The position numbers were made by a program, and so were the translations under genes. This document shows, in pieces, positions 1 to 64,000 of a stretch of DNA of 64,000 bases; within the stretch, counting starts at the first letter, position 1, and each line of letters begins with the position of its first letter. Under the pieces are notes generated by a model. The model had not been told where the DNA came from and searched no databases. It was given only the letters and a program-made list of their open reading frames with translations. The DNA is taken from assembly GCA_022824615.1 (NCBI GenBank), contig JAJDZM010000093.1:654-64653 (forward strand), in the 5' to 3' direction. This DNA comes from Candidatus Binatia bacterium (GTDB taxonomy: Bacteria > Desulfobacterota > Binatia > Bin18).

Positions 1-285
1 ACCTATGTCTTCGACGAAATCATCACCCTCACACGGGTGCGACTCGGCCATCGTATCGCTCGTCTCGTCGGTAAAACCCTCTTGGACCCGAAGCCTGTGA
101 CCCTGCTCCATGTCACACCATCAGATGAAAGGGCAGCCTGGAAGCTCTTTGAGAAACGCGCCGACAAATCGTATAGCTTTACGGATTGTACGAGCTTCAT
201 CGTGATGCGGCGACAAAAAATCGGGCTGGCGCTCACACTTGACCGCCATTTCGCTCAAGAAGGGTTCCGCACGGCTCCCGCCTAG
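1..285 (+). CDS. PIN-domain (VapC-like) nuclease, 5' end truncated by window edge
   Basis: Frame 1 is open from nt 1. C-terminal segment SFTDCTSFIVMRRQKIGLALTLDRHF matches the conserved C-terminal Asp-containing block of PIN/VapC toxins. Confidence 0.55.
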   Translation, partial: TYVFDEIITLTRVRLGHRIARLVGKTLLDPKPVTLLHVTPSDERAAWKLFEKRADKSYSFTDCTSFIVMRRQKIGLALTLDRHFAQEGFRTAPA

Positions 286-383
286 CGACTTTTGAGGTTT
301 GCATAGCTCTAGCGCTCGTATGGATGGATCGTTTATAACAGTCCCCGACAATACTCTTCATTCTCGTTCGTAAGGAGGGAAGC

Positions 384-1595
384 ATGGCATTAGCGCTTGA
401 TGGCATAAAAGTCCTTGAACTCACGCGGGTCGGGCCGGGGGCATTCTGTACCATGATGCTGGCCGACATGGGGGCCGAGGTATTAAAAATCGAGCCGCCC
501 CCCGCCGGAAAGCTGGCCGGCTCGGGCGCGTCACCCAAGCCGGATGAGGCCCGCAAACTGGCCACCAGCTTCACAAATCGGAACAAAAAGAGTCTCACCC
601 TGAATTTGAAAGACCCGGCCGGACAGGAAGTCCTGCACGCTTTGGCCAAGGAGTACGACGTGCTGGTTGAAGGCTTTCGGCCCGGCGTGATGCAGCGGCT
701 GGGCGGTGACTATGAGACCCTGCGGGCAATCAACCCCGGCATCGTCTACTGCTCTTTGAGCGGCTACGGCCAGGACGGTCCGTACCGTAATTTCCCGGCC
801 CACGACCTGAATTATCTCTCTTTGAGCGGGGTGCTGGACCTGATTGGACCCCCCGAGGGTCCGCCCTCCATTCCGCTGAACATTATTGCCGACTATGCCG
901 GAGCCTCCATGCACGGTGCGCTCGGTATCATGTTTGCCCTGTTTGCCAGACAACAGACCGGCCAGGGGCAGTTGGTTGATATTTCCTATCTGGACACCAC
1001 GATTTCGCTGCTTGCGGCCACGCCGAACGTCCGTGATTATTTTGCCGATGGGACGATGCCGGGCCGGGCCAAGGGAGTTTTTGGCGGCGGATACGCCTAT
1101 TACAGCGTGTATCAGACCAAAGACGGCAAACATCTCTCCATTGGCTGCACCGAGCCCTGGCTGTGGAATAATGTCTGTGACGCCCTGGACCGCCCGGATT
1201 GGAAGGATTGCGGCATGAAGATGGGAGACTTCTCCCAGCATTCAACCGCGCGTCATCAGCAGGTGAAAAAAGAACTCCAGGATATTCTGCTCACCAAAAC
1301 ACGCGACGAGTGGTACGATTTTTTCACCCAAGCCGATGTGTGTGTCGGAAAAGTCTACGATGTACCTGAAGTCTTCGCAGACCCGCAGGTGAAACATCGC
1401 GAGATGGCAATTGAGCTCGACCACCCCCGGGCCGGAAAAGTGACCCAGGCCGGCGTGGCCATTAAGCTGTCGGACACACCAGGCTCGGTCCGCTCCTTTG
1501 CTCCCGCGCTCGGACAGCACACGGACGAAGTCCTGAGCGATGTGGGCCTGAGTGCCGAGCAAATCGCCCAACTCCGCGAGAAACAGGTGGTATAG
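384..1595 (+). CDS. CoA-transferase family III (CaiB/BaiF-like; alpha-methylacyl-CoA racemase / formyl-CoA transferase family)
   Basis: N-terminus LDGIKVLELTRVGPGAFCTMMLADMGAEVLKIEPP is the family III CoA-transferase signature. Length 403 aa. RBS-like aggaggg lies upstream. Confidence 0.85.
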   Translation: MALALDGIKVLELTRVGPGAFCTMMLADMGAEVLKIEPPPAGKLAGSGASPKPDEARKLATSFTNRNKKSLTLNLKDPAGQEVLHALAKEYDVLVEGFRPGVMQRLGGDYETLRAINPGIVYCSLSGYGQDGPYRNFPAHDLNYLSLSGVLDLIGPPEGPPSIPLNIIADYAGASMHGALGIMFALFARQQTGQGQLVDISYLDTTISLLAATPNVRDYFADGTMPGRAKGVFGGGYAYYSVYQTKDGKHLSIGCTEPWLWNNVCDALDRPDWKDCGMKMGDFSQHSTARHQQVKKELQDILLTKTRDEWYDFFTQADVCVGKVYDVPEVFADPQVKHREMAIELDHPRAGKVTQAGVAIKLSDTPGSVRSFAPALGQHTDEVLSDVGLSAEQIAQLREKQVV

Positions 1596-1600
1596 AAAAA

Positions 1601-1686
1601 GGGTCTGGGGGTTGGGAATTGGGGCGTGGGGAAGCCCAACCTCTAACCCCCAGCCCCCAATCCCTAACCCCCAATCCCCTCCTCCC
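1601..1686. repeat. G-run / C-run imperfect palindrome filling the whole intergenic gap (G4 / long hairpin potential)
   Basis: GGGTCTGGGGGTTGGGAATTGGGGCGTGGGG ... CCCCAGCCCCCAATCCCTAACCCCCAATCCCC. The left arm is G-runs and the right arm is their near reverse complement. Confidence 0.6.
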
Positions 1687-3048
1687 ATGCATCTGTCCTT
1701 CGACCTTGGGACGCTCGTGCTCTACGACCCTCCCGAAGAGTTTGTCCCGCCCTCTTGCTTTCGGTGGGATGGCCGGGTCGATCGGTGGCGAACGCAAGCC
1801 TATCACTATCGCCAGGTGGTTGAGACCTTCAAGCAGCACGAGGTCGCCTATACGAACGCCGCACCGGCCTACCGCACGCTGGTACTGTCCAGCCGCTTGA
1901 CCCAGACGCCACGGCCGTTTCAGAGTGATGCGCTTGAAGCCTGGGTCAACACGGGACGGCGTGGCACGGTCATTCTGCCGACCGGTGCCGGGAAGAGCTA
2001 TGTCGGCCAAAGGGCCATAGAAATTGTCCAGCGGAGCACCCTGGTTGTTGCTCCTACTATTGATCTCATGAATCAGTGGTACGACCTGCTGTGCGCGGCG
2101 TTTGGTGAAACGGTCGGGCTGATTGGCGGGGGGTATTATGAAATCGAAGACCTGACGGTGACAACCTATAGCAGCGCCTATCGGCATATGGACCGCTTGG
2201 GCAACCGGTGGGGCCTGGTGCTCTTTGACGAATGCCACCACCTGCCGGGCGACGTGTACAGCCATGCTGCGGAGATGTGTCTGGCCCCCTATCGCTTAGG
2301 GCTGACGGCGACGCCGGAACGGGCCGACGGTCGTGAGGCCCTGCTCGATACCCTCATCGGTCCACGGGTGTATGCCAAAGGGATTACCGAGTTGGCCGGG
2401 GAGTATTTGTCCGACTACGTGGTTGAACGCCTCAAGGTCACGCTCACGCCAGAGGAAGAAGCGGAATACCGTCAGGCCCGCAGCACATTCTATGATTTTA
2501 TTGTAGATCACGGCATCGTCCTGGACGGCCTGACCGGCTGGCATCGCTTTATTCGGGAGAGCGCGACGAGTCGGAAGGGCCGCAGTGCCCTGCTCGCCCA
2601 CCAGCGGGCAAAAAAACTGGCGCTAGGCACCCAGGCCAAGCTACGCACCCTTGATTTCCTGCTGAAAAAGCACGCCCGTGACCGGACTCTTATTTTCACC
2701 AGTGATAATGATACGGTCCACGCAATCTCGGCCGCGTTTTTGATTCCTGCCCTCACCCATCAAACGCCGACAAAGGAGCGCAAAGCCATACTCGAAGCGT
2801 TTAACCACGGGGAGTATCTGGCCCTGGCCACGTCAAAAGTGTTGAACGAAGGCGTGAATATCCCGGAGGCCAGTGTCGCCATTATTCTGTCCGGTTCCGG
2901 TTCCACCCGCGAGCACGTGCAGCGTCTGGGCCGGATTCTGCGCAAACGGGAAGGTAAGCAGGCGGTTTTGTACGAAGTCGTTACCGCGGGAACGGTGGAA
3001 GAACGTATCAGTGAGCGGCGACGTCAACACGCTGCCTACCAAGTCTGA
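1687..3048 (+). CDS. XPB/Rad25-like superfamily-2 DNA helicase (DEAD/DEAH box)
   Basis: Walker A ILPTGAGKS, DEAH-like motif II LFDECHHLP, helicase C-terminal domain. N-terminal approx 75 aa domain is typical of bacterial XPB homologues. The track ORF starts at 1552 but that stretch translates the G/C repeat, so the ATG at 1687 is preferred. Confidence 0.8.
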   Translation: MHLSFDLGTLVLYDPPEEFVPPSCFRWDGRVDRWRTQAYHYRQVVETFKQHEVAYTNAAPAYRTLVLSSRLTQTPRPFQSDALEAWVNTGRRGTVILPTGAGKSYVGQRAIEIVQRSTLVVAPTIDLMNQWYDLLCAAFGETVGLIGGGYYEIEDLTVTTYSSAYRHMDRLGNRWGLVLFDECHHLPGDVYSHAAEMCLAPYRLGLTATPERADGREALLDTLIGPRVYAKGITELAGEYLSDYVVERLKVTLTPEEEAEYRQARSTFYDFIVDHGIVLDGLTGWHRFIRESATSRKGRSALLAHQRAKKLALGTQAKLRTLDFLLKKHARDRTLIFTSDNDTVHAISAAFLIPALTHQTPTKERKAILEAFNHGEYLALATSKVLNEGVNIPEASVAIILSGSGSTREHVQRLGRILRKREGKQAVLYEVVTAGTVEERISERRRQHAAYQV

Positions 3049-3076
3049 ACAACGGGAGAGAAGAGAGAAACGCCTA

Positions 3077-3115
3077 TTCCCTCTCCCCTCAAGGGGAGAG
3101 GGTCAGGGTGAGGGG
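3077..3115. repeat. REP-like hairpin element, copy 1 (CCCTCTCCCCT-caag-GGGAGAGGG-tcAGGGTGAGGGG)
   Basis: Perfect 10-bp inverted repeat followed by AGGGTGAGGG. A near-identical second copy lies at 53884-53921. Confidence 0.7.
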
Positions 3116-3122
3116 AGTCAAG

Positions 3123-4172
3123 ATGGTTCAGGAAGACATCTCGCTCATTAACCTGCCGAATCTTATTGGTTTTCTGCGTGACAGGCTCTCCCTGACGGAG
3201 GGCGACATCAGGATTGAACGGCACGAAGCCGGCTATTCAAACGAAACGTTTTTTGTCTCCTGGGGAGACAAACGCTGGGTGCTGCGGCGTCCGCCGAGCG
3301 GGGATCTCCTGCCGACCGCCCACGATATGCTGCGCGAATACCGGGTGCTGTCGGCCCTGTCCGGCTTTGATGTGCGGACTCCACAGCCGGTGCTTGCGTG
3401 TGAAGATCGGGACGTTCTCGGCGTTCCTTTTTATCTGATGCAGCGGGTGGACGGTATCGTGATCCGCGAAACGCTCCCGGAAGTTTTTGCCGCCCAGGAA
3501 GAACGCCAACGACTCGGAGAAGAATTAATCGACGCCCTCGCTGAGCTCCACGCCGTGCAATGGCAGGGTACGGACCTGGAAGGCATTGGCCGGCCGCAGG
3601 GCTATCTTGAACGCCAACTCAAACGCTGGACCAAACAGTACGAGCTGACCGTGCCGCATACTCGGCCATTGCCCGGACTCGAAGCAGTCGGCGACTGGCT
3701 GCACCGGCGGCTGCCGCCGGCGAGTGAAGCGACAGTTGTCCACGGCGACTATAAAGTTGATAACGTGATGTTTGGGGTGTCCACTCCGACCCGCTTAGTT
3801 GCCATATTCGACTGGGAAATGGCGACCCTGGGCGACCCGCTGACCGACCTGGGTTGGCTGCTCAGCTTCTGGGGGCCTACCGGGGATGAGCGAGACACCC
3901 CGGACCTGATTGACAGCAATGTCATGACCCAGTTGCCGGGCTTTTTATCCCGCGAAGAGATGGCCGCGCGCTATGCCGAGCGCACCGGCCGGACCATGGA
4001 ACACTTTCCCTTTTATCGCTGCTTAGCGGTTTGGAAGTACGCCATCATTCTGGAGGGCCTGTATCGGCACTATCTCGAAGGAACCGCGGCCAATCCGAAG
4101 GCCGCCGAGTTTGCGTGGAAGGTCCCCCAGCTCGTGCAGCGCGCCCAGCGGATTATGGTCGAGGCGGGCTGA
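3123..4172 (+). CDS. phosphotransferase enzyme family protein (APH-like kinase)
   Basis: HGDYKVDNVMF catalytic loop, DWE motif (IFDWEMATLGDP), overall APH/aminoglycoside-phosphotransferase fold signature. ATG at 3123 follows gagggg RBS. Confidence 0.8.
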   Translation: MVQEDISLINLPNLIGFLRDRLSLTEGDIRIERHEAGYSNETFFVSWGDKRWVLRRPPSGDLLPTAHDMLREYRVLSALSGFDVRTPQPVLACEDRDVLGVPFYLMQRVDGIVIRETLPEVFAAQEERQRLGEELIDALAELHAVQWQGTDLEGIGRPQGYLERQLKRWTKQYELTVPHTRPLPGLEAVGDWLHRRLPPASEATVVHGDYKVDNVMFGVSTPTRLVAIFDWEMATLGDPLTDLGWLLSFWGPTGDERDTPDLIDSNVMTQLPGFLSREEMAARYAERTGRTMEHFPFYRCLAVWKYAIILEGLYRHYLEGTAANPKAAEFAWKVPQLVQRAQRIMVEAG

Positions 4173-4277
4173 GCGTGGCGTTCAGAACCGCGTGCTGTCT
4201 GACCTCAGTAAGTCGAATGGCTGGGCTGGCTTTGCGAGCCGAAGAGGGAGTCGAGTTGCATTGACTTCCCAATCTGT

Positions 4278-4565
4278 ATGGCGTTGTATGAATTCATGCT
4301 GAATCAATGCGTTCTCGGCTTGTTGTTGGGCCTATTGTTCCTTCCCGGTCCGTTGTGGGCGGTGGAAGTGGCCCCGGTCCTGACCGACCGAGCGATTGCG
4401 GACAGCCTGACCCGGCTGGAAGAAGGACAGCGTGCGGTGCGGACCGAGGTTAGCCAACTCCGCGGGGATATGAACCGGCAGAATCAGCACCTGTGGGACG
4501 ACATCAACGCTCAGTCCAACCGTCAGTTTCGGCTCGAAAACGTTCGCATTGTCCGCTTTGAGTAG
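4278..4565 (+). CDS. small secreted hypothetical protein (signal peptide, coiled-coil-like)
   Basis: 95 aa ORF. Hydrophobic N-terminus LGLLLGLLFLPGPLWA. No recognisable family. Confidence 0.4.
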   Translation: MALYEFMLNQCVLGLLLGLLFLPGPLWAVEVAPVLTDRAIADSLTRLEEGQRAVRTEVSQLRGDMNRQNQHLWDDINAQSNRQFRLENVRIVRFE

Positions 4566-4579
4566 TTGGGTGCAGGTGA

Positions 4580-5356
4580 TTGATGGCTCTATGCCATTCC
4601 AGAGCACCGCCTGTCTTTCTGTTTCATGCCTGTGTGCTCTCTCTTTCGGCTGCCGCCTGTAGCGTCGTCCAGGCTCAGCCACAACGACCGCTCACGATTC
4701 CAGTGAAGCCAGCCAGTTCTCAGCCGTCAGCCTCAGTGCAGCCCTTACCGGCGCGGGCAGAAATTCGCCGTGACCCGCGACTGGGAACAATCACTTTTTT
4801 GAAGGCCCCGAATCTTTCCGAGCACCTGGAGCACGACCCGGATTTTGCCCAACTGCAAGCGAGCAAGCAATTTGGAGACTTGGCTCGTGCGTTCGTTCAC
4901 GCCTACCGAGCCGATTTCCGACTCGCTCAGCCCACCAACGAGTTCCGAGTACACTCAGTCAAGACCGACGCTCTGGGGCTGACCCACGTCCGTCTGCAAC
5001 AGACCTTTCATGATGTCCCTGTCTGGGCGGCCGAGGTGGTTGTGCACCTGAACGCCGACACCCAAGTCTACCTCATCCAGGGGCGCTATATTCCAACTCC
5101 GCACAATTTGTCTACCGACCCGGAGCTAACAGAACAGACGGCGTTACAGCGGGCTGTGGACCACCTTGGGCAACCTCTCACTGGGTGTCTCAAATGCCAG
5201 GCTGACCTCGTGATTTTTACGACGGAAGGCAAAGCCCCACGTCTGGCCTATCGCGTCCTGGCCTTGCTGAATTTAGCGGAAGGGTGGGAGGTAATGATTG
5301 ATGCCTGGACGGGCGAGATCCTGCAACAACTGTCCACCATACGCACCACGCAATAA
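4580..5356 (+). CDS. stand-alone M4-protease propeptide-like protein (FTP + PepSY domains), secreted
   Basis: Signal peptide. Clear similarity to the propeptide region of the downstream M4 protease (e.g. ...AELIVHLD.../...AEVVVHLN..., PRLAYRV / PRLAWKL, VMIDAWTGEIL / VVIDAINGDEL). It ends before any catalytic domain. Confidence 0.6.
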   Translation: MMALCHSRAPPVFLFHACVLSLSAAACSVVQAQPQRPLTIPVKPASSQPSASVQPLPARAEIRRDPRLGTITFLKAPNLSEHLEHDPDFAQLQASKQFGDLARAFVHAYRADFRLAQPTNEFRVHSVKTDALGLTHVRLQQTFHDVPVWAAEVVVHLNADTQVYLIQGRYIPTPHNLSTDPELTEQTALQRAVDHLGQPLTGCLKCQADLVIFTTEGKAPRLAYRVLALLNLAEGWEVMIDAWTGEILQQLSTIRTTQ

Positions 5357-5602
5357 CCTTCCAGTCTGATATCATCCCCGCCCCGCGTTGACATTTTCCC
5401 CTGCGTCCAGCATCTCCGCACTTGGTCAACCGTCAGTACGGAACCCGTTAAGTCGGGTCGCCTGCTGAATAGAACAGCCACTACAGGCGCGGGAGTCATG
5501 ACCTGCGCCGTGGTGAATACGCAGGACTCACTTCAGTTCCGTACTGTGTGGTTGACACGGCCCGGCACTCCCGCCGGAATTAATGGTTCACGAGGGAGAG
5601 CG

Positions 5603-8600
5603 ATGCCCGACTGGAGCAAGCATTTTTGGCAGCGTCAGGGAAAAGCGACTCAATGGCTATGTGGCGGGATCGTTCTGCTGACGACGCTCCTGGTGAGTCA
5701 GAATCTCGCCGACGGCAATAGCCCGGCCTTTCATTTCCATCCGCTGTCTCCACCCAACGCGATTGCTCCGACAAGCGAGTCGTCCGCAGAGACCGACCCT
5801 GACCCCCGTGCGACCGAGTTGGCCCGGCGTCTCCGCCAACATCTGGGACTCCAAACCGCAACGCAACGGACGGCAACGCAGCCTACCCCGGGACAGAGCA
5901 ACGCGCTGTCCCGACTGCGAGCCCGCCTCCAAGAGGCTGTCTCCGTTCGGCTCCGTCCTGCTGTTGGAACGCCCCTACAGATTAAGGGCAAGGCGATGGA
6001 GCGTGCCCAGTCCGGTTTCTTCTCCAGTTTTTTCTCTGGCAAAGAGACCCACGAGGCAACGGCCCGGACATTTCTCCAGACGAATCGTGCTCTGCTCCGC
6101 CTTGACGACCCGCAGGCCGAACTCACACTGACCCGGCAGCAGACCGACGACCTGAGCCAGACCCATCTGCGTTTTGACCAGACGTATAAGGGCCTGCTCG
6201 TGTGGCCGGCCGAGTTGATTGTCCATCTTGACCCGAACGGCCATGTTGATTTGCTGAATGGGGCGTTCGTACCCACTCCCAAAAAGCTCGACACGGTTCC
6301 GGTCATTGACGAAGTCACCGCCATCGAATACGCCCGCACTGCGCTGACCGACGGAGACAAGGCCGAGGTCAGCGCATCCGAACTCATTATTTACGCTCCC
6401 GGCGACACTCCGCCCCGACTGGCCTGGAAACTGGAGTTGGATATCGATTTGACCTCCCATTGGCTAGTGGTCATTGACGCTATCAACGGAGACGAGTTGA
6501 CCGCCTATAGCCAAATCATGCACCAGCATGTCTCCGGATCAGGTACAGATTTGTTCGGCATCACCCGTCCGCTCAATGTCTGGCAGCAAGACGGTTTTTT
6601 CTGGATGTTCGATACCAGCAAATCCATGTTCGATCCCAACGCAGACCCAAGAGAGCGTGGCGTTATCTGGATTTACGATGCACAGAACCAGCCGCCAACA
6701 TCCGACCCTGAGATCGTTGCCGATCTCATCCCTCCCGCTCCGGTCGTCAATTCGAGAAGTTCAACCTCCGGGTGGCTGCCTGATGCAGTCAGCGCGTCGT
6801 ACAACCTTTCTCAAGCTTACGACTATTATAGAGAGCGGCACAGTCGGGACTCTTATAACGGTGAGGGGGCATCAATTCACGCGATGGTGCGTCTTGGTCA
6901 GAATTTTCGGAATGCGTTCTATAACCCTGGTCTTAATCTGATAGCATTTGGCGATGGATTACCATATGCTGGAGCGCTTGACGTTGTTGGCCACGAACTG
7001 ACTCACAGCGTCATCCAGTACTCGGCGGATTTGGTCTATCGAAACCAGCCAGGAGCGCTGAATGAGGCTTTTTCAGACATCTTTGGAGAAATGATCGAAG
7101 CCCGGACTACGGGCAGGCCGGATTGGATTATGGGCCAAGTTCTTGGCGACCGGCGGTTCATGCGCAATATGGCCAACCCCGCCGCTTTCACCTTTTCTGC
7201 TGGGCGACCTTATCCGACCAGAATGAGCGAGTTTGTTGAACTACCACTGGATCAAGACAACGGCGGCGTTCATATCAATAGCAGTATTATCAACCGGGCG
7301 TATTATCTGCTCGCAGCGGGTCTTGACGGGGCCATAGGCTTGCGCGATGCCGAGCGAATTTTCTACCGCGCACTGACCGTCTATCTGACCCGAAACTCGC
7401 AGTTTATTGACGCCCGTCTGGCCTGTATTCAAGCCGCGGAAGATATTTTTAGAACGGAGTCAACCCAGACCCGGAAAACAGCCGAGGCGTTTGATGCTGT
7501 CGAGATTGGGGCCGTCCCTCCCACGCCGGACCTACCGGATATTCCCACCGTTCAGGGGCCGGATGCCAGCCTGTTTATATATCGTGACCAATCCGGTCAG
7601 TTCCGGCTGGGGCGGTTGGAAGACGCGCGCGGCGACGAGGCCCACGGTATACAACTCGCCAACGCGGTCGTGGCTGCGGCTCGGCCCTCTGTCTCCCGCA
7701 ATGGCGAGTTAGCCGTCTTTGTCAATGCCCAAAATGACCTCTGCTTGATCGGAACAGATGGGAGTGGGGAATGGTGCGCCGGTTTTCCGGGTCTTGTTGC
7801 TTCGGTTGCCATGTCACCCGACAGCCGCTTTTACGGATTTGTCTTTCGGGACGCTCAGGGCAATGCAGATAACCGGATCACTGTTCTTGATGTGGAAACC
7901 GGTCGAGACCGGACCTTCACCCTCACGGCGCCGTCCTACGATGGCCCGGCAACCGATACCATCCTCCGTGTCGACGCCATGGATTTCACCAATGACGGGC
8001 AGTGGGTCATCTACGACGCTCTGAACGCGATAAACTTCGCCGATGGTTCCCAACTGAGACAATGGAGCCTGTACGCCTTGCATCTGGCTACAGGCACAAA
8101 CTTGCCCTTGATCCGGCCCATACCCGGCCTCAATATCGCCTATCCATCCCTGAGTCAGACCAGTGATAATTTCCTGACCTTTGATGTTTTTGACGAAGCT
8201 CGGAATCAATCCACTGTCTACACCGCCAATCTGAATACCGGAAATGTGGCGACCATTACGACAGTGGCGGGCAGCTACGGCGTGCCCGGCTATACGGGCG
8301 ACGATGCGGCACTGGTGTTTTCCAAGGATGACACGAGCGTTCCGACCGGGTTTTCTCTGGTCCGGCAGCCATTGGCAGCCGACCGCATTACGCCCCAGGG
8401 CCAGGCATCGGTTTGGCTGAGGGATGCCGATTTTGGCGTCATCTACCGCCGGTCGGGCTTAACCGGTGTCCTGGAGAACCCCTCCTCCGGGGCGTTCCAG
8501 AGCGGCATCGGGCTGTTCTCCGGTTGGGTATGCGACGCCTTGCGGGTTGAGATTGAAATTAACGGTACGACACGGCTGAATGCCGCGTACAGGACCATTC

Positions 8601-9331
8601 GGAGTGACACGACTGGCGTTTGTGGAGACAGCAATAACGGCTTTACGCTTCTCTTCAATTGGAATCTGCTCGGCAATGGAACGCATACTGTACGCGCCCT
8701 GGCCGATGGTCAGGAATTTGGCCGGGCCACGTTTACCGTGACCACGCTGGGGGAAGAATTCCTGCGAGGGGCCGCTGGAGCTTACACGTTGCGCGATTTT
8801 CCAAGCGATGGTCAGACGGCTCGCATTGAATGGCAACAGACTTTGCAGAATTTCGTGATTACGCCGGGCAGCGGAGCGAGGCCGCCAAGAGCCGCCGCTC
8901 CGCAGGCGACGCCCGGTTTGGTCGGTGCCTTGGAAAACCCGAGCAATGCGTCGTTCCAGAGCGGTATCGGCTTATTTTCCGGTTGGGTGTGTGACGCTCA
9001 GCGGGTGGAGATTGAAATTAACGGGATGCGATTGCAGGCTGGATATGGGACCATTCGGAGCGATACGGCGGGGGTCTGTGGTGATACGAATAACGGCTTT
9101 GGCCTGCTGTTCAACTGGAATCTGCTGGGCAACGGCGTGCATACGGTGCGCGCCTTAGCCAATGGCCGGGAGTTCGGCCGGGCCACGTTTACCGTGACCA
9201 CGCTGGGGACAGAGTTCCTGAGGGGAGTCAGTGGAGCCTATAGGCTACCGGATTTCCCGCGACAAGGAAGAAATGTCCTTGTTGACTGGCAACAGGCTTC
9301 GCAGAACTTTGTGATTACCGGAGTAGAGTAG
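5603..9331 (+). CDS. secreted multi-domain M4 (thermolysin-family) zinc metallopeptidase: propeptide + catalytic + beta-propeller-like + 2 tandem C-terminal domains
   Basis: HEXXH (VVGHELTHSV) and the third zinc ligand motif NEAFSDIFGE. N-terminal signal peptide plus FTP/PepSY propeptide. Central TolB/WD40-like segment. Two approx 135-aa near-identical C-terminal repeats. Start at ATG 5603 (MPDWSKHFW...). Confidence 0.85.
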   Translation: MPDWSKHFWQRQGKATQWLCGGIVLLTTLLVSQNLADGNSPAFHFHPLSPPNAIAPTSESSAETDPDPRATELARRLRQHLGLQTATQRTATQPTPGQSNALSRLRARLQEAVSVRLRPAVGTPLQIKGKAMERAQSGFFSSFFSGKETHEATARTFLQTNRALLRLDDPQAELTLTRQQTDDLSQTHLRFDQTYKGLLVWPAELIVHLDPNGHVDLLNGAFVPTPKKLDTVPVIDEVTAIEYARTALTDGDKAEVSASELIIYAPGDTPPRLAWKLELDIDLTSHWLVVIDAINGDELTAYSQIMHQHVSGSGTDLFGITRPLNVWQQDGFFWMFDTSKSMFDPNADPRERGVIWIYDAQNQPPTSDPEIVADLIPPAPVVNSRSSTSGWLPDAVSASYNLSQAYDYYRERHSRDSYNGEGASIHAMVRLGQNFRNAFYNPGLNLIAFGDGLPYAGALDVVGHELTHSVIQYSADLVYRNQPGALNEAFSDIFGEMIEARTTGRPDWIMGQVLGDRRFMRNMANPAAFTFSAGRPYPTRMSEFVELPLDQDNGGVHINSSIINRAYYLLAAGLDGAIGLRDAERIFYRALTVYLTRNSQFIDARLACIQAAEDIFRTESTQTRKTAEAFDAVEIGAVPPTPDLPDIPTVQGPDASLFIYRDQSGQFRLGRLEDARGDEAHGIQLANAVVAAARPSVSRNGELAVFVNAQNDLCLIGTDGSGEWCAGFPGLVASVAMSPDSRFYGFVFRDAQGNADNRITVLDVETGRDRTFTLTAPSYDGPATDTILRVDAMDFTNDGQWVIYDALNAINFADGSQLRQWSLYALHLATGTNLPLIRPIPGLNIAYPSLSQTSDNFLTFDVFDEARNQSTVYTANLNTGNVATITTVAGSYGVPGYTGDDAALVFSKDDTSVPTGFSLVRQPLAADRITPQGQASVWLRDADFGVIYRRSGLTGVLENPSSGAFQSGIGLFSGWVCDALRVEIEINGTTRLNAAYRTIRSDTTGVCGDSNNGFTLLFNWNLLGNGTHTVRALADGQEFGRATFTVTTLGEEFLRGAAGAYTLRDFPSDGQTARIEWQQTLQNFVITPGSGARPPRAAAPQATPGLVGALENPSNASFQSGIGLFSGWVCDAQRVEIEINGMRLQAGYGTIRSDTAGVCGDTNNGFGLLFNWNLLGNGVHTVRALANGREFGRATFTVTTLGTEFLRGVSGAYRLPDFPRQGRNVLVDWQQASQNFVITGVE
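8455..9328 (+). repeat. intragenic tandem duplication: two approx 415-bp units encoding near-identical approx 135-aa domains (8455-8874 and 8914-9328)
   Basis: LENPS.A.FQSGIGLFSGWVCDA.RVEIEING...GRATFTVTTLG.EFLRG..GAY.L.DFP...W.Q..QNFVIT occurs twice. Antisense track ORFs 8443-8676 and 8998-9201 are also mutually similar, which confirms DNA-level repetition. Confidence 0.85.
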
Positions 9332-9554
9332 GGGGCAATGTTGACGGGTCCCGGCTAAAATAGCCGCCACCCGCTCTTCCGTCCGGTCGGAAGACTGTTT
9401 GACCTCCAACACTATCTGTCCCAGGTCGCGTCATATGGCCTGGGATCCCTTGGCGGTCAGAGTCCCACTTGGCCAGCGTCATCCAGCGCGGCACAGCCTG
9501 ACGATACCCGAATCCCATAACACCGAGGGCCAACGCAGGGAGCATGGTTTGTGC

Positions 9555-10601
9555 TCAGCCATGCCGTCCTCCCCTGAGCAGCAACTCCTTGGCCCGGCCA
9601 AAAAGCGTCTTGACCGACGGGGCGATCAGGTCCCATTCGGGATCGTGGCGCTTGCCGCGACGGTGCAGCATCACGTTAAAGCAACTGATCGCGCCAAAGC
9701 GATAGCCGGCCAAGGCACGATACCAATTGATATCGGGAACTTTGCGTTGCATGCCTTCTTCGTACAGCGCCACGAGTTCGTCAATCGGCGGGATGGTTGA
9801 TATTGGATGGCGTTCGGCATCCCAGCTTTCCGGGTCAATAAAGACCAGCAGCCAGCCGAGATCGAGCAGATGCCCGCTGATACCGGAAATCTCCCAATCC
9901 AGGAGGGCCACCAGTTGCTCGCCCGCGGATTGTTGGTCAAACAGCAGATTGGTCCCCTGATAGTCGCCGTGAAAGAGGCCGACCGGAGGGTCTGTGGGCT
10001 GGTGGGCCAGCAGGAGAGTACGCACCTCTTCGCCCCAGGTGATCCATTCCGGCTCTGCGGCTTTGGCTAAAATGGGGTCCCAGAAGCGGATTTCCTGTTC
10101 GAGTGAGCGGGGCGTTTCCCAGCCGGCCAGTTCGGTCTTCCAATCGAGTTGGTGGACCTGGATTAAAGCCTGCACCCCCTGCCGGTAGAGATGCGCGACG
10201 GCCTCGGCGTCCCGGCTAAACGACGCGTCGGGTTCCCAGACGTGGAAGGTGCGACCGGGCAGGCGTTCGACCATCAGGTACGGCACCTCGAACCAGCGCA
10301 GGTCGTCTCCGGCCCAACGCACCTCAGGGACAGGCACTCCGTTCTTCTTGAGCGCGCGCAGTAAAGGTGCTTGGCGCAGGACATCGGTATTCCCACTTTG
10401 GCGAACGCCTTTGGGCGGCAGGCGCATGACCAGAGATTCGTTTTCAGCTTGGCCGTCTTTTTCATAGGTCACGGTAAAGCCAAAACTTAGCCCGGCATGA
10501 CCAGGCATGGCCTCGACCTGGTGGACGGTCGCGTCTTGGCCATAATGGCTCAGACAGAACGCTTGTAATTGTTGTGTGAGGACAGGAATCTCAACGGCCA
10601 T
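9555..10601 (-). CDS. phosphotransferase enzyme family protein (APH-like kinase), paralogue of 3123-4172
   Basis: HGDYQGTNLLF catalytic loop, LDWEISGISGHLLDLGW. Start moved to ATG 10601 (MAVEIPVLTQ) preceded by AAGGAG RBS. Confidence 0.8.
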   Translation of the reverse strand: MAVEIPVLTQQLQAFCLSHYGQDATVHQVEAMPGHAGLSFGFTVTYEKDGQAENESLVMRLPPKGVRQSGNTDVLRQAPLLRALKKNGVPVPEVRWAGDDLRWFEVPYLMVERLPGRTFHVWEPDASFSRDAEAVAHLYRQGVQALIQVHQLDWKTELAGWETPRSLEQEIRFWDPILAKAAEPEWITWGEEVRTLLLAHQPTDPPVGLFHGDYQGTNLLFDQQSAGEQLVALLDWEISGISGHLLDLGWLLVFIDPESWDAERHPISTIPPIDELVALYEEGMQRKVPDINWYRALAGYRFGAISCFNVMLHRRGKRHDPEWDLIAPSVKTLFGRAKELLLRGGRHG

Positions 10602-10670
10602 ACGGTTCTCCTTGGTGAGTGGGCTGAGAGGAAGTTTACAAGGGATGGGAGTGAGTGAATAGTGGTGACT

Positions 10671-12281
10671 ATGCACTATGAGCTGACCGCTGAGGACCGT
10701 GCAGAGCTCCAGGCCCGCGGGATGTTACCCGAGACGGTTGCGACCCATATTCGGCAGTTTCAGCAGGGTTTCCCTCCCACTCAGTTGGAGCGACCGGGTA
10801 CGCTCGGTGATGGGATTGCCCGCATACCAGCAGAGACAGATCGACTCGCCCAGTTGCATGCCGAGGCTGCCGCAGCAGGACGCCTGATCAAATTTGTTCC
10901 TGCCTCGGGTGCGGCTAGTCGGATGTTTCAACTCCTGCTCTCTTTTGCCCAGCAGCCGGAGTTGCTCTCGAATCAGGTGCTGGCCAGGAAAGCGGCCGAG
11001 GGCGATGCCGACTGTCAGGCGTTTCATCGCTTTCTCGGTCAGCTTGACCACTTTGCTTTTGCCCAGGAACTGCGGACAGTCTTACACAGGGACGGCCACA
11101 CACTGGAGGGACTCCTGAGTCAGGGGCAATATCACACGCTCCTCACCTACCTCCTCACTCCAGCAGGATTGAACTATGCCAACCTGCCCAAAGGACTCGT
11201 GCCATTTCACACCTACGGAGACCATAGCCGGACCGCTTTTGAGGAACATCTGGTTGAAGCGCTGGAGTATGTCCGAGATGCCTCCTCCGTTGCGCGGCTG
11301 CACTTCACGGTTCCCGCACCCCACCGGCAGGTTATTCAGACGTATCTTGACGGCGTGCGCCACCGCTACGCTCAGCGGGGCGCTCAACTCGATATTTCGT
11401 ACTCTATTCAGAAGCCCGCGACAGACACCATCGCCGTGGACTCAGACAACGTCCCGATCAGGGATAGTAGCGGTGTCCTTACTTTTCGTCCCGGCGGGCA
11501 CGGCGCTCTACTGGAAAACCTGGCCGACCTTCAAGGGGATATCGTTTTTATTAAGAACATCGACAATGTCCTGCCCGACCGACTCAAGCCCGATACCTAC
11601 CGGTATAAAAAGCTCCTGTGCGGCTATCTTCTCCACCTCCAGCAACAGGCGTTTTTTCATATCGCACAACTCAAAGCCCCCCTCCCCAGTGAGTCGCCCG
11701 CCACGCGTATCGCTATTGATGCCGCTCGTTGCTTTGCTCAGGACCAATTGTCGCTTGTCCTGCCTCAAGACTTTGAGCGCACCGCAATGCTGCGCCAGTG
11801 TGATTTTCTCATTGCTCAACTCGATCGGCCGTTGCGCGTGTGTGGAGTGGTGAAAAATACCGGAGAGCCGGGTGGGGGGCCTTTCTGGGTCAGACAGGCC
11901 AACGGCGCCACCTCGCTCCAAATCGTCGAGGCTTCCCAGATCGATATGACAAACGCAGAGCAACGAGATCGCTGGCAGGCGGCCACCCACTTCAATCCGG
12001 TTGATCTCGTCTGTGGTGTGCGAGACTATCGCGGACGCCCCTTTCCGTTAACTCAGTTCGTCGACCCCGCGACCGGATTTATCTCCGAGAAATCAAAAGA
12101 CGGACGTTCCCTGCGGGCCCTGGAATTACCGGGGCTGTGGAACGGTGCGATGGCGCACTGGAATACGGTCTTTGTGGAAGTGCCGGGCAGTACATTCCAC
12201 CCCGTCAAGACGGTGATGGACCTTTTGCGACCTGAGCACCAGCCCTCCCCTGTTCCCCCATTGACAACCCGCCTCGATTGA
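10671..12281 (+). CDS. DUF4301-family conserved hypothetical protein
   Basis: N-terminal block ...GMLPETVATHIRQFQQGFPPTQLERPGTLGDGI... KFVPASGAASRMF recalls DUF4301 proteins. Assignment is from memory of the family signature. Confidence 0.55.
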   Translation: MHYELTAEDRAELQARGMLPETVATHIRQFQQGFPPTQLERPGTLGDGIARIPAETDRLAQLHAEAAAAGRLIKFVPASGAASRMFQLLLSFAQQPELLSNQVLARKAAEGDADCQAFHRFLGQLDHFAFAQELRTVLHRDGHTLEGLLSQGQYHTLLTYLLTPAGLNYANLPKGLVPFHTYGDHSRTAFEEHLVEALEYVRDASSVARLHFTVPAPHRQVIQTYLDGVRHRYAQRGAQLDISYSIQKPATDTIAVDSDNVPIRDSSGVLTFRPGGHGALLENLADLQGDIVFIKNIDNVLPDRLKPDTYRYKKLLCGYLLHLQQQAFFHIAQLKAPLPSESPATRIAIDAARCFAQDQLSLVLPQDFERTAMLRQCDFLIAQLDRPLRVCGVVKNTGEPGGGPFWVRQANGATSLQIVEASQIDMTNAEQRDRWQAATHFNPVDLVCGVRDYRGRPFPLTQFVDPATGFISEKSKDGRSLRALELPGLWNGAMAHWNTVFVEVPGSTFHPVKTVMDLLRPEHQPSPVPPLTTRLD

Positions 12282-12427
12282 GACTTTGTATAGCGCCAGA
12301 TTTTCTGGTCGGCTCCGATTCCACATGGTATGGGGCAATATTTACGCGTAATTAAGATGGAAGGGTTTTCGCGGCGGAACCGCAGACGCTCGTCACACAG
12401 GACGGGGCGGTCATAAGGACAGACACC

Positions 12428-13792
12428 ATGAGTGATGCGCCTGCCAGGCTGGAAGAATACGCACCAGAATCAATCCTGACGATTGACGAATACGAGCCCT
12501 ATATCGGCCAGGAAGGGGTCGATGCGCTCAAGCAGCTTGCCGCTCCCGTTGAAGGGAAAGGCTGGGCAAATATCAACTCGACCTTTGTGGGCGGTGGGGT
12601 GGCGGAGATGCTGCGGAGTGTGATTCCGCTTGCCCGCTCACTCGGTGTTCACGCCCGCTGGTTTACCATCCAGGGCCATGAGGCGTTTTTTCATGTCACC
12701 AAGAAGTTTCACAACACGCTCCAGGGCGTAGACCAGCCGATTTCTCTTCAGGAACTGTTTGAAACCTATTTGGATAATCTGGCCGCCCACGCTCAAAATG
12801 CCGCAATAGAATCTGATCTGATTGTTGTCCACGATCCCCAACCTGCGGCGCTGATTATGAGTGGCCTGCTCATGGGCAATGTGCTGTGGCGGTGCCATAT
12901 TGACACGTCAACGCCGAACCCGACGGTGTGGCGTTTCCTGGCCCCCTACCTCAACCAGTATGCGGGTGCGATTTTTACCATGCCCGAGTTTGTCGGACCG
13001 GGATTACAGATTCCCCAATACCAGATTACGCCGTGCATAGACCCGCGGGTGGAAAAAAATCAGCAGTATACCGAAACCCGTGCCAAAGAGGTGCTCGCCC
13101 CACTGTTCCGGCAGCATGTGATCGACCCCGACCGTCCGATTCTCGCTGCCATTTCACGCTATGATATCCATAAAAATCAGGCGTCTATCCTGAGTGCTTT
13201 CAAACGCCTGCGTCAGCACAAGACCTATGACCCGATGCCCTATCTCATCTTTCTGGGCAACACCGCAACCGATGACCCGGAGGGTGAGGCCATGCTGGAG
13301 CAACTGCAAGCGCAAGCCGGCGCTGACCCTGATATCCGTTTCTGGGTCAATGTTGAAAACAACGATCAGGTCGTCGGTTCGCTGATGCGTCTGGCCCGGG
13401 GCTTCGTCCATATCTCAACCCGCGAAGGCTTTGGCCTGGTCGTGTCCGAGGCGTTGTGGCAGGGAACCCCGGTTATTGGCTCGCGTGTCGGGGGGATTGT
13501 GCAACAAGTCATTGACGGGCAGACGGGTTATCTGGTTGAACCCATGGACGTTGAGGCAATTGCAACGAAAATGGCCCGGATTCTTGATGAGCCAGAGCAA
13601 ACGGCACGACTCGGCCGGCAGGCTCAGGAACATGTGCGTCAAAATTTTCTGCTACCGGAATTGGTTCGGCGCTATCTGATCCTGCTCCGCTATTACACCG
13701 GAGTTGACCGAGACCACCCGACGTTTCGCCTGAACCCAACCAGCTATCACGAGGTGCTGGCCAGCCTTCTACCAATACCCGCCGACTTGTGA
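12428..13792 (+). CDS. GT4-family glycosyltransferase (trehalose-synthase/TreT-like architecture)
   Basis: C-terminal GT4 core (ISTREGFGLVVSEALWQGTPVIGSRVGGI, E-x7-E). Long N-terminal domain as in TreT / glucosyl-glycerate-synthase-like enzymes. Confidence 0.75.
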   Translation: MSDAPARLEEYAPESILTIDEYEPYIGQEGVDALKQLAAPVEGKGWANINSTFVGGGVAEMLRSVIPLARSLGVHARWFTIQGHEAFFHVTKKFHNTLQGVDQPISLQELFETYLDNLAAHAQNAAIESDLIVVHDPQPAALIMSGLLMGNVLWRCHIDTSTPNPTVWRFLAPYLNQYAGAIFTMPEFVGPGLQIPQYQITPCIDPRVEKNQQYTETRAKEVLAPLFRQHVIDPDRPILAAISRYDIHKNQASILSAFKRLRQHKTYDPMPYLIFLGNTATDDPEGEAMLEQLQAQAGADPDIRFWVNVENNDQVVGSLMRLARGFVHISTREGFGLVVSEALWQGTPVIGSRVGGIVQQVIDGQTGYLVEPMDVEAIATKMARILDEPEQTARLGRQAQEHVRQNFLLPELVRRYLILLRYYTGVDRDHPTFRLNPTSYHEVLASLLPIPADL

Positions 13793-13905
13793 GTCCGTTG
13801 AGTCTATGGAGTCTCTTGGGTCCTTTGAGTCCTTGACTCAACAGACGCTATAGACCCAACAGACCCCATTGACCCTATTGACTCAATAGACTCCATAGAC
13901 ATAGG
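13791..13905. repeat. palindromic array of 9-bp units (5 x GRGTCYNTK forward, then about 7 units in reverse orientation ...NAGAC(C/T)C...) filling the GT4-rfbB intergenic region
   Basis: GAGTCCGTT GAGTCTATG GAGTCTCTT GGGTCCTTT GAGTCCTTG | ACTCAACAG ACGCTATAG ACCCAACAG ACCCCATTG ACCCTATTG ACTCAATAG ACTCCATAG AC. Same unit family as the array at 54215. Confidence 0.85.
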
Positions 13906-13916
13906 CATGAGCACGT

Positions 13917-15017
13917 ATGGAGACCATGTTGATCACTGGCGGGGCAGGGTTTATCGGGAGCAATCTGGTTCGCCTCGCCCTGGCCGAAACAACGGCCTCT
14001 GTCATCATCGTTGATAAGTTGACGTATGCCGGCAGTCTGAACAATCTTGAAGACGTCCTCCACAATCCGCGTGTGACCTTTTCCCGGACCGATATCACCG
14101 AGCAGACGGCGGTGGCGGAATTATTCCGGACGTATCGGCCTCAGGCCGTGGTGAACTGCGCCGCGGAGACCCATGTGGACCGTTCCATTGACAATCCCTG
14201 GCCGTTTGTTGAAACGAATCTGCTTGGAACATTTTATTTGCTGGAGGAGGCCCGAAAATATGCGGCTTCCCCGTCCGTCCAGGGACAGTTCCGCTTTTTG
14301 CACGTCTCGACAGACGAAGTATACGGCAGCCTTGGGCCGCTGGGCCGCTTTTCCGAATCCAGCCCATACGCGCCGAATTCGCCGTATTCCGCCTCAAAGG
14401 CGAGCGCCGATCATTTTGCCCGCGCCTATTACGAGACGTATGGTCTGCACACGCTGATCACGAGTTGTTCCAATAATTATGGCCCCTATCAGTTTCCGGA
14501 AAAACTCATCCCGCTGATGATTCTGAACGCCCTTGAGGGCAAATCCCTTCCAATCTACGGCGATGGACAACACGTCCGTGACTGGCTGTACGTTGAAGAC
14601 CACTGTCGGGGCATCTTGCTTGTTTTGCGGCAGGGCAAGAGTGGCGAACAATATCATATCGGGGGGGGAAATGAGCGGACCAATCGTGCGGTTGTGGAGC
14701 AGGTCTGTACCATTCTTGAGGCACTGCTACCGGCCTCAAAAAATGCGGCTCTTAAGCAGCGAGGCATTCCAGCCTACTCCGAGCTGATGACCTTTGTGAC
14801 CGATCGTCCCGGCCATGATCGACGCTATGCCATCGACGCCACAAAAATCAGAACCCAGCTCGGTTGGCGGCCACGCTACACGTTCGAGCGTGGCCTGGCA
14901 CAGACGATCCGTTGGTATGTGGACAATCGGCGGTGGTGTGAAGCTATTGAGGCGGACAGGTATAACCGCGAGCGTCTGGGGTTAGGTGCTGCGCCTCTGA
15001 CAAAGGATAGATCATGA
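13917..15017 (+). CDS. rfbB: dTDP-glucose 4,6-dehydratase
   Basis: TGGAGFIGS Rossmann motif, YSASKA catalytic motif, full-length similarity to RfbB. Confidence 0.9.
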
Positions 15018-15889
15018 AAGGCATTATCCTCGCCGGTGGCTCCGGGACACGGCTGTATCCCATTACCCGGGCAGTCAGCAAGCAGCTCATGCCCATCTAC
15101 GACAAGCCGATGATCTATTACCCGCTCTCTACGCTGATGCTGGCGGGGATTCGTCAGGTTCTGGTCATTACCACCCCGCATGAGCAGAAGGGCTTCCAGC
15201 GTCTCCTGAAAGACGGTCGGTGGCTTGGTATGGATATTAGCTATGCGACGCAACCTCGTCCCGAGGGCATTGCTCAGGCCTTTCTGATTGGCCGTGATTT
15301 CATCGGCGGTGACGCGGTTGCGCTTGTTCTCGGGGATAACATCTTCTATGGCCACGGCTTTCCGGACTCGCTGCGTGTCGCGACCCAGCAGACGAGTGGG
15401 GCGACCATTTTTGCCTATCAAGTCCGCAACCCTGAACAGTACGGGGTCGTGGAATTCGACACTCAAGGACGGGCCATCGGTCTTGAAGAGAAACCGGCCA
15501 AACCGCGCTCAAGCTACGCGGTCACCGGTCTCTATTTCTATGACAATCAGATTGTCTCTATTGCCGCAGACCTCAGGCCCTCACACCGGGGCGAATTGGA
15601 AATTACGGATGTGAATCGGGCCTATCTCCGCCTGGGAGGTCTGCATGTGGAAAAACTTGGTCGAGGCATCGCCTGGTTGGATACCGGAACCCATGAATCA
15701 CTGCTTCACGCCTCGAATTTTATTCAGGCCCTGCAAGACCGGCAGGGCCTGATGGTCGCCTGTGTCGAAGAAATTGCCTACACCATGGGGTATATTTCTG
15801 AAACGGAAGTGCTCCAGCAGGCTAAGAGCATGAAGGGCAATGCCTACGGCCAATATCTGCTCCGTTTGATTCAGCATGAATCCTCATGA
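15014..15889 (+). CDS. rfbA: glucose-1-phosphate thymidylyltransferase
   Basis: [18 protein letters not shown]...[18 protein letters not shown] canonical RfbA N-terminus. Overlaps rfbB stop by 4 nt (operon). Confidence 0.9.
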
Positions 15890-16470
15890 AGAGAGCAGAC
15901 ATGCACTTTCTCCCGACCAGACTCCCAGGTGTGACGGTGGTTGAACCGGACGTGTACCACGATGCCCGCGGCTTCTTCCTCGAAACCTACCACGCCCGTA
16001 CCTATAGAGAGGGAGGGATCAAGGCGACTTTTGTTCAGGATAACCATTCTCAATCATCGTGCGGCACGCTCCGCGGGCTCCACGCCCAGATGCAGCATCC
16101 TCAAGGAAAGCTGATACGAGCCTTGGAGGGTGAAATTTTTGACGTGGCGGTGGATATTCGACGAGGCTCAGCAACCTTTGCCCAATGGACAAGCGTTATC
16201 CTTTCGGCAAAAAATTTTCGTCAGCTCTATATTCCACCCGGTTTTGCCCACGGCTTTGCTGTCCTGAGTGAACGCGCTCAAATTGTCTATAAGTGTACGG
16301 ATTTTTACGACCCGAATGATAAAATTTGCTTGGCCTGGAATGATCCAGACATTGGCATTGAGTGGCCGCTGAAGACGCCGCTGCTCTCAGCAAAGGACTC
16401 GTCCGCGCCACTCCTTCGGGACATTGAGGCATCCTTACCCCTCTTTCAGCCAGAGCCAGAAACGGACTGA
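15886..16470 (+). CDS. rfbC: dTDP-4-dehydrorhamnose 3,5-epimerase
   Basis: RGLHAQ motif, cupin fold signature. Translationally coupled to rfbA. Confidence 0.9.
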
Positions 16471-16577
16471 AACAGCACGGACGAGAGCAGGGGCATGTGC
16501 TCCACTTCCCTTCCCTCCAAACGGACGAAACAAAGGGAGGCAACTTATCGCTGGTCTCTCTATCGGAAGCATGTGCC

Positions 16578-17390
16578 ATGGGATATTTCGACGCCTGCCT
16601 GCTTGCTGTCCTGCAAGGCTTAACTGAGTTTCTGCCTGTTTCTTCTTCCGGCCATCTCGTCCTTGTCCAATACTTCTTTGGCGGTTCAGGAGAAATTGAT
16701 CTTCTGTATAATGTCGCCCTTCATGTTGCGACCGCGGGCGCGCTCCTGACCTATTTCCGTCACGACATTTACGGACTGTGTACCGGCCTCTTCCGCGCTG
16801 CCCCCCCTTCGCCGAGCGTTTTCTCCGGGCGCGAAAGACAAACCGTTGTCTATATCGTTCTGGCCTTGATACCGACTGCCCTCCTCGGGCTGTGTATCGA
16901 TACCTTTTTCATTTCCTTTTTTATCCGTCCTGATGTCGTCGGTTGTATGCTCCTCCTGACAGGTTGCTTTCTCTGGTGGGGAAAGGGCCAAGAGGTCCAC
17001 AACTCAACAACGCAAATGCGCGCACGCCACGCGCTCGTCATCGGTATCCTGCAGGGCTTCGCCGTTATCCCAGGCATATCTCGTTCTGGAGCGACGATTA
17101 CGGGGGGCATTCTCCTTGGCCTCAAGCGGGAACTGGCGGCGCGCTTCTCTTTGCTTATATCCATCCCGGCTATTCTTGGGGCAACCCTGCTGGAAGTGGC
17201 GAAGCTGGAGGAACAGGCTCTCCCGCCACTCGGTCCCTACGTTGCAGGTATGGTTGTTGCCGGCAGCGTCGGCTATGCGGCGATTGCCCTCATCCTCCAC
17301 CTCGTCCAACAAGAGCGGTTTCACCTGTTTGCGTGGTATGTATGGCCCCTCGGTGGTCTGGTGAGTATCGGCTACCACCTGCTGGGATAA
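16578..17390 (+). CDS. uppP: undecaprenyl-diphosphatase
   Basis: LQGLTEFLPVSSSGHL signature of UppP/BacA. Multiple TM segments. Start at ATG 16578 (MGYFDA...). Confidence 0.85.
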   Translation: MGYFDACLLAVLQGLTEFLPVSSSGHLVLVQYFFGGSGEIDLLYNVALHVATAGALLTYFRHDIYGLCTGLFRAAPPSPSVFSGRERQTVVYIVLALIPTALLGLCIDTFFISFFIRPDVVGCMLLLTGCFLWWGKGQEVHNSTTQMRARHALVIGILQGFAVIPGISRSGATITGGILLGLKRELAARFSLLISIPAILGATLLEVAKLEEQALPPLGPYVAGMVVAGSVGYAAIALILHLVQQERFHLFAWYVWPLGGLVSIGYHLLG

Positions 17391-17450
17391 CCGTTGTCAA
17401 GTGAGGTAGCTCACGGATTGCCAGAAGCGTCGCGTCTGGAGGGAGCGAGG

Positions 17451-17939
17451 TTATTCTTCCGTCTTGATGATGGTGGGGGGGAGAGTGTCCGCCGCTGCAC
17501 CAATACGAATGATGAGTGTCCCGCCTTGGTGTTTGCGCCCACCGACAAAAAGCATGCCGCGATTCGGAATTGATAGCAGCGTGCTCATCAGCGGAGAAGG
17601 AGAGGCGCCTTCCATCAGCATCACGTGAAGCGCAATCTGTTCATTCACATACTCTTTTGGAACGACCTGGAGAAATCGTCCACCGGGCAAAGAGAAGTTG
17701 ACCTGTTTGCCAAACTCGACTTTGCGACGCTCCTCCTGAACCAGGCGATAGGCAGAATAGCGGAAGGCCAAAAGTTGAGAACGCATCCCGGTCAGACGAT
17801 TATCAAATTCCTGTGAGGCGTCGGTTGCCAGAACGGTCTCAACACGAATATGAACCATATCCCCCAAGGCAACTGAGGTGATGCAAAGGAAAAACACGAG
17901 GGTGGCTGACACAGAAAAAGACAGGTAGCGCATATTCAT
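17451..17939 (-). CDS. secreted hypothetical protein, third gene of the ECF sigma / anti-sigma operon
   Basis: Signal peptide MNMRYLSFSVSATLVFFLCITSVALG. Overlaps the anti-sigma stop by 4 nt. No family recognised. Confidence 0.5.
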   Translation of the reverse strand: MNMRYLSFSVSATLVFFLCITSVALGDMVHIRVETVLATDASQEFDNRLTGMRSQLLAFRYSAYRLVQEERRKVEFGKQVNFSLPGGRFLQVVPKEYVNEQIALHVMLMEGASPSPLMSTLLSIPNRGMLFVGGRKHQGGTLIIRIGAAADTLPPTIIKTEE

Positions 17940-18562
17940 GGCAGCTCTTCCCCCGGCATCTCATCGACCCAGATGACTGTGGCATTGCTCGTCGGCTCGT
18001 TCCAGACCAGGACGGTCGAGGTCGCGGAGAGAGATTCGATCTGCGCCTGATTGTTGAGGGCTACTCTCACTGGCTTCTTGGTAGCCGGGATCTGCACGGC
18101 TCCTCTCGAAGTTGGAAGTTGAGTGGAGACAGCCGCGGTGAAGAGAAAGAGTCCCACAGCCGTTGCCCACGCCGGAACATGCCACGAAAAGGGGGCGTGC
18201 CACTGCATACGCCAGAGTCGAAAACGACTCGCCCACTGACTCGTCAGAGATACAGGTTGGGCTGCTACTCCCTGTTCAATCCGCGGCCAGAAATCCGAGA
18301 AATCAACACGAGCGACTTCCTCGTCGAGGGTCTGACTCAGCGTCTCGTGCGTGCGTTCGAGCAGTTGCAGCCGGTGGGCGCACTCCGGGCAGTCGGCGAT
18401 CTGAGAAGTGGCTTCGTCACGCCGAGCCTCGTCAAGCTCGTTGTCATACACAAGAGAAATGAGTTGTGAGGGGTGAGAACAACTCGCCATATGCTGCGCT
18501 ATCCTGATTAACGAGCTTCCCACCTGATGGTGCGGGGAAAGGCGGGAGGCGGTGTCTGACAA
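17936..18562 (-). CDS. membrane anti-sigma factor with N-terminal zinc-finger (ChrR/RsrA-like)
   Basis: C..HP...LISLVYDNELDE...CPECAHRL zinc-binding anti-sigma motif and a single TM. Alternative start at 18490 (MASCSHP...). Confidence 0.6.
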   Translation of the reverse strand: MSDTASRLSPHHQVGSSLIRIAQHMASCSHPSQLISLVYDNELDEARRDEATSQIADCPECAHRLQLLERTHETLSQTLDEEVARVDFSDFWPRIEQGVAAQPVSLTSQWASRFRLWRMQWHAPFSWHVPAWATAVGLFLFTAAVSTQLPTSRGAVQIPATKKPVRVALNNQAQIESLSATSTVLVWNEPTSNATVIWVDEMPGEELP

Positions 18563-18592
18563 GAGAGACGAATCATAGGTCGGAAGTCTTGG

Positions 18593-19165
18593 TTAGAGGT
18601 CGTGTCCTAGACGTTTCTGCAGCTTTTTTCTTGCATAGTGCAAGCGGCTCATCACCGTTCCCCTGGAACACTGCAACACCTGACTGATCTCTTCGTAGGA
18701 CAGCCCTTCGACTGCCCGTAGTAATATGACCGCTTTATGAGCGGGCGTCAACTCGTCAATAGCGGCCCGAATATGCTGTCCACGTTCGCGCTCGGCAACG
18801 AGATCTGAAGGATCAAGGCCGTGCGTATCTGGAATACTCTCAACCCAATCGTCATCGTCATCTCCCCTTGACGGATGTCGCTCGAACATTGAGCGTCGGC
18901 TACGCTGGCGCTGGCGGTCAATAGATAGATTTACAATGATTCGATACAGCCAGGTGTAAAAACTGGACTCTTCTTTAAACTTGCTGATACTCGTAAAAAC
19001 CTTGGTGAACGCTTCTTGGGCGACCTCAAGGGCATCCTCACGGTCGTGGAGCATTCCCAGCGCAATTGCCACCGCCTTTCGCTGATACCGCTCAACCAGT
19101 TCTTGAAACGCCTGACGGTCATCCTGCTTGCAGCGCCGGACGAGTTCCCAATCGCTTACTGCCAC
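18593..19165 (-). CDS. ECF-family RNA polymerase sigma-70 factor
   Basis: Sigma-70 region 2 (FTKVFTSISKFKEESSFYTWLYRIIVNLSIDRQR) and region 4 HTH (LSYEEISQVLQCSRGTVMSRLHYARKKL). Confidence 0.85.
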   Translation of the reverse strand: MAVSDWELVRRCKQDDRQAFQELVERYQRKAVAIALGMLHDREDALEVAQEAFTKVFTSISKFKEESSFYTWLYRIIVNLSIDRQRQRSRRSMFERHPSRGDDDDDWVESIPDTHGLDPSDLVAERERGQHIRAAIDELTPAHKAVILLRAVEGLSYEEISQVLQCSRGTVMSRLHYARKKLQKRLGHDL

Positions 19166-19474
19166 CGTTTTCCAGCATCCTTAGGATAAGACGTGAAAGG
19201 AGACATGACTATTCAGCACACAACCGCAGAAAATATGAGGACCTGCTCCAGGTCATAGTATCGAGCCCACCCCTTTCCTAACAGACCCTCACTCGTTAGG
19301 AAGAAAAAATGAAAAGGGCGTGAATGTCACCGGAGTTTTCCCGTCCAACAGCGGAAAGTGCAGCCCCCGTGCCCTTGGTCAACTTGACAAGAGGGGAAAC
19401 CCGTCTTAAAGATTCCTGCCAAAAGTGGATTTTTATCATCCCGTGTATTATCCATTCTCAGGCGTAACAAGACC

Positions 19475-20221
19475 ATGATAGAAGTACAAAATCTTACTAA
19501 GCGCTACGGTGACTTGACCGCGGTGTCTGACATCTCCTTCCAGGCTGAGTCAGGTCAGATCCTCGGCTTTCTCGGACCGAACGGTTCTGGGAAAACCACG
19601 ACCATGCGCATTATTACGGGCTTTATGCCGGCAACAGCGGGAACCGTCAAAGTCGCGGGATTCGATATCTTTGATGAGTCCTTTGAGGCCCGCAAACGGA
19701 TCGGGTATCTCCCGGAATCCCCACCGCTCTATAACGATATGACGGTCACCGCGTATCTGCGTTTTGTCGCCCGTATTAAAGGTATGGCACGCGCAGATAT
19801 CCCGGACGCCCTGGACCATGTGTTGGCGCGCTGTGGCCTGACTGACGTCGCCTATCGGGTCACCGGTTATCTTTCAAAAGGCTATCGACAGCGGGTGGGC
19901 CTGGCTCAAGCGATTATCCATAATCCAAGTGTTCTCATTCTGGATGAGCCAACGGTCGGCCTCGACCCGCAGCAGATTATTGGCATCCGATCCTTGATTA
20001 AGGAGCTTGCCGGCGAGCATACCGTTATCCTGTCTACGCATATCCTGCCCGAAGTCGCTCAGGTGTGTGAGAAAGTCGTCATTATTAATGCCGGAAAAGT
20101 CGTGGCCGAAGATATGCTGGCGAATCTTGCCCAAGACCAGACGCTCGAAGACGTATTTCTCAAAGCCATTGCACAGGAAGAGCCGGGAGCGGCAGAAACG
20201 GTGGAGGAGGCCGCGGAATGA
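19475..20221 (+). CDS. ABC transporter ATP-binding protein (ABC-2 / GldA-like)
   Basis: Walker A GPNGSGKTT, signature LSKGYRQRV, Walker B ILDEPTVGLD. Confidence 0.85.
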   Translation: MIEVQNLTKRYGDLTAVSDISFQAESGQILGFLGPNGSGKTTTMRIITGFMPATAGTVKVAGFDIFDESFEARKRIGYLPESPPLYNDMTVTAYLRFVARIKGMARADIPDALDHVLARCGLTDVAYRVTGYLSKGYRQRVGLAQAIIHNPSVLILDEPTVGLDPQQIIGIRSLIKELAGEHTVILSTHILPEVAQVCEKVVIINAGKVVAEDMLANLAQDQTLEDVFLKAIAQEEPGAAETVEEAAE

Positions 20222-20988
20222 GAAATGTATTCACCATCGTTCGCAAAGAGCTGCGGGCATACTTTGTCTCGCCCATTGCCTATGTCGTCCTGACCGGATT
20301 TCTCTTGTTGGGTGGGTGGTTTTTCTTTAACCTGCTCTCCCGCTTTAATGTGCTGCTCAGTATTTACACCCAACTCCAGCAGGGAGCGGAAGACCAGCTG
20401 AATCTGAACGAGTTTGTTATTGCCCCGCTGATGCATAATCTGTCCATTGTGCTGGTCATTCTCGTTCCCATGATCACGATGCGCGCCTATGCAGAAGAAA
20501 AAAAAGGTGGCACCTACGAACTCCTCCTGACCTCTCCGCTCCGCACGGGCGAGATTGTGTTGGGCAAATTCCTGGCCTCGTTTCTGTTTATTTGCATCAT
20601 GCTTGGCCTGACCGGAGTATACCCGGCAGTGCTGATTGCGTTTGGCAATCCGGAGATTGGAGTCCTGCTGGCCGGCTATCTGGGCTTGTTATTATTGGCG
20701 ACTTCCTTTGTCGCCGTCGGACTCCTCACCTCGTCGTTTACCGAAAACCAGATCATAGCCGCAGTGAGCGGGCTGGTGGCCACTCTGCTGCTGTATATTA
20801 TCGGCTGGCCAGCCGATACCGCCGGTGAGGTGCTCGGACCTCTCTTGCGCTATTTATCCGTCACCGAGCACTTTGCCGAAATGGTCAACGGTCTCATCGA
20901 CACCCAAGATTTGGTGTACTTCGCCAGTCTGATCCTGCTGTCCCTGTTTTTGACCCAGCGTTCGGTTGAATCGCTGCGCTGGAGGTAG
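20218..20988 (+). CDS. ABC-2 family transporter permease
   Basis: Six predicted TM segments. 4-nt overlap with the upstream ATPase gene. Confidence 0.75.
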   Translation: MRNVFTIVRKELRAYFVSPIAYVVLTGFLLLGGWFFFNLLSRFNVLLSIYTQLQQGAEDQLNLNEFVIAPLMHNLSIVLVILVPMITMRAYAEEKKGGTYELLLTSPLRTGEIVLGKFLASFLFICIMLGLTGVYPAVLIAFGNPEIGVLLAGYLGLLLLATSFVAVGLLTSSFTENQIIAAVSGLVATLLLYIIGWPADTAGEVLGPLLRYLSVTEHFAEMVNGLIDTQDLVYFASLILLSLFLTQRSVESLRWR

Positions 20989-20992
20989 TGCT

Positions 20993-22543
20993 ATGGCGCG
21001 TCTTGGTTCGTTTTACGGGGTGGTCGGGGTCATTCTGTTGCTGTTTGCCGGAGTGGCCTATTTTCTGACTCGCCATTTTTCCGCCTATGTTCTGGTGCAC
21101 ACGTTGGCCGGCCTCGTTGCCGTGATTGGTGCACTCGTCTCGTCCAGAGGGTCGGTCAGAACCTTTCTTGGTGAGCGCTCGACCAAATACGGGGCCAGCG
21201 CCGCGGTCTATTCTCTGCTCTTTATCGGCATCCTTATCCTGGTGAATTATCTGTCCACCCGCCACCATCACCGTTTCGACTTGACCGAGGCCAATGTCTA
21301 TAGTCTTTCCCCGCAGTCAGAGGGCGTTCTGCGCCAATTGGATAAAAAGCTTGAAATTGACGCCTTTGTCCAAGCCGGTTCGGACCCACAGTTGCGCGAA
21401 CTGCTGAGCAGCTATGGGTATGAGTCGGATAAAATTTCCTCGCGGATCATCGACCCTGACCAGCGACCGGACTTGGCCGAGCGATTCCAGGTCACCACGA
21501 TTCCAACCATTGTGTTGCGCTATGGGGACCAGACCAATCTCATTAACAAGACAACAGAAGAAGACCTGACCAACGGCATCATCAAAATCTCCCGTCCCGA
21601 CAAGAAAACCGTTTACTTTCTCGAAGGGCATGGCGAGCCCAGCAGCCAGGATCTCCAGGAAGCCGGGAGTTATGGGCAACTCAGGACTGCACTTGAAAAC
21701 GAGGGCTATACCGTCAACACGCTGGTCCTTGCGCCGGATACGTCCGTGCCGGAAGAGGCTAATCTGCTGATCGTTGCCGGGGCACAGCGTTCCCTCCTGG
21801 AGCATGAGACCCGGTTGATCGATACCTATTTGAAAAAGGCCGGGGCCGCCCTCTTCTTACTCAACCCGCGGGCAACGCCGGAATTGGTTCCGTACCTGGC
21901 CCAGTGGGGGATTCAGGTCGGTAACGATGTCATCGTCGATGAACAACTCCAGCTGTTGCGCGGTCGGACGTTTACCCTCACTCCCTTGGCCCAGACCTAT
22001 GGGGAACATCCGATCACGACGGACCTGAGCCGTCGCGGCTCGGCGGCGCTGACGACCTACGGCATTTCCCGCTCGGTTGAAGCGGACGCCAACGGCCGGT
22101 CTGGAATTACCTCGGTCAGCTTGGTCAAGACCGGGCCGAACGCCTGGGCGGAAACCGACCTTGAGGAGGTATTCCAAAACCAAAGCGTGCGACTCGACGA
22201 TCATGATCGTCAAGGCCCTATCTCGCTGGCTACTGCAGTCACAGCGGATCTGAAAGAAATAGGTGAGGAGCTTACGGATACCGCCCGGATGGTGGTCTTT
22301 GGCAATGCCGGTTTTGCCAACAATCAGTTTCTCGGTCAGTATTTTAACCGAGACCTGTTGCTGAACACCGTGAGCTGGCTGGTCGGGGAAGAAGAGCTGA
22401 TCTCCATCCGCCCCCGGACGATTCGCGCTTCACGTGTTCAACTCACTGCCGACCAAGGAACGACGGTCTTTTATCTGTCCGTCCTGATTCTGCCCGAGAT
22501 ACTGCTCATTGCCGGGCTCGCCACGTGGTGGCGACGGCGATAA
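20993..22543 (+). CDS. ABC-transporter auxiliary component (GldG-like)
   Basis: N- and C-terminal TM anchors with a large periplasmic domain. Conserved position after the ABC-2 permease. Alternative start 20966. Confidence 0.65.
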   Translation: MARLGSFYGVVGVILLLFAGVAYFLTRHFSAYVLVHTLAGLVAVIGALVSSRGSVRTFLGERSTKYGASAAVYSLLFIGILILVNYLSTRHHHRFDLTEANVYSLSPQSEGVLRQLDKKLEIDAFVQAGSDPQLRELLSSYGYESDKISSRIIDPDQRPDLAERFQVTTIPTIVLRYGDQTNLINKTTEEDLTNGIIKISRPDKKTVYFLEGHGEPSSQDLQEAGSYGQLRTALENEGYTVNTLVLAPDTSVPEEANLLIVAGAQRSLLEHETRLIDTYLKKAGAALFLLNPRATPELVPYLAQWGIQVGNDVIVDEQLQLLRGRTFTLTPLAQTYGEHPITTDLSRRGSAALTTYGISRSVEADANGRSGITSVSLVKTGPNAWAETDLEEVFQNQSVRLDDHDRQGPISLATAVTADLKEIGEELTDTARMVVFGNAGFANNQFLGQYFNRDLLLNTVSWLVGEEELISIRPRTIRASRVQLTADQGTTVFYLSVLILPEILLIAGLATWWRRR

Positions 22544-22565
22544 CCGGCCTGTCTCTCCGCTAGTT

Positions 22566-24002
22566 ATGAGTGTACCACGAACTATTCTCATGCTGGTCGT
22601 CCTCCTGGGTCTGGGGGCGTATGTCTATTTTGTTGAGCTACCAAAAGCCAAACAGGAGGCCGAAAAACCGACGATTTTGACGTTCGAGAAGGAGGCGGTG
22701 GATACGCTGACCCTGATCTATCCCGAGCGAGAAATCCGCCTGCAACAGACCGCAGCGGGGGAGTGGGACATTACGGCTCCTATCCAGGCGAAAGCCGACG
22801 ATACTGCGGTCAATAATATGCTGACCACCATAGTAGACGAAGAGGTCACTCGCAGTCTGACCCCCGAAGAGCCGGTCGATCTCGCCCTGTACGGCCTGGC
22901 TCAGCCGCTCGTCGTTCTGCGTATTGCTCTGCAGGACAGCACGACACTGCCAAAAGTGTCGATTGGCAAAGACACGCCAGTGGGGTTTTCCGCCTATGTT
23001 CAGAAAGAAGGTGACCCACAGCTCCACCTCACCCGCCAGGCGTTTCGTTTGGGGCTCACCAAAGAAGTCAAGGAACTGCGAGACAAAACGGTGCTACCGT
23101 TTGAGAGAGACAGCGTCACCCGGATAGCCATCAACACCGCCGAGACAAGCATTGTTTTGGGCAAGACGGATGATGGTTGGACGTTTGAAAACCGTACTTC
23201 ACACGCGGTCGATACGACCGCCGTCCAAACCTACCTCTCGACCCTGGAAGGTATGCGGGCGGAAGACTTCGTTGAGCAACCGTTGCTCGACCTGTCAGCC
23301 TTTGGCCTTGACCCGGCTCAACTGACCGTTTCGCTCCACCTTGGGGAAGACGCAAAACGGACGCTATCGGTTGGAGACGAGAAAAGCGTGGAGGCCGGGA
23401 CAACGCAACGCTACCTCAAGCGCGCCGACGGAGAAACGCTTTACCTTGTGCGTACCGGTCTGCTGAAAGATCTGAGTAAGTCAGTCACCGATTTTCGAGA
23501 TAAGAGCGTTATTAGCATACCGGAAGGGAAAATTACCCAAGTCGTGGTGACGCGCGAGGGGAGAGAGGGGTTTACGCTCTCACGAGGGGAAGAGAACACG
23601 TGGGAAATTGATAGAAAATCTGAAGGGACGCTCAAGACGGCAACCCTCAGCCAATTTGTGGCTGACCTGCGAGAACTACGCGGATTCGAAATTGCCGCGG
23701 ACAACCCGGAAGACTTGAGTCTGTATGGACTCGATAGTCCCGCTCTCACTCTTGTCGCAACAGATGAGGCGGGCGGAAAACTCGCGACCGTCTTTCTCGG
23801 TCAGACAACCCACGAGGAAACGGAAAAGCACTTTGCCATGCAGGAGGGGGGGGAGACCGTCTTTACCCTGCGGGATTATGTTTTTTCCCGGTTCGATAAG
23901 AATCCGAAAGATTTCTGGGAGAAGTCGGAACCGGAAGAGGAGAGCGCAGACGCCTCAGAGCATGGGGAAGAGGCGGACGTTCAAGAAGAAGTGCTGGAAT
24001 GA
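22566..24002 (+). CDS. DUF4340-domain protein (usual partner of GldG-like genes)
   Basis: N-terminal TM, repeated beta-rich modules, acidic C-terminal tail. Follows the GldG-like gene with a short gap as typically observed. Confidence 0.55.
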   Translation: MSVPRTILMLVVLLGLGAYVYFVELPKAKQEAEKPTILTFEKEAVDTLTLIYPEREIRLQQTAAGEWDITAPIQAKADDTAVNNMLTTIVDEEVTRSLTPEEPVDLALYGLAQPLVVLRIALQDSTTLPKVSIGKDTPVGFSAYVQKEGDPQLHLTRQAFRLGLTKEVKELRDKTVLPFERDSVTRIAINTAETSIVLGKTDDGWTFENRTSHAVDTTAVQTYLSTLEGMRAEDFVEQPLLDLSAFGLDPAQLTVSLHLGEDAKRTLSVGDEKSVEAGTTQRYLKRADGETLYLVRTGLLKDLSKSVTDFRDKSVISIPEGKITQVVVTREGREGFTLSRGEENTWEIDRKSEGTLKTATLSQFVADLRELRGFEIAADNPEDLSLYGLDSPALTLVATDEAGGKLATVFLGQTTHEETEKHFAMQEGGETVFTLRDYVFSRFDKNPKDFWEKSEPEEESADASEHGEEADVQEEVLE

Positions 24003-24068
24003 GCAATCGTTCTCACAAGTAAGGGGTGGCTCACATCCATGAGCAACCCCCTCATCCGTAGCAGACCG

Positions 24069-24779
24069 CTAGTTTTCAATCACCACCTCAACCCGGCGAT
24101 TTTGAGCTCGTCCCGCTGAGTTATCCGACCCATCGGGATTAGTATTGGGTGCAACCGGATACCGTTCGCCGTAGCCCGTTGTTGTCACCCGGGCCTGGTC
24201 GACCCCCGATGTCGTCAAGGCACCGGCGACACTGGCTGCTCGTCTTTCAGACAAGAGTTGGTTTGCTTCTTCGCTGCCAATAGCGTCGGTATGCCCTTCA
24301 ATTGAGACCCGTCGTCCCTGAGCCTGATTATTCAGCACATCAGCAATGCCCTGGACTCGACCCTGCGCATCACCGGTCAGATCAGACCGTCCGAATTCAA
24401 ACAGGACATCTGGAAGATTGACCACCACACCGCGCTCAGTCTCCCGTGCCTCAAGATTGCGCCGCTTGAGTTCTTCAAGCAGTTGGCGGTTGCGTGCTAT
24501 CTCTTGGCGTTGCCGCTCAATTTGCTGCTGGTTCGCCGCGAGTTCAGTATCGCGTTTCTGAAATCGATCACCGGCGACTGCGCCAGTGACACCCCCCAGC
24601 GCCCCACCAATGGCAGCCCCGGCCCCCGGATTTCCCACAGCAGCACCAATAATCGCACCGGTGGCGGCCCCGAGACCCGCACCTCCCAGCGTAGCCTTCT
24701 CTCGAGTCGACAAGGGCTGTGAGCAGCCGACCACAAAGACCAGCATGCACGGCAGCAGAGGAAGGACAATCTTTCTCAT
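24069..24779 (-). CDS. OmpA-family lipoprotein with N-terminal glycine-zipper
   Basis: Lipobox VVGCSQ. Gly-zipper GGAGLGAATGAIIGAAVG. OmpA C-like domain (RVSIEGHTDAIGSEEANQLLSERRAASV). Start set to ATG 24779 (MRKIV...). Confidence 0.8.
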   Translation of the reverse strand: MRKIVLPLLPCMLVFVVGCSQPLSTREKATLGGAGLGAATGAIIGAAVGNPGAGAAIGGALGGVTGAVAGDRFQKRDTELAANQQQIERQRQEIARNRQLLEELKRRNLEARETERGVVVNLPDVLFEFGRSDLTGDAQGRVQGIADVLNNQAQGRRVSIEGHTDAIGSEEANQLLSERRAASVAGALTTSGVDQARVTTTGYGERYPVAPNTNPDGSDNSAGRAQNRRVEVVIEN

Positions 24780-24798
24780 AGCTAACACTTTCTCCGGT

Positions 24799-25143
24799 TT
24801 AGTATTCTTGTTGCCGTTTGAGTTCTTCGAGTTCCTGCCGCTGCTGCTCAAGCTCCCGCCGTTGCTGCTCAAGCTGAAGCTGCTGGTTCTGCTGCTGAGT
24901 TTCTTGATTCTGCATTTTGTCGCCAACGACTGCGCCGGTGACGCCTCCCAGCGCCCCACCAATGGCGGCTCCAGCCCCAGGACTCCCCACGACAGCCCCG
25001 ATAATTGCGCCAGTTGCGGCCCCGAGTCCTGCGCCCCCCAGTGTGCTTTTCTCTCGGGTTGAGAGGGGTTGAGAGCAGGCGCTCACAAGAAACGCTGTCA
25101 GCACCAGGACACCACCCCATCGGATTCCGCTTTTCGTGTACAT
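24799..25143 (-). CDS. glycine-zipper lipoprotein with Q/E-rich coiled-coil tail, paralogue of the N-terminus of 24069-24779
   Basis: Lipobox LVSACSQ, then PLSTREKSTLGGAGLGAATGAIIGAVVGSPGAGAAIGGALGGVTGAVVGD, almost identical to the neighbour. Confidence 0.6.
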   Translation of the reverse strand: MYTKSGIRWGGVLVLTAFLVSACSQPLSTREKSTLGGAGLGAATGAIIGAVVGSPGAGAAIGGALGGVTGAVVGDKMQNQETQQQNQQLQLEQQRRELEQQRQELEELKRQQEY

Positions 25144-25345
25144 CTCTGACCTCCCAGACTACGATCTTCTCTTTTGCTTTCTCTGAAGACCGGAACAAAT
25201 CCTTACCTTTTCCACCTTAATCGGCCCCTGGTATTGGGTCAATATCACAAGGGGAAGTTGCATGGGATTCGGCAGCAGGACGCCAAAACGTGGCCCATCC
25301 CACCCCGTGCTAATAGATAGAAAGGGATCAATCACTGAGTAGCAG

Positions 25346-28300
25346 TCAGGCCGACTCGCGCTGCACCCCAACCGTCAGATTCGCGCCATCAATCTCTACA
25401 CTCTGGACCTGGTCTCCACTTGGCTGGCGATGTACCAGGGCGTGGGCGAGGGTCTCTTGTTGGATATAGGTTTTGTGTTGCGTAATGGCATCATGTAAGC
25501 GCCCATCCGCTTCATAGGTTACTGCAATACGGTCTTCTACCTGATAGCCGGCTTCCTTGCGGAGCTGTTGAATATAATGCACAACCTCACGTGCCAACCC
25601 TTCCGCTATCAGGCTGTCGTTCAGCTCGCACGGAAAATCGATAGAGATAAATCGGTCCGAACGGACATCCGGCAACCCTTCGCGAGCGTGGCGCAGGATC
25701 TGAATCTCCTCGGGCTGGAAGGCGTCCCCATTAAGTTGAATCGAGTCTCCCGCCTCAAGTATGAGCATCTGATCGATAGTCAGATCAGTAATTCGTTTGC
25801 GAATTTGAACAAAGAATTTTCCAAAGCGAGGGCCGAGGACCTGCGCGTTCGGCTTTGCGCTGAGCGTGACTTTCTCAGCTTCCGCTGTGCTGTAGGCGAC
25901 CTCTTTGACGTTCAATTCTTCCTGTATATAGCCTTCCAAGGGACGTAGCTCATCAAGAATCGCTTGTTGACGATGGAGGACCGTCAGCGTTTGGAGCGGG
26001 ATGCGGACTTTGACCTTCCGTTCGTTCCGTAAACTCCGCCCCAGCAAGATCACCCGCTGCATCCGAGCCACGGCATCTTCGAGCCGAGTGTCCACCTGGC
26101 TTTCATCGTAATCGGGGAACGGTTCGAGATGCACACTCTCTTCTGTCCCAGCCTCTTGGAGCGTGACCAGATTGGTATAAATGGCGTCTGCCAGAAACGG
26201 CGTAAACGGGGCCATGAGCTTGGAAAATGTCAGCAGGACATCGTACAGGGCCTGATAGGCGAACTGCTTGTCAGCCACATCGTCCTCACTCCAAAAACGA
26301 CGCCGGTTGAGACGGACATACCAATTGGTCAACTCGTTGAGAAAATCCAGCAGCGCGGGGACCACGTTATACAGCCGATACTGCTCCATCTCGGTACTGA
26401 CCCGGCGAATGAGGGTCTGTTTGCGAGAAAGGATCCAGCGATCCAGAATATTCGGTGAGGGCTCCTCCAGCGCGTGTGACGGGCGCCACTCGTCAACCAA
26501 GGCATACGTGACAAAGAATTTATAGGCGTTCCACCAGGGCAGGAGCAGGCGGCGGACCGTATCCCGCACGCCGCGCTCACTAAAGCGGAGTTCCTCGGCC
26601 CGGACCAGGGGCGAGTTGATCAGATAGAGGCGCAGGGCATCGGCCCCATGCTCGCCCAGAATCTCTTCGGGCTCAGGATAGTTCTTGAGCCGTTTGCTCA
26701 TCTTCTTGCCGTCTTCGGCCAGCACCATCCCGTTGACAACAACGTTGTGGAAAGCCGGCTTGTCAAACAGTGCGGCAGCAACGACCACCAGGGTGTAAAA
26801 CCAGCCTCGGGTCTGGTCCAGCCCTTCGGCAACAAAGTCTGCGGGAAACACCCGTGAGAACTGTTCTGCGTTCTCAAATGGATAGTGAATTTGCGCGTAG
26901 GGCATCGAACCGCTCTCGAACCAGCAGTCGAACACCTGCGGCACCCGCCGCATGACGCCGGTCCCGGTTGAATCGGGAAACGTCAGTTCATCGACAAATT
27001 CACGGTGGAGGTCGTCCACCCGCGTGCCGGTCCGCTTGGCGAGTTCATCAATGCTGCCCAGACACACGACTTCGGAGCCGGTCTCGTTTTTCCAAATCGG
27101 CAGCGGCGTCCCCCAGTACCGATTGCGGCTAATCGCCCAGTCGCGCGCGTTCTCCAGCCAGTTGCCAAAGCGCCCGTCTCGCAGATGATCCGGGACCCAG
27201 GTCGTTAGCTGATTATTTTTCACCAGTCGCTCACGAAAGGCTTCAACCCGGACAAACCAGGTCGTGACGGCCTTATAGATAAGTGGGGTCTCGCTGCGCC
27301 AACAGAAGGGATAACTGTGCTGGATCGTGCCCTGGTGAACGAGTTGTTTTGCCTGCTTGAGCTGCTGAATGATTTTGGGGTCGGCTTCCTTGACGTGCAG
27401 GCCCGCAAAATCCCTGACGACCGGGGTAAACCGGCCGTCATCATCGACCGGATTTACCAAGGGAATGCCCGCCTTTTGGCAGGCATAAAAATCCTCTTCC
27501 CCAAAGGCCGGGGCCATATGAACGATGCCGGTCCCGTCTTCGGTGGTCACATGCTCGGACTCGATGACCCGAAAGGCGCCGGCCTCCTTCTGATCGACAA
27601 AATAGGGAAACAGCGGGGTAAACGTCCGGCCGGTGAGGTCCTTGCCCCGATAGCGGGCCTCAATGGTGTAGCTGTCTTCTTTGGGGAAGTAGGTCTTGAG
27701 CCGGGCCTCGGCCATAATATAGCCGACCTTATCCGCGTGGTCGCGGACCTTCACATAGTCTATGTCAGAGCCGACGGCTAAGGCCAGATTCGACGGCAGG
27801 GTCCAGGGCGTGGTGGTCCAGGCAATAAAAAAGACCTGCTCTTCGCCTTCGGCGGCAAAGCGAACCGTGATGGCCGGGTCTTGAACATCTTTATAGTTCA
27901 AGTTGGCTTCAAAATTTGACAGCACTGTTCCCAGCCGGGTGGAAAACGGCAGGACCTTATAGCCTTCATAGACCAAATCCTGGTCCCACATCTGCTGGAA
28001 GACCCACCACACGGTCTCCATAAAGGAGGCGTCCATGGTCCGATAGTCATTCCGGAAATCGACCCAGCGGCCCATCCGCCGCACCGTTTTTTCCCACTCC
28101 TGAGTGTAGCGCAGAACAATCTTCCGGCATTCATTATTGAAATTGGCAATTCCGAATTTTTCGATCTCGGCTTTGCCACTCACCCCGAGAGCCTGTTCGA
28201 TTTCCATCTCGACCGGCAGACCGTGACAGTCCCAGCCAAATCGACGGTCCACATACCGCCCGCGCATGGTCCAAAAACGGGGGATAATATCTTTAATCGT

Positions 28301-28483
28301 CCCAGCCAATAAATGTCCGTAGTGCGGCAATCCAGTCGCAAAGGGTGGGCCGTCATAGAAAATAAAGGGCGGTTGCGCCTGGGTTTTGGCCAAGGTCTTC
28401 TTGAAAATATCGTGTCTGTCCCACGCCTGTAGCACTGCCAGTTCGACCTCGGCCAGCTTCACATTTTCCGCAACCGGTTTCAT
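25346..28483 (-). CDS. ileS: isoleucine--tRNA ligase
   Basis: HIGH motif (PHYGHLLAG), KMSKRL, 1045 aa class I synthetase with editing domain. Confidence 0.95.
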   Translation of the reverse strand: MKPVAENVKLAEVELAVLQAWDRHDIFKKTLAKTQAQPPFIFYDGPPFATGLPHYGHLLAGTIKDIIPRFWTMRGRYVDRRFGWDCHGLPVEMEIEQALGVSGKAEIEKFGIANFNNECRKIVLRYTQEWEKTVRRMGRWVDFRNDYRTMDASFMETVWWVFQQMWDQDLVYEGYKVLPFSTRLGTVLSNFEANLNYKDVQDPAITVRFAAEGEEQVFFIAWTTTPWTLPSNLALAVGSDIDYVKVRDHADKVGYIMAEARLKTYFPKEDSYTIEARYRGKDLTGRTFTPLFPYFVDQKEAGAFRVIESEHVTTEDGTGIVHMAPAFGEEDFYACQKAGIPLVNPVDDDGRFTPVVRDFAGLHVKEADPKIIQQLKQAKQLVHQGTIQHSYPFCWRSETPLIYKAVTTWFVRVEAFRERLVKNNQLTTWVPDHLRDGRFGNWLENARDWAISRNRYWGTPLPIWKNETGSEVVCLGSIDELAKRTGTRVDDLHREFVDELTFPDSTGTGVMRRVPQVFDCWFESGSMPYAQIHYPFENAEQFSRVFPADFVAEGLDQTRGWFYTLVVVAAALFDKPAFHNVVVNGMVLAEDGKKMSKRLKNYPEPEEILGEHGADALRLYLINSPLVRAEELRFSERGVRDTVRRLLLPWWNAYKFFVTYALVDEWRPSHALEEPSPNILDRWILSRKQTLIRRVSTEMEQYRLYNVVPALLDFLNELTNWYVRLNRRRFWSEDDVADKQFAYQALYDVLLTFSKLMAPFTPFLADAIYTNLVTLQEAGTEESVHLEPFPDYDESQVDTRLEDAVARMQRVILLGRSLRNERKVKVRIPLQTLTVLHRQQAILDELRPLEGYIQEELNVKEVAYSTAEAEKVTLSAKPNAQVLGPRFGKFFVQIRKRITDLTIDQMLILEAGDSIQLNGDAFQPEEIQILRHAREGLPDVRSDRFISIDFPCELNDSLIAEGLAREVVHYIQQLRKEAGYQVEDRIAVTYEADGRLHDAITQHKTYIQQETLAHALVHRQPSGDQVQSVEIDGANLTVGVQRESA

Positions 28484-28560
28484 CGCGTCGTATTCCTCGC
28501 CCGAAGAGTAGATTTGTCGTCTAGGCTACCGATTGGGCTATCTTTTTGCTAGAGGGCATA

Positions 28561-28610
28561 GAGAGGGAACGTGCCCAACCTTGGTCTATTGAAAGACACG
28601 TTCTCTCTTT
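28561..28610. repeat. approx 52-nt hairpin repeat, copy A (in ileS 5' leader region)
   Basis: GAGAGGGAACGTGCCCAACCttggTCTATTGAAAGACACGTTCTCTCTTT. Stem GAGGGAACG/CGTTC(T/C)CTC around loop CCAACC....CTATTGAAAGAC. Confidence 0.7.
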
Positions 28611-28691
28611 GCCGGCATGGACGGGCGGACTTGACCCTGTGTCACAGAAGGGCCATGAATAGACCATCAAGATCATGAGGAGAACGTACGG

Positions 28692-28916
28692 ATGGGCAAA
28701 CGGATGATGGTCAACTTCGGCAAGGAAGGCTTTCCGCAGTACGAGGAGGTTGAGGAGGAGGGCATGGCAAAACCCTGTGCGATGGGCCTGCCATGGGTGA
28801 ATCCCGATACTGTCAGAACGCTTGCGCTGAGGCAGGTCGGACGGACCGGCCCCAAAGGGGAGGCCCTGGAAGCTGCCTCAGCACCGCCCGAAACCGCGTC
28901 CGAGACGAACGAATAA
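28692..28916 (+). CDS. small hypothetical protein
   Basis: 74-aa ORF with acidic stretches. No family. Weak. Confidence 0.25.
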   Translation: MGKRMMVNFGKEGFPQYEEVEEEGMAKPCAMGLPWVNPDTVRTLALRQVGRTGPKGEALEAASAPPETASETNE

Positions 28917-28921
28917 ATCGT

Positions 28922-29254
28922 CTAGCCTCGGGGGAGACGCTTGGCTGTAGGCTTTGGCCGTTGACGTCGCTTCACAGGCTTCTGAGACGCCACGGCGAAA
29001 TCAGGGTCACCGTCCGGAGCTAACAACGGGTGCTGATGGAGACGTATCCCAAAAAAATAACAACAGGACTGGCTATCGAGGTTATTATCAAAGGTGCGCT
29101 GCTGACCATCCTCAAAGTTCACCCGCGCTAAGCAGGTCCCCCCTTCCAGGACCGATGTCATTTCCTCAACCACCTCACCCGTCCCCCATTCTTCATAGTG
29201 GCGATGGATCACATGATCCCCAACCCGGAGATACAAACGATGTTTGGCAGACAT
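28922..29254 (-). CDS. DUF3553-like small protein
   Basis: LYLRVGDHVIHRHYEEWGTGEVVEE....ARVNFEDGQQRTF resembles the DUF3553 pattern. Confidence 0.45.
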   Translation of the reverse strand: MSAKHRLYLRVGDHVIHRHYEEWGTGEVVEEMTSVLEGGTCLARVNFEDGQQRTFDNNLDSQSCCYFFGIRLHQHPLLAPDGDPDFAVASQKPVKRRQRPKPTAKRLPRG

Positions 29255-29363
29255 GTGGTGGCCTTACGGGCAAGTCGGATTGCGTTTGCAAGGGTTGTAT
29301 CTGAAAACGTGCAGCGATGGAAGCAAGCGATGAAAAAGCGACAGCGAGATCCACGCCGACGAT

Positions 29364-30239
29364 TCACGTCGAAAGCCCGCTATCCTGCAGAATAGATGTC
29401 TCCCTTCGGTAGGGGGCACGGAAAGAGACATTCTTTGCCCAGGCTGCAAGCGGCAGACCGCTTGTCCCGGAGCGCTCTGCCAGAGCGGCTCGCTTCCGTA
29501 TTAGCCTGGGGTCCAGGGAAACCGCATCACTGCCCATCACAACGACATTGCCACTCGGTACCGAGCAGGCAGTCGTATACCGGAAGGCCGCGGCAAACGT
29601 CCTGCGCGCGGTATCATACACTGGTGTAGAAGAGTGCAGGTTGGAAACGACCAGCCCGTGGGGACCCAGGCACGCACGGCATTCAGCGTAGAAATCGTAG
29701 GTCAAAAGATGGGGAGTAACCCCTTCGGCTCGGTAGGCGTCCAGCATGATAAGGTCGTAGGTTGTCCCAGCCGCTCGTGCGCGTACATACGACCTGCCAT
29801 CGGCAATCACAGCGCGCTGACGCTCGTCCGGGAAAAACCCAAAGAAGCGGGTAGCAATGTCAACAACGAGGGGATCAAGTTCAACGCTATCGAGTTGCGC
29901 GTTTTCAAAAACATGGTGCAATACCATTTGCAGCCGCCCGCCCCCAAGGCCGATCAAAAGAATACGCCGTGGTTGAGCACACCACACCAGGGCTAACACC
30001 ATAGCCTGAGTGTAAGGGGAGAGGAGGTCCAAGGGAGAGCGGGGGTCGAGCCGGGATTGGACTTCTTCAACGCGACTCTGCTGGTGTCGATAGCACAGCA
30101 GCAACTGATTATGCTTTCTGCGGATGACGACATGGTTGTAGGCAGATCGTCGCTCAAAGAGGACGCCCTGTGGAGAGCGGCGGAGTGGAGCGAGGCGACG
30201 GGTGATTGCCGCCAGATTGTGTTCTTGCCAGGGGGACAT
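29364..30239 (-). CDS. spermidine-synthase-family (polyamine aminopropyltransferase-like) protein
   Basis: RILLIGLGGGRLQMV ... VELDPLVVDIATRFFGF ... YDLIMLDAY matches the SAM-dependent spermine/spermidine synthase fold. Confidence 0.6.
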   Translation of the reverse strand: MSPWQEHNLAAITRRLAPLRRSPQGVLFERRSAYNHVVIRRKHNQLLLCYRHQQSRVEEVQSRLDPRSPLDLLSPYTQAMVLALVWCAQPRRILLIGLGGGRLQMVLHHVFENAQLDSVELDPLVVDIATRFFGFFPDERQRAVIADGRSYVRARAAGTTYDLIMLDAYRAEGVTPHLLTYDFYAECRACLGPHGLVVSNLHSSTPVYDTARRTFAAAFRYTTACSVPSGNVVVMGSDAVSLDPRLIRKRAALAERSGTSGLPLAAWAKNVSFRAPYRRETSILQDSGLST

Positions 30240-30306
30240 GCCTGAGTGGGGTCTGGATATTGGCTTGACTATTCGGGTCCAGGCCGGGCCTTATCTTCCC
30301 TAGCTC

Positions 30307-30726
30307 CTACCTGCTCTGGGTCGCAATAGCCAAACGACCGAGCCCTTCGGTGCGAGCCAGGTCCATGACCTGAACGACTCGATTATGGGTGACATCGCCG
30401 TCCGCCCGAATAACAAGTGTCACGTCTGCGCCTTGGCTCTTTTCGGCCTTAAAGCGGGCTTCGAGTTCGGCAATAGTCGTCGGTGTCTCGCCTAAGAAGA
30501 GTTGACCATCTTTCTTCAAGCTCACGCTCAGGCGTTTTTTTTCAGCCGGAGGTTTTGCCGATGCGGCCTTGGGCAGGCTCACATCGACCTGGCCTTCGCG
30601 TGTTTTCTGAAAGGTTGCCAGAAAGCTGAACGTGATGAAGAAGAAGATGAACATATTGATGATGATATCAGTGAGCGCCAGCGGCTCCATACTCGTCAAG
30701 ATTTTCGCTTTGCGCTTAAACTGCAT
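30307..30726 (-). CDS. exbD: biopolymer transport protein ExbD/TolR
   Basis: Single N-terminal TM (LTDIIINMFIFFFI) plus periplasmic ExbD domain. Overlaps exbB. Confidence 0.8.
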   Translation of the reverse strand: MQFKRKAKILTSMEPLALTDIIINMFIFFFITFSFLATFQKTREGQVDVSLPKAASAKPPAEKKRLSVSLKKDGQLFLGETPTTIAELEARFKAEKSQGADVTLVIRADGDVTHNRVVQVMDLARTEGLGRLAIATQSR

Positions 30727-31372
30727 GACGAGTTGGCTCCTGTAGCGGTACGGCCTCCGGGAGGGCTTCTTGCGCGGGCGTCCCGGTCAGTGCATCGAGG
30801 AGTTCTTCGGTACGCGTCTCGGTCAGACGGGTCAAACGTTGTATGCGTGAGGTCAGGTGGTTGTACAAAAGATAGTAAGGGATGGCGACCGTCAGCCCTG
30901 CCGCCGTGGTCAACATGGCCTTATAAATACCACCGGCCAGAACGCCAACGGTAATTTGGTCCCCCAGCGTCTCCCAACTCATAAAGGCTTCAACCAGGCC
31001 AATAATCGTACCCAGGAAGCCCAGCATGGGTGCGACCCCGACCACGCTTGCCAGGGCCGTCATATACGCCTCCAGCCCGGCCACCACCTCGCCTCCAAAT
31101 CGTTCCAGGCGTCGCGTCAGCTCCGTTCGTTCCTCAAAGCGATGCAGGAAGGCCGTCTCGAACAGTCGGCCGAGCGGCGTGTTGTGCTCGCGGCAAACCT
31201 GGAGGGCTGCATTCAGGGTGCCGTCTTGGTCAAGCTGGCCTCCAGATCCCTGAATGAGGAGGTGCAGGCGCTCGCACAGTCGATTGAGCTGCGAGCGAAA
31301 TCGCGCCAAGCTCCAAAACTTCGTAAGGACAATAGCCAGCGCGAAAATGGACAGGGCGATAATGAGATACAT
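30716..31372 (-). CDS. exbB: MotA/TolQ/ExbB proton-channel protein
   Basis: Three TM helices with conserved C-terminal TM2/TM3 region (GLLGTIIGLVEAF). Start MYLIIAL at 31372 (track start 31432 possible). Confidence 0.75.
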   Translation of the reverse strand: MYLIIALSIFALAIVLTKFWSLARFRSQLNRLCERLHLLIQGSGGQLDQDGTLNAALQVCREHNTPLGRLFETAFLHRFEERTELTRRLERFGGEVVAGLEAYMTALASVVGVAPMLGFLGTIIGLVEAFMSWETLGDQITVGVLAGGIYKAMLTTAAGLTVAIPYYLLYNHLTSRIQRLTRLTETRTEELLDALTGTPAQEALPEAVPLQEPTRHAV

Positions 31373-31594
31373 TATATTCCCGCCCTGGTCGATAAAATAC
31401 AGAATTCCCGGAGAGTCCACCTGTGTTGGCATAGCGCGGTATATGTAGCGGAGTTCCCCTCTGAGGGGAAGGGTAGCGTCCTTCGACTTCGCTCGGCTAC
31501 GCTCAGGATGCTCGGAGACAGAACGAAGGTTGAGACCTTTCCTTTTTTTTATCCGACTGGTAATCCGCAGAGAACGACCGGGAGTTAATACGCA

Positions 31595-31981
31595 ATGGGA
31601 AGAATAGTCGCAACAGTGGACATCGAGAATTTCTCCGAAGCCGGCTCGTCCATGAAACTGGACGCCTTGGTTGATACCGGAGCAAGCTATCTCACCTTAC
31701 CGTCACGCTGGAAGAGCCGGTTCGGCGCGTTTGCTTCGGAGGAGACGGTTGAACTGCAAACAGCGACTCAAGAAGCCGTTCAAGGAACAGTCTGCGGCCC
31801 GGTAAAAATCACCGTGGAAGGCTTTCGATCTATTTACAATGAAGTGCTGTTCATAGACATGAAGCCGGAGAACGGCGAATACGAGCCATTACTGGGCTAT
31901 ATCGCGCTTGAGCAATGCGGAGCGGCCGTCGATATGCTCGGCCACAGATTGGTACCAGTGAAATATATGGATGCGAAATAG
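31595..31981 (+). CDS. retropepsin-like (clan AA) aspartic peptidase
   Basis: LVDTGASYLTLP D-T/S-G-A catalytic motif. Approx 128 aa single-domain bacterial retropepsin architecture. Confidence 0.7.
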   Translation: MGRIVATVDIENFSEAGSSMKLDALVDTGASYLTLPSRWKSRFGAFASEETVELQTATQEAVQGTVCGPVKITVEGFRSIYNEVLFIDMKPENGEYEPLLGYIALEQCGAAVDMLGHRLVPVKYMDAK

Positions 31982-32009
31982 CACGAAACGACCTGAACAA
32001 GGAAATGTT

Positions 32010-32504
32010 ATGGCCGTTCCAGCAGCAAAACCACCACTCTCTGAGCACGACTACCATGCGTGGCTCCTTGAACAAGCGGCCCGTCTTCGGGCTCGTCAGT
32101 TTGACCAGATTGATTATGAGATGCTCGCGGAGAAGTTGGAAGACATGGGGCGGAGTGAACGGCGCGCAGTCGAAAGCCATCTGGAGAATCTTCTCATCCA
32201 CCTCTTGAAATGGGCCAAGCAAAAGCAACGTCGCTCAGGAAGCTGGCGAGACAGTATTGACAATGCGCGAGATGCGCTTGCCGACTTGCTTCAAGACAGC
32301 CCCAGTCTGCGCCCTCAGCTCCCAGAATTTGTCAAGCGTCAATATCCCCGCGCCCGCCGGAGCACCGCTAACCAAACCGGTCTGACAGTGACACGCTTTC
32401 CCGCTACCTGTCCCTTTCGCTTGGAAGACATTCTCGATGCTGAGTCCTTTTCTGAGACTCTGCGGAGAGGGGAAAGCCTGCGTCGTGCTTCTCGGGGATC
32501 GTAG
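32010..32504 (+). CDS. DUF29-family protein
   Basis: SEHDYHAWLLEQAARLRARQFDQIDYEMLAEKLEDMGRSERRAVESHLENLLIHLLKW closely matches the DUF29 consensus. Confidence 0.7.
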   Translation: MAVPAAKPPLSEHDYHAWLLEQAARLRARQFDQIDYEMLAEKLEDMGRSERRAVESHLENLLIHLLKWAKQKQRRSGSWRDSIDNARDALADLLQDSPSLRPQLPEFVKRQYPRARRSTANQTGLTVTRFPATCPFRLEDILDAESFSETLRRGESLRRASRGS

Positions 32505-32517
32505 ATGCCTGCGGGGG

Positions 32518-34059
32518 CTATATTTTGAGGTTTAGCTCGATGAAGCCGAAGTTGGCATCACTACCAGTATAGATGTGGTTGACGATACTGTCGCCAAACG
32601 CATGCGCAAAGAAGACGTGTACGTTAACATGCTCGTTGATCGTGTAGTTGAGGGTGGTTTCGATGATCTGGAACAGGTCACGCTTGCCAAAGACCGGACG
32701 GCCGACAAAGCCGAAGCCGGCCTGACGGTCTTCAAGGGTGGCACCCGCACCCTGGTACCACAGGTCATTCTTCTCGCTGACGCGAATATAGTGAAAGTCC
32801 GTACGCCAGACTAACCCTTTGAATGGACGTAGAATCAGCTGGAAGAAGATGTCTTCATTGTTCATCAGATTATAGAAGGTAGAAAACGAATAGACCCGAG
32901 CGGTTGGCAGCATCTGGAAAAAGGTATCGTGGTCGTTGTCGTTGGGGTCGTCGTCGCCCGAACTGCGGTTATACCCAATCCGGAACCAGGGCTTCCACGG
33001 CAATCCCTTGGGTTGCCAGCCGGCCTCGGCGGCAAACGCCCAGCCGTGATGATCCTGCCGGCCCCAGTCGCCGCCCTGCCCGATGCCCAAACCCATCAGG
33101 TCGATCGGTCCCGCGCCGGTCGGAATGACGTGGACCAGATTGCCACCATAGGCATGCACCGTGATATGACGCCGGTCGGTGTTACGCACCACGGCGGGCC
33201 GATTATCGGTCGGCCGCAGCCCGCGGCCGTCGGCATAGTAGATATAGAACAGCCGCGCGTCGCTCGTTTCCGCAAACGCCGGCTTTGTCACGTTGAACCC
33301 GGTGTAAAGGACGTCGATGTCGTCAATAGTCTTCACCCCGGCCAGGTCGAACCCGCCTTGGGTTGGATGGGAACCGTGGACGGTGAGGCTATACGCCCCC
33401 TTGGTGTAGCTGGCCGTAAAACCGTCGAAAGAGCGTCCGGTGTGCGACCAGGCAAAGGGGCCGATCATACGCTGCGATACGCGGAAGCGTTTGACCCAGT
33501 CAATCGTGGGGTCCTTGCTCATCACCTCCGCGCCTGCTGCGAATAGCAACCGCCCGCCTTTGAGCTTCAGCCCCGGTATCCCCAGCTTCTTGAGAGTCAG
33601 ATGCGCCTGCTTGAGAAAGACTACAGCATCGTTCTGCCGGCGATTATGGGCCAGGTAGACGTGCCCCAAACCGAATGCGCCTTGTGGGGCGGGGCCAACG
33701 GCGTCGTCGGGAAGCCCCATCACAGCCGTGTTTTGCGTCTCGACATACAGGTCAAAAGAGTCATCGGTCCACTTGAACCCCAGCTTGGCGACGGTGGCCG
33801 CATAGGCATACGAAGAATCGCCAGAGGTGCCCTCAAACCAGTCCCAGAATTCACCCCGTGTACGCAGGCTGGCCGAGAGCGACAGCTTCGTTGATATTTG
33901 GGAGAGCGGCAGTTCCGCCTTCAGCGGTGCAGGAGCCAGCAGGAGGAGGCATACTCCCGCCAACAATGCGCATCCCCATCGAGGCGCGCGGAATGTCTGA
34001 CAAATCATCTGATGGACCGTCTCAATGGCTTTCGCCATGGTGGTTTGATAGATACTCAC
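32518..34059 (-). CDS. outer-membrane beta-barrel, alginate-export (AlgE-like) family
   Basis: Signal peptide. Alternating beta-strand pattern with aromatic girdle. N-terminal SLRTRGEFWDWF and C-terminal ...FGFIELNLKI (terminal aromatic). Family call from memory. Confidence 0.5.
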   Translation of the reverse strand: MSIYQTTMAKAIETVHQMICQTFRAPRWGCALLAGVCLLLLAPAPLKAELPLSQISTKLSLSASLRTRGEFWDWFEGTSGDSSYAYAATVAKLGFKWTDDSFDLYVETQNTAVMGLPDDAVGPAPQGAFGLGHVYLAHNRRQNDAVVFLKQAHLTLKKLGIPGLKLKGGRLLFAAGAEVMSKDPTIDWVKRFRVSQRMIGPFAWSHTGRSFDGFTASYTKGAYSLTVHGSHPTQGGFDLAGVKTIDDIDVLYTGFNVTKPAFAETSDARLFYIYYADGRGLRPTDNRPAVVRNTDRRHITVHAYGGNLVHVIPTGAGPIDLMGLGIGQGGDWGRQDHHGWAFAAEAGWQPKGLPWKPWFRIGYNRSSGDDDPNDNDHDTFFQMLPTARVYSFSTFYNLMNNEDIFFQLILRPFKGLVWRTDFHYIRVSEKNDLWYQGAGATLEDRQAGFGFVGRPVFGKRDLFQIIETTLNYTINEHVNVHVFFAHAFGDSIVNHIYTGSDANFGFIELNLKI

Positions 34060-34272
34060 AGCTTCCCTCTCAAAATCCTCGATCGCTGAGTATGTCCCTG
34101 CGGGCTCGGGTAGTTACCGGAAGCGTTTGCCGAAGGTAATCCCGATGCCCAAGTGAGCAAAGCAGCGTCTGGGGCAGCTTGAGTTTCGTGAGCTAACCTG
34201 CACGTATGAGCGCCTGCATCTTTAGTGTAAGCACGCCAGAGCAAAACGCTCGATGGTTGCACACATCTGCGG

Positions 34273-34848
34273 CTACTCCGTCACGAAGAGGCGGATGATA
34301 ACGCCACCCATCACGTCACCGAGCTTAAAGTCGTTCCGCGGCGACTTGGGGTGGCTGTTGTGGCATGTGACACACGCCTCGACATTCGCCACATCCGCAT
34401 AGATGGCCACGAAGCTTTGCTTACCGAAGAAGTTCTCCTCGGCATAGAAACGCTCCTCAGGATTGGCCTTCACGTACTGGAGGCCCTGCTCCTCCACAGG
34501 GGTGATTGGACCCATCGCCTCGTTGATCGGGGTGAGCGCACGTAGTGCGAGCCAGAAGTCTCCGGTTTCACCGGCTTCATCCAAGAGTTCCTCGGCGGCG
34601 AAACGGAACATCTGCGCCGGTAACGGAAGCCCCTTCTCGTCTCTGAAGTGCTCCGAGGCGGTGACAACCGATTCTTCGTTGGAGAGCCGCTGTACAATAT
34701 CCCTCGTATAGACCTTGCGATTGGCAAAGGCCAACTCGTAGAGCATATCGGCGACCTGACGATGCGGAATTCCGTCGGCGGCGACACCAGCACTGGTAAC
34801 GGCGGTGAGACTGAGGGTCAGGGCCATAATCTTGGTCAGTACTCTCAT
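34273..34848 (-). CDS. DUF3365 (Tll0287-like) periplasmic protein with CxxCH haem-binding motif
   Basis: Signal peptide. C-terminal CVTCHNSHP. Confidence 0.55.
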   Translation of the reverse strand: MRVLTKIMALTLSLTAVTSAGVAADGIPHRQVADMLYELAFANRKVYTRDIVQRLSNEESVVTASEHFRDEKGLPLPAQMFRFAAEELLDEAGETGDFWLALRALTPINEAMGPITPVEEQGLQYVKANPEERFYAEENFFGKQSFVAIYADVANVEACVTCHNSHPKSPRNDFKLGDVMGGVIIRLFVTE

Positions 34849-34918
34849 TAACCTCTCCTTCTACAGATTCAGACTTTGCTCTTTCAGTATCCGACAAAAG
34901 CGAAAAGCTTCGCCTGAC

Positions 34919-35932
34919 CTACTCGGCCTGGGCGGCCGCTACAGTCAGGATGTCCAGGTTCTTGACGAGTCTCAGAGCCTGAGCGAACACATCGGTCGGT
35001 CTTTTGTTCCGTGGCTCATCACGAGCCTCGTGGGGCAGGTTAATGTCCAAGTGCAGCTTGATCCGGGTCATCTCCGCCAGCAGGATGTTAGTAATCTCAT
35101 AGACCTCTGTCGGGGTTATGCGCACAAGCGTCAGATTCGGAACGCTGGATGCCTCCATGCCCAGCCTGTTCTGAAGGCCAATGACCTTGTAGGTGGCTCT
35201 GAGCATCTGTTGGGCGACCTCCTGTGGGCGTTTCCGACCCCCCACTGCGGGCGGCTCGAGTTCGAGGGAGGCTCCGAGCTTGGCAGCGATGAGATCCATG
35301 TCGTCGTGGATGTGCATCACATTCCCAAAGACATCGTTTGGCGTTGTGGACCGACCCACAAGCCCGTCCAGCAAGAATGATGCATCCCCCAGATTTTTAT
35401 AGACGAGTGACGGTGTCTTGCCACCGGCAAAGGGAGCAGGTTCGATCTCAGTCTCAATGACGAGTTGTCCCTTTATTCTCCGGATCTCTTCGAGGATGGT
35501 CTGCACGACACCCAAGACATCCGTCGGGACAATATTCTTGACGGGTATCTGTCCAGAATCGGCCGGAATCATCCCAAGTTTTCTTTGAACACGAGCTACT
35601 TTCCCCATAACTTCGAGAGTTTTAGCGTATGCATGAAACGGGGAGCGGCCCTCCTGGAGTTCAGCCTCGCTGGGGTAATCGTCGACGGCCAACTCGTTCC
35701 TCAGGATTTCGATTTCCGAGAGGACATCTAATGTCGCTTGAAACACGTGACTGGGTGTCACACTGCTTTCGCTCCCTTCCTCCCCTTGGGCAGCGGCCTC
35801 TTGTGCCTGTACTCCGAGCACCCAATTCATCAACCTATTTCCCTGTCCTTCCTGCGCCTTCACTGGTCCGACTGTAATCCCAAATAGCCCGATACAGCAA
35901 AATATCATGACCTTTCCAACTCGTTTTTTCAT
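34919..35932 (-). CDS. secreted hypothetical protein built of 3-4 internal repeats
   Basis: Signal peptide. Repeated module ..PTDV(L/F/Y)..(V/I)...L.E(I/M).RIK..L (VPTDVLGVVQTILEEIRRIKGQL; TPNDVFGNVMHIHDDMDLIAAKLG; TPTEVYEITNILLAEMTRIKLHL; RPTDVFAQALRLVKNLDIL). Confidence 0.5.
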   Translation of the reverse strand: MKKRVGKVMIFCCIGLFGITVGPVKAQEGQGNRLMNWVLGVQAQEAAAQGEEGSESSVTPSHVFQATLDVLSEIEILRNELAVDDYPSEAELQEGRSPFHAYAKTLEVMGKVARVQRKLGMIPADSGQIPVKNIVPTDVLGVVQTILEEIRRIKGQLVIETEIEPAPFAGGKTPSLVYKNLGDASFLLDGLVGRSTTPNDVFGNVMHIHDDMDLIAAKLGASLELEPPAVGGRKRPQEVAQQMLRATYKVIGLQNRLGMEASSVPNLTLVRITPTEVYEITNILLAEMTRIKLHLDINLPHEARDEPRNKRPTDVFAQALRLVKNLDILTVAAAQAE

Positions 35933-36401
35933 TGCTGTCTTCTCCTTCTAAACGGTGAGGGATTTGCTACAAAGCTTGCGTGTTGGGCACCAACCAATAC
36001 GGCGTGGTAATGGACCCCCGTACTGGACCATCCGCTAACAGGCATCACATGTTCAAGAGGGGCAGAGTAAGACCGGTAGCTAGCTGCATACGCTTAGGGC
36101 CCATGCAGCTGACATCGTAACGATACTGGATTCGGAATACATTTGGTCTGTATGCCGAGCTAAAATACATATATACAGTTTCCATGTCAATTCTATCAGA
36201 TTTTGGCTCCTGTCCTCATGAGGCTACTTCGGCTCAAATGAGGACAGCACCAAGGTAAATTGTGGTTTTTATTGATGAAATTTTCAAATTGACATATTAC
36301 CGGAAATCGATAAGAAATCCGGCTCTTGATGAAGCCGTCACGTACGGAACACTCGATACTGTCAGCCGGCAGGCATATACCGAGAATGACCGCGCAGAAT
36401 T

Positions 36402-37378
36402 TTAGGGTGATAAATCTATGGATTCACCAACCAGCGTCTTGATGAATGCGACGATCGCCTCCTTGTCCCCGTCGGACGCCTCACGCCCCAACTGGAACTC
36501 GAACATGACGTCGACCGCATCACGCAGGGTTACAGCGCTTCCGTCGTGAAGATAGGGCTCGGTCAGGATCGCCATTCGCAGGCTTGGGACCTTGAAGACA
36601 TGACGGTCAGCGGCCTGTCCGGTAACATTGTAGCGGCCGAGGTCGGTATCGGTGATGTCGTCCCGATTCTTGAAGTAATCGTTGACCACACCGAAAACCC
36701 GGAACATGTTGCCTCCCGCATTCACGCCTTGGTGACAGGAGGCGCAACCGTAGCTCTTGAACAGGGCATAGCCGTGCTTCTCCAGCGTGCTCAGGGCTGT
36801 GTCATCACCCCCTAGATACTGGTCGAAGCGGCTGTCCGGGGTGATGAGAGATTTGATAAATGCACCGAGCGCGTTCTTGATGTTCTTGCGATTAATACCG
36901 TCTGGATAGAGGAGCTTGAAGCGGTCGGGGTAGCTTTCGTGCTGGTAGAACTTGGAGACGACCGTCGGCCATGTACTTCTCATATAGATCGGCGACTGCA
37001 CATGGATGTCAATCAGGTCTTCGACCGTCTTCGCTCGTCCGTCCCAGAACTGCTTAAAGTTCAAACCGGAATTAAACACAGTCGGGGTGTTGATGACTCC
37101 TGACCTCCCCCCAATCCGGATGGAAACCTTACGGCCATCGTCACCACCAGAGCCGAGATTGTGACAACTGTGGCATGATACGGTATTGTCCTTTGATAAT
37201 CTCGGGTCATAGAACAGCATCCGTCCGAGCATCAGCTTTTCGACATTAACCTCAATCTCTTCTAGAATCGGCTTGATGGGCTCCTCAGCACGCACATCGC
37301 TGACAAAGGCGAAACAGACGACCGCAAATACTATCCAGGTAATGCGAATGCTCTCGAGAGTCAATTTTTGAGTGGACA
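36402..37378 (-). CDS. di-haem cytochrome c peroxidase (CCP/MauG family)
   Basis: Two CxxCH sites (CHSCHNLG, CASCHQG) and conserved FKVPSLRM...PYLHDGS. Start at ATG 37378 (MSTQKL...). The N-terminal extension in the track is unlikely. Confidence 0.85.
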
Positions 37379-37614
37379 TCGGAGAGGTTACCCCTGATAA
37401 GATGGGCTTCGGCCGAGGCCAAAATAAAAATGAGGGAGGAAATTTATTCGGGTCGCACTCAGCATCTGGCCAAGAAGAATAAAACCGGCAGGATAGTGGC
37501 GCGTTGGTAGCATATTTGTCCGAGGATTGTCTAGGTGTTGTGGGCTTTTCTTTTCTCATAGCAGCAAAAGCCTCCTTCGAGTCTGCTTCATAAACTGTTA
37601 TAAAGGACCCTGCC

Positions 37615-38166
37615 ATGAGAAACTGCTTAAAAATCACCCACTCGATCACGGTCATGCTTTCCCGCTGTCGTCTTTGCCTGATTGTACTCGGGACCTGCGT
37701 CTTATCCGTTTTTCCAGAGTTCCTTCTTCAGGCTCAGCCGCAGAATGTGGAAGTCCAGGTCCGGCCATTAAACGCAATAGCCCCGGAGATTGTCGTCCCG
37801 CCGGGCAGAGGTTCGTCCGCCATGCGCAGGACCACGGACGACATGCGTAGAGCCGCGGACGACAGGTGGGAGCGCGTTCGGAACAGTGAAAACTTTGTGG
37901 TGGAAGTAAAGATTCACAACGGAACTGACCGCTCCTATCTGATTAAAGCCAATAAGGTCTCGTTACGCGCCGAGTCTGGCGAACGCGTGAGACCGCTGGA
38001 AGCAAGCGAAGACGGTCCGACTCCTGTCCTTACGGATCAGACCATTGCGCCCGGCGCGGAGATCCGTGGCTATCTCTCTTTCCCACCTGGCTCCTATACG
38101 GGTGCGCGGGGGTTTCTTATTGAAGAGCGCACCCAGGCGAACGAGGGGTTCAGTATCGACTTTTAG
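37615..38166 (+). CDS. secreted hypothetical protein
   Basis: Hydrophobic N-terminus. No family recognised. Confidence 0.35.
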   Translation: MRNCLKITHSITVMLSRCRLCLIVLGTCVLSVFPEFLLQAQPQNVEVQVRPLNAIAPEIVVPPGRGSSAMRRTTDDMRRAADDRWERVRNSENFVVEVKIHNGTDRSYLIKANKVSLRAESGERVRPLEASEDGPTPVLTDQTIAPGAEIRGYLSFPPGSYTGARGFLIEERTQANEGFSIDF

Positions 38167-38208
38167 GCGAGCCCGTAGCGCTACACCCAGACTCTGCCCA
38201 TTCCTGAC

Positions 38209-38260
38209 GAAAAGAGGAAACGTGTCCAACCACCAGCTATTGAAAGACCCGTTCCCTCTT
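38209..38260. repeat. approx 52-nt hairpin repeat, copy B (overlaps the stop codon of the molybdoenzyme gene, between convergent genes)
   Basis: AAAAGAGGAAACGTGTCCAACCaccaGCTATTGAAAGACCCGTTCCCTCTTT. Stem AAGAGG(G/A)AACG / CGTTCCCTCTT. Confidence 0.7.
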
Positions 38261-40567
38261 TATTTCCGGGGGAACGAACGCGGTCACGGGCGGTGGGTCG
38301 TCCCGGTAGCGTTCGACCTGAACCAAAGTCGTGTGCGCACTGGGCCCCTGACCCAGCTTTGACGTGCCTTTGTCCAGAGTGAGCACATTGGGGTTGCCGT
38401 GTTTTTCCAATGACCCCGGCAATCCCGGTTCGAGCGGGTCATACCAGGCTCCGGTAGGAAGCTGGACCACGCTCGGTTGGATATTGGCGGTAATGCGCAC
38501 CCCGGCCAGACATTGCCCCCGGTCATTAAAGACCCGGACAAGATCGCCTTCACTGAGCCCACGCGCTTGGGCATCGACCGGATGGATCCATAGGGGTTCG
38601 CGTTCGGCGACTTTCGAACTGCGGCTGACCGACCCCTGGTCGAGTTGGCTGTGCAGGCGCCCGACCGGCTGATTGGAAATCAGATGGAGGGGGTAGGATA
38701 CGGCTTTCTCACTTCCCAGCCATTCGGCCGGTTCCATCCAGGTCGGGTGAGGTGGACAATCGTCGTAGTGATACGACGCAATCCGTTCTGACCAGAGCTC
38801 AATCCTCCCGGACGGCGTGTCTAACGGATGGGCATCGGGATCAGACCGAAAAGCGGACAGAAAAGGCCGGGGCTCAGATGGGGGTGGCAGTTCGAAATAA
38901 CCGTCCGTCCAAAACTGCTCAAAGTCAGGCAGAGTAAAACCATATTCCTTCGCCCGCTCGCGGGAGAGCGCATAGAGGTGGCGCAGCCAACCGGCTTCGT
39001 CCCGTCCTTCGGTAAACCCTTCCCGAAAGCCGAGGCGTTCGGCCAGGTCCGCAAAAATATCATGATCGTTCCGTGCCCCGCCGACCGGCTCCATCGCCTG
39101 TTTATTGGCCACGATAAAGCCGTCGCGGGGCGTGCAGACCATATCGTTGCGTTCGAGCGGGGTCGTTGCCGGGAGGATGATATCCGCGTGGCGCGCCATG
39201 GGCGTCCACCATGGCTCATGGACGATAATGGTTTCCGGCTTTTGCCAGGCCCGGAGCAGGCGGTTCAAGTCCTGATGGTGATGGAAGACGTTACCGCCGA
39301 CCCAGTAGATCAGGCGAATATCAGGATAGGTCGCGCGGCGTCCGTTATAGTCGAATTCCGTGTTCGGATTCAGCAACAGGTCGGCAATCCTGGCAACCGG
39401 GATGACATCGTCGACCGGGTGGACACAGCGGTCGAGTGTGGCCCAGGGAATGCGAGAGGACGGGTTTCCGACCGTAGCGACGGACGAGTAGCCATAGCCA
39501 AACCCTCCGCCCGGGAGTCCGACCTGTCCCAACATGGCGGCCAGGGTGATGGCCATCCAATAGCTCTGCTCGCCATGATCCGCCCGCTGGAGGGACCAGG
39601 CTATCGTGATCAGCGTGCGCTTGGCGGCCATCCGTCGGGCCAGCGTGGTAATCGTCTCAGCCTCCAGGCCGGTGATAGCGGCCGCCCAGTGCGCATCCTT
39701 GGGCTGCCCATCGTTTTCGCCCATGAGATACGGTCGAAATTTTTCAAAGCCGACACAGTGTCGCGTCAGGAATTCAAAATCGGCCAGCCCTTCTTTGACC
39801 AGAGTATGAGCCAGACCGAGCATCAGCGCCACGTCGGTATTGGGGCGCGGGGTCAGCCATTCGGCCCGCAGAAAGTCGGCCGCGTCGTTTTTCACCGGAC
39901 CGATGTTCAGGAATTCGACACCCGCCTGCCGACATGCCTCCAGGCCCTCTCGAGTTCGATGCCGGGCCACTCCGCCATAGGCCACCTGCGCGTTTTTGAG
40001 GGGCATTCCGCCAAATGCCACCACAAGCTCGGAATGTTGGGCAATCGTCTGCCACGAGGCCTGCTCGACCAGCAGACGAAAAAAATTCCCGGCAATATAG
40101 GGCATGGCCACATCGGCCGCGGCATGACTGTAGGTGTTGATGGAACGGACAAAGCCACCGAAGAGATTGAGGAAGCGATGCAGTTGTCCTTGGGGGAAAT
40201 GGAAGGAACCGGCACTGCCCCAGCCGTACGAGCCGGCATAAATCGTCCGGTTGCTGAATGTGCTCCGGATACGTTCGAGTTCAGCGGACACAAGATCAAG
40301 CGCCCGCTCCCAACTGAGCGCGACAAAAGGCTCGCCCCCACGAGTACCACCGCCCGGGCCGTTCCTGAGCCAGCCTTCCCGCACCATAGGTTGGCGGATG
40401 CGGAGCGCGTCATTGACCGCCTCGACATAGGAGCGCCCCAGAGGAGAGGGCTCCGGGTCCTCGGGCGTGGCATCCATGGCGACCAAACGACCCTTCATGA
40501 CCCGAGGCGCATAGCCGCCCCAGTGGAAGGCGGAACGTGGATTTACGGCGTTGTCAGCGATTTTCAT
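38237..40567 (-). CDS. molybdopterin S-/N-oxide reductase, BisC/TorA-like (no N-terminal Fe-S cluster)
   Basis: 776 aa. N-terminus ...HWGGYAPRVMKGRLVAMD...IRQPMVREGWL...FVALSWERALDLV...IYAGSYGWGSAGSFH aligns with biotin-sulfoxide / TMAO reductase family. Cys-cluster motif absent. Confidence 0.85.
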   Translation of the reverse strand: MKIADNAVNPRSAFHWGGYAPRVMKGRLVAMDATPEDPEPSPLGRSYVEAVNDALRIRQPMVREGWLRNGPGGGTRGGEPFVALSWERALDLVSAELERIRSTFSNRTIYAGSYGWGSAGSFHFPQGQLHRFLNLFGGFVRSINTYSHAAADVAMPYIAGNFFRLLVEQASWQTIAQHSELVVAFGGMPLKNAQVAYGGVARHRTREGLEACRQAGVEFLNIGPVKNDAADFLRAEWLTPRPNTDVALMLGLAHTLVKEGLADFEFLTRHCVGFEKFRPYLMGENDGQPKDAHWAAAITGLEAETITTLARRMAAKRTLITIAWSLQRADHGEQSYWMAITLAAMLGQVGLPGGGFGYGYSSVATVGNPSSRIPWATLDRCVHPVDDVIPVARIADLLLNPNTEFDYNGRRATYPDIRLIYWVGGNVFHHHQDLNRLLRAWQKPETIIVHEPWWTPMARHADIILPATTPLERNDMVCTPRDGFIVANKQAMEPVGGARNDHDIFADLAERLGFREGFTEGRDEAGWLRHLYALSRERAKEYGFTLPDFEQFWTDGYFELPPPSEPRPFLSAFRSDPDAHPLDTPSGRIELWSERIASYHYDDCPPHPTWMEPAEWLGSEKAVSYPLHLISNQPVGRLHSQLDQGSVSRSSKVAEREPLWIHPVDAQARGLSEGDLVRVFNDRGQCLAGVRITANIQPSVVQLPTGAWYDPLEPGLPGSLEKHGNPNVLTLDKGTSKLGQGPSAHTTLVQVERYRDDPPPVTAFVPPEIKRERVFQ

Positions 40568-40651
40568 GAGTCGGGACTTTCCTCTGAGACAGAAGCGCGA
40601 AGGGGCACGCGAGCGTACCCCCTGGGAAGATGACAGAGAACGAAGAGGCGC

Positions 40652-43063
40652 TTAGGCCCCACACGTTTGACTGGCAAAATCCTGAATCTTGGTCTTGAGA
40701 TTGGCATCACCAAGCCGTTTCAGCATTCTTTGAGCGCTGCTGACCGCCTTACAGGCTTGGTCCGCATTGCCGAGGGTGTCATTCAGCCGGGCCACTTCAA
40801 ACGTCCCACGAAACCACAGCGGGTCACCAACCTGGGTCCCCTTGAGCATGGCCTCCCACAGGGAAAGCGCCCGTTTATTATCCCCCCGCACCTCAGAAAC
40901 CTGGGCGAGTCCAACAATAGCGACCAGCGCATAGGCACCCTGCTTTTGCTCCAGGTCTTTATAGATAATTTCAGCCTTGTCGTATTGCTGGGTGTCGAGA
41001 TAGAGCTGAGCGAGATCATAGTGGAAGCGATCCGGGGACTGATCCTCCGCAAATTTGCCATCGTTCTTGAGCCAGGCTTCATGCAGGCGCGTCAGCGTCT
41101 GCTTGGCAATAAGTTCGTTGTCCTTATCATCCTGACGGCGGAGTTTACGGATGTCTTTTTCCAGCACGCCGGCCAGGCCGGCCAGGAGTTCCTCCTGTTT
41201 GTCGGCCTGATAACGCTCTAAAATCGTGTCCACGTCTCTGGCGAGTTCGGCATAGCGTCCGGTCTTCTGCAGGGCGACCAGCCGGGTCCGGGCAACGGTT
41301 TCAAACGCCTCGGGCTGCTTCGGATATTTCTCTTCAAAGCCTTCCAGAAAAGAAACGATCTGTTCGGCGTTGGCGTCCATGTCGTGGCTCAAATAGACCG
41401 CGTGCATCACGCTGACCTTGCCCGGATATTCGCGATAGGGGTCTCGCTTCACCAGTCTGGGACTGCTCTTGGCCAGTGTCGCGCTGTTCTTCCAGTAGGC
41501 GTCCAGGCTGGTACCAATCCGCTGGCGGAGTTCGTCTTCGCTCAGCCCACTACTGGTATCGCCGTCTTCAATCGCGTGCAGCACCTCGAAGTACGACTGG
41601 AGCGTGGCATAGTCGGCTCGCACCCGGAACGCCGGCGCGCCGCGTACCTTTTTATACGCATCGGCCGCTCTCAAATACTCCTCTTGCTCCTGGTAATACT
41701 CACCCAGCCGGAAGTGGGCTTCGTAGATGGACCGGTGCTTGGGGTATTTCCGCGCGAAGTCGCGAATCGCTTGTACATACAGCCTCCCGTTCTGCGCGCT
41801 TTGGTCCCGGGCGTATAACGACTCCGCCGACTTGAACTGAAAGTATTCCGCGTCAGCCGCGTGCTTGGTCTTTGCCCCCCCGTTGCTGAGAAAGGTGTCC
41901 AGGGTGTTGATGGCTTGTCGATAGCGACGTTGTTCATACAACCCAACGCCAAGATAGTATTGCGCGTCTGTCTGATACACCGCAGCGTTGGGGTCGTTTG
42001 AAGCAATGACTTCCTCAAGAAAAGGAACCGCCTTGGCAAAGCGTCGTTTCTGCATATGCTCCTTGGCCTTTAACCAGGGCGGAAACGGGTTTTCCTGCTC
42101 GGCGATGACGAGTTCTTCCTCGCGCGTCAGCTCTGCCTGTATCAACGCATCGGCGCGGTCCTGCCACTTGCCGCCGGCCTTGCGGAGTTCAAGAATCAAG
42201 GCCAGGAGTTGACCGCGCAACTGGCTGCGCTTCTTGCCGCTCGCATTTCGACTCTGCTTGGCAATATTTTTTGCCTGCTGGAATTGGGCTTGCGCCAACT
42301 CCGTCGGAGAAGGTTGGCCCTTCCCACCACGCTTGGCATAGCGCCGCGTCTGCTCCAGCGCCCTCTGGGCCTTTCGTTTCATATCGGCAGACACGCCGGG
42401 CTGTTTGAGCAGCAGTTCAAAATCCCGTATGGCCCAGTCAAACTTCTCAAGTTCGCGCTCGCTCAGCGCTCGGCCGAACAGGCTCTCGTTCTTGAGCCGT
42501 GAGGCCTGATCGCCAACCGCGAATTCACCAAAGCCGTTCATGGCTTTGGTCAGCAGGGTTTCCTTTTTCTTCCCATCGAACGTGAACGAGCCGATGTAGT
42601 TCAGCCAGTTCAAGAAATATAAGGCGCGCGCAGCCACCCCTTGTTCGGCGCGGTACTCCTGTGAATCCTGCACGGCCTCCAGGTCGCCATCCCGCGCAAT
42701 AACATCCTGCGTCATCTGGTCAACGCGCTTGAAACTACCGGTATAGATATCGTTGAGCGGACCCTGGAGCGTCTCGTAGATATCGCGAATGGCTTTTTTG
42801 CTCGCTGGGGTTTTAACTGCTTGGGCCAAATTGGGGAGCGCAACAAACTCCAGGGCAACCGGACCCAGGATTTGAATGGCTTGCAGCTTGGCCTGCGCAT
42901 CCCAACTCCCCTGTTTGAGCGCATTGGCCTTGCCCCGGGCCTGCTTCGCCTTGGTAGAGAGTTCAGCAATAGACGCCGCCTCGACCTCGGAATTCAGCCA
43001 GCCCAGGGTCAGGCTCAGAGAGATCATACCGACAATGGAAACCAGACGCCGCACGCTTAACAC
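40652..43063 (-). CDS. large secreted tetratricopeptide-repeat (TPR) protein
   Basis: 803 aa. Signal peptide. Many TPR-like Ala/Tyr/Leu-rich helical pairs. Last gene of the exbB-exbD-VWA-TPR co-directional set. Confidence 0.75.
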   Translation of the reverse strand: MLSVRRLVSIVGMISLSLTLGWLNSEVEAASIAELSTKAKQARGKANALKQGSWDAQAKLQAIQILGPVALEFVALPNLAQAVKTPASKKAIRDIYETLQGPLNDIYTGSFKRVDQMTQDVIARDGDLEAVQDSQEYRAEQGVAARALYFLNWLNYIGSFTFDGKKKETLLTKAMNGFGEFAVGDQASRLKNESLFGRALSERELEKFDWAIRDFELLLKQPGVSADMKRKAQRALEQTRRYAKRGGKGQPSPTELAQAQFQQAKNIAKQSRNASGKKRSQLRGQLLALILELRKAGGKWQDRADALIQAELTREEELVIAEQENPFPPWLKAKEHMQKRRFAKAVPFLEEVIASNDPNAAVYQTDAQYYLGVGLYEQRRYRQAINTLDTFLSNGGAKTKHAADAEYFQFKSAESLYARDQSAQNGRLYVQAIRDFARKYPKHRSIYEAHFRLGEYYQEQEEYLRAADAYKKVRGAPAFRVRADYATLQSYFEVLHAIEDGDTSSGLSEDELRQRIGTSLDAYWKNSATLAKSSPRLVKRDPYREYPGKVSVMHAVYLSHDMDANAEQIVSFLEGFEEKYPKQPEAFETVARTRLVALQKTGRYAELARDVDTILERYQADKQEELLAGLAGVLEKDIRKLRRQDDKDNELIAKQTLTRLHEAWLKNDGKFAEDQSPDRFHYDLAQLYLDTQQYDKAEIIYKDLEQKQGAYALVAIVGLAQVSEVRGDNKRALSLWEAMLKGTQVGDPLWFRGTFEVARLNDTLGNADQACKAVSSAQRMLKRLGDANLKTKIQDFASQTCGA

Positions 43064-43197
43064 TCCTTTTTTGACCCTGTCCCTTATGTTATGGCCTTGC
43101 GTTCAAAGCTCCCGCCGTTCATCCCCCCCTGCACGAAGAGAAGCGCTTGCCTACAGGGTTTTCTGGTATCACGCTCTATCAACCACCGGACTGCATT

Positions 43198-44439
43198 CTA
43201 CTCCAAGTCCCGTAAGTATCTTGCCATCTCCACTTCCCAGCGCGAACCAAAGGTCATAATAATGATGTTCCTGGTCAATGCCTTTTCCTCAGTCAGCGGG
43301 ATAAAGTCACCCCCGCCAGCCCGGGCCACAGACGCCATGGTATGCCGGAATTCGCGGTAGAAACTCGGCAACGGCGTTGGCTGAAAGGCGACATTCATAA
43401 TTTTTCCGGTCTGCTCCCAGAGCGCGTACTCAAAGTCCTCGTGCATCTTATCGGCCAGGTCCATCACGCTGACTACTCCACCGCGCGCCTGGAACCCTTG
43501 CGCCAAACCCAGCACGCTACCCATGCTTTCCGGATGGGGCGGTGAGCCGGCGGCGATAATGACCACCCGGCGTGAGCGTTTCCGCCAGCTCAAATCATTC
43601 ATGGCCGCGTCCATGCCTTCATACACCGCTTCCGGCCAGTCGCCGCCACCGTCAGAGTGCAGATTGGCCAAAAAGCCTTTGAGCTTGGGTGTGGAAAAAC
43701 TTAAGTCAACCCATTTTGTGACATATTCTTCGCCCCTGTCCCGATAGGCCACCACACCGATCCGGGAGGTCGGGACGAGCTTTCGCAATAACGTTACCAG
43801 CTTCGTCAAGCGGTCACGCACCGAATCGATCACAAACTGCATGCTGTCTGTGGCGTCAATCACCAGGGCGACATCAAGACCAACCTTGCGTAGCCCCCGT
43901 CCATAGTCTCCGAATCCTCCGCCCCCGCCGAGGTCCCCCGCGCCAACCAGACCGCTGAGCTGGGTGTCGATACCGGAAAAACTACTGTCAGCGCGCTGGA
44001 CCTCAATCGTCACTGGCCCGATACCCGAGAAGACGGGAATCGCCGCCCGTTGGATAGGGGCCTGGAGCGGACCGGTGGATGACGGACCGGTTGGGCGTGC
44101 CCTATTCGGCGCGAGATCCTCCATGGTCAGGATGCCGGGAATATCCTCGAGCGAGGGTTCACCTTCCCAATCGTCCGGCATCTCCTCTTCCGCCATGGCG
44201 TCCAGCTCTTCCTGTGTGAGCGGCAGGGCATTGACCCGAACCATTTCCGGCTCTTTCATGATGGTCACGGCCGTGGTGGCAAAGATGGACAAAATGAGAA
44301 TATGGGCCGCCGTCGAGAAGGCGAACCAGCGCGCATTTCGGCTAAATCCTCCACCCCGATACAGCCACATATCCTCTTGAATTTTCCGCTCGACTGACGT
44401 GCTCTCGGATGTGTTTGGGTTCTCTTCGGGCGAAGCCAT
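43198..44439 (-). CDS. membrane-anchored periplasmic von Willebrand factor A (VWA) domain protein
   Basis: One TM (WFAFSTAAHILILSIFATTAVTI). Acidic/Pro-rich linker. MIDAS DATDSM in VALVIDATDSMQF. Confidence 0.75.
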   Translation of the reverse strand: MASPEENPNTSESTSVERKIQEDMWLYRGGGFSRNARWFAFSTAAHILILSIFATTAVTIMKEPEMVRVNALPLTQEELDAMAEEEMPDDWEGEPSLEDIPGILTMEDLAPNRARPTGPSSTGPLQAPIQRAAIPVFSGIGPVTIEVQRADSSFSGIDTQLSGLVGAGDLGGGGGFGDYGRGLRKVGLDVALVIDATDSMQFVIDSVRDRLTKLVTLLRKLVPTSRIGVVAYRDRGEEYVTKWVDLSFSTPKLKGFLANLHSDGGGDWPEAVYEGMDAAMNDLSWRKRSRRVVIIAAGSPPHPESMGSVLGLAQGFQARGGVVSVMDLADKMHEDFEYALWEQTGKIMNVAFQPTPLPSFYREFRHTMASVARAGGGDFIPLTEEKALTRNIIIMTFGSRWEVEMARYLRDLE

Positions 44440-44474
44440 GACCTTCCCCTCCTTCAGTGATTGCGACGGACTCC

Positions 44475-44909
44475 TTAACCGGTCTGCCGGGCCGCAATCG
44501 CGACCTGAGCCGCTCCCGCTCGTTGGGCAATAGAGAGAATTTTGACCGCCTCTCCTAAAATGACGTCCTTATCCCCTTCGAGCACAACCGGGACATCCGG
44601 CTTGGCGGTGACTTGCTGCCGAATGGCCACCTCAAGATCGGCCATGGTCACCGGTCTGGCGTTCACAAAAATTTCCTTTTGGGGTGTCACCGTAATCACA
44701 ATCTGCCGTGGCTCCGATTCGGTTTCCTGTACCTCGGGCAGGTTAATCTCTGCGCCGGATTGAACCATCGCCACACTGGTTACCATAAAGATGATCAGTA
44801 GCACCAAAAAGATGTCGCACAAGGGAACGATATTGATCTCGGCCATAATATCGGATCCACTCCCGCTCTTCTTGCGTGGGTTAGTCATTCCCATGAGCTT
44901 TCCTTCCAA
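44475..44909 (-). CDS. exbD: biopolymer transport protein ExbD/TolR (second copy)
   Basis: EINIVPLCDIFLVLLIIFMV TM plus ExbD periplasmic domain. Alternative starts 44894 / 44888. Confidence 0.8.
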   Translation of the reverse strand: MEGKLMGMTNPRKKSGSGSDIMAEINIVPLCDIFLVLLIIFMVTSVAMVQSGAEINLPEVQETESEPRQIVITVTPQKEIFVNARPVTMADLEVAIRQQVTAKPDVPVVLEGDKDVILGEAVKILSIAQRAGAAQVAIAARQTG

Positions 44910-45525
44910 GGCGGACTGCTTCGAGTACGCGATCCGAACTGATCGTCATTGCTGCCTCGACCCGCTCAAGCTTGGTATGAAAATAGTTATAGAAGACCAC
45001 CGCAACGATCCCGACTGCGAGCCCAAGAGCCGTTGCAACCAGGGCCTCAGAAATACCACCAGCAACCACAGCAAAACCACCACTGCCCTCAACCGCCATA
45101 TTTGTGAAGGATTTGATAATCCCGATGACGGTACCGAGGAGTCCGATGAACGGGGCACTCACCCCCACCGTTCCCAGCACCCAGATGCTGCCTTTGAGCG
45201 CCTCGATCTCCTCGAAGCGCCGGTCCTCAATGATTTCAGACAAATATTCGAGCGATTCGCCCTCTTGTTGAGCAAGGACATCACGAAATATCCGGCCCGC
45301 CGGTTTGTCCGCCTGCTCCTCAGCGGAGGTCATAGCTCCTTGAAAATCACCCTTCTGTAAGACGCCAACCAGACCACCGGCAATCTGCAAGGTCCCACCG
45401 ATCAATCCGCGTAGGGCAACTATCCGTTCAAAAATGATGGTGATGACAACCATCGACATGATGATCAGGGGATAGGTGATATACCACCCCTGCTGGATCA
45501 TATCGAGAACACTTAAACCTTCCAT
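44881..45525 (-). CDS. exbB: MotA/TolQ/ExbB proton-channel protein (second copy)
   Basis: Three TM helices, conserved TolQ/ExbB C-terminal half (VGVSAPFIGLLGTVIGIIKSF). Confidence 0.8.
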   Translation of the reverse strand: MEGLSVLDMIQQGWYITYPLIIMSMVVITIIFERIVALRGLIGGTLQIAGGLVGVLQKGDFQGAMTSAEEQADKPAGRIFRDVLAQQEGESLEYLSEIIEDRRFEEIEALKGSIWVLGTVGVSAPFIGLLGTVIGIIKSFTNMAVEGSGGFAVVAGGISEALVATALGLAVGIVAVVFYNYFHTKLERVEAAMTISSDRVLEAVRLGRKAHGND

Positions 45526-45557
45526 TCTGAACCCTCCTCCTGTGTGTGCGTTTTTTC

Positions 45558-46160
45558 CTATACCGCTTCTCTCTCCGAAGAGGAGACGCGCATTGGTCCA
45601 TCTGCCTTCAATTCCCGACCGTTCTGTCCATCGATTGTGGCCAGGAATTCCTCAAGCCAATGAATTTCTCCTTCCAAGTACGTCAGTCCATGCGCAATAA
45701 TCTGGGCTTGCGGAAGTGTGACACCCTGCTCATTCCAGTAGGTTTGCTGCTCGGTGACCCAGGCCAGACGCCGGTGGGTCCACTCAAGTTGGCTCTGGAG
45801 TGCATCACGCAGTTCCGAGCCGTCAAGCAGATGACTAAAGGCAAGGGCGGCGTTCAAGGGGTCAAAGACTTTGGTTCGCTCTTTGGTGTCGAACAGTTGA
45901 CGCCGCAACTCGGCCCGCAAATAGTCGTGGCCGGCCGGCGTGATTTGGTAGACCTGCCGAGCCGGATAGTTGCCCTTTTGCTCGACCTTGGTCTTTTCCA
46001 CATAGCCGGCCTGTTCAAGCTGCCCGAGATTATAGTAGAGCGAGCCACCACTCAGGTTGATATACTTGGCGTACAGCCGGTGCTCGACCTCCTGCCGCAG
46101 TTCATAACCATGAAACGGCTTCTCGGATAACAGCCCTAAAATGACAAGTTGAACACTAAT
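45558..46160 (-). CDS. PadR-family transcriptional regulator; 5' end uncertain (no canonical start codon upstream of the HTH)
   Basis: Winged-helix PadR signature VILGLLSEKPFHGYELRQEVE...YYNLGQLEQAGYVEKTKVEQKGNYPARQVYQITPAGH is encoded upstream of the track start (a GTG at 46001). Frame is open back to a TAA at 46182-46184 with no ATG/GTG/TTG; ATT at 46160 or CTG at 46133 are the only candidates. Confidence 0.5.
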   Translation of the reverse strand: MSVQLVILGLLSEKPFHGYELRQEVEHRLYAKYINLSGGSLYYNLGQLEQAGYVEKTKVEQKGNYPARQVYQITPAGHDYLRAELRRQLFDTKERTKVFDPLNAALAFSHLLDGSELRDALQSQLEWTHRRLAWVTEQQTYWNEQGVTLPQAQIIAHGLTYLEGEIHWLEEFLATIDGQNGRELKADGPMRVSSSEREAV

Positions 46161-46292
46161 GTCACACCCCCATAAACTAGTTTATTCAGACTAATTAAAG
46201 AAAGTGGAAGGTCAAGTCAAGAGGTTTGTCATTCTTTTTTTCGACGATGAAAAGTTTTTATCCTTACAAAAGCCAAGCCAGACTCTTCATGG

Positions 46293-47033
46293 TCAATCAG
46301 CATCAATAATGCCCCGCCCCCGCAACAAGTTGAGAATAATATCCAGGCTGTGCTCTCGCAGGTGAATCTTGAGTTGATCGTAGAGGGTAAAATTGGCGAG
46401 GCGGAGAAAGGGTCGCCCGTGAACAAAGTCAATAATATTGATACAGCCGAAGTCCTGCTCGATATTAAAAATCCGTCCCTGCGTAACCCCTGTAGCATGA
46501 GCCAAAAAAGCGTTGTTCACGCCCCCGTGCGCAACAAGGAGAATGGTCTGCCAATCATCTTTGGCCAAGAGGGTCTGGAGGAGGTGCCCGGCACGGGCAT
46601 AGACCTGGCGGAAACTCTCTCCGCCCAGATAGGATTCATCCCAGTCAGAGTCCGTATTCTTAAAGAATGCCTGAATCTCCTTAAATATATCGGCCAGGCT
46701 TTTTTGGGCTAAGACCGTGTCACTCGGGATGATCTCGCTCAGTTCCGGCGCGACCTGAATGTCCAGCTCTTTTTCCTTGGCAATGACCTGGGCGGTGTCA
46801 TACGCCCGTTCAAGCGGGCTGGCGTAAATCGCATCAAGCGGCACCCCCCGAAAGAGCAAAGCGACCGCTGCGACCTGCTCCTGCCCCCGTTCGGTCAGGG
46901 CCCCATTACCCAGCGCCCCCTCGTTTGCCACACGTTGATACAGGGTTTCCCCATGGCGCATCAGGTAGATGCGGCGCCCGTCCATCAGCCGGCTGTCCAT
47001 GCTATTTCTTGGCGAACGGCTTGTCACGCTCAC
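46293..47033 (-). CDS. histidine phosphatase family (phosphoglycerate-mutase-like) protein with C-terminal extension
   Basis: RIYLMRHGETLYQ (RHG catalytic motif). Alternative starts 46999 / 46985. Confidence 0.7.
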   Translation of the reverse strand: MSVTSRSPRNSMDSRLMDGRRIYLMRHGETLYQRVANEGALGNGALTERGQEQVAAVALLFRGVPLDAIYASPLERAYDTAQVIAKEKELDIQVAPELSEIIPSDTVLAQKSLADIFKEIQAFFKNTDSDWDESYLGGESFRQVYARAGHLLQTLLAKDDWQTILLVAHGGVNNAFLAHATGVTQGRIFNIEQDFGCINIIDFVHGRPFLRLANFTLYDQLKIHLREHSLDIILNLLRGRGIIDAD

Positions 47034-47817
47034 GCAGGGCTTCTTTGAGACCGCGTTCCATCATTTTCTTGACCTCATTTTTGACTGTTACGGTCTGATG
47101 GGCGATTACGTCGAATTCCGTTGCCGACTGTTCAGCCGCATACAGACCCATGGCCTCAAAAAAGCGATTGGTCGCCGCCTTATGGAGCGTCAGCAGGTCA
47201 ACCGGCACCGCGGCAACACGACGGGCGTAACGCAGCACCTCGTCCTCCAACTCCTGTTTCGGATAGACGTGGTTAATCAGGCCATTTTCCAGCGCCTCAG
47301 CCGCGGTCATGGAATCCCCGGTAAAGAGAAACTCTTTGGTCTTGCGCATCCCCATCAGGTAGGGCCACATGGCCAGCGACGGGAGCACTCCAAGCGAGCG
47401 TCCGGCGGGGTGGCCGAACTGGGCATCGTCTGCTGCAAAGACCAAGTCACAATGCCCGACAAACTCCGTCGCTCCGGCCAAACAATAGCCGTGGACTTGG
47501 GCAATCGTCGGTTTTGGCAGGTTCCATAGACGCTGCCAGCGGGCAACGATCTTGCGCAATCCCCAGCGGTCACTGGTGACGGTAAAGCCTCCCCCCGGCC
47601 CCGAAACCGGCTGGAGATCGTAGCCCGCGCAGAAGGCCCGCCCGGCCCCACGAATGATCAGGACACTGGCATCATTGTCCGTTTCAAACTCCTCCAGGGC
47701 CGCGTCCAACTCGGACAAGAGTTGGCGACTCATGGCGTTCAGTTTCTCCGGACGATTCAGCGTCATGCGGACAATCTTGTCTTCCACCTGCTCGTAGATA
47801 ATGGCCTCATATCCCAT
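47002..47817 (-). CDS. enoyl-CoA hydratase/isomerase family protein
   Basis: Crotonase fold signature LNRPEKLNAMS...VLIIRGAGRAFCAGYDL. Confidence 0.85.
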   Translation of the reverse strand: MGYEAIIYEQVEDKIVRMTLNRPEKLNAMSRQLLSELDAALEEFETDNDASVLIIRGAGRAFCAGYDLQPVSGPGGGFTVTSDRWGLRKIVARWQRLWNLPKPTIAQVHGYCLAGATEFVGHCDLVFAADDAQFGHPAGRSLGVLPSLAMWPYLMGMRKTKEFLFTGDSMTAAEALENGLINHVYPKQELEDEVLRYARRVAAVPVDLLTLHKAATNRFFEAMGLYAAEQSATEFDVIAHQTVTVKNEVKKMMERGLKEALRERDKPFAKK

Positions 47818-48006
47818 CGTGGAGTCTCCTTTTCCTGCTGGCAGGGAGAATAGAAGGTCTGGCTTACCACAGGCGACCGCGAGTGCATAGAGAGAAACGG
47901 CAGGCCATCCTCACACTCCCGCAAGCGTCCTTGTCCCGTATTCTTCTTCTGCGTACAGTTGCGGGGAAAGAGGCGAGCGCATGTTGTTCTACAGCCGGAG
48001 GTTCTT

Positions 48007-49077
48007 ATGTCAACGGATGTAACCGCACTCCTTACCCGCGCCGTCCAATCAGGCGCTTCTGACATCCACCTCAGCAGTGGAGCACCACCCATGATTCGGC
48101 TCGACGGGATCATGAAGCAACTTGAGCACGCCTCGCTGTCCCGGGATGAAGTCCACGCTCTCGTGTACGACATTATGGATGAGGGTCAGCGAAAGATGTT
48201 CGAGGAGAGTCTCGAACTCGACTTCTCCTGTGACCTGGGTGACGCGGGGCGCTTTCGGGTGAATGTCTTTATGCAGCAACATGGCGAGGGTGCGGTGTTT
48301 CGGGCCATTCCAACGCAGATTGCCTCGTTCGAGGAACTCGGGCTACCGTCGATTCTCAGCCAACTGTGTACGCGGAGAAAAGGGCTGATCCTGGTGACCG
48401 GTCCAACCGGCTGTGGAAAATCGACCACCCTGGCTGCCATGGTCAATCATCTCAACGAGACCGTCGAAGGTCACATCGTCACGATTGAAGATCCCATCGA
48501 ATTCACTCATCAGTCCAAGAAATGCCTCGTCAATCAGCGCGAACTCGGCGTTCACACCCACTCGTTTGCCAATGCGCTGCGGGCGGTCTTACGCGAAGAT
48601 CCCGACATTATTCTGGTTGGCGAAATGCGCGACCTGGAAACCATCCAACTCGCTCTCACGGCCGCCGAAACCGGTCATCTCGTTTTGAGTACTTTACACG
48701 CGCCAGGCGTGGCGCAGGCCGTTGACCGGATTATCGACGTCTTTCCAGCCGCTCAGCAACCTCAGATTCGAACTCAGTTTGCCGACTCGATTGAAGCCAT
48801 CGTCACCCAGACTTTATGTCAAAAGAAAGGCGGGGGGCGCGTCGCGGCCTTGGAAATTCTGATGGGCAGCACGGCAGTCCGCACACTGATCCGCGAGGGT
48901 AAGGGGCACCAAATCCTCTCAGCCCTCCAGGTTGGCCAAAAGGACGGGATGCAGACCATGGACCGGGCGCTTGTTGACCTCGCTACACGAGGGCTTATTA
49001 CGCAGGAAGAAGCGCAGGCCAAGAGCCCGACCCCGAACCTCTTTGGTCAGAGTGGCCGCGCAGTCCTACGCAGATAG
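48007..49077 (+). CDS. pilT: type IV pilus retraction ATPase PilT
   Basis: Walker A GPTGCGKST, Asp/His boxes, IREG motif (AVRTLIREGKGHQI). Start ATG 48007. Confidence 0.9.
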   Translation: MSTDVTALLTRAVQSGASDIHLSSGAPPMIRLDGIMKQLEHASLSRDEVHALVYDIMDEGQRKMFEESLELDFSCDLGDAGRFRVNVFMQQHGEGAVFRAIPTQIASFEELGLPSILSQLCTRRKGLILVTGPTGCGKSTTLAAMVNHLNETVEGHIVTIEDPIEFTHQSKKCLVNQRELGVHTHSFANALRAVLREDPDIILVGEMRDLETIQLALTAAETGHLVLSTLHAPGVAQAVDRIIDVFPAAQQPQIRTQFADSIEAIVTQTLCQKKGGGRVAALEILMGSTAVRTLIREGKGHQILSALQVGQKDGMQTMDRALVDLATRGLITQEEAQAKSPTPNLFGQSGRAVLRR

Positions 49078-49188
49078 CGATCTTGCACAGCGACGGGTGT
49101 GAGACTGAACATGCGTGAATATTTTGCAGCGGTCTTCACGTCTCCGTCGGGTAAGGGAGCTGGAATCAGCACTGCTGGATTTGTCTGG

Positions 49189-49512
49189 TTAGCTGCCGCT
49201 TCTATCAAACTCCAGCCGGCCGGCTTGTTGACAGAGTTCGGCCAAAGCTTCTTCGGCTTTTTGATACATGCCTTGCAGCGTTCTGTCTTTCCTTATCAGC
49301 GGATGGCTGCCAAGAAATTGATAGACGTAATCCAGGGCGACAGACGCTCGGTCCATAAGTTCGAAATAATGGCCCTCATTTATTGCCTCGTCCGTATCGT
49401 TAGGAAAAAGGGTTGATCCTCCGTCTGTTTCTTTTCCTTCAAGGATCGGACAACGGAACGCATGAAGAAAATACCTTATGTCTTCTCGCAGTTCCTCAAC
49501 CGTTTCACCCAT
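49189..49512 (-). CDS. hypothetical protein
   Basis: 107-aa ORF co-directional with ispD. Protein-like composition. No family. Confidence 0.35.
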   Translation of the reverse strand: MGETVEELREDIRYFLHAFRCPILEGKETDGGSTLFPNDTDEAINEGHYFELMDRASVALDYVYQFLGSHPLIRKDRTLQGMYQKAEEALAELCQQAGRLEFDRSGS

Positions 49513-49589
49513 AGGTGAGACTGGTTCTTGTGTCCAACCTTCAAATTATCCTCATTGTAGTGGCTGAATCTTAAACGGTTCTTCTCCAT

Positions 49590-50285
49590 TCAGGACGAGC
49601 TCCCAATCTGCAGCACTGCCTGGGCGAGAGCCAGGTCATCCGGTGTTGTAATCTTAAAATTGAGCGCGTCGCCGGGAACGAGGCGGACGGGCCGGCCCAT
49701 TTGCTCGACCAGGCTGGCATCGTCCGTTCCCGTGATACTCCGTTGCTGCGCCCAGCGGTGGGCTGCTCGAATTACTTCGACCCGGAATGTCTGTGGGGTT
49801 TGCGCCAGCCACAGGTCGTGCCGGGAGACCGTCTCACGGATCGTGTGCTGTGCGTCGGCCCGTTTAACGGTATCGCGGACGGGGGTCGCCACAACCGCGC
49901 TGCCCGCTTTGGCCGCCGCGTCAATACTGCGCTGAATCGCCTCCACCCTGATAAACGGCCGGGCCGCGTCATGAATCACCACGACCTCGCACTGCGTCTC
50001 AAGCGCGGCCAAACCGTTCCGGACCGAATCCTGCCGCTCCGCTCCTCCGTGGACAACGGTAATCGGTTGTGGCCAGGGACCGTGCGTGTGGAGTACCTCC
50101 CGGCAAAGAGCCTCGCGTTCGGCAGCAACGACAACGACTATGCGCCGGACCGTCTCAATGGAGGCAAAACGCCGCAGGGTATGCACGAGAATCGGACTCC
50201 CGGCAATAGACAGAAACGGTTTGGGCAGCTCGCTTTGCAGCCGCGTGCCTTTTCCCGCGGCAACAATGACGACATTGACGTGCAT
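49590..50285 (-). CDS. ispD: 2-C-methyl-D-erythritol 4-phosphate cytidylyltransferase
   Basis: VVIVAAGKGTRLQSELPKPFL signature. Start at ATG 50285 (MHVNV...). Confidence 0.85.
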   Translation of the reverse strand: MHVNVVIVAAGKGTRLQSELPKPFLSIAGSPILVHTLRRFASIETVRRIVVVVAAEREALCREVLHTHGPWPQPITVVHGGAERQDSVRNGLAALETQCEVVVIHDAARPFIRVEAIQRSIDAAAKAGSAVVATPVRDTVKRADAQHTIRETVSRHDLWLAQTPQTFRVEVIRAAHRWAQQRSITGTDDASLVEQMGRPVRLVPGDALNFKITTPDDLALAQAVLQIGSSS

Positions 50286-50292
50286 ACGGCGC

Positions 50293-50730
50293 TTACTCTT
50301 GTGGCGGAGCTTCAGCCAGGTCTTCAACCAGAATGACCTTGCCATGCCCGATTGAGGACCCGACAAATCCGGCCACCCGCGCGAGAGAATATTTTGAGCG
50401 AAAGAGATCGTGGACCCGTTCGCTCTCAGCCGTGTCTGTCATAAATTGTGCCCTTCCGGTGAGGGTGAGTTGGCCGATTTTCAACTGCATCTGTGGGTTT
50501 TTTTGCAGGTTGCGATACCAATGGGTTTTCCCCTCTTGTCCGGATTGGATATACAAAGCTCCCTGGTCGTAGACAAACCAGATCGGTTTTGTCCGCGGCT
50601 TGCCACTCTTCCGTCCTATAGTGGTAATTTCGAGCGTTGATTCATTGGCGACCTGGGCCAGGGCGTCCTGAAGTCTGTTCTCCTGAGCGTGGCCGAGTGT
50701 TCCCATGAACAGGCTCACAAAAAGGAGCAT
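50293..50730 (-). CDS. DUF385 / PNPOx-like (deazaflavin-dependent nitroreductase family) protein with N-terminal signal-like segment
   Basis: TTIGRKSGKPRTKPIWFVYDQGALYIQSGQEGKTHWYRNLQKNPQMQLKIG matches the DUF385 core. Start at ATG 50730 (MLLFVSLFMG...). The N-terminal part of the track ORF is just the hairpin repeat translated. Confidence 0.55.
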   Translation of the reverse strand: MLLFVSLFMGTLGHAQENRLQDALAQVANESTLEITTIGRKSGKPRTKPIWFVYDQGALYIQSGQEGKTHWYRNLQKNPQMQLKIGQLTLTGRAQFMTDTAESERVHDLFRSKYSLARVAGFVGSSIGHGKVILVEDLAEAPPQE

Positions 50731-50762
50731 CAGCCCGGCCCGGTGACGTTCCCGTGCCGTAA

Positions 50763-50816
50763 AGAGGGAACGTGTCGCCTTCTGTCTATCTGTTGAAGGA
50801 CCCGTTCCCTCTTTGT
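50763..50816. repeat. approx 52-nt hairpin repeat, copy C (5' leader of the DUF385 gene)
   Basis: AAAGAGGGAACGTGTCgccttctgtctatcTGTTGAAGGACCCGTTCCCTCTTT. Perfect 11-bp stem AAGAGGGAACG/CGTTCCCTCTT. Confidence 0.7.
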
Positions 50817-50933
50817 CACAGTGTGTCATGTTCATTCCTTCCTCTCTGTATACACCAGTACGATCTATAGTTTCTCAGTACAATGATCTATGGTAGCGTG
50901 TCTCTATTCTGGACTTATGAGGAGGAAGCCGCG

Positions 50934-51272
50934 ATGGCCACCCAGTACCATTTCCGTATCGCGAACGAAAGCATCGAGGTGCAGATGGGCGCCCATGCGT
51001 CCCCGAATATTACTCTCACCATGAAGGAGAGTGATTACCTGGAAAAGATCAACGGCAAGCTCAACGGCCAAATGGCGTTTATGAGCGGCAAGCTGAAAAT
51101 TGCCGGAGATATGGGTCTGGCGCTCAGGCTCCAAAACCTCTTTTCGCCGCCGGAGGCCGGCAGCCCGCCGCTGGAAACCGTCCAGGCAGTCATTGACGGC
51201 ATGCCGGAGGGGTTCAATGCCGAGGCGGCCAAGGGCATGGATGCCGTCTTTCAGTTTGATCTGACTGACTGA
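50934..51272 (+). CDS. SCP2 sterol-binding-domain protein
   Basis: [20 protein letters not shown] is the SCP2 C-terminal consensus. Start ATG 50934. Confidence 0.7.
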
Positions 51273-51378
51273 ACACCATACTACGCACATCCAGGGAGGA
51301 GGGCCTCTTCTCCCTGGGCTCCCCAGTGTTTCACCATCGCGTCCCCCTGGATGAGGGTATTCTCCCGCAGGAAGCTGC

Positions 51379-52560
51379 ATGTCAAAACGGACGGTTATCG
51401 GCCTGATGTCCGGCACGTCCCATGATGGGATTGATGCCGTGCTGGTCGATATTGCCCGCGTGAGGGGCCGCTTCCGTATTCAACAACGGGCCTTCCGCTC
51501 ATTCCCCTACTCCCGACCGGTGAGAGCCCGTTTGTTGAGCGTCAGCCAGGGAGCCCGGATCGATGCCGGTGAAGTCTCACAAGTCAACGCGCTCCTCGGC
51601 GAGTTGTTTGCCCGAGCGGCACTCAAGCTGTGCGAACATGCGGCTGTCTCGTGGGAGCAGGTCGATGCCATCGGCTCCCACGGACATACGATTTATCACA
51701 ACCCCCACCAGCGACCCGGACCCGGTTCAACCCTCCAGATTGGAGAACCTGCCGTCATTGCGCAACGGACCGGTATCACCACCATAGCCGACTTTCGGCC
51801 GGCAGACGTGGCGCTGGGCGGCGAGGGTGCGCCGCTCGTGCCTTATGTGCACGCGTTTCTGTTTCAACAGTCCGGCCGTGCGGTGGCCGTGCATAATATC
51901 GGTGGGATTGCCAACCTCACCTACCTGCCGCCGCGTTTCGCAAAACAAGACCTGCTGGCCTTTGATACCGGTCCTGGGAATATGTTGATCGACACCATTG
52001 TCCACACCGTTACCCAGGGCAAGCAGTGGTACGACCGGAACGGCCGAATGGCCAAAGCCGGGAGCGTACACGCCCGTCTTTCGGACGAACTGCTCCGGCA
52101 TCGGTACTTTGCCCGGCGGCCGCCCAAGTCGACCGGCCGGGAAGAGTTCGGCGCGCCGTTTGCCGAGCGATTCCTCAAACGCGCCGCGCAACTCAAGCTG
52201 TCTCCCAACGACCAGGTGGCGACGGCAAGCGCCGTTACCGCCACGAGTATGGCCCGAGCGTATCACGACTTTATCCTGCCGCACGGCCCGCTCGCCGAGG
52301 TCTACCTCACCGGTGGTGGGGCGCTTAACCCGACTCTGCGAGCGCAATTTGCTCAGGCCCTGCCTAATGTCCGTGTTCGACTGCTTGAAGAGACCGGCTA
52401 TGAGAGCCAGTCGTTGGAAGCCTTGGCATTTGCCGTTTTAGCCTACGCCACTGTGCACGGCCTGCCCTCGAACGTCCCGAGTGCAACCGGTGCGCGGATG
52501 CCGGCCGTTCTTGGAAAAATTGTTCCTGGTAAGAACTATCGTGATGTGCGGTTGAGCTAA
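51379..52560 (+). CDS. anmK: anhydro-N-acetylmuramic acid kinase
   Basis: GLMSGTSHDGIDAVLVDI N-terminal signature. ASKHA-fold length. Confidence 0.9.
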   Translation: MSKRTVIGLMSGTSHDGIDAVLVDIARVRGRFRIQQRAFRSFPYSRPVRARLLSVSQGARIDAGEVSQVNALLGELFARAALKLCEHAAVSWEQVDAIGSHGHTIYHNPHQRPGPGSTLQIGEPAVIAQRTGITTIADFRPADVALGGEGAPLVPYVHAFLFQQSGRAVAVHNIGGIANLTYLPPRFAKQDLLAFDTGPGNMLIDTIVHTVTQGKQWYDRNGRMAKAGSVHARLSDELLRHRYFARRPPKSTGREEFGAPFAERFLKRAAQLKLSPNDQVATASAVTATSMARAYHDFILPHGPLAEVYLTGGGALNPTLRAQFAQALPNVRVRLLEETGYESQSLEALAFAVLAYATVHGLPSNVPSATGARMPAVLGKIVPGKNYRDVRLS

Positions 52561-52576
52561 CAGAGAGGACAACAGT

Positions 52577-53650
52577 ATGGCAAAGCGCGTTGTGGTGATT
52601 CCCGGTGATGATGCGGCACCCGAGGCAATGGCACCCACAGTCGAAATCCTGAAAAACTTTGCGCTGGACCTGCGCTTCACCGAGTTTCCATCAGGTGAAG
52701 AGGGAGTGAAGCAGTACGGCTCACGAAAGGGCTTTGAGCGCGCGCTACGCGAAGCCATTGACCAATCGGACTCGACTCTCTTTGGCTCGACCAATGGCAC
52801 GACCGGCGGGATCGGATACCTGCGCTGGGGCAAGCAGACGTATGCTAATGTTCGCCCGGCACGCTGGCGGCCGGGGTTTCGAAGCCCACTCAAAAACCCG
52901 GAATCCATTGATTTTGTAGTGGTCCGGGAAAACCTGGAAGACCTGTATATGGGGGTTGAGGGCGACCTGAATACGCTTGCGCCGCTCGGCTTGACGAGTG
53001 CGATCACGCGTAAACCGCTCGATACCACGGCTCAGGGCCTGTTTGCCATTAAAGCGATTACCGAGCACGGCTCCCGCCGCATTGCCCGCTTTGCCTTTGA
53101 ACTGGCGCGTAAACGCAAAGCCCAGGGTGGGAGGGGGCTCGTCACCTGTACCAGCAAGTACAATATGCTGCGGAAAAGTGACGGCTTATTCCGTGAAGTG
53201 GTTGAAGCAACGGCCAAAGCATATCCCGACCTGGACTATGAGCAATACATTGTCGATGATTTTGCGCGGCGTCTCGTCGCCAGCCCGTCACAGTTTGACG
53301 TCGTTGTCATGCCGAATTTGTACGGCGATATCCTGTCCGACGTTGCCGCCGGCACCATTGGCGGCCTCGGACTCGCACCGAGCGGGTGTTACGGCGACAC
53401 CTACGCCTATTTTGAGTCCGTCCACGGCTCCGCACCCGATATTGCCGGCCAGAACATCATTAATCCGACCGCAACCCTACTCTCCGTCGCGCTGCTGCTC
53501 GACTATCTCGGCTGGACCGACGAGGCCCAACGCCTTGAGGACGCAATCGCGCAGGTGTACGCCAGCGGCGAGACCCTGCCGCCTGACCAAGGCGGGTCCG
53601 CCTCAACAACGGCGTTCTGTGCGGCGGTCCGGAAGGTACTCTTTGGCTAG
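52577..53650 (+). CDS. isocitrate/isopropylmalate dehydrogenase family protein
   Basis: NLYGDILSD motif, 357 aa. Could be IMDH, tartrate or homoisocitrate dehydrogenase; not resolvable by eye. Confidence 0.8.
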   Translation: MAKRVVVIPGDDAAPEAMAPTVEILKNFALDLRFTEFPSGEEGVKQYGSRKGFERALREAIDQSDSTLFGSTNGTTGGIGYLRWGKQTYANVRPARWRPGFRSPLKNPESIDFVVVRENLEDLYMGVEGDLNTLAPLGLTSAITRKPLDTTAQGLFAIKAITEHGSRRIARFAFELARKRKAQGGRGLVTCTSKYNMLRKSDGLFREVVEATAKAYPDLDYEQYIVDDFARRLVASPSQFDVVVMPNLYGDILSDVAAGTIGGLGLAPSGCYGDTYAYFESVHGSAPDIAGQNIINPTATLLSVALLLDYLGWTDEAQRLEDAIAQVYASGETLPPDQGGSASTTAFCAAVRKVLFG

Positions 53651-53883
53651 AGCGTTTCACGATAAGTTGGAGCCATGCCAGTCCGCGCTCGTCGGGAAGG
53701 ACAAGGGCCTGTCCCAAACGGCCTGGGAGGGCGCACTCCTCTAGGACGTGTGATGCAGATTAACTGGTCCGGTACCGGACCGGCTGCCCATCCTTCTCCT
53801 TCGCCCCTATGGGACTCCGCTCAGCACGAACGGAGGTCCCGGCGCAGGCCGGGCAACCACAAGGGTTGCCCCTACCATATACA

Positions 53884-53921
53884 TTCCCTCTCCCCTGGAG
53901 GGAGAGGGCTAGGGTGAGGGG
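53884..53921. repeat. REP-like hairpin element, copy 2
   Basis: CCCTCTCCCCT-ggag-GGGAGAGGG-ctAGGGTGAGGGGG. Compare 3077-3115. Confidence 0.7.
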
Positions 53922-54016
53922 GCCGGGCCTGCTGTCCGTAGGGACCGCCACACAATGGGTATCACTCCTCTAGGAGAAGAGAGACGCACTACACAGCCTC
54001 GTGATTTGCTCTAGGC

Positions 54017-54214
54017 TCAGGACGGGGTTTGTGAGGGAATTTGTCCCGAGGATTTGCTCCGGGAGCGCTTCACAACAACAACATTCTGGCCGTTGACGCG
54101 AACGGTGCGTTTATCTGCGGTGGGAGAAGACTGCTGGACCGGCTTGCGGCCACGCTCTTCTCGCCACCGTTTGAGTTGTTGTTCCAGGTCTTTCGAATTC
54201 ACTCGTTCCTCCAA
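54017..54214 (-). CDS. small basic hypothetical protein
   Basis: 65-aa Lys/Arg-rich ORF starting right after the 9-bp repeat array. Weak. Confidence 0.2.
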   Translation of the reverse strand: MEERVNSKDLEQQLKRWREERGRKPVQQSSPTADKRTVRVNGQNVVVVKRSRSKSSGQIPSQTPS

Positions 54215-54304
54215 TTGGGTCTATGGGGTCTGTTGGGTCTATGGGGTCTGTTGGGTCTGTTGGGTCTGTTGGGTCTGTTGGGCCGGACTCAAGGGACTCA
54301 ATGT
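54215..54304. repeat. tandem array of eight 9-bp units (TTGGGTCTR/TGGGGTCTG) followed by two reverse-type units (GACTCAAGG GACTCAATG), directly after the rpoD stop codon
   Basis: TTGGGTCTA TGGGGTCTG TTGGGTCTA TGGGGTCTG TTGGGTCTG x3 TTGGGCCGG. Same unit family as 13791-13905. Confidence 0.85.
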
Positions 54305-56127
54305 TAGCTATCGATAAAGGCTTCCAGACTCTTCGCTCGGGTTGGGTTGCGTAATTTCCGTAAGGCTTTGGCCTCAATCTGACGGATGCGCTCACGGGTC
54401 ACGGCAAAGCGCTGTCCCACTTCTTCAAGTGTGTAATCTGTCTTTTCGTCAATGCCGAACCGCATACGCAGGATCTGCTCCTCGCGCGGCGTCAGGGTGG
54501 CGAGGACTTTGCGTGTCTGTTCCTCTAAACTGAGGGCCATCGCCGCGTCTGCCGGAGAGAGGGTCTGCCGATCTTCAACAAAATCTCCCAGCGAACTTTC
54601 CTCATCATCGCCAATTGGCGTCTCCAGGGAGACCGGCTCTTTGACGATTTTGAGGACTTTCCGGACTTTGTCCGCCGGCACTTCCATCTGGGCGGCAATC
54701 TCTTCCGGCGAAGGTTCCCGGCCGAGCTGTTGGACCAGGTAGCGAGAGGTCCGCAGCACCTTATTGATCGTCTCAATCATATGGACCGGGATGCGAATCG
54801 TCCGGGCCTGGTCGGCGATGGCGCGACTCACCGACTGTCGAATCCACCACGTTGCATAGGTCGAGAATTTATAGCCGCGTTGATACTCAAATTTTTCAAC
54901 CGCGCGCATCAGACCGATATTACCCTCCTGAATCAGGTCCAGAAATCCCAGCCCGCGGTTGACATAGCGTTTGGCAATACTCACCACCAGGCGCAGATTG
55001 GCTTCAATGAGACGGCGCTTGCCTTCTTGCGCCTGGGCTTCTCCGCGCGCAATCGTCTTCAGGGCCTGCCGCAGCTCTTCTCGATTTGTGCCAAGCTGCC
55101 TCTCAAGGTACTGAATTGCTTTGCGGGCGTCCTTGATGGTCTGACTGGCTTCTTGGATTTTCTGTGCCTGGGCCTTTCCACCGCTCTCTCCCGCTCTCGG
55201 ACGGGTCCGTCCATTCTTTGATGTGGACTCACGTGCCAGGGCGAGAATCTCAGACGCCTTGCAATTCAGGGCGGACTCTTGTCTGCGGATGGTCCGCTCA
55301 TGCTTGTCCAGCATGACGCCGACTTCCTTGAGTTTATCGGTCACCACCGTAATATGACGCCGCCCCAAAGGCAGACTGTCCAGTGAAACCCTGATCTTCT
55401 CGCGGAGGGTGCCCAGCCGCTTCAGTGCCTTCTCTCGCTCTGCGACCGGACTCCGCTTGCGAGACAATGTTGTTGCCTTTTCCCGCTCTCCGGCCAGGCG
55501 TTTGAGCGGTCCCATACGGCCCAGAAAGAGCGTAATGCGCTGGTCTTCCTTGCCGGACGTATCGGCATCCTCTTCTTCGTCGCCAAAAATACGCCGCGCT
55601 TCTGTTTCGTCCTGTTTGAGCCGACTCCCCAGAGATAAGATATATTGGAGCGCCAAAGGGGTGGAGAAGATCTCCTGGCGAATGCATTTCTCCCCAGCCT
55701 CAATCTCTTTTGCGATCGCCACCTCCTCCTCACGGCTCAGGAGGGGGATATTGCCCATCTCCTGGAGATACATCCGGACAGGGTCTGACGTGTCTCCCGT
55801 CACTGGCTCCCCAGCCGTGACCACTCTCTCTCCCCAGCTCTCTTCGTCCTGTTTCGCCGTCTCAGGAGCAGCGGTCTCCTCTTCTCCAATGCTGGTGGAG
55901 TTCCTTTCCTCAAGCACATCAACCGTCTCAATATCCATATCTTCAAGAATGGACATGATTTCCATTTCTCGTGCCGGTTTCTCCCCTTGTGGCGTTGAAG
56001 CAGCAGGGGTGACAGCCTGGGCTTTTATCAGGATGGATTTCTCAGACTGCCGCGCCGCTGTCTGTAGGGAAGTTTTTCGGAGGGTCTGCGAAACCGTCGC
56101 CGTTTTTCCGTTTTTCTTTTTTTCCAT
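54304..56127 (-). CDS. rpoD: RNA polymerase primary sigma factor
   Basis: Region 1.2 ([16 protein letters not shown]), 2.x ([30 protein letters not shown]), 3 and 4.2 HTH. Long acidic low-complexity N-terminus. Confidence 0.95.
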
Positions 56128-56357
56128 AAGACGCCTCAGCCCCCTTTACATGAACAGCATCAGAACACGACAGGACGCAACTTTGCCTTCATCCTAACGC
56201 ATGAGAAGGCAAGGGAAAGGATTGACTGCTCCGACAGAACTGCTTCTGCTTAGTTGATCCAAAAGAATTTATGGGCAGGCCGACAAGCGTGGCCAAAGCT
56301 TTGAAAAATAAGGATTCCGCCCATACTACGGCGAGGGGGGGAGGAAGTCAAGAGAAA

Positions 56358-56957
56358 CTACTTGATCCGCAGTTTTCCGAACCAGTACTGTAGCCCATGG
56401 AGCATCTCGTCCTGAGCCCCGCCCGGGTCGTCTGCGTGGGCGACATAGACTCCCGCTTCGAGGAGAGCCCCCCACACCAGACGGGCGAGCGCTTGGCACG
56501 GGACCTTGTCTTCGATAAAGCCTTCTGCTCTCAACTGCTCGAAGCCATGCACGATGAAATGCATGGCCGGTACGTTTTTATGCCAGATGTCCGGGGATAA
56601 CACGGACGGGCCGTCAGTGAAAATGATACGCTGCGCGTCCTCTTTAGACATGGATTCAATAGCAACGGAGAGCCCGGTCTCGACAAGCCGCTCCCAGATG
56701 CTGCCCTTAGCATCTTGTATACGCGCCAGAAGCGCCTGCGTCCGAGTTTGTCGAAACTGCTCAAAAACGGCTTTGAATAAGGCTTCCTTGTCCAGAAAAT
56801 GATAATACAGCGCCCCTCTGGTCACCTTGGCGCGGTCCACAATATCGCTCGTGGAGGTGGCAGCATAGCCTCGCTCGGCAAAGAGTTCACGGGCAATGTC
56901 CAGTAGTGTGGTTCTGGTCTTCTCGTATTGCTCTGCTTTTGTGAGACCTGCTGTCAT
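56358..56957 (-). CDS. TetR/AcrR-family transcriptional regulator
   Basis: N-terminal HTH TRTTLLDIARELFAERGYAATSTSDIVDRAKVTRGALYYHF. Confidence 0.8.
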   Translation of the reverse strand: MTAGLTKAEQYEKTRTTLLDIARELFAERGYAATSTSDIVDRAKVTRGALYYHFLDKEALFKAVFEQFRQTRTQALLARIQDAKGSIWERLVETGLSVAIESMSKEDAQRIIFTDGPSVLSPDIWHKNVPAMHFIVHGFEQLRAEGFIEDKVPCQALARLVWGALLEAGVYVAHADDPGGAQDEMLHGLQYWFGKLRIK

Positions 56958-57072
56958 TCCACACCCCTTAAAATGATCTACATTTCAGAAAACCTATGTA
57001 TACATATCACCTGTATTTATCATTGTCAACATCACGGCCCAAGCAAATAATTCCCTCCTCTGCCGCAGATAT

Positions 57073-57171
57073 CTGACATACAAACAGGGTATATCTTAAC
57101 TGGGGGTTGACATACAAGCAGGATATATTTTAGTATGCGGGAAGAATACAGACAGTATACGTTTTAACTGG
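57073..57171 (+). promoter_or_regulatory. three tandem approx 30-bp direct repeats, each with a TTGACA-like -35 hexamer and a 17-bp-spaced -10-like hexamer (candidate duplicated promoter/operator modules). A fourth partial copy is at 57281-57293
   Basis: cTGACAtacaaacagggtatatcTTAACTgg / TTGACAtacaagcaggatatattTTAGTAtg / aGAATACagacagtatacgttTTAACTgg. AT-rich divergent region between the TetR gene and the lipoprotein gene. Confidence 0.45.
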
Positions 57172-57300
57172 CAAGCTGAACGACGTTGAGGGACGTCCGG
57201 CCATGACTCACTGTTTAAGACACTTGGGTAACGTCTGGTAGGGATTCTCAGGGCAATGCATCGAACCGAGTCCGTCTGGACTTGACATACACCATGAAAC

Positions 57301-58029
57301 ATGAAGATTTTCTCTTCTCTTCTCTTCTCTTCTCTTCTCTTCTCTTCTCTTCTCTTCTCTTCTCTGAGCGCGTGTAGCAGCGCCACAGTCGGAAGAGAAG
57401 CGTTGAACCCGGCCCAACAGCAGATGTTGGACCGTGGTCTGGAAGTGTCGTCCGTCGCCGTCAAAACCGGCCAGCCCATTGCTGCGGGACGGATGTATGA
57501 ACGCCTGTCCACCTCCTTCCCGAGCGCCCCGGAACCGAAACTCGGGCTCGCCTATATGGCCCTGCACGCGGGCGACTTTGCGACCGCCGATGCCCTGTTC
57601 ACCGAAGCCAGTACACTGGCGACGCGACCGGCCCTCAAGGCCGAGGCCCTGCTCGGTGCCGGGCGGGCGAGTCTGGGGCGAGAAGACTTCGCCGCGGCCA
57701 AGACCCACTTCCTCGCCGCGGCCGAACCAGCCCAAGGCTCGCCTGTCGAGTCCTGGGTCATGAACGGTCTGGCGGTCGTGGCCGCGCTCGAAGGCGATTA
57801 CCCCCTGGCCGAGCAACACTACAGAGCAGCGCTGACAGTGGCGTCGCATCCGCTCATCACGGCCAACCTGATGCGGACACTCGTCGAGGCGGGCCGCATA
57901 GACGAAGCCCGCCAACTCCATGCCAGCCACAGCGCCACCTACTGGGCGGAAGGCGACAGGGCCGAGTTGTCACAACTGCTCAAAAACAGCACCACACGCG
58001 GGACGGAGCAAACGCCGGTCACTGAGTGA
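57301..58029 (+). CDS. TPR-like (Ala-rich helical repeat) lipoprotein whose signal peptide is encoded by a pentanucleotide repeat
   Basis: MKIFSSLLFSSLLFSSLLFSSLSAC with lipobox LSAC. Downstream TPR-like helices (GLAYMALHAGDFATADALF...). Confidence 0.6.
   Translation: MKIFSSLLFSSLLFSSLLFSSLSACSSATVGREALNPAQQQMLDRGLEVSSVAVKTGQPIAAGRMYERLSTSFPSAPEPKLGLAYMALHAGDFATADALFTEASTLATRPALKAEALLGAGRASLGREDFAAAKTHFLAAAEPAQGSPVESWVMNGLAVVAALEGDYPLAEQHYRAALTVASHPLITANLMRTLVEAGRIDEARQLHASHSATYWAEGDRAELSQLLKNSTTRGTEQTPVTE
57310..57364 (+). repeat. (TTCTC)11 perfect pentanucleotide microsatellite inside the 5' coding region
   Basis: 55 bp perfect repeat starting 9 nt after the ATG. It encodes (SSLLF)n in frame. 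Confidence 0.95.
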
Positions 58030-58037
58030 GGAAAGGT

Positions 58038-59297
58038 ATGATGCATACAAGGCAAACGACCCCCAAGCCGTCTCACCGCCTACTGCGGGCGTTCGGCCTC
58101 AGTCTGGCACTCAGCCTCGGGTCCGCCGAATATGGAGCAGCGGCAGAGCCGATCAAGCCGCTCCCGGTCATGATTGAGGTGAACGAAGCCAAAGCCGAAC
58201 TCGGCAGGCTGCTGTTCCACGAACCGAGATTGTCCAAGAACGACACCATCTCCTGCGCCACCTGCCACGACCTGAGCGCCGGTGGGGATGACGGACAGGT
58301 CGTGTCCACCGGCATTGAGGGCCGGACCGGGCTCGTGAACGCGCCCACCGTGTTCAACTCCGCCTACAATTTCAAGCAGTTCTGGGACGGCCGGGCACAT
58401 ACCCTCAAAGAGCAGGTTGACGGCCCGCTCCAGAGCCGCATCGAGATGGAAAGCATCTGGCCCGATGTCGTGACCAAACTCTTTCAGGATAAAGACTATC
58501 CCCGCATGTTTCAGCAGGCCTATCCCAATGATTCTCAGATTATTTCTCGCGAGAACATCAAAGATGCCATTGCCGAGTTCCAGCGTTCCCTGATCACGCC
58601 CAACAGTCGTTTCGACCAATGGCTCAGAGGCAACGTTGGAGCCATCAACGAACAGGAGAAAGAGGGCTACGCCTTGTTCAAGCGCTACGGCTGTGTGTCC
58701 TGCCATCAAGGGGCCAATGTCGGCGGCAATATGTTCCAGGTCTTTGGGGTCATTAACGACTATTTCAGAAAGCGGGGCAATATCACCGACGCCGACCTGG
58801 GACGCTTCAACGTGACCGGAAACGAGGTCGACAAACACGCCTTCAAGGTCCCCAGCCTGCGCATGGCCGCTCATACCGCCCCCTATCTGCACGACGGCAG
58901 CGCCGGGACCCTGCGCGACGCGGTCGATGCCATGTTCGAGTTCCAGCTCGGACGAGAAGCCCCGGACGAAGACAAAGAGGCTATCGTGGCCTTCATCAAG
59001 ACGCTGGCAGGAGAGTATCGAGAAAGCAATTACCGCTTTGACCTTGGAGAGAGCCCGCTGTCTGCCGAGTTCCAGGAAGACAGTCGCAACGGACACCTCG
59101 GGCAGAGTCCCGCGCCGAACGGCCTCCAAGAAATCTCTGTGGTAGAGACCGTTGAGGGGAGTCCTCCCGCGGACATCGCCGAAACCATTTCCCAAAACGG
59201 CAAGGCCCCCCCGCTCCGTACGGGTCGAGCCGCCAAACCCGCCGCCGAAAGCGAAGCAGCCGGACGTTCGGGGCGTTCGGGGCGTTCGGGACGATAA
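58038..59297 (+). CDS. di-haem cytochrome c peroxidase (CCP/MauG family), paralogue of 36402-37378
   Basis: CATCHDLS and CVSCHQG haem sites, FKVPSLRM, PYLHDGSAGTLRDAVD, DKEAIVAFIKTL (identical block in the paralogue). C-terminal tail ends in GRSGRSGRSGR (9-bp x3 repeat). Confidence 0.85.
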   Translation: MMHTRQTTPKPSHRLLRAFGLSLALSLGSAEYGAAAEPIKPLPVMIEVNEAKAELGRLLFHEPRLSKNDTISCATCHDLSAGGDDGQVVSTGIEGRTGLVNAPTVFNSAYNFKQFWDGRAHTLKEQVDGPLQSRIEMESIWPDVVTKLFQDKDYPRMFQQAYPNDSQIISRENIKDAIAEFQRSLITPNSRFDQWLRGNVGAINEQEKEGYALFKRYGCVSCHQGANVGGNMFQVFGVINDYFRKRGNITDADLGRFNVTGNEVDKHAFKVPSLRMAAHTAPYLHDGSAGTLRDAVDAMFEFQLGREAPDEDKEAIVAFIKTLAGEYRESNYRFDLGESPLSAEFQEDSRNGHLGQSPAPNGLQEISVVETVEGSPPADIAETISQNGKAPPLRTGRAAKPAAESEAAGRSGRSGRSGR

Positions 59298-59328
59298 CCC
59301 ACACCGCAATGACTGAGGAGTCATCACC

Positions 59329-61140
59329 ATGAGATCCAAATCCATGACCATCGGCATCTTCCTGTCCGTCGCTCTGATCGGAACCGCCGCCGGATTTTAC
59401 TGGATGGCCGCGCAGGCCAAAGCCGGCGAGCATCACCTGGCCATTTCCACCGTGCGGCAGCTTCAGCACCTCGAATCCCAGTGGAGTGTCGAAGTGGCCC
59501 GCGTCCGCTCCGACCCCTTTGCCGACTTCGACTCCCTGACCCAATTCATTCCCCGGATGGAACGCCTCAAAGAGACCCTGACCGATACCATCCAGGGCAT
59601 CCCCAGCCTGCCGAACCGGCTGGCCAACACCACGGGTGCCTACCTGAGCGCCCTGACCGCCAAGGAAGAGCGCATTGAGCGCTTCAAAACCGGCTATGCG
59701 GTGCTGCGCAATTCTGTGCGTTACCTGCCGTTGGCTGCCACCAATGTCATGCAACAAATGCAGACCCGTGGGGCCAACTCGGCTTTTATCAAGAACGTGG
59801 CGACCGTCACCGACGAGATCAACACCTATCTGGCGAGCCCGGCTCCCCCGGAAAAAGAGCGGCTGACACGGGTGCTGGCCGAACTGGGCGACAGTATTGC
59901 GACCCAGCACCCCGCCTTGGTCAACTCCGCCATGAATTTTGTCGCGCACGGCCAGGTCCTGCTCGAAAAACAAGCCCCGACCGAGGAGATATTCCAGGAG
60001 GCGACCTCCGATCAGGTCGGTGACCTGGGCGAAACCATCATCAAGGGCTTGGAGTCTGAGATCGACCGAACCGAGGCCTTGGCCGCCTGGTACGAGCGCG
60101 GCATCGTCGGCACCGGTGTGGTGCTCTGGGTGATGTGGCTGACCATCGCGGTCAGAATGCCGTCCAGGGGCAAAGGCCAGCCGCGCAAAGACAGTCTGGC
60201 GTCCAGCATGGCGTCCCGGCAGCAACCAAACCCGCTGCTGCTGAGAGAACAGGCCACACCCGGACCGGACGAAGGGCTCGAACGCCTGACCGTCGACCTC
60301 ATGAAAGCCGGGCAGTTCGACGCGGAAGAGCGAGACCCGACCGCAACCGCAGCGTTTACCGCCTATCAGGTCGGAGTGGACATCGCCGCCGAGCGGCTGG
60401 TGGCCCTGGCCGAGCGCATCAACAGCAGCACCGAGATGCTCACCGACCTGCCGGACCAGCCGGCGGACAATGGCGCGGAGGCTGCCGACCCCGAGATGCT
60501 CGCCGACGACCTGCCGGACCAGCCGGCGGACAATGGGGCAGAATTTGCCGACGGGGCAGAGTTTGCCGACACCTCGGACGGAGACCGGGACGCCGTCGCC
60601 GCGGTCGTCGCCAGCATCCACACCCAGACCAACGATATCGTGGCCTTGGCCAAGCGCCTGCCCGCCTTGGCACCCAAACGCGACGAGGGCTACGCCCAAA
60701 TCGACCTCAACGATTACCTCGACGAAATCGCCGACACCATCCAGGCCAAAGGCCGGTCGTTAGTCGTCAAGGAGTTGAATCCGCTGCCGAGCCTGCCGGT
60801 CTCAGAATCCGATGTGACCCTGATGCTGACCAACATTCTGGACAATGCCGCCTTGGCGATTCAGGAGCGCGGCCAGAAGAAAGGCATTATTCGGGTGGAG
60901 ACCAAACAGGAGAACGACAACGTCACGGTGACCGTCTCCGATAACGGCATCGGTATTCGACCCGAACGCCGCAAGAAAGTCTTTCAGCCGTTCTACACCA
61001 CCCGCGAGGGGGCTTTGGGCATGGGGCTGACGATCGCCAAAAATCTGGTAGAGAAATATGGGGGCAGTATCGCGATGAACTCCATGCACCACCGCGGCAC
61101 GGTCGTTCGGGTCACCCTGCCCATCCGCACGTATGCGTAA
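59329..61140 (+). CDS. sensor histidine kinase, atypical (periplasmic helical sensor domain, acidic repeat-containing linker, HATPase_c)
   Basis: C-terminal HATPase_c (NILDNAALAI...VSDNGIGIRPERRKKVFQPFYTT...GMGLTIAKNLVEKYGGSI). Signal/TM at N-terminus and a second TM around residue 265. No canonical H-box seen; a possible His is at SIHTQTNDIVALAKRL. Confidence 0.7.
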   Translation: MRSKSMTIGIFLSVALIGTAAGFYWMAAQAKAGEHHLAISTVRQLQHLESQWSVEVARVRSDPFADFDSLTQFIPRMERLKETLTDTIQGIPSLPNRLANTTGAYLSALTAKEERIERFKTGYAVLRNSVRYLPLAATNVMQQMQTRGANSAFIKNVATVTDEINTYLASPAPPEKERLTRVLAELGDSIATQHPALVNSAMNFVAHGQVLLEKQAPTEEIFQEATSDQVGDLGETIIKGLESEIDRTEALAAWYERGIVGTGVVLWVMWLTIAVRMPSRGKGQPRKDSLASSMASRQQPNPLLLREQATPGPDEGLERLTVDLMKAGQFDAEERDPTATAAFTAYQVGVDIAAERLVALAERINSSTEMLTDLPDQPADNGAEAADPEMLADDLPDQPADNGAEFADGAEFADTSDGDRDAVAAVVASIHTQTNDIVALAKRLPALAPKRDEGYAQIDLNDYLDEIADTIQAKGRSLVVKELNPLPSLPVSESDVTLMLTNILDNAALAIQERGQKKGIIRVETKQENDNVTVTVSDNGIGIRPERRKKVFQPFYTTREGALGMGLTIAKNLVEKYGGSIAMNSMHHRGTVVRVTLPIRTYA

Positions 61141-61167
61141 CAGGGAGCCGTACAGGAGGGATCACGT

Positions 61168-61782
61168 ATGCCTCATATCGGTCGTGTTTCAGTTCTGCCT
61201 CGTCTCTTTCTCAGGAATCGCCGCTCGCCAACGCCCGCTGCATCACCCCCCACCCATCTCACTTGGTTCCTCACCTGCCGCCGCGGCACCGTTGCCCTGG
61301 AGAGCGCCATTGCCGTCATCCCCCTCATCATTTGTCTGGTCGGGGTGTTCGAGATCGTCCAGTCTGTTTTTGTCCGCGACCTGACCCAGCGCGCCGCCTA
61401 CCGGGTCGCCTATGCCAATGCGCTGCGCGCCGGCGCGGCCGCCGACATACCGGAACTGCGGACACAATTACGGGAATGGGTCCAGGCCGAAGTCGGTGAT
61501 CTGCCCAGTTTCGAGTTGGCCGGTCAAGGCGTGTGCCGTAAGACTCCGGATCAGGATGACCCCCCGGTAGACTTTTGCCTGGATGTTAAGGTCTACAACA
61601 GCCCGACCGACATGCTGAACGGCACGCCGTCGCAGGGCGGCAACGCCGGGCTCGGCGGTAATGCCTGCGACATGGTGGTCGTCAAAGTGGTGGCGCAGCG
61701 TCTCTTCGGCACTCCTGACGTGGATGCCTTGACCGTAGCAGTTCGGCGCAACGAACCAAGTGATGTGTCATGCCCAACATGA
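61168..61782 (+). CDS. TadE-like (Flp-pilus assembly) protein
   Basis: TadE/TadG N-terminal motif RRGTVALESAIAVIPLIICLVGVFEI. Confidence 0.55.
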   Translation: MPHIGRVSVLPRLFLRNRRSPTPAASPPTHLTWFLTCRRGTVALESAIAVIPLIICLVGVFEIVQSVFVRDLTQRAAYRVAYANALRAGAAADIPELRTQLREWVQAEVGDLPSFELAGQGVCRKTPDQDDPPVDFCLDVKVYNSPTDMLNGTPSQGGNAGLGGNACDMVVVKVVAQRLFGTPDVDALTVAVRRNEPSDVSCPT

Positions 61783-62345
61783 ATGATGGAGCGGGTGTCA
61801 TGAAGAACTGGCTGGACTTCATACGAAATGAGCGCGGCGCTGCCGCCCTGGAAAGCGCGCTCGGGGCCGTCGCCCTCATCACTGTCTCGGTCCTGGCCTT
61901 CGAGCTGTACGTGCGGGCCACCGCGCCGCCGGTCGGGCTGAACACCGCAGTCACCGTCGCCGAGTATGTGAGCCTGGAAGCCCAGCCGGCCGCCACCCAG
62001 ATTGAGGCGCTGGCCAAATTCCTGCACAGGGAATTTTTCCCCCAAGCCGCCACGGTGTTCGTGGTCACCGCCGTCGAGGGTCAAACCGCCCCACAGAAGC
62101 CCACCATGCTGTGGAACAAAGTGATTGCCGTCGGTCCGAACGCCGCGGCTGACACCGGCCTGGCCTCATGCAGCCAAGTTGCCGGAGAGAACAACACGGC
62201 AACGCCTCCCGAGGCTCTGAAGCTGGAGGACGACGAGATTGTTATCGTGGCTGAGGTCTGCGTCAAACAAGCGGACGAAGTGGCGCGCTACCACCATATC
62301 CTGCCCACCCGCTCCGATATTGCGCCAGTTCTCCAGCAGTCTTAG
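61770..62345 (+). CDS. TadE-like protein (second copy)
   Basis: ERGAAALESALGAVALITVSVLAFELY TadE-type N-terminus. 13-nt overlap with the previous gene. Confidence 0.55.
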   Translation: MPNMNDGAGVMKNWLDFIRNERGAAALESALGAVALITVSVLAFELYVRATAPPVGLNTAVTVAEYVSLEAQPAATQIEALAKFLHREFFPQAATVFVVTAVEGQTAPQKPTMLWNKVIAVGPNAAADTGLASCSQVAGENNTATPPEALKLEDDEIVIVAEVCVKQADEVARYHHILPTRSDIAPVLQQS

Positions 62346-62356
62346 GGATTCCATCA

Positions 62357-64000
62357 TGACACAGTACAACAGGACAGAAAGCGCAACGTTCCAACCCAGC
62401 CGCCCGGTCGTCAAACCCACCCCGCCGCTGACGCTGCAATACGCATCACACGTCCAAGGAGGGGATGGGAACAGCTCCCCTCTTGGGAGGGGTGGCCGAA
62501 GGCCGGGGTGGGTACTCCCCCGCTTCCTCCGCGACCGGCGGGCGGCCGGCACGGCCCTGACCGCGGCCCTGTTCACCCTCATGAGCCTGGCCGGCATCGC
62601 CTTTGCCAGCGACCATGTCTGGCTGGTCTATCAGCGCGACCTGCTCAAAGTCGCCTCCGATGCGGCCAGCGTCGCCGTCACCAAAGCCATGAAAACGCTT
62701 GACCCCGGCCTGAAAAAGGACGCGGTCACGGCGGCGCTGCTGCCCACTGCCAAGCGCTATATCCTGGCCAATATCCCGGAAGGCTCCCGCGAGCAGGTAG
62801 AAGACACCTTGGAGATCACGCTTGAACCCAACAGCGCGTACGGCACGGTATACCTCACTGCGACGGCCGAACTCGGCGGCGCGATCTTCGGCACGTGGCT
62901 GTGGGACGCGGTGGCCAGCGAGACCCAGGTGAAGAGCGGGACCGAGCAGGTGGCCAGCGGCGGTGGCCTCATTGAGTTGGCGCTGGCTCTCGATATCACC
63001 GGCTCAATGCGGACGACGATCGTATCCTCAGAGGGAGGTGTCGAGAAGCGTATCAAGCGTATCAAGGTCGTCAAAGATGTCGCCAAAGAGATGGTCAATA
63101 TGCTGGCCGCTGGCAGTGACACCCTTGCGGTCGGCATCGTGCCCTGGCACTACCGGGTCAAGTTCGACCAGGCCACCCGAACGCGCTGGACAGACAAGGG
63201 ATATGCCCAGTATCCGCTCCAGCAGCATTACCCCAACCCCGACAATGAAAACAGATCGAGCGAATCCTACACCCTGCCGACCACTTGGCCAGAACCCTGG
63301 AAGGGCTGTGTGGACCAGCGTGCAACCTCCGGCCAGAACCCGCCCGGCCTGACCGCCGTGCTACCCACGGTCACGCCGTTCAATATGGGGTTTTACTCGC
63401 CCACACCCCAGAACGAGTACCAGAACAATAGGCGGGATAGCAGCATCGCTTTCTCGTGCTACTCGAATCAGGACTTTTGTTATGACCCTGACAGAGAACA
63501 CTATAACCATCCGAACAGCAAAGGCGAGAGGCCGTGGCGGTGGTCGCCGCAGGATAACTGCCACCGCGACAATGAAATCCTGCCGCTGACAACCGATATC
63601 GATACCGTCAAGAGCCACCTTGCCGCCTTGGACGCGGACGGGGGCTCGACCTATTCGACGCTCGGCCTGACGTGGGGCCACCGACTGCTGGCCCCGACCT
63701 GGCGCACCGTCTGGAGCGACGACTCCGAACATCCCATAGACCTGAGCCAGCACGAGCACGCGATGAAAGCGCTGCTGCTGCTGACCGATGGGAGAGATAA
63801 CTTCTACGAGGAGAGCACGGCGAATAGTCATTTCCGGACCGCCTGCACCGCCGCCAAGAAGGATGGCATCGCGGTGTTTATTGTTGCGATCCTGAGCGCA
63901 GCGGAAGCTCACTTTGGGTCCATTAGGAGTCGCATTGAGAACTGTGCGGGCCGTCGTGAATACGACCCGGGACAGTATGCCTTTATCTCCGAAGAGGCTA
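62357..64000 (+). CDS. TadG-like pilus-associated protein with von Willebrand factor A domain, 3' end beyond the window (absent from the supplied ORF track)
   Basis: Frame 2 is open for 548 codons from ATG 62357 to the window end (translated by hand). TM/TadE-like N-terminus (TALTAALFTLMSLAGIAFA). VWA MIDAS LALDITGSM, LLLLTDGRDN, AVFIVAI. The three minus-strand track ORFs across this span are antisense shadows. Confidence 0.65.

Follow-up and report, generated by a model that had tools for sequence, protein, structure and literature searches.

Background

Motor-coupled vWA force transducers have been predicted computationally by Williams-Jones et al. 2025 (Mol Biol Evol msaf138; PMC12204202). 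These proteins carry an SHLS helix and are encoded beside tolQ/tolR-like and TPR genes, and AF3 models put the helix His in contact with the motor. The exemplar locus is that of Tichowtungia aerotolerans (Kiritimatiellota), and paired heterologous TolR-like genes are frequent in PVC bacteria (PMC12204202). The same work describes a TolQ-only 'trans-pore helix' vWA family (e.g., in Idiomarina).

The 64,000-nucleotide stretch of Candidatus Binatia DNA analysed here (the window) contains an operon of this architecture. The sequence-only reading had taken the combination of genes to be undescribed, a view that does not stand in the light of PMC12204202. The predicted force transducers and the Binatia protein share an SHLS/His N-terminal helix, a disordered linker of ~100 aa with a strand-like box past the helix (in Binatia a candidate one), a C-terminal vWA fold replacing the TonB/TolA domain, and tolQ/tolR-like and uncharacterised TPR genes nearby. 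The Binatia system probably belongs to the predicted vWA force transducers, among which its MIDAS-type motif and lone ExbD set it apart as a subfamily. While the Tichowtungia exemplar has two heterologous TolR-like genes and two transducers, Binatia has one of each. The Binatia gene order, exbB-exbD-vwa-tpr with the TPR gene last, also differs from that of the exemplar. Binatia keeps a MIDAS-type DxTxS, whereas the exemplar has F-I-D-A-D-K-R-M at the aligned position (sequence from SI). Direct sequence similarity to the exemplar is borderline (BLASTP E 0.001 over 123 aa, in the corresponding N-terminal half of VWA), and hhalign gives a probability of 5.6%. Binatia is a phylum outside those listed in PMC12204202. 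The 'trans-pore helix' family also has a membrane-tethered vWA protein adjoining a TolQ-like gene. It lacks tolR/exbD and SHLS, however, and has Asp in a TolR-like helix, whereas the Binatia system includes ExbD and has Ser/His, but no Asp, in its VWA helix.

Operon layout and genomic context

Four co-directional minus-strand ORFs encode an ExbB/TolQ protein, an ExbD/TolR protein, an anchor-linker-VWA protein and a secreted TPR protein. All four were recovered as they had been read from the sequence alone, and with longest-ORF calls the spacings given there (-29, 35, and 134 nt) hold. A gene for a PadR-family transcriptional regulator (45558-46160, minus strand; PF03551 PadR, E 5e-18) precedes exbB by 32 nt in the same direction. 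Its ORF has no ATG, GTG, or TTG start; ATT is found at 46160-46158, where homologues begin MSV. Among the near and intermediate Binatia loci with a long enough contig, nearly all have the PadR gene ahead of exbB, and in this clade it probably opens the operon. The distant Binatia group (L047-L080) lacks it.

The sequence-only reading had also noted the absence of an adjacent TonB or TonB-dependent receptor gene. This is borne out by a Pfam scan of 30 flanking and other large ORFs of the window, which found neither. None of the four proteins matches the PADLOC defence models, which include anti-phage systems with MotAB-like motors (e.g., Zorya). Elsewhere in the window are genes for a PilT-like ATPase and GldG-like ABC accessory proteins. 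An OmpA/YiaD-like lipoprotein is encoded at 24069-24962, 16 kb away; it scores 66.7 against the Pal model (cut-off 125).

The ExbB/ExbD motor

The ExbB/TolQ-type proton channel subunit (44881-45525, minus strand) is 214 aa long with three hydrophobic segments and matches PF01618 MotA_ExbB with E 2e-31. Its top NCBIfam match is TolQ (TIGR02796), at 103.5 bits against a cut-off of 221. In the alignment to E. coli ExbB (5sv0/6tyi) and TolQ, LLGTVIG is aligned with LFGTVWG and ISEALVATA with IAEALLATA.

The ExbD/TolR-type subunit (44475-44909, minus strand; PF02472 ExbD, E 2e-27) is 144 aa long when counted from TTG and has one transmembrane helix. Translation more probably begins at the ATG at 44894, which is preceded by GGAAGGAAAG, and with this start the overlap with exbB would be 14 nt. 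ExbD scores 88.1 bits against the NCBIfam TolR model TIGR02801 (cut-off 127.3). The helix contains a conserved Asp within PLCDIFLVLL, and this Asp column is kept in the alignment to TolR (9ddm) and ExbD (6tyi). The alignments show equivalents of ExbB T148, E176, and T181 and of ExbD D25/TolR D23 all conserved. Judged by these residues, the proton path of the motor is intact.

A VWA protein with a TonB-like anchor

The third gene (43198-44439, minus strand) encodes the proposed force transducer, a TonB-like anchored VWA protein of 413 aa, for which 314 homologues were found. An N-terminus of 37 aa is followed by one hydrophobic helix (aa 38-61), a 124-aa linker, and the VWA fold from aa 186.

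The transmembrane helix (44257-44328, minus strand) has a putative SHLS-like motor-docking motif comprising S42, H46, L50, T55, and T59. Neither S42 nor H46 varies in any of the 56 Binatia-type sequences or the 32 remote relatives. Of 110 full-length representatives of the family, 96 have a helix with [S/A/G]-x3-H; Leu is the commonest residue at +11 and Thr at +15. In the family-wide helix columns Ser reaches 84% and Leu at +11 57%, and His is at 100% by construction, as the scan was anchored on it. The window's own helix has Phe at +11 and Ala at +15. The S/H/L/T spacing of the family is that of TonB S16-H20-L27-S31 (SHLS). The TonB-like front end recognised in the sequence-only reading is confirmed as TonB/TolA-type, its helix bearing an invariant S42-x3-H46.

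The periplasmic linker (aa 62-185; 43885-44256, minus strand) has an acidic block, which includes the Binatia-specific DDWEGEPSLxDLPG, and is Pro/Gly-rich after it, with 12 Pro and 19 Gly in all. The pLDDT in AF2 is <50 for aa 62-74 and 85-183. A conserved motif, E65-x-[IV]-[KR]-V, lies ahead of the acidic block, 4-10 residues past the helix. By analogy with PMC12204202 it is a strand-like candidate 'motor box'; the AF2 monomer has no strand there. Relatives have cytoplasmic FHA or Ser/Thr-kinase domains N-terminal to the helix, an arrangement that puts the VWA domain in the periplasm.

The VWA domain (aa 186-413; 43201-43884, minus strand) is matched by the Pfam models VWA_4, VWA_2, and VWA. 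The matches to VWA_4 and VWA_2 (E 3e-7 and 5e-6) are just over the Pfam cut-offs. In the AF2 model the domain has a pLDDT of 65-92, and strands and helices alternate to residue 412. Foldseek retrieves VWA domains only (integrin I domains, CMG2, TEM8, and Rpn10 VWA), the closest folds being ligand-binding integrin I domains (E about 1e-6 to that of integrin alpha1). A C-terminal VWA domain in place of TonB had been proposed from the sequence alone, together with a profile check of this point. That check, now run, agrees with the proposal: VWA models match, and neither half of the protein gives a TonB_C, TolA_C, or TonB_2 match at E<=1. Nor is there a cryptic TonB C-terminal domain, as the modelled VWA fold extends to residue 412.

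The MIDAS-type site D195-x-T197-x-S199 (D195-A-T-D-S199; 43843-43857, minus strand) is conserved as DxTxS: D195 and S199 are invariant in the alignments and T197 is present in at least 90%. Compared with the canonical DxSxS, Thr replaces the first Ser, GGGD267 stands for GGT, and G-S-P-P-H302 stands for TDG. At the position of this last usual MIDAS Asp, Binatia has GSPPH302 and wider relatives have GDAPPH. Due to these deviations (Thr for Ser, GGGD, and GSPPH) the site is non-canonical, and metal binding by the VWA domain is not assured.

The secreted TPR protein

The last gene (40652-43063, minus strand) encodes a TPR/alpha-solenoid protein of 803 aa. As proposed from the sequence alone, it is a secreted protein, with several weak TPR matches in Pfam and a Sec-type signal peptide (aa 1-29; 42977-43063, minus strand) that ends ...SEVEA|AS. 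No lipobox cysteine is present in the signal peptide. The AF2 model is all-helical with a pLDDT of 90.3, and Foldseek finds generic TPR scaffolds only. The protein belongs to a family of about 800-aa proteins whose N-terminal hallmarks are D125-G-D-L-E-A, LYFLNWL, GFxEFAxG, and ESLFGRAL. Two cysteines near the C-terminus, C771 and C801, are invariant.

Conservation of the gene set

The sequence-only reading called for a comparison of gene neighbourhoods. The order exbB-exbD-vwa-tpr is kept in 80 of 80 related genome loci wherever the contig reaches, which places the four-gene arrangement far beyond chance. The linkage persists down to ~40% identity for the VWA protein and ~27% for the TPR protein, and in the distant group the flanks are unrelated. 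The cluster has no conserved outer-membrane component.

Remote metagenomic loci have the same four components in shuffled order: VWA-ExbB-ExbD-ExbD-TPR (L085, L086, and L088), VWA-TPR-ExbB-ExbD (L087), and VWA-ExbB-ExbD-TPR (L089). The window TPR protein is homologous to the TPR genes of these remote clusters (E 1e-23 to 4e-49). The window ExbB shares 47-50% identity with its counterparts in remote VWA clusters vs 27% with its paralogue in the window, ExbB2. By this comparison, the motor lineage is inherited together with the VWA and TPR genes despite the shuffling. Some members of the VWA family have no adjacent motor genes (L082 and L083/L084).

The second module of the window consists of ExbB2 (30716-31432), ExbD2 (30307-30726), and a spermidine-synthase-like protein (29364-30239), all assigned by Pfam and on the minus strand; in this module (29364-31432) all NCBIfam matches are under threshold. 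A second exbB/exbD pair had been seen in the sequence-only reading and called an orphan. The pair is real, at 30307-31432, but "orphan" is not simply right. In an intermediate Binatia clade (L026-L046 and L054) the ExbB2-ExbD2 pair directly follows the TPR gene and is itself followed by the spermidine-synthase-like gene, so the second module is possibly linked to the VWA operon.

Proposed mechanism and alternative explanations

The best reading of the operon, with a probability of roughly 0.7, is a self-contained module that transduces force in the manner of TonB/TolA and is powered by proton-motive force. In it, ExbB and ExbD would make up the standard proton motor of the inner membrane. Through its N-terminal helix, and by means of Ser42-x3-His46 as in TonB and TolA, the 413-aa protein would attach to the outside of this motor, and its disordered linker of ~124 residues would span the periplasm. 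The VWA domain with its MIDAS-type metal site would replace the TonB C-terminal domain and grip an acidic residue of a partner, and the 803-aa secreted TPR protein may be the dedicated partner or a scaffold. The mechanistic idea of the sequence-only reading is well supported, because there is no TonB C-terminal domain, the four genes are conserved together, and the S-x3-H helix and proton-path residues are kept. Points against it are the non-canonical MIDAS-type site, the lack of a conserved outer-membrane component, the family members without neighbouring motor genes, and the borderline similarity to the Tichowtungia exemplar. Any role in adhesion, assembly, or signalling would be conjecture.

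An analogue of Tol-Pal (TolQ-TolR-'TolA'-CpoB-like) would refine this explanation rather than exclude it. Here the outer membrane would be stabilised or constricted at division, with the VWA head standing in for TolA domain III and the role of CpoB/YbgF falling to the TPR protein. Tol-Pal too has a periplasmic TPR protein (CpoB), and by NCBIfam score the Binatia motor is slightly nearer to TolQ/TolR than to ExbB/ExbD: the equivalog model that scores best is TolQ for ExbB (103 bits) and TolR for ExbD (88 bits). The TPR protein matches tol_pal_ybgF with E 1e-10, several of its homologues are named 'TolA-binding protein' by JGI, and the order motor-transducer-TPR resembles tolQRA...cpoB. However, the TolQ, TolR, and ybgF scores are well under the curated cut-offs (221, 127, and 90 bits), and the ybgF match consists of ~40 residues of generic TPR in a protein three times the size of CpoB (803 aa vs ~260). 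A TolB or Pal gene is adjacent in none of the examined loci, and the operon has no TolA domain III. A Tol-Pal analogue in this sense is unlikely.

It is rather improbable that the motor moves or unmasks a VWA adhesin for gliding or adhesion, as in Myxococcus Agl-Glt with CglB, a speculation taken from PMC12204202. Agl-Glt has a TolQR-type motor functionally tied to a VWA/MIDAS protein and TPR components, and two published accounts (PMC12204202; PMC11761067) provide the precedent of a TolQR-type motor with a VWA adhesin. The nearest folds are those of adhesive integrin I domains, and the PilT-like and GldG-like genes of the window would also fit. But the Binatia VWA protein has an inner-membrane anchor and is not surface-exposed, while CglB is an outer-membrane lipoprotein adhesin with no fused TonB-like anchor. 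Agl-Glt has >15 more components, and none of these, including the Glt-like outer-membrane or periplasmic ones, is linked here. The motility-type neighbours are not kept in distant Binatia loci.

In Bat aerotolerance operons, VWA and TPR membrane proteins co-occur. The four genes could likewise encode a Bat/MoxR-style envelope complex of membrane-anchored VWA and TPR proteins whose only tie to ExbBD is a common operon; the VWA protein would then be a static scaffold that transmits no force. MoxR and DUF58 genes occur 7 kb away from one distant relative (L082), and the relatives without adjacent motor genes also fit this picture. A Bat-type link, raised in the sequence-only reading, is nevertheless very unlikely, since MoxR and DUF58 genes are found in none of the 80 Binatia loci nor in the window cluster. 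The Binatia system lacks the MoxR AAA+ ATPase, its apparent energy source being a proton motor. An invariant polar Ser/His pair with TonB spacing in a transmembrane helix would be difficult to account for in a passive anchor, and the motor lineage travels with the VWA and TPR genes despite the shuffling of their order.

Finally, an ordinary Ton system with a divergent TonB as third gene, which would share the ExbB/ExbD motor with conserved proton-path residues, the short cytoplasmic N-terminus, the S-x3-H helix, and a long flexible linker directly after exbB-exbD, is refuted by the fold and profile results: a Rossmann-like VWA fold to residue 412 that retrieves VWA domains only stands where TonB_C, TonB_2, and TolA_C are unmatched at E<=1. 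No TonB-dependent receptor was found among the nearby ORFs scanned with Pfam. The Binatia operon further differs from a Ton system in its dedicated TPR partner and in its linker, which is acidic and Gly-rich instead of the Pro-Glu/Pro-Lys repeats of TonB.

Possible implications for ExbBD/TolQR motors

The force-transduction explanation can be carried further, to a possible but doubtful generalisation. The Binatia-type proteins and ~365 related sequence clusters of the same VWA subtype might represent a third way for ExbBD/TolQR motors to work, with a metal-dependent MIDAS 'catch' head, and not a beta-strand-augmenting TonB/TolA domain, gripping the 700-800-aa periplasmic TPR solenoid encoded in the same operon in a self-contained, PMF-driven pull-and-release machine. 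The grip could involve the invariant acidic D-G-D-L-E loop of the TPR protein. If this is true, the machine would serve envelope remodelling or the maturation of periplasmic complexes. It would then be a periplasmic counterpart to the ATP-driven MoxR-VWA chaperones, in a compartment where ATP is absent.

Gene organization

Four minus-strand genes make up the operon: an ExbB/TolQ-type gene (44881-45525; Pfam MotA_ExbB, E 2e-31), an ExbD/TolR-type gene (44475-44909; Pfam ExbD, E 2e-27), a VWA gene (43198-44439) and a TPR gene (40652-43063; several weak Pfam TPR models). All were found where the sequence-only reading had placed them, and its intergenic spacings of -29, 35 and 134 nt are correct for the longest open reading frames. 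The true start of exbD is more probably the ATG at 44894, which is preceded by a GGAAGGAAAG ribosome-binding site and gives an overlap with exbB of 14 nt. The VWA protein is matched by Pfam VWA_4 and VWA_2 just above their cut-offs and by VWA just below. In the NCBIfam scan, ExbB is nearest to TolQ and ExbD to TolR, both far under the equivalog cut-offs, and the VWA protein has no match.

Upstream of exbB, across a gap of 32 nt, lies a PadR-family regulator gene (45558-46160, minus strand; PF03551, E 5e-18), an arrangement conserved only in the nearer Binatia clades. Its reading frame contains no in-frame ATG, GTG or TTG start codon. The position where homologues begin with MSV is occupied by ATT (46160-46158), which is either a rare ATT start, a start-codon mutation or a sequencing error. 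On the opposite strand, 2.4 kb upstream of the operon, is a PilT-type T2SSE ATPase gene (47959-49077, plus strand; PF00437, E 2e-50), which distant Binatia loci do not retain beside the cluster. On the 3' side of tpr, an 84-nt gap is followed by an unrelated molybdopterin oxidoreductase gene. Neither TonB nor a TonB-dependent receptor, claimed to be missing here, turned up in the 30 open reading frames scanned, which comprised flanking and other large ones. Promoter and terminator scans yielded consensus matches that were weak, exceeding shuffled controls by two standard deviations or so at most (e.g., 13 terminator-like sites against a shuffled mean of 6.8, sd 3.0), and no site within the 134-nt vwa-tpr gap.

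Elsewhere in the window, a putative ABC transporter gene (19475-20988) is followed by genes for a GldG-like ABC_transp_aux protein (20966-22543) and a DUF4340 protein (22509-24002), beyond which lies a YiaD/OmpA-type glycine-zipper peptidoglycan-binding lipoprotein gene (24069-24962, minus strand). Other genes encode a thermolysin-family (M4) metalloprotease of 1277 aa with a propeptide motif (5498-9331, plus strand), an AlgE-like 'Alginate_exp' outer-membrane barrel (32518-34059, minus strand) and two paralogous di-haem cytochrome c peroxidase/MauG-family proteins (36402-37655, minus strand; 58026-59297, plus strand), the former having a long N-terminal extension in its longest reading frame.

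Conservation of the four-gene unit

The gene-neighbourhood check proposed in the sequence-only reading was run, and the four genes are conserved together. The order exbB-exbD-vwa-tpr is kept in 80 of 80 related genome loci wherever the contig reaches. Candidatus Binatia MAG chromosomes that are complete or nearly so carry VWA proteins 92-98% identical to that of the window. For the most distant group, identity falls to 39-46% for VWA and 27-34% for TPR and the flanking genes are unrelated. Because the linkage persists in such loci, the four genes are a self-contained unit. The flanking genes, conserved neither between Binatia clades nor in remote loci, give no functional clue.

Five loci outside this set (L085-L089) were reached through relatives found by profile search. 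Their gene orders are VWA-ExbB-ExbD-ExbD-TPR (L085, L086 and L088), VWA-TPR-ExbB-ExbD (L087) and VWA-ExbB-ExbD-TPR (L089). The TPR proteins of the remote clusters are homologous to that of the window (E 1e-23 to 4e-49), and ExbB of L087 and L089 is 47-50% identical to the window ExbB, compared with only 27% for the window's own paralogue, ExbB2. Judged from these comparisons, motor, putative transducer and TPR partner are inherited together. The few remote relatives that carry labels are assigned to Gammaproteobacteria/Pseudomonadota, 'Deltaproteobacteria', Gemmatimonadota and Binatia. One protein labelled Candidatus Binatia (P0470) is 60% identical to P0243, a VWA protein of the double-ExbD cluster type, so both cluster types may coexist in some Binatia as paralogous systems.

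A few relatives have no adjacent motor genes (L082; L083 and L084). In L083 and L084, from Gammaproteobacteria MAGs, positions 8001-12407 encode a VWA protein with an SxxxH helix, then a 756-aa weakly TPR-like protein and a CobW/COG0523 metallochaperone GTPase, flanked by outer-membrane-related DUF1302 and DUF1329 genes.

The motor and a second ExbBD pair

When ExbB is aligned to the E. coli ExbB and TolQ structures, LLGTVIG and ISEALVATA match LFGTVWG and IAEALLATA; alignment of ExbD to TolR and ExbD shows that the transmembrane Asp is conserved. The aligned positions are T148, E176 and T181 of ExbB and D25 of ExbD (D23 of TolR). From these alignments, the proton path of the motor looks intact.

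A second ExbBD pair, also noticed earlier, exists at 30307-31432. With a gene for a spermidine-synthase-like protein (~300 aa) on its 3' side it forms a conserved three-gene module (29364-31432, minus strand), about 9 kb from the operon. In an intermediate Binatia clade (L026-L046 and L054; about 11800-14000) the ExbB2-ExbD2-spermidine-synthase-like module directly follows the TPR gene, and it is absent from loci of the distant group. To our knowledge, no system has been described in which an aminopropyltransferase-like gene follows a motor pair.

The VWA protein

In the VWA protein, an N-terminus of 37 aa precedes the only hydrophobic helix (aa 38-61). A linker of 124 aa follows, with 16 acidic and 2 basic residues in its first part and a Pro/Gly-rich second part, and leads to a C-terminal alpha/beta domain. 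In the AF2 model, built from a 56-sequence alignment, the helix spans 32-61, pLDDT stays below 50 at 62-74 and at 85-183, and residues 186-412 adopt a VWA fold (pLDDT 65-92). Foldseek matched only VWA domains (integrin alpha1/alpha2 I domains, CMG2, TEM8, Rpn10 and TRAP; E about 1e-6 to 1e-5).

The TonB-like front end proposed earlier is borne out by the relatives, in which an S-x3-H motif is conserved inside the helix. S42, H46, L50 and T55 are invariant across 56 Binatia-type sequences, and Ser and His are likewise invariant in a second alignment of 32 remote relatives. A profile search over 1.84 billion representatives returned 365 clusters at E<=1e-30. Among the 110 top representatives with at least 100 residues ahead of the MIDAS-type motif, 100 have a transmembrane helix there, and 96 of these 100 carry [S/A/G]-x3-H within it. 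The first residue of the motif is Ser in 84% of motif-bearing helices, Leu occupies +11 in 57%, and Thr is the commonest residue at +15. This Ser/His/Leu/Thr spacing is that of the SHLS motif of E. coli TonB (S16, H20, L27 and S31).

In longer relatives, a cytoplasmic FHA or Ser/Thr-kinase domain precedes the helix. This fixes the predicted topology: the N-terminus lies inside and the VWA domain is periplasmic. The charges on either side of the window helix are distributed in agreement with this orientation. Directly after the helix, a strand-like motif common to Binatia VWA proteins, E65-x-[IV]-[KR]-V, is a candidate 'motor box' that may contact ExbD/TolR as in TonB/TolA.

The cytoplasmic tail carries an acidic-x-Trp motif (aa 20-27; 44359-44382), QEDxWL in near clades and RFDPW in distant ones, and D23 and W25 are present in 90% of sequences or more. 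The motif could touch the cytoplasmic face of ExbB; we know of no TonB equivalent. The relatives with FHA or kinase domains are P0303, P0310, P0325, P0326, P0334, P0351, P0379, P0313 and P0362 (a Ser/Thr kinase in one, FHA in others, the SxxxH motif in some), which suggests a coupling of the periplasmic VWA head to phospho-signalling in other lineages.

The predicted MIDAS-type site is conserved yet atypical. The motif called an 'intact MIDAS' earlier is D195-A-T197-D-S199; D195 and S199 never vary, and at least 90% of sequences have T197. In place of the canonical GGT and TDG, the site has GGGD267, which is invariant, and G-S-P-P-H302.

The TPR protein

The TPR protein, a member of a family of proteins of about 800 aa, carries a Sec signal peptide but lacks a lipobox. 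AF2 predicts a continuous all-helical solenoid (pLDDT 90.3). Conservation peaks N-terminally (D125-G-D-L-E-A, LYFLNWL, GFxEFAxG and ESLFGRAL), and two invariant C-terminal cysteines are compatible with a periplasmic disulfide. Foldseek against PDB gave no specific relative, only generic TPR scaffolds (TM-score <=0.26), a Campylobacter flagellar periplasmic scaffold among them.

Relation to predicted vWA force transducers

In a full-text literature search, the one directly relevant paper was that of Williams-Jones et al. 2025 (Mol Biol Evol, PMC12204202), which describes the SHLS motif and predicts inner-membrane-tethered vWA proteins. In these, an SHLS helix is followed by a motor box, a ~100-residue domain II and a C-terminal vWA domain. 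Their genes adjoin a tolQ-like gene, a tolR-like pair and a TPR gene; the paper gives no known function for them, and AF3 models place the helix His in contact with the motor. The combination, which the sequence-only reading took to be undescribed, has therefore already been predicted. The Tichowtungia exemplar, taken from the supplement of that paper, has the SxxxH helix, lacks a DxSxS-type motif and shows borderline similarity to the window VWA protein (BLASTP E 0.001; hhalign probability 5.6%). The Binatia system fits the architectural definition of the class and is a distinct sequence subfamily. Unlike the exemplar it keeps a MIDAS-type motif; it has a single ExbD instead of a pair, its TPR gene is last, and Binatia is a phylum that the paper does not list. 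Relative to the published prediction, this analysis extends the class to Binatia and reveals a large subfamily that carries a MIDAS-type motif. It also shows that the TPR partner, homologous between clusters and co-inherited, is no chance neighbour, that the motor lineage stays with VWA and TPR when the gene order is shuffled, and that single- and double-ExbD forms both occur.

Proposed mechanism and significance

In the best-supported reading, the VWA protein would be a TonB/TolA-like force transducer on the ExbB-ExbD proton motor. It would dock on the motor via S42/H46, its flexible linker would reach across the periplasm, and its MIDAS-type head would grip a partner, for which the co-inherited TPR protein is the most economical candidate. 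We put the probability of functional coupling to the motor at roughly 0.7, and regard direct binding of the TPR protein by the VWA head as a tentative proposal, somewhat short of even odds.

A Tol-Pal-like envelope role is compatible with the data but unsupported. Gliding or adhesion, the role speculated on in PMC12204202, has no specific support in the present data. The invariance of the polar helix motif and the co-inheritance of the motor with the VWA and TPR genes make a passive Bat-like scaffold less likely. As for a defence affiliation (Zorya-like), no PADLOC model matches any of the four proteins. That the third gene product is a cryptic TonB is refuted: the profile check suggested earlier, a Pfam search (E<=1) with the full-length protein and with each half, gave no TonB_C, TonB_2 or TolA_C match, and the predicted fold is that of a VWA domain.

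The system is a tractable question, with candidate functional residues in the VWA protein (S42, H46, D195/T197/S199, D267 and H302) and in the TPR protein (D125-E129). TonB and TolA are the two well-characterised periplasmic force transducers on ExbBD/TolQR-type motors. If the force-transducer reading is true, a third class with a metal-dependent head would broaden what bacteria can power across the periplasm.

Follow-up and report, generated by a model that had tools for sequence, protein, structure and literature searches.

Drosophila Foldback (FB) transposons/MITEs have inverted arms of tandem short repeats in variable number, and most of their copies are without an internal gene. STRR (short tandemly repeated repetitive) arrays consist of a very short unit in tandem; they are dispersed between genes, typical of their lineage, and have no established function. 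Contiguous repeats of 7–8 bp are also found in the omega heptads of pSM19035 and the ParG tetramer boxes of TP228 parH, where they are read cooperatively. In such ribbon-helix-helix systems, each operon has its array at its own promoter or centromere, and a replicon has one or a few of them. STRR heptamer arrays of heterocystous cyanobacteria were reportedly described by Mazel et al. in 1990.

REP, BIME, and REPIN elements (RAYT-associated repetitive extragenic palindromes) are intergenic, high-copy, and transcribed, lie mostly downstream of genes and between ORFs that are co-directional or convergent, and show presence/absence variation, and REP elements often form inverted pairs giving larger hairpins (PMC3733652, PMC3116915). 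The 23S rRNA intervening sequences (Coxiella, Leptospira), in which a PF05635 ORF lies in the loop of an inverted-repeat stem, are selfish, sporadic insertions in transcribed regions, and ORF-less versions exist. In the Coxiella intervening sequence, the S23p ORF is located in the loop of a stem of 28-bp terminal inverted repeats, which is cut by RNase III (PMC4990558).

The array analyzed here is located directly behind rpoD in a window of 64,000 nucleotides (GenBank assembly GCA_022824615.1, contig JAJDZM010000093.1), which was placed in the Candidatus Binatia lineage by its RpoD homologues. By the features that define these classes, the rpoD element is not a REP element, an STRR array, a 23S intervening sequence, or an intrinsic terminator. 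As with REP/REPIN elements, the arrays of this family were extragenic and lay between co-directional genes at all callable sites. The REP unit, however, is an imperfect palindrome of 20–40 bp with an unpaired GTAG or CGTC tag at one end (PMC3733652), whereas the unit here is a non-palindromic 9-mer, with palindromy only between the arms. No GTAG/CTAC or CGTC REP tag was present in 54215–54303 (the second array of the window has a single GACG in one degenerate unit), and no gene for a cognate RAYT (Y1 transposase) was seen in the 64-kb window and the 8-kb loci. STRR have a period of 7 and belong to cyanobacteria, whereas the rpoD array has a period of 9 and belongs to Candidatus Binatia.

The 23S intervening sequences sit in a 23S rRNA helix, whereas the rpoD array is found between two protein genes, rpoD and a small ORF, and no rRNA was found in the window with Rfam. 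Unlike the ORF-bearing intervening sequences, the window copy has no ORF and almost no sense-strand stem, and its arms, as in the rest of the family and its relatives, are tandem 7–9-bp units in variable number, in contrast to the unique 28-bp inverted repeat of Coxiella. FB elements, which are eukaryotic, also have inverted arms of short tandem repeats and few copies with cargo, but for the arrays here no transposase, clear target-site duplication, or uniform copy length was found. Contiguous short repeats in direct and converging orientation are common to these arrays and the ribbon-helix-helix operator arrays; unlike the latter, the arrays here are dispersed, polymorphic, and placed in operon-internal spacers. 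In its action, the rpoD element would most resemble intervening sequences without an ORF or operon-spacer elements of the REP/BIME type; in its looks, it is a bacterial counterpart to foldback transposons.

Units and boundaries of the array behind rpoD

The features at the two arrays of the window are listed in Table 1. An initial annotation of the window had described eight 9-bp units and two inverted units after rpoD. The first set was recovered with Tandem Repeats Finder (54215–54282: period 9, 7.6 copies, 88% matches, score 108, consensus TTGGGTCTG), and direct reading gave all eight units and the two inverted ones. The array was correctly placed downstream of rpoD, but not in the distance of 1 nt that had been given, as the last unit directly abuts the stop codon. 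The other end had been set at the start of the small basic ORF; it abuts the Shine-Dalgarno sequence of this ORF (GGAGG, 54208–54212), the likely start of which is GTG at 54200–54202, with TTG at 54212–54214 as the alternative. The array fills the whole gap from the rpoD stop codon to the ribosome-binding site of the small ORF. A forward-then-reverse order had also been noted; since rpoD is on the minus strand, the transcribed order is two TTGAGTC-type units and then eight GACCCAA-type units.

Table 1. Features at the two nonamer arrays, in positions of the 64-kb window
Feature	Position	Strand	Details
Second element, forward arm, 5 units	13790..13834	.	TGAGTC, TTGAGTC, TGGAGTC, TTGGGTC, TTGAGTC
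Second element, reverse arm, ~8 units	13835..13906	.	GACTCAACA, GACGCTATA, GACCCAACA, GACCCCATT, GACCCTATT, GACTCAATA, GACTCCATA, GACATAGGC
TreT-type glycosyltransferase gene	12428..13792	+	PF21269 in homologues; upstream neighbor of second element
dTDP-glucose 4,6-dehydratase-like gene (rfbB)	13917..15017	+	downstream neighbor of second element
Small basic ORF, conserved	54017..54214	-	VNSKDLEQQLKRWREERGRKP...VRVNGQNVVVVKRSRSK; present in all relatives examined
rpoD array, eight-unit arm	54215..54285	.	units TTGGGTCTA / TGGGGTCTG / TTGGGTCTG; degenerate eighth unit TTGGGCCG at 54278-54285 (direct reading)
rpoD array, two-unit inverted arm	54286..54303	.	GACTCAAGG at 54286-54294, GACTCAATG at 54295-54303
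rpoD, primary sigma factor, 607 aa	54304..56127	-	Sigma70 r1_2/r2/r3/r4; TAA stop 54304-54306

On the rpoD sense (minus) strand, the inverted two-unit arm is the 5' arm (CATTGAGTC CCTTGAGTC), directly 3' of the stop codon, and the eight-unit arm is a C/A-rich 3' arm, (GACCCAACA)n, ending in ...GACCCA|ATTGGAGG. The whole element reads TAA-C-ATTGAGTCC-CTTGAGTCC-GGCCCAACA-(GACCCAACA/GACCCCATA)x6-GACCCA and is followed at once by ATTGGAGGAACGAGTG, which contains the Shine-Dalgarno sequence and the GTG start of the small ORF.

A two-unit pattern (at most 2 mismatches) was matched 13 times in the 64-kb window, vs 0.22 expected from shuffles, and all 13 matches fell inside the rpoD array or the array at 13790–13905. 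A short-read contig from Logan (SRR16351687, L001) was 100% identical to the window over 3087 bp and broke off within the rpoD array, and related arrays were present at the same rpoD site in 3–4 other assemblies. The independent contig and the other assemblies show that the array is real and not an assembly artefact, which was one of the outcomes considered in the initial annotation. The units of the rpoD array are contiguous, with no CRISPR-type unique spacers between them, and a CRISPR array was rejected on this direct sequence evidence.

The small ORF bounds the insertion site on the right. It matched no Pfam family, and it was found in every relative and is a genuine gene. The minus-strand ORF that translates the array into PTDPTD repeats (54111–54395) had been called an artefact, and the analysis agreed: it runs over both the 3' end of rpoD and the conserved small ORF, and its Pfam matches were sub-threshold and low-complexity only. 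The DNA that this ORF needs is missing in a relative with 94% RpoD identity, L122 (below), in which the array is absent. A coding amino-acid repeat was rejected on the same grounds, as the ORFs that span the array extend into rpoD and the small ORF and have no family support.

The array site in relatives and the RNA of the array

The rpoD site was compared in seven orthologous loci (rpoD 85–95% identical), all of which had rpoD followed by the small ORF; a convergent isocitrate-dehydrogenase-like gene came next in five of them (gene tables). Unit numbers varied between strains, as had been anticipated: in sense orientation, the window as the reference has 2 + 8 units, L119 (rpoD 95.2% identical to the window at the nucleotide level) has 0 forward + 7 reverse units, and L124 and L125 (both 90.1%) have 5 + 5 and 2 + 11 units, respectively. 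The site was empty in L122 (92.6%; GATAGCTAA|ATTGGAGGAACGAGTG), with the junction TAA|ATTGGAGG. In L123 (89.3%), an unrelated 190-bp GC-rich element was present at the exact same point, and L120 (87.3%) and L121 (85.6%) had spacers of 44 and 33 nt, respectively, without an array.

In the rpoD tree, filled alleles were found in two clades, with unfilled alleles interleaved. The right junction GACCCA|ATTGGAGG was common to all filled alleles. This means one of two histories: a single insertion is old and was later lost in places, or elements inserted again at this specific site. The motif AATTG, which may belong to the terminal unit, occurs at either end of the element in L124 and just once in the unoccupied site of L122. 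No clear target-site duplication, transposase, or transposition intermediate was found for the array family. By comparison of these sequences, the rpoD array is an unstable insertion and not a conserved rpoD feature, and it appears to be recent and no part of rpoD regulation.

The second element of the window has the unit and the layout of the rpoD array, and the assignment of the two arrays to one repeat class was upheld. Its first unit provides the TGA stop codon (13790–13792) of the upstream TreT-type glycosyltransferase gene, and it ends 10 nt upstream of the rfbB ATG (13917). Besides the window, L129 (TreT 90% identical) carried this array, and L128 (95%), L130, and L131 were without it. 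The window and L129 arrays have the left junction TTG-TGA-GTC in common and differ in their interiors. L128 and L131 share an unrelated spacer at this site.

A transcription terminator for rpoD had been suggested as one role of the array. No stem-plus-U-tract terminator was found on the minus strand downstream of rpoD, the window was without an Rfam match at the gathering threshold, and the rpoD-sense RNA of the window allele was essentially unstructured (−13.6 kcal/mol, z = −1.6), so the terminator role is unsupported; the element is also absent in relatives that keep the gene pair. The only sub-threshold Rfam match near the array was a microRNA model (E = 0.25). The antisense RNA of the window allele was predicted to fold well (−45.6 kcal/mol, z = −6.1), and the second array gave z = −3.9.

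Control of the rpoD operon at the RNA level, whether by an intrinsic or Rho-dependent terminator, an attenuator, or an mRNA-stabilizing hairpin, was weighed as well: with rpoD and the small ORF in one operon, the array would be transcribed, and the alleles of L124 and L125 do fold moderately (z = −2.6 and −3.4, respectively). Rho loading sites are expected to be rich in C and poor in G. The window allele matches this composition with ~75 nt of spacer RNA on the rpoD-sense side (C 39, G 19 of 107 nt), and judged by composition a Rho-loading role of this spacer would be conceivable. Against control at the RNA level stand the points made above on the window allele and the relatives, the missing Rfam match, and the folding energies of the family, as sense and antisense MFE over 17 arrays showed no consistent stability bias. 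Such control is considered very improbable.

Neighboring units within an arm were alike at 1.08 of 2 variable positions vs 0.84 for random pairs, as expected from slippage. No compensatory variation was seen between arms in small samples of 28 to 90 unit pairs, with a complementarity at the variable positions of 0.54–0.60 vs 0.74–0.84 in shuffled pairings, and of 0.39–0.43 vs 0.50–0.52 at the R/Y position. Arms without compensatory variation and a window allele that barely folds give no support to a selected RNA stem.

The nonamer family and the PF05635 cassettes

From 240 units, the consensus unit was YRTTGRGTC. In all DNA retrieved, 28 arrays were head-to-head (..TTGRGTC units, then GACYCAA.. 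units) and none were tail-to-tail, and the arms met as GTC-N1-3-GAC in 16 of the 28. The suggestion of a genome-specific repeat class did not hold, as the family runs through many Candidatus Binatia genomes (at least eight), two Blastocatellia MAGs, and two phage contigs; most carriers were Binatia MAGs. In the phage contigs, the arrays adjoin tail and tape-measure genes, in tail operons. One array-bearing MAG is labeled Enterobacteriaceae, and this label is doubtful. In a pattern scan of the genome collection (one genome per species), arrays were numerous in Binatia MAGs among the matches listed; the pattern was too degenerate for the collection as a whole and was informative only for Binatia, Blastocatellia, and similar loci. 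The scan also matched many coding Pro/Thr/Asp- or Gly/Ser/Val-repeat genes in Streptomyces and others.

All sites at which both neighbors could be called (by crude longest-ORF calls) were short spacers between co-directional genes, from the stop codon to the next start, and the arrays were separated from the genes by a few to ~30 nt on each side. At three sites, i.e., TreT of the window and glmU in L107 and L117, the TGA stop of the upstream gene is supplied by the first unit. The 7-nt core TTGRGTC was kept and the 2-nt spacer varied, and the core persisted at ~70% RpoD identity and in another phylum. Its persistence across distant genomes fits recognition by a sequence-specific protein better than a requirement for just any complementary repeat. 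No description of the YRTTGRGTC family or of the arm-gene link was found in the full-text literature, the coverage of which leaves out most subscription journals.

A nicking enzyme was also considered, as PleI/N.BstNBI-type enzymes recognize GAGTC and cut 4 nt away, which adds up to the period of 9. Avoidance of GAGTC outside the arrays was not notable (observed/expected 0.84, rank 109 of 1024 pentamers), and this idea was dropped for want of support.

Growth of a local microsatellite, by slippage on the spot from a chance seed and unrelated to the other loci, would account for the units homogenized locally within an arm and for the copy numbers that differ between relatives, and the empty site does contain ATTGGAG, one mismatch from part of a unit. 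Unlinked loci, other genomes, phages, and another phylum, however, have the same unit in the same bipartite inverted layout, and slippage alone creates neither an inverted arm nor a fixed polarity. This explanation is extremely improbable.

Two of the family loci have a gene between their arms. In the glmU-glmS spacer of L107 and L117, a forward array (6–12 units) is followed by a PF05635 gene of the 23S_rRNA_IVP family (E = 1.4e-31 and 4.2e-31) and a reverse array (5–11 units), with the glmS ATG directly after the latter. At the DNA level, this was the one cargo site in Binatia, shared by the two genomes; in a profile search, no PF05635 gene was found in the window or in ~40 other array-bearing loci. 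No transposase was found as arm cargo, the only cargo being the PF05635 gene, which encodes a four-helix bundle and is no known transposase.

The association of such arms with PF05635 genes extends beyond Binatia. Among 114 close homologues of the cassette protein, 68 had C-terminal tails of at least 6 aa, and at least 38 of the 68 tails translate reverse-type units into three-residue-periodic peptides (TQR..., DPT..., ELN/KPN...). Of five N-terminal extensions, three translate forward-type units. The homologue contigs were mostly shorter than 3 kb, as expected if assemblies break within the arms. On plasmids, 13 homologues were matched, and all eight that were inspected (Nostoc, 3; Calothrix, 2; Anabaena; Picosynechococcus; Riemerella) were preceded by a tandem array and followed by the reverse complement of that array. 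The arms of these plasmid cassettes have a period of 7–8 bp, with a different unit each time, and the 7-mer arms around the PF05635 genes of the Nostoc, Calothrix, and Anabaena plasmids are of the STRR type (7 cyanobacterial plasmid loci). MFE folds paired both arms around the ORF in all nine cassettes tested, which predicts a fold like that of the 23S rRNA intervening sequences. G-rich units came first on both strands in 28/28 solo arrays and 10/10 cassettes. The need for a hairpin would not by itself account for this polarity rule. Among viral contigs, single-sequence and profile searches gave no confirmed match to PF05635 relatives.

To our knowledge, Avd is the only characterized member of the PF05635 genes. 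It is the reverse-transcriptase accessory protein of diversity-generating retroelements (PMC10053308). PF05635 genes within cas loci were earlier read as cas-associated (PMC3936711). The copies seen here, which lie ahead of cas4 or between cas10 and cmr3, resemble elements inserted into operon spacers.

A binding-site array and a recombination hotspot had also been named as possible roles. The units could instead form a protein-binding array, in which each 9-bp unit is a module coated cooperatively by a sequence-specific protein, either a nucleoid-associated/regulatory factor or the PF05635 protein, much as ribbon-helix-helix proteins coat heptads or tetramer boxes. A binding site of this kind agrees with a core that is kept while the 2-nt spacer varies and that is conserved in distant Binatia and Blastocatellia, with arms that do not covary, and with the single relative arm orientation (28 vs 0). 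For the omega repressor, direct and converging heptads are binding sites and diverging ones are poor sites, which was counted in favor of this explanation. Other observations speak against it: the rpoD site is empty or otherwise filled in close relatives with unchanged flanking genes, the arrays avoid promoter-type spacers and sit within operons, the architecture recurs in cassettes of other phyla whose units are altogether different, and no candidate binding protein was identified. Overall, a binding array is unlikely.

Proposed origin of the rpoD array and its meaning

That the rpoD array is a dispersed, polymorphic insertion is stated with high confidence. Its preferred explanation, which is moderately likely, is that it is a copy, without cargo and in decay, of a foldback cassette that resembles an intervening sequence, and that its length changes by slippage. 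Members of the foldback family have two head-to-head YRTTGRGTC arms, in which the G/T-rich units precede their complements. An element would insert in a transcribed spacer of a Binatia genome or of a Binatia phage, typically after a stop codon and ahead of the next ribosome-binding site, and both arms would afterwards gain or lose units independently by slipped-strand mispairing. The array is probably co-transcribed with the host operon. In the full-size relatives, folding of the transcript is predicted to join the arms in a long imperfect stem with the PF05635 ORF in its loop, and the paired arms of intact members probably direct processing. By analogy with Coxiella, cleavage by RNase III may be involved, and confidence in this step is low.

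The solo arrays, including both in the window, would be the ORF-less version of the cassettes. The relationship of the arrays to the PF05635 cassettes is given moderate confidence; the parent-derivative relation is proposed tentatively, as a single cargo site was seen in Binatia and the other ~40 loci have no PF05635 gene. In the window copy behind rpoD, the 5' arm would have shrunk to two units, leaving a C-rich unstructured spacer of ~75 nt and no real hairpin. As the 5' arm is nearly gone, this element is probably close to neutral, most likely a remnant with at most a polar effect on the small ORF.

How new copies arise may be read from the geometry of the arms. In one model, a double-strand break is extended at both 3' ends with G-rich strands, which a repeat-adding polymerase or reverse transcriptase synthesizes 5'->3' with PF05635 as an Avd-like cofactor, and the ends are then joined, with or without capture of cargo. 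Healing of breaks in this way would explain the invariant polarity of solo arrays and cassettes alike, the independent unit numbers and the arms without register, and the tight GTC-N1-3-GAC centers without a clear target duplication, and the membership of Avd in PF05635 (PMC10053308) is in line with it. Neither a reverse transcriptase nor a template RNA was identified, however, the model is drawn from geometry, and the same polarity might be imposed by constraints from an RNA stem or from protein binding. We regard it as quite improbable.

The preferred reading, a decaying foldback cassette, can be extended to a doubtful though possible generalization. The STR foldback arrays, and possibly the STRR heptamers too, would be non-autonomous partners of PF05635 cassettes, forming a cross-phylum selfish class that colonizes operon spacers and rRNA. 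The polarity, with the G-rich strand toward the center, would come from the making of the arms, e.g., by repeat addition onto 3' ends with a PF05635 cofactor.

For the rpoD locus, the result is deflationary and ordinary, and the part of note is the cross-phylum arm-gene architecture. The repeat family gives the uncultured Candidatus Binatia a characteristic dispersed repeat, at which short-read assemblies break and from which spurious ORFs and spurious C-terminal tails arise. The family further connects two subjects that are mostly treated apart, the dispersed short tandem repeats of unexplained role and the widespread, functionally obscure PF05635 genes. If the arm-PF05635 link is general, it would offer a testable origin for such repeats, the 'cas-associated' PF05635 genes would be re-read as insertions, and the idea of the intervening sequence would extend from rRNA to mRNA operons.

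PF05635 genes flanked by inverted arrays

In two Binatia genomes, the spacer between glmU and glmS was occupied by a cassette in which a gene of the PF05635 (four-helix-bundle) family was preceded by a forward nonamer array and followed by a reverse one (Table). In both cassettes, the glmU stop codon was supplied by the first array unit, and the glmS ATG was located directly 3' of the last reverse unit.

PF05635 homologues were also inspected on plasmids of Nostoc, Calothrix, Anabaena sp. 90, Picosynechococcus PCC 7003, and Riemerella anatipestifer (L132-L139; eight loci of 13 hits). These genes were annotated as "four helix bundle" or "S23 ribosomal protein". Every gene inspected had a tandem 7-8-bp array 5' and its reverse complement 3', and the G-rich arm came first without exception. 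Several of the plasmid cassettes were located in operon spacers.

Table. Positions of nonamer arrays, PF05635 cassettes, and GC-rich repeats
Feature	Locus	Position	Setting
Forward array, PF05635 gene, reverse array	L107	7267-7910	glmU-glmS spacer
Forward array, PF05635 gene, reverse array	L117	117-654	glmU-glmS spacer
PF05635 cassette	plasmid, among L132-L139		between cas10 and cmr3
PF05635 cassette	plasmid, among L132-L139		before cas4
PF05635 cassette	plasmid, among L132-L139		between nrdB and nrdA, opposite strand
Nonamer arrays (3)	L126	1335-1403, 2391-2450, 7016-7049	IMG/VR phage contig
Nonamer arrays (2)	L127	2625-2730, 7385-7480	IMG/VR phage contig
Nonamer arrays (2)	L105	5611-5702, 7766-7840	each 5' of one of two paralogous genes
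Nonamer array	L113	1889-2006	spacer orthologous to L118, Binatia
Nonamer array	L118	4605-4703	spacer orthologous to L113, different Binatia genome
GC-rich repeat	window	53843-53923
GC-rich repeat	L123	11830-12020	rpoD locus of a relative
GC-rich repeat	L122	12260-12330	rpoD locus of a relative

Other repeats and a small ORF near rpoD

A small basic ORF (VNSKDLEQQLKRWREERGRKP...VRVNGQNVVVVKRSRSK; window 54017-54214, minus strand) was found directly downstream of rpoD and was conserved in 7/7 relatives examined. It matched no Pfam family, and it was overlooked by gene callers in several assemblies. A perfect pentanucleotide microsatellite, (TTCTC)x11.2, was located at 57310-57365 (TRF score 112), in an intergenic stretch 5' of the TetR-family gene adjoining rpoD.

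Besides the nonamer arrays, another dispersed repeat type was observed, consisting of GC-rich sequences such as GGGAGAGGGCTAGGGTGAGGGGG. The copy in the window was 85% identical to one in another Binatia genome (L063, 5825-5906), and in L123 a 190-bp GC-rich element was situated at exactly the point next to rpoD where the nonamer array is inserted in the window.

Distribution and turnover of nonamer arrays

Both phage contigs carried tail and tape-measure genes. Array density was higher in them, with three (L126) and two (L127) per about 12 kb, than in the window, with two per 64 kb. The four arrays whose context was inspected (both in L127 and those at 1335-1403 and 2391-2450 in L126) were all located between the stop codon and the Shine-Dalgarno sequence of co-directional genes. 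Typical nonamer foldback arrays were also present on two contigs (L074 and L098) of the MAG CAZCWX01, labelled "uncultured Enterobacteriaceae"; it looks as if either this label is doubtful, possibly owing to mis-binning, or the array family extends past Binatia and Acidobacteriota.

The two L105 paralogues both begin ...SYPITS(I/V)QKVEL..., and one of their arrays was read by the longest ORF as signal-peptide-like LLSLWGPLGLLGLWGL. On occasion, nonamer arrays may be recruited as the 5' end of a coding sequence. At the orthologous spacer of L113 and L118, the flanks were clearly homologous and both genomes had an array. Its unit composition differed between them (8 + 5 in L113 against 6 + 6 in L118), and one of the arms had been homogenised to five copies of GGGTCTATA. 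Compared in this way, the sequences indicate that the position of the array is retained and its content is replaced over time.

Follow-up and report, generated by a model that had tools for sequence, protein, structure and literature searches.

A TTCTC repeat in the signal-peptide coding region of a TPR lipoprotein gene, a candidate phase-variation switch in a sponge-associated Candidatus Binatia

The window, which is the whole stretch of 64,000 nucleotides analyzed here, comes from a Candidatus Binatia MAG of Ircinia sponge metagenomes with a ~5-Mb genome; the Ircinia metagenomes belong to BioProject PRJNA768976 (cited in PMC9531527; samples SAMN22237331-46). It had been described as part of a high-GC environmental-type genome; its GC content is about 55-60%, and the MAG is sponge-associated and not free-living. 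The region under study shows the following features, where n is the number of TTCTC units:

56358-56957, minus strand: divergently transcribed TetR-family regulator (Pfam TetR_N and TetR_C_41), syntenic in most Binatia loci
57073-57171, plus strand: three direct repeats (ACATACA..CAG..TATA) with 34-nt spacing, putative TetR operators
57107-57136, plus strand: promoter-like site TTGACA-18-TAGTAT, overlapping the three direct repeats
57294-57296, plus strand: start codon ATG1, 7 nt 5' of ATG2 and in another frame; in frame with the gene body at n = 0 mod 3 (9, 12, 15)
57301-57303, plus strand: start codon ATG2, in frame with the gene body at n = 2 mod 3 (8, 11, 14); the frame used in the window
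57301-58029, plus strand: TPR lipoprotein gene, 242 aa, candidate TadD/PilF-like secretin pilotin (Pfam TPR, AlphaFold, Foldseek, synteny)
57310-57364, plus strand: perfect (TTCTC)11 pentanucleotide tract, codons 4-22 of the lipoprotein gene (TRF, shuffle control, sequence)
57364-57375, plus strand: lipobox codons CTG AGC GCG TGT (L-S-A-C), with Cys25 as the predicted lipidation site
58041-59297, plus strand: di-haem cytochrome c peroxidase (CCP)/MauG-MbnH-like gene (Pfam CCP_MauG 2.5e-57; NCBIfam; called gene)
59329-61140, plus strand: DAHL-domain sensor histidine kinase (Pfam DAHL, HATPase_c)
61168-61782, plus strand: TadE-like protein, 204 aa (PF07811 E=0.0045, weak and sub-threshold)
61800-62345, plus strand: p181, a 181-aa protein with no family match, in the TadF position; co-occurs with the TPR gene across phyla
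62356-64000, plus strand: VWA-containing (TadG-like) protein of 571 aa, continuing past the window end; its L024 homologue matches VWA above the cut-off

Pfam confirmed the TetR regulator and the CCP as the neighbors of the lipoprotein gene, as had been claimed. The direct repeats and the promoter-like site are probably the TetR operators and the promoter of the lipoprotein operon, and TTGACATAC half-sites recur in related loci; an Rfam search of the leader (56900-57450) gave no match. The CCP gene starts 12 nt past the lipoprotein stop and is probably co-transcribed with the lipoprotein gene. Further downstream, the L052 homologue of the TadE-like protein reaches 22.0 bits against a cut-off of 22.9. 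In locus L001, which extends beyond the VWA gene, two Flp/Fap-like pilin genes and a CpaC/RcpA-type secretin, the latter from position 18246 of L001 onwards, come next; the secretin matches PF13629 and PF00263 above threshold, and the Flp Pfam matches are below the cut-off.

The perfect tract that the original prediction placed 9 nt past an ATG was found at 57310-57364. TRF reported an array at 57310-57365 with period 5, 11.2 copies, 100% matches and consensus TTCTC, and no other pentanucleotide array anywhere in the 64 kb window. A 15-nt (TTCTC)3 probe had nine overlapping matches in the window, none of them outside the tract, and a mean of 0.01 matches in 100 dinucleotide-preserving shuffles; 11 perfect units are far more than chance would give. 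The coding strand of the tract consists of pyrimidines throughout; it codes for the signal peptide's hydrophobic core, (FSSLL)n, which continues straight into the lipobox LSAC, in agreement with the S/L/F pentapeptide foreseen. TTCTC is a rotation of CTCTT, and it encodes the same hydrophobic peptide in all three frames. The tract is a perfect tandem repeat in the 5' coding region whose unit length of 5 is not divisible by 3, so that two thirds of slippage events are frameshifts. Reverse-strand ORFs with (EKRRE)n were rejected as coding sequences, as already suspected; they are mechanical readings of the opposite strand of the tract that overlap the conserved plus-strand lipoprotein gene.

The lipoprotein ORF starts with MKIFSSLLFSSLLFSSLLFSSLSAC, and its only Pfam matches are TPR families, with TPR_19, TPR_16 and TPR_12 above the cut-off. 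The PROSITE rule PS51257 for lipoprotein precursors describes a lipobox [LVI..]-[ASTG..]-[GAS]-C with the Cys at positions 15-35, a K or R in the first seven residues, and six positions before the box without a charged residue. By manual check, MKIFSSLLFSSLLFSSLLFSSLSAC fits this rule with K2 and Cys25, and the Cys lies at positions 17-34 in the other alleles. An alignment of 23 homologues shows that the lipobox Cys is invariant and the preceding L-x-A nearly invariant, and TGAGYGCGTGTAG is conserved across all tract alleles. Orthologues that do not have the repeat show ordinary lipoprotein signal peptides at the position matching the tract; the repeat-encoded h-region is less hydrophobic than theirs (best 10-aa Kyte-Doolittle mean of ~1.8 versus 2.7-3.1). 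With its conserved lipobox, the protein is a predicted lipoprotein and may be a surface or envelope determinant.

Gene callers nonetheless place the starts of P0016, P0027, P0029, P0030 and others 3' of the tract, at GTG or TTG codons, and sequence inspection found no Shine-Dalgarno-like sequence 5' of ATG1 or ATG2. Both observations would fit a tract located in a 5' untranslated leader, where the repeat number would tune at most transcription or mRNA structure. We regard this as very improbable, since the L-S-A-C that directly follows the tract lines up with the lipobox that is invariant in 22 other homologues, an ATG is in frame with the Cys codon in 14 of 16 alleles, and the downstream starts yield products that lack the signal peptide present in every full-length orthologue. 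The invariant Cys and the signal peptides of the non-repeat orthologues place the tract within the true coding frame. Because gene callers mis-start such genes, databases hold truncated, signal-less versions of this lipoprotein, which is also a practical point for their users.

Two start codons precede the tract, of which the original prediction had noticed only ATG2. The ATG2 product is MK(I/T)FSSLL..LSAC, and the motif ATGAAACATGAAGA at this start is kept in all 10 of the tract-bearing loci that were aligned, L004 having a single substitution. The ATG1 product is MKHED(F/L)LFSS..LSAC, and ATG1 is the start in use in L002 (n=9), L008 (n=15), P0091 (n=9) and P0093 (n=12); the alleles thus make use of both starts, and both are conserved. 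The two products differ in the charge of their n-region, MK- for ATG2 versus the acidic MKHED- for ATG1. The third frame upstream of the tract contains a TGA at 57302-57304, and the same 13 nt that hold the lipobox codons also hold out-of-frame stops (TGA at 57365-57367 and TAG at 57375-57377). A simulation of the frames by repeat number confirmed three states, with both wrong-frame products ending at the TGA or TAG at most five codons past the tract. ATG1 and ATG2 together read two of the three frames, hence two ON forms and one OFF form. It had been expected that the gain or loss of one or two units would switch the gene off; this stands for n = 1 mod 3, but not for the gain of one unit, which leads to the frame read by ATG1.

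Sixteen distinct related alleles were collected, with 5 to 15 units (counts of 5, 8, 9, 11, 12, 13, and 15):

n = 5, interrupted tract: L060 (ATG2 in frame)
n = 5, interrupted tract: L004 (OFF, decayed tract)
n = 8: L003, L067 and L068 (ATG2 in frame)
n = 9: L002 and P0091 (ATG1 in frame)
n = 11: the window, L005, L062, L066, L009 and L070 (ATG2 in frame)
n = 12: P0093 (ATG1 in frame)
n = 13: L069 (OFF, perfect tract)
n = 15: L008 (ATG1 in frame)

The tract is present in at least three GTDB species representatives besides the window. Two pairs of near-identical strains differ in copy number. L066 (n=11) and L067 (n=8) show two substitutions in 3461 nt and a 15-nt gap of exactly three units, and P0002 (n=9) and P0093 (n=12) differ by one residue and one LLFSS block of five tract residues. 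Mutation is faster in the tract than in the flanks. Scanning metagenome_contigs for an exact pattern of the tract and its downstream anchor gave no match; L002, from JGI, carries the pattern, so the scanned collection simply does not include these contigs.

For some alleles, the source is a short-read or low-coverage assembly whose repeat count may be wrong, and coverage of L068 is only 2x. Several short-read or Logan contigs break in or beside the tract (L063-L065), among which L064 and L065 begin inside it and gave no unit count; L061, an error-ridden long-read contig with many frameshifted genes and indels around the tract, was left out. The idea that the differences in repeat number are assembly or sequencing artefacts is nevertheless the least probable of the explanations considered, as different counts (8, 11, and 15) appear in the chromosome-scale MAG assemblies OY763426.1, OZ246888.1 and CBDCPK01, the tract is also found in independent short-read assemblies from seven samples, and ordinary reads span tracts of 55-75 nt. 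Thus, neither a uniform repeat count nor a tract outside the coding frame with a downstream start was found, and the prediction of a candidate phase-variable gene is supported.

Fourteen of the 16 alleles are ON and two are OFF, where one third OFF would be expected if frame were neutral; the excess of ON alleles is not significant (binomial P=0.059, with alleles that are not independent). These proportions bear on a further explanation, according to which the tract is a tolerated coding microsatellite that arose from TTC/CTT/CTC signal-peptide codons and varies in length by drift, changes survive only if they preserve the frame, and the out-of-frame alleles are deleterious mutants or decaying pseudogenes and no OFF phase is maintained. 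The predominance of in-frame alleles agrees with it, and so do the two near-identical pairs, because a difference of exactly three units leaves the frame intact and would be expected just as much if frameshifted variants were merely eliminated. The interrupted and shortened tracts of L004 (OFF) and L060 (ON) are what decay predicts, and the h-regions of non-repeat orthologues end in ...TTCATCTTCTTGAGCGCGTGC (L007), a plausible seed of the repeat. However, a costly repeat should gain synonymous interruptions, yet the tract is perfect in most lineages while its flanks diverge by 7-29% (identity is 86-93% for gene bodies and 71-81% for the 200 nt upstream). Furthermore, the second start is conserved, restores one of the two shifted frames and serves four alleles, an OFF allele with a perfect tract exists (L069), unrelated repeats appear independently at the same operon in other lineages, and the matching design in Neisseria is a proven switch. 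We consider the tolerated microsatellite, including its account of the out-of-frame alleles, unlikely.

The reading that we prefer, with a probability of roughly 65%, is that the tract is a hypermutable simple sequence repeat acting as a translational phase-variation switch on the TPR lipoprotein gene of this sponge-associated Candidatus Binatia. Slipped-strand mispairing would add or remove 5-nt units within the signal-peptide coding region, probably at a high and reversible rate. At n = 2 mod 3, as in the window (n=11), ATG2 would give MK(I/T)FSSLL...LSAC, a canonical lipoprotein precursor. At n = 0 mod 3, ATG1 would give a full-length MKHED-LLFSS...LSAC protein whose acidic n-region is probably a poorer export signal, and the two ON forms may differ in efficiency. 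At n = 1 mod 3, both starts would run into a stop shortly after the tract, and no exported lipoprotein would be made. Steps of three units would keep the frame and lengthen or shorten the signal peptide by five residues. The switch might also be polar on the CCP, kinase and tadE/F/G-like genes that follow. Against this reading stand the lack of a Shine-Dalgarno-like sequence before both starts, the lower hydrophobicity of the repeat-encoded h-region, the small number of OFF alleles and the three-unit difference in both near-identical pairs.

Its context makes the lipoprotein a probable TadD/PilF-like pilotin for the secretin of a Tad/Flp pilus locus. Its AlphaFold model is all-helical (pLDDT 86.9), and the top Foldseek matches in PDB are PilF 2ho1/2fi7 (E=1.3e-5, TM 0.64-0.71), although many TPR proteins score nearly as well. 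In a PDB profile search, P. aeruginosa TadD PA4299 (8odn_B) appeared at E=0.019 amid generic TPR matches, which does not support membership of the TadD family. In L023 and L024, with gene order TPR-TadE-like-p181-VWA, the TPR gene directly adjoins the TadE-like gene, while in the window the CCP and the kinase sit between them. In L052, a homologous TPR domain lies in one ORF with T2SS-T3SS_pil_N, BON and Secretin domains, and similar long open frames with the TPR fused to a CpaC-type secretin were found in ~17 Alpha/Gammaproteobacteria MAG loci, an indirect link between the domain and the secretin. The CCP, whose adjacency had been pointed out earlier, is less likely the functional partner than the downstream Tad/Flp pilus genes, because the conserved neighbors of the TPR domain across phyla are Tad components and not CCP. 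Via such a pilotin for the downstream Tad/Flp secretin, the switch would turn pilus display on or off in a subpopulation, and the selective agent may be host phagocytosis or a pilus-specific phage.

Other repeats are found at the orthologous operon of further Binatia lineages, where they arose independently. The L018 orthologue shows (TCTTCGCA)11, an octamer unrelated to TTCTC, in its N-terminal coding region, L022 has (AACAC)7 where the CCP gene begins, and runs of C10-C23 occur in the TetR-lipoprotein intergenic region of other Binatia loci. The homopolymer runs of L027, located at a contig end, were dismissed as an assembly artefact. More tentatively, and with somewhat less than even odds in our estimation, the operon could be a contingency locus with several states, evolved convergently, by which uncultured sponge symbionts switch their Tad/Flp pilus display, with the opa device reinvented in one Binatia clade and a second start added.

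Contingency loci built on simple sequence repeats are considered a hallmark of animal pathogens and commensals with small genomes, and here the textbook opa device appears to recur in the 5-Mb genome of an uncultured sponge-dwelling phylum, on a likely pilus-assembly lipoprotein. We know of no report of a phase-variable pilotin. On the more tentative reading, no contingency locus would have been reported earlier for Binatota or for a sponge mutualist, and sister lineages would have hit the same operon with an 8-nt coding repeat, an AACAC repeat in the gene that follows and long runs of C near the TetR gene. Phage or host phagocytes would then exert strong fluctuating selection on surface structures within the sponge. 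If the recurrence of the opa device is real, ancient invertebrate symbioses would also use stochastic surface switching. CTCTT in a leader would be a convergent optimum, with one hydrophobic peptide from all three frames and a pure pyrimidine run, and such switches could be mined from public metagenomes.

Several known systems resemble parts of this locus. The Helicobacter pylori genes oipA, hopZ and sabA carry CT repeats in the signal-sequence region of outer-membrane protein genes; they share with the tract a pyrimidine-rich repeat in signal-peptide codons with ON and OFF frames, but their unit is a dinucleotide and their products are outer-membrane proteins, not a pentanucleotide and a lipoprotein. 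To our knowledge, no dual-start design has been described for the H. pylori genes.

TadD is reported as a pilotin (PMC10499894). Like TadD (PA4299) and the PilF/PilW pilotins, the protein studied here is a TPR lipoprotein of pilotin-type size (about 250 aa; about 240-255 aa in the comparison), whose gene occurs together with those for tadE/F/G-like products, Flp-like pilins and a CpaC/RcpA-type secretin; its best structural match is PilF, and homologous TPR domains are fused to secretins in other bacteria. Unlike TadD, to which its sequence similarity is marginal, it has a CCP and a kinase inserted before the tadE-like gene.

In H. influenzae licA (lic1), the repeat also lies just 3' of start codons in two of the three frames, which gives one OFF and two ON states, and alleles of natural isolates are likewise mostly ON (PMC2212159). 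The licA unit is, however, a tetranucleotide (CAAT), its repeat encodes no signal peptide, and its target is a cytoplasmic choline kinase.

The closest likeness, which the original prediction did not notice, is to the opa genes of N. gonorrhoeae and N. meningitidis, a proven switch in which CTCTT in the leader peptide varies at ~1e-3 per cell per generation (PMC3745409, PMC3960869). The pentanucleotide is identical, lies in the hydrophobic core of the signal peptide, is read LLFSS and has copy numbers in a similar range (PMC3745409, PMC3960869); the logic is shared as well, in that slipped-strand mispairing puts an envelope protein in or out of frame in opa and is proposed to do so for a putative envelope protein here. 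The differences are that opa is an 11-copy gene family of beta-barrel adhesins in human pathogens with a known switching rate, while here a single locus with two start codons and two ON frames encodes a TPR lipoprotein with a lipobox in an uncultured sponge symbiont of the Binatota. The CTCTT leader repeat of the Opa family is present, but the Opa-type beta-barrel is not (TPR matches only in Pfam and an all-helical model); the gene would work in the manner of opa without coding for an Opa protein. With a copy number that changes between near-identical strains, the tract looks like the reversible on/off switch of gonococcal Opa, placed here on a likely pilus-assembly protein.

Comparison of related loci supports the reading of the TTCTC tract as a dual-start leader-peptide switch of the opa (CTCTT) type, which would act on a probable pilus-secretin pilotin of sponge-associated Binatia. 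The tract and the neighboring genes are located in the window as follows:

56358-56957, reverse strand: TetR gene, upstream of the lipoprotein gene and divergent
57301-58029, forward strand: TPR lipoprotein ORF of 242 aa, containing the tract
58041-59297, forward strand: di-haem cytochrome c peroxidase (CCP)/MauG-like gene, downstream of the lipoprotein gene
59329-61140, forward strand: DAHL-domain histidine kinase gene, after the CCP gene

According to TRF, (TTCTC)11.2 at 57310-57365 is the sole perfect pentanucleotide array of the 64-kb window, and a (TTCTC)3 probe found no match in the window outside the tract (shuffle expectation of 0.01 matches). The 242-aa product has the N-terminus MKIFSSLLFSSLLFSSLLFSSLSAC, followed by an all-helical TPR protein with Pfam matches to TPR_19, TPR_16 and TPR_12, and an AlphaFold model pLDDT of 86.9. 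TRF, ORF calls and Pfam thus bore out the tract, ORF and neighbors as described in the original prediction. In-frame 9-nt and 18-nt repeats were also seen at the CCP C-terminus (59265-59290, RSGRSGRSGR) and in the histidine kinase linker (60445-60570), which are probably low-complexity segments of variable length. Furthermore, a 9-nt unit, TTGGGTCTG (x7.6), is found at 54215-54282, just 3' of an rpoD-like gene. Its family in reverse complement, GACCCAACA/ATAGACCCC, is found at 13790-13900, between the ORFs 12428-13792 and 13917-15017; this 9-mer family thus has two intergenic sites in the window.

The majority of the 80 homologues found have an N-terminal lipoprotein signal peptide of the ordinary kind, with L-S-A-C at its end, and alignment of 23 homologues shows an invariant lipobox Cys, with the preceding L and A nearly so. 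Since L-S-A-C comes directly after the tract in the repeat-bearing clade, the repeat has taken the place of the signal peptide's hydrophobic core. In L007, an orthologous locus without the repeat, this core ends in TTCATCTTCTTGAGCGCGTGC, a plausible seed of the repeat. Two weak points of the reading are that the core encoded by the repeat has a lower hydrophobicity than those of the orthologues, and that no obvious ribosome-binding site was seen in the lipoprotein start region. Gene callers avoid the repeat and often pick a downstream GTG or TTG start (P0016, P0027, P0029, P0030 and their cluster members), and for this reason public protein collections hold signal-less, N-terminally truncated versions (P0016, P0027, P0029, P0030 and P0081-P0092). 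The downstream-start products lack a signal peptide and the long ORF is intact in most such loci, which speaks against a downstream start and places the tract within the true reading frame.

The unit number (n) was counted between the conserved ATGAAACATGAAGA and TGAGCGCGTGTAGC in the DNA of related loci, and from protein in two alleles.

TTCTC unit number among 16 alleles (L, DNA loci; P, homologous proteins)
n = 8: L003 (=L012), L067, L068
n = 9: L002, P0091
n = 11: window, L005, L062 (=L063), L066, L009, L070
n = 12: P0093
n = 13: L069
n = 15: L008
Interrupted tract, 5 perfect units: L060, L004

The count is therefore not uniform, ranging from 5 to 15 units. Between L066 and L067, from two sponge samples, there are 2 substitutions over 3461 nt and one 15-nt gap, equal to three repeat units; P0002 and P0093 differ by one LLFSS block and one residue. 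Both steps keep the frame, which is a weak point for a switch and is consistent with the main rival explanation, a coding microsatellite that is tolerated while purifying selection maintains the frame, which we consider rather unlikely. Tract-bearing loci show 86-100% identity in the gene body and only 71-81% identity to the window in the upstream 200 nt; despite these diverged flanks, the tract is perfect in all tract-bearing lineages but two. The tract is not an assembly artefact, since chromosome-scale and short-read assemblies both carry it.

A second start codon, ATG1 (57294), is located 7 nt upstream of ATG2 (57301) in a different frame, and the ATGAAACATGAAGA motif is kept in every aligned locus. 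Frame simulation over n = 5-16 shows that the in-frame start is ATG2 (MKIF...) when n = 2 mod 3 and ATG1 (MKHEDF...) when n = 0 mod 3. When n = 1 mod 3, both starts hit TGA (57365) or TAG (57375) at most five codons past the tract, and the sole remaining product is leaderless, with 208 aa from a downstream TTG. The expectation that a step of one unit always switches the gene off was thus only half right, because the second start gives three states: one shifted frame is OFF and the other is read from ATG1. With its acidic n-region (K, H, E, D), the ATG1 form may be less well exported, which would give a strong/weak/off pattern. Ten of the 16 alleles use ATG2, four use ATG1 and two are OFF (L069, with a perfect n = 13, and L004, with an interrupted tract). 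This small number of OFF alleles is a further weak point for a switch; the deficit relative to the expected one third is not significant (P=0.059, alleles not independent). With a coding tract, variable n, and both ON and OFF alleles, the candidate phase variation is supported.

A simple-repeat scan of all fetched loci (598 kb) found other tracts at the same operon. L018 (OZ246887.1, Binatia, 5.7 Mb) shows (TCTTCGCA)11 at 3952-4039, in the part of the orthologous lipoprotein gene that codes for the N-terminus, in frame and reading MNALRIFASSHLRIFASSH...LSAC; its 8-nt unit is unrelated to TTCTC and frame-shifting as well, and P0033, the nearest protein at 91% identity, is without the repeat. 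L022 (CBDEVZ010000008.1) shows (AACAC)7 at 4654-4692, directly after an ATG in frame with the CCP gene (MKHNTTQHNTTQHN...). This ATG overlaps the lipoprotein stop codon, and it is uncertain as the true CCP start because it lies about 65 codons ahead of the signal peptide. C runs between the TetR and lipoprotein genes are found in L022 (3814-3823, 10 nt), L025 (3674-3696, 23 nt) and L026 (3787-3801, 15 nt), their exact lengths being unreliable in long-read assemblies; the runs of L025 and L026, which read as G on the TetR strand, stop 4-5 nt upstream of the TetR start codon. Hypermutable tracts gained repeatedly and independently at a single operon are the pattern of a contingency locus, and disfavor a one-off neutral microsatellite.

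The 5' leader shows a conserved hairpin at 57182-57197 (GACGT-TGAGGG-ACGTC), with compensatory changes in tract-bearing loci (GGCGT/ACGCC, GGCAT/ATGCC) and the same leader also has strongly conserved blocks (GACTCAC..AAGACAC.TGG.TAACGT); the hairpin region has no Rfam match. Three direct repeats with 34-nt spacing, containing (T)TGACATACA, are found at 57073-57171, and a fourth copy, TTGACATACA, at 57282-57291, 3 nt 5' of ATG1. The corresponding region of L018 contains the perfect palindrome TTGACATAC-N9-GTATGTCAA. The direct repeats and the palindrome probably serve as operators for TetR and overlap the promoter.

In the L001 locus, the kinase gene is followed by genes encoding a TadE-like protein (weak match), a protein of 181 aa without family match (p181), a 571-aa VWA (TadG-like) protein, two weak Flp/Fap-like pilins and a CpaC/RcpA-type secretin. 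L023 and L024 show the order CCP, kinase, TPR, TadE-like, p181 and VWA, whose last four genes are the canonical tadD-E-F-G layout. Furthermore, in Alpha- and Gammaproteobacteria MAGs a homologous TPR domain (40-48% identity) forms one ORF with T2SS-T3SS_pil_N, BON and Secretin domains; Pfam scan of L052 (3965-6079) places TPR, T2SS-T3SS_pil_N, BON and Secretin in this order, with the TPR N-terminal to a CpaC/RcpA-type secretin, and open frames that span the secretin, 619-955 aa long, occur at about 17 loci. Such an ORF would be a pilotin-secretin fusion. The top PDB structural matches of the lipoprotein are the two structures of PilF, a TPR lipoprotein that acts as pilotin for the type IV pilus secretin; the scores of many other TPR proteins are nearly as high, and in sequence the lipoprotein is only marginally similar to P. 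aeruginosa TadD. With moderate confidence, we assign the lipoprotein as a pilotin of the TadD/PilF type, so that Tad pilus display would be gated by the switch. Its gene is the first of the operon in the repeat-bearing clade, and an early stop could be polar on the CCP, kinase and tadE-like genes.

An identical protein was found in one metagenome scaffold (KELL22-1_SAMN22237346 scaffold_93), and, with few exceptions, the GTDB genomes with related loci are MAGs named 'Candidatus Binatia bacterium'. The isolate names of several (jk18x.., p16x..) follow the MAG naming scheme of Kelly et al. 2022 (PMC9531527), who recovered 14 Binatia MAGs from Caribbean Ircinia sponge microbiomes; 'KELL22-1' presumably belongs to that study. 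Because these names fit the scheme, we infer that the organism (genome of ~5 Mb, ~57% GC) is a host-associated sponge symbiont. The TPR-secretin fusion loci (L042-L059) include Defluviicoccus MAGs, with isolate names of the same scheme. In some Ircinia-sample strains (L005, 888-1648; L062, 1-295), an IS element (DUF4096 and DDE_Tnp_1 transposase) upstream of the TetR gene takes the position of the sigma-70 gene in the window. Two MAGs, CBDCPK01 (L008, L017) and CBDEWE01 (L010, L019), have two locus copies each, in the main chromosome and a ~110-kb contig. In CBDCPK01, the tract (n = 15) is only in the 110-kb copy, which shows 97.2% identity to the Ircinia contig L062 over 2768 nt and therefore may be a co-binned second strain.

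Full-text literature on 'phase variation' and 'simple sequence repeat' showed no paper with 'sponge symbiont' among the 12 of 244 matches listed. The TTCTC tract is a rotation of the CTCTT unit of the Neisseria opa genes, which phase vary at ~1e-3 per cell per generation via pentamers in the leader-peptide coding region (PMC3745409, PMC3960869), and the (LLFSS)n peptide and leader position are identical. H. influenzae licA likewise has start codons for two of the three frames, and its natural isolates are also mainly ON (PMC2212159). The Binatia lipoprotein, however, is a TPR, all-helical protein and hence not an Opa protein; therefore, the likeness to opa is convergence on mechanism, not family membership.
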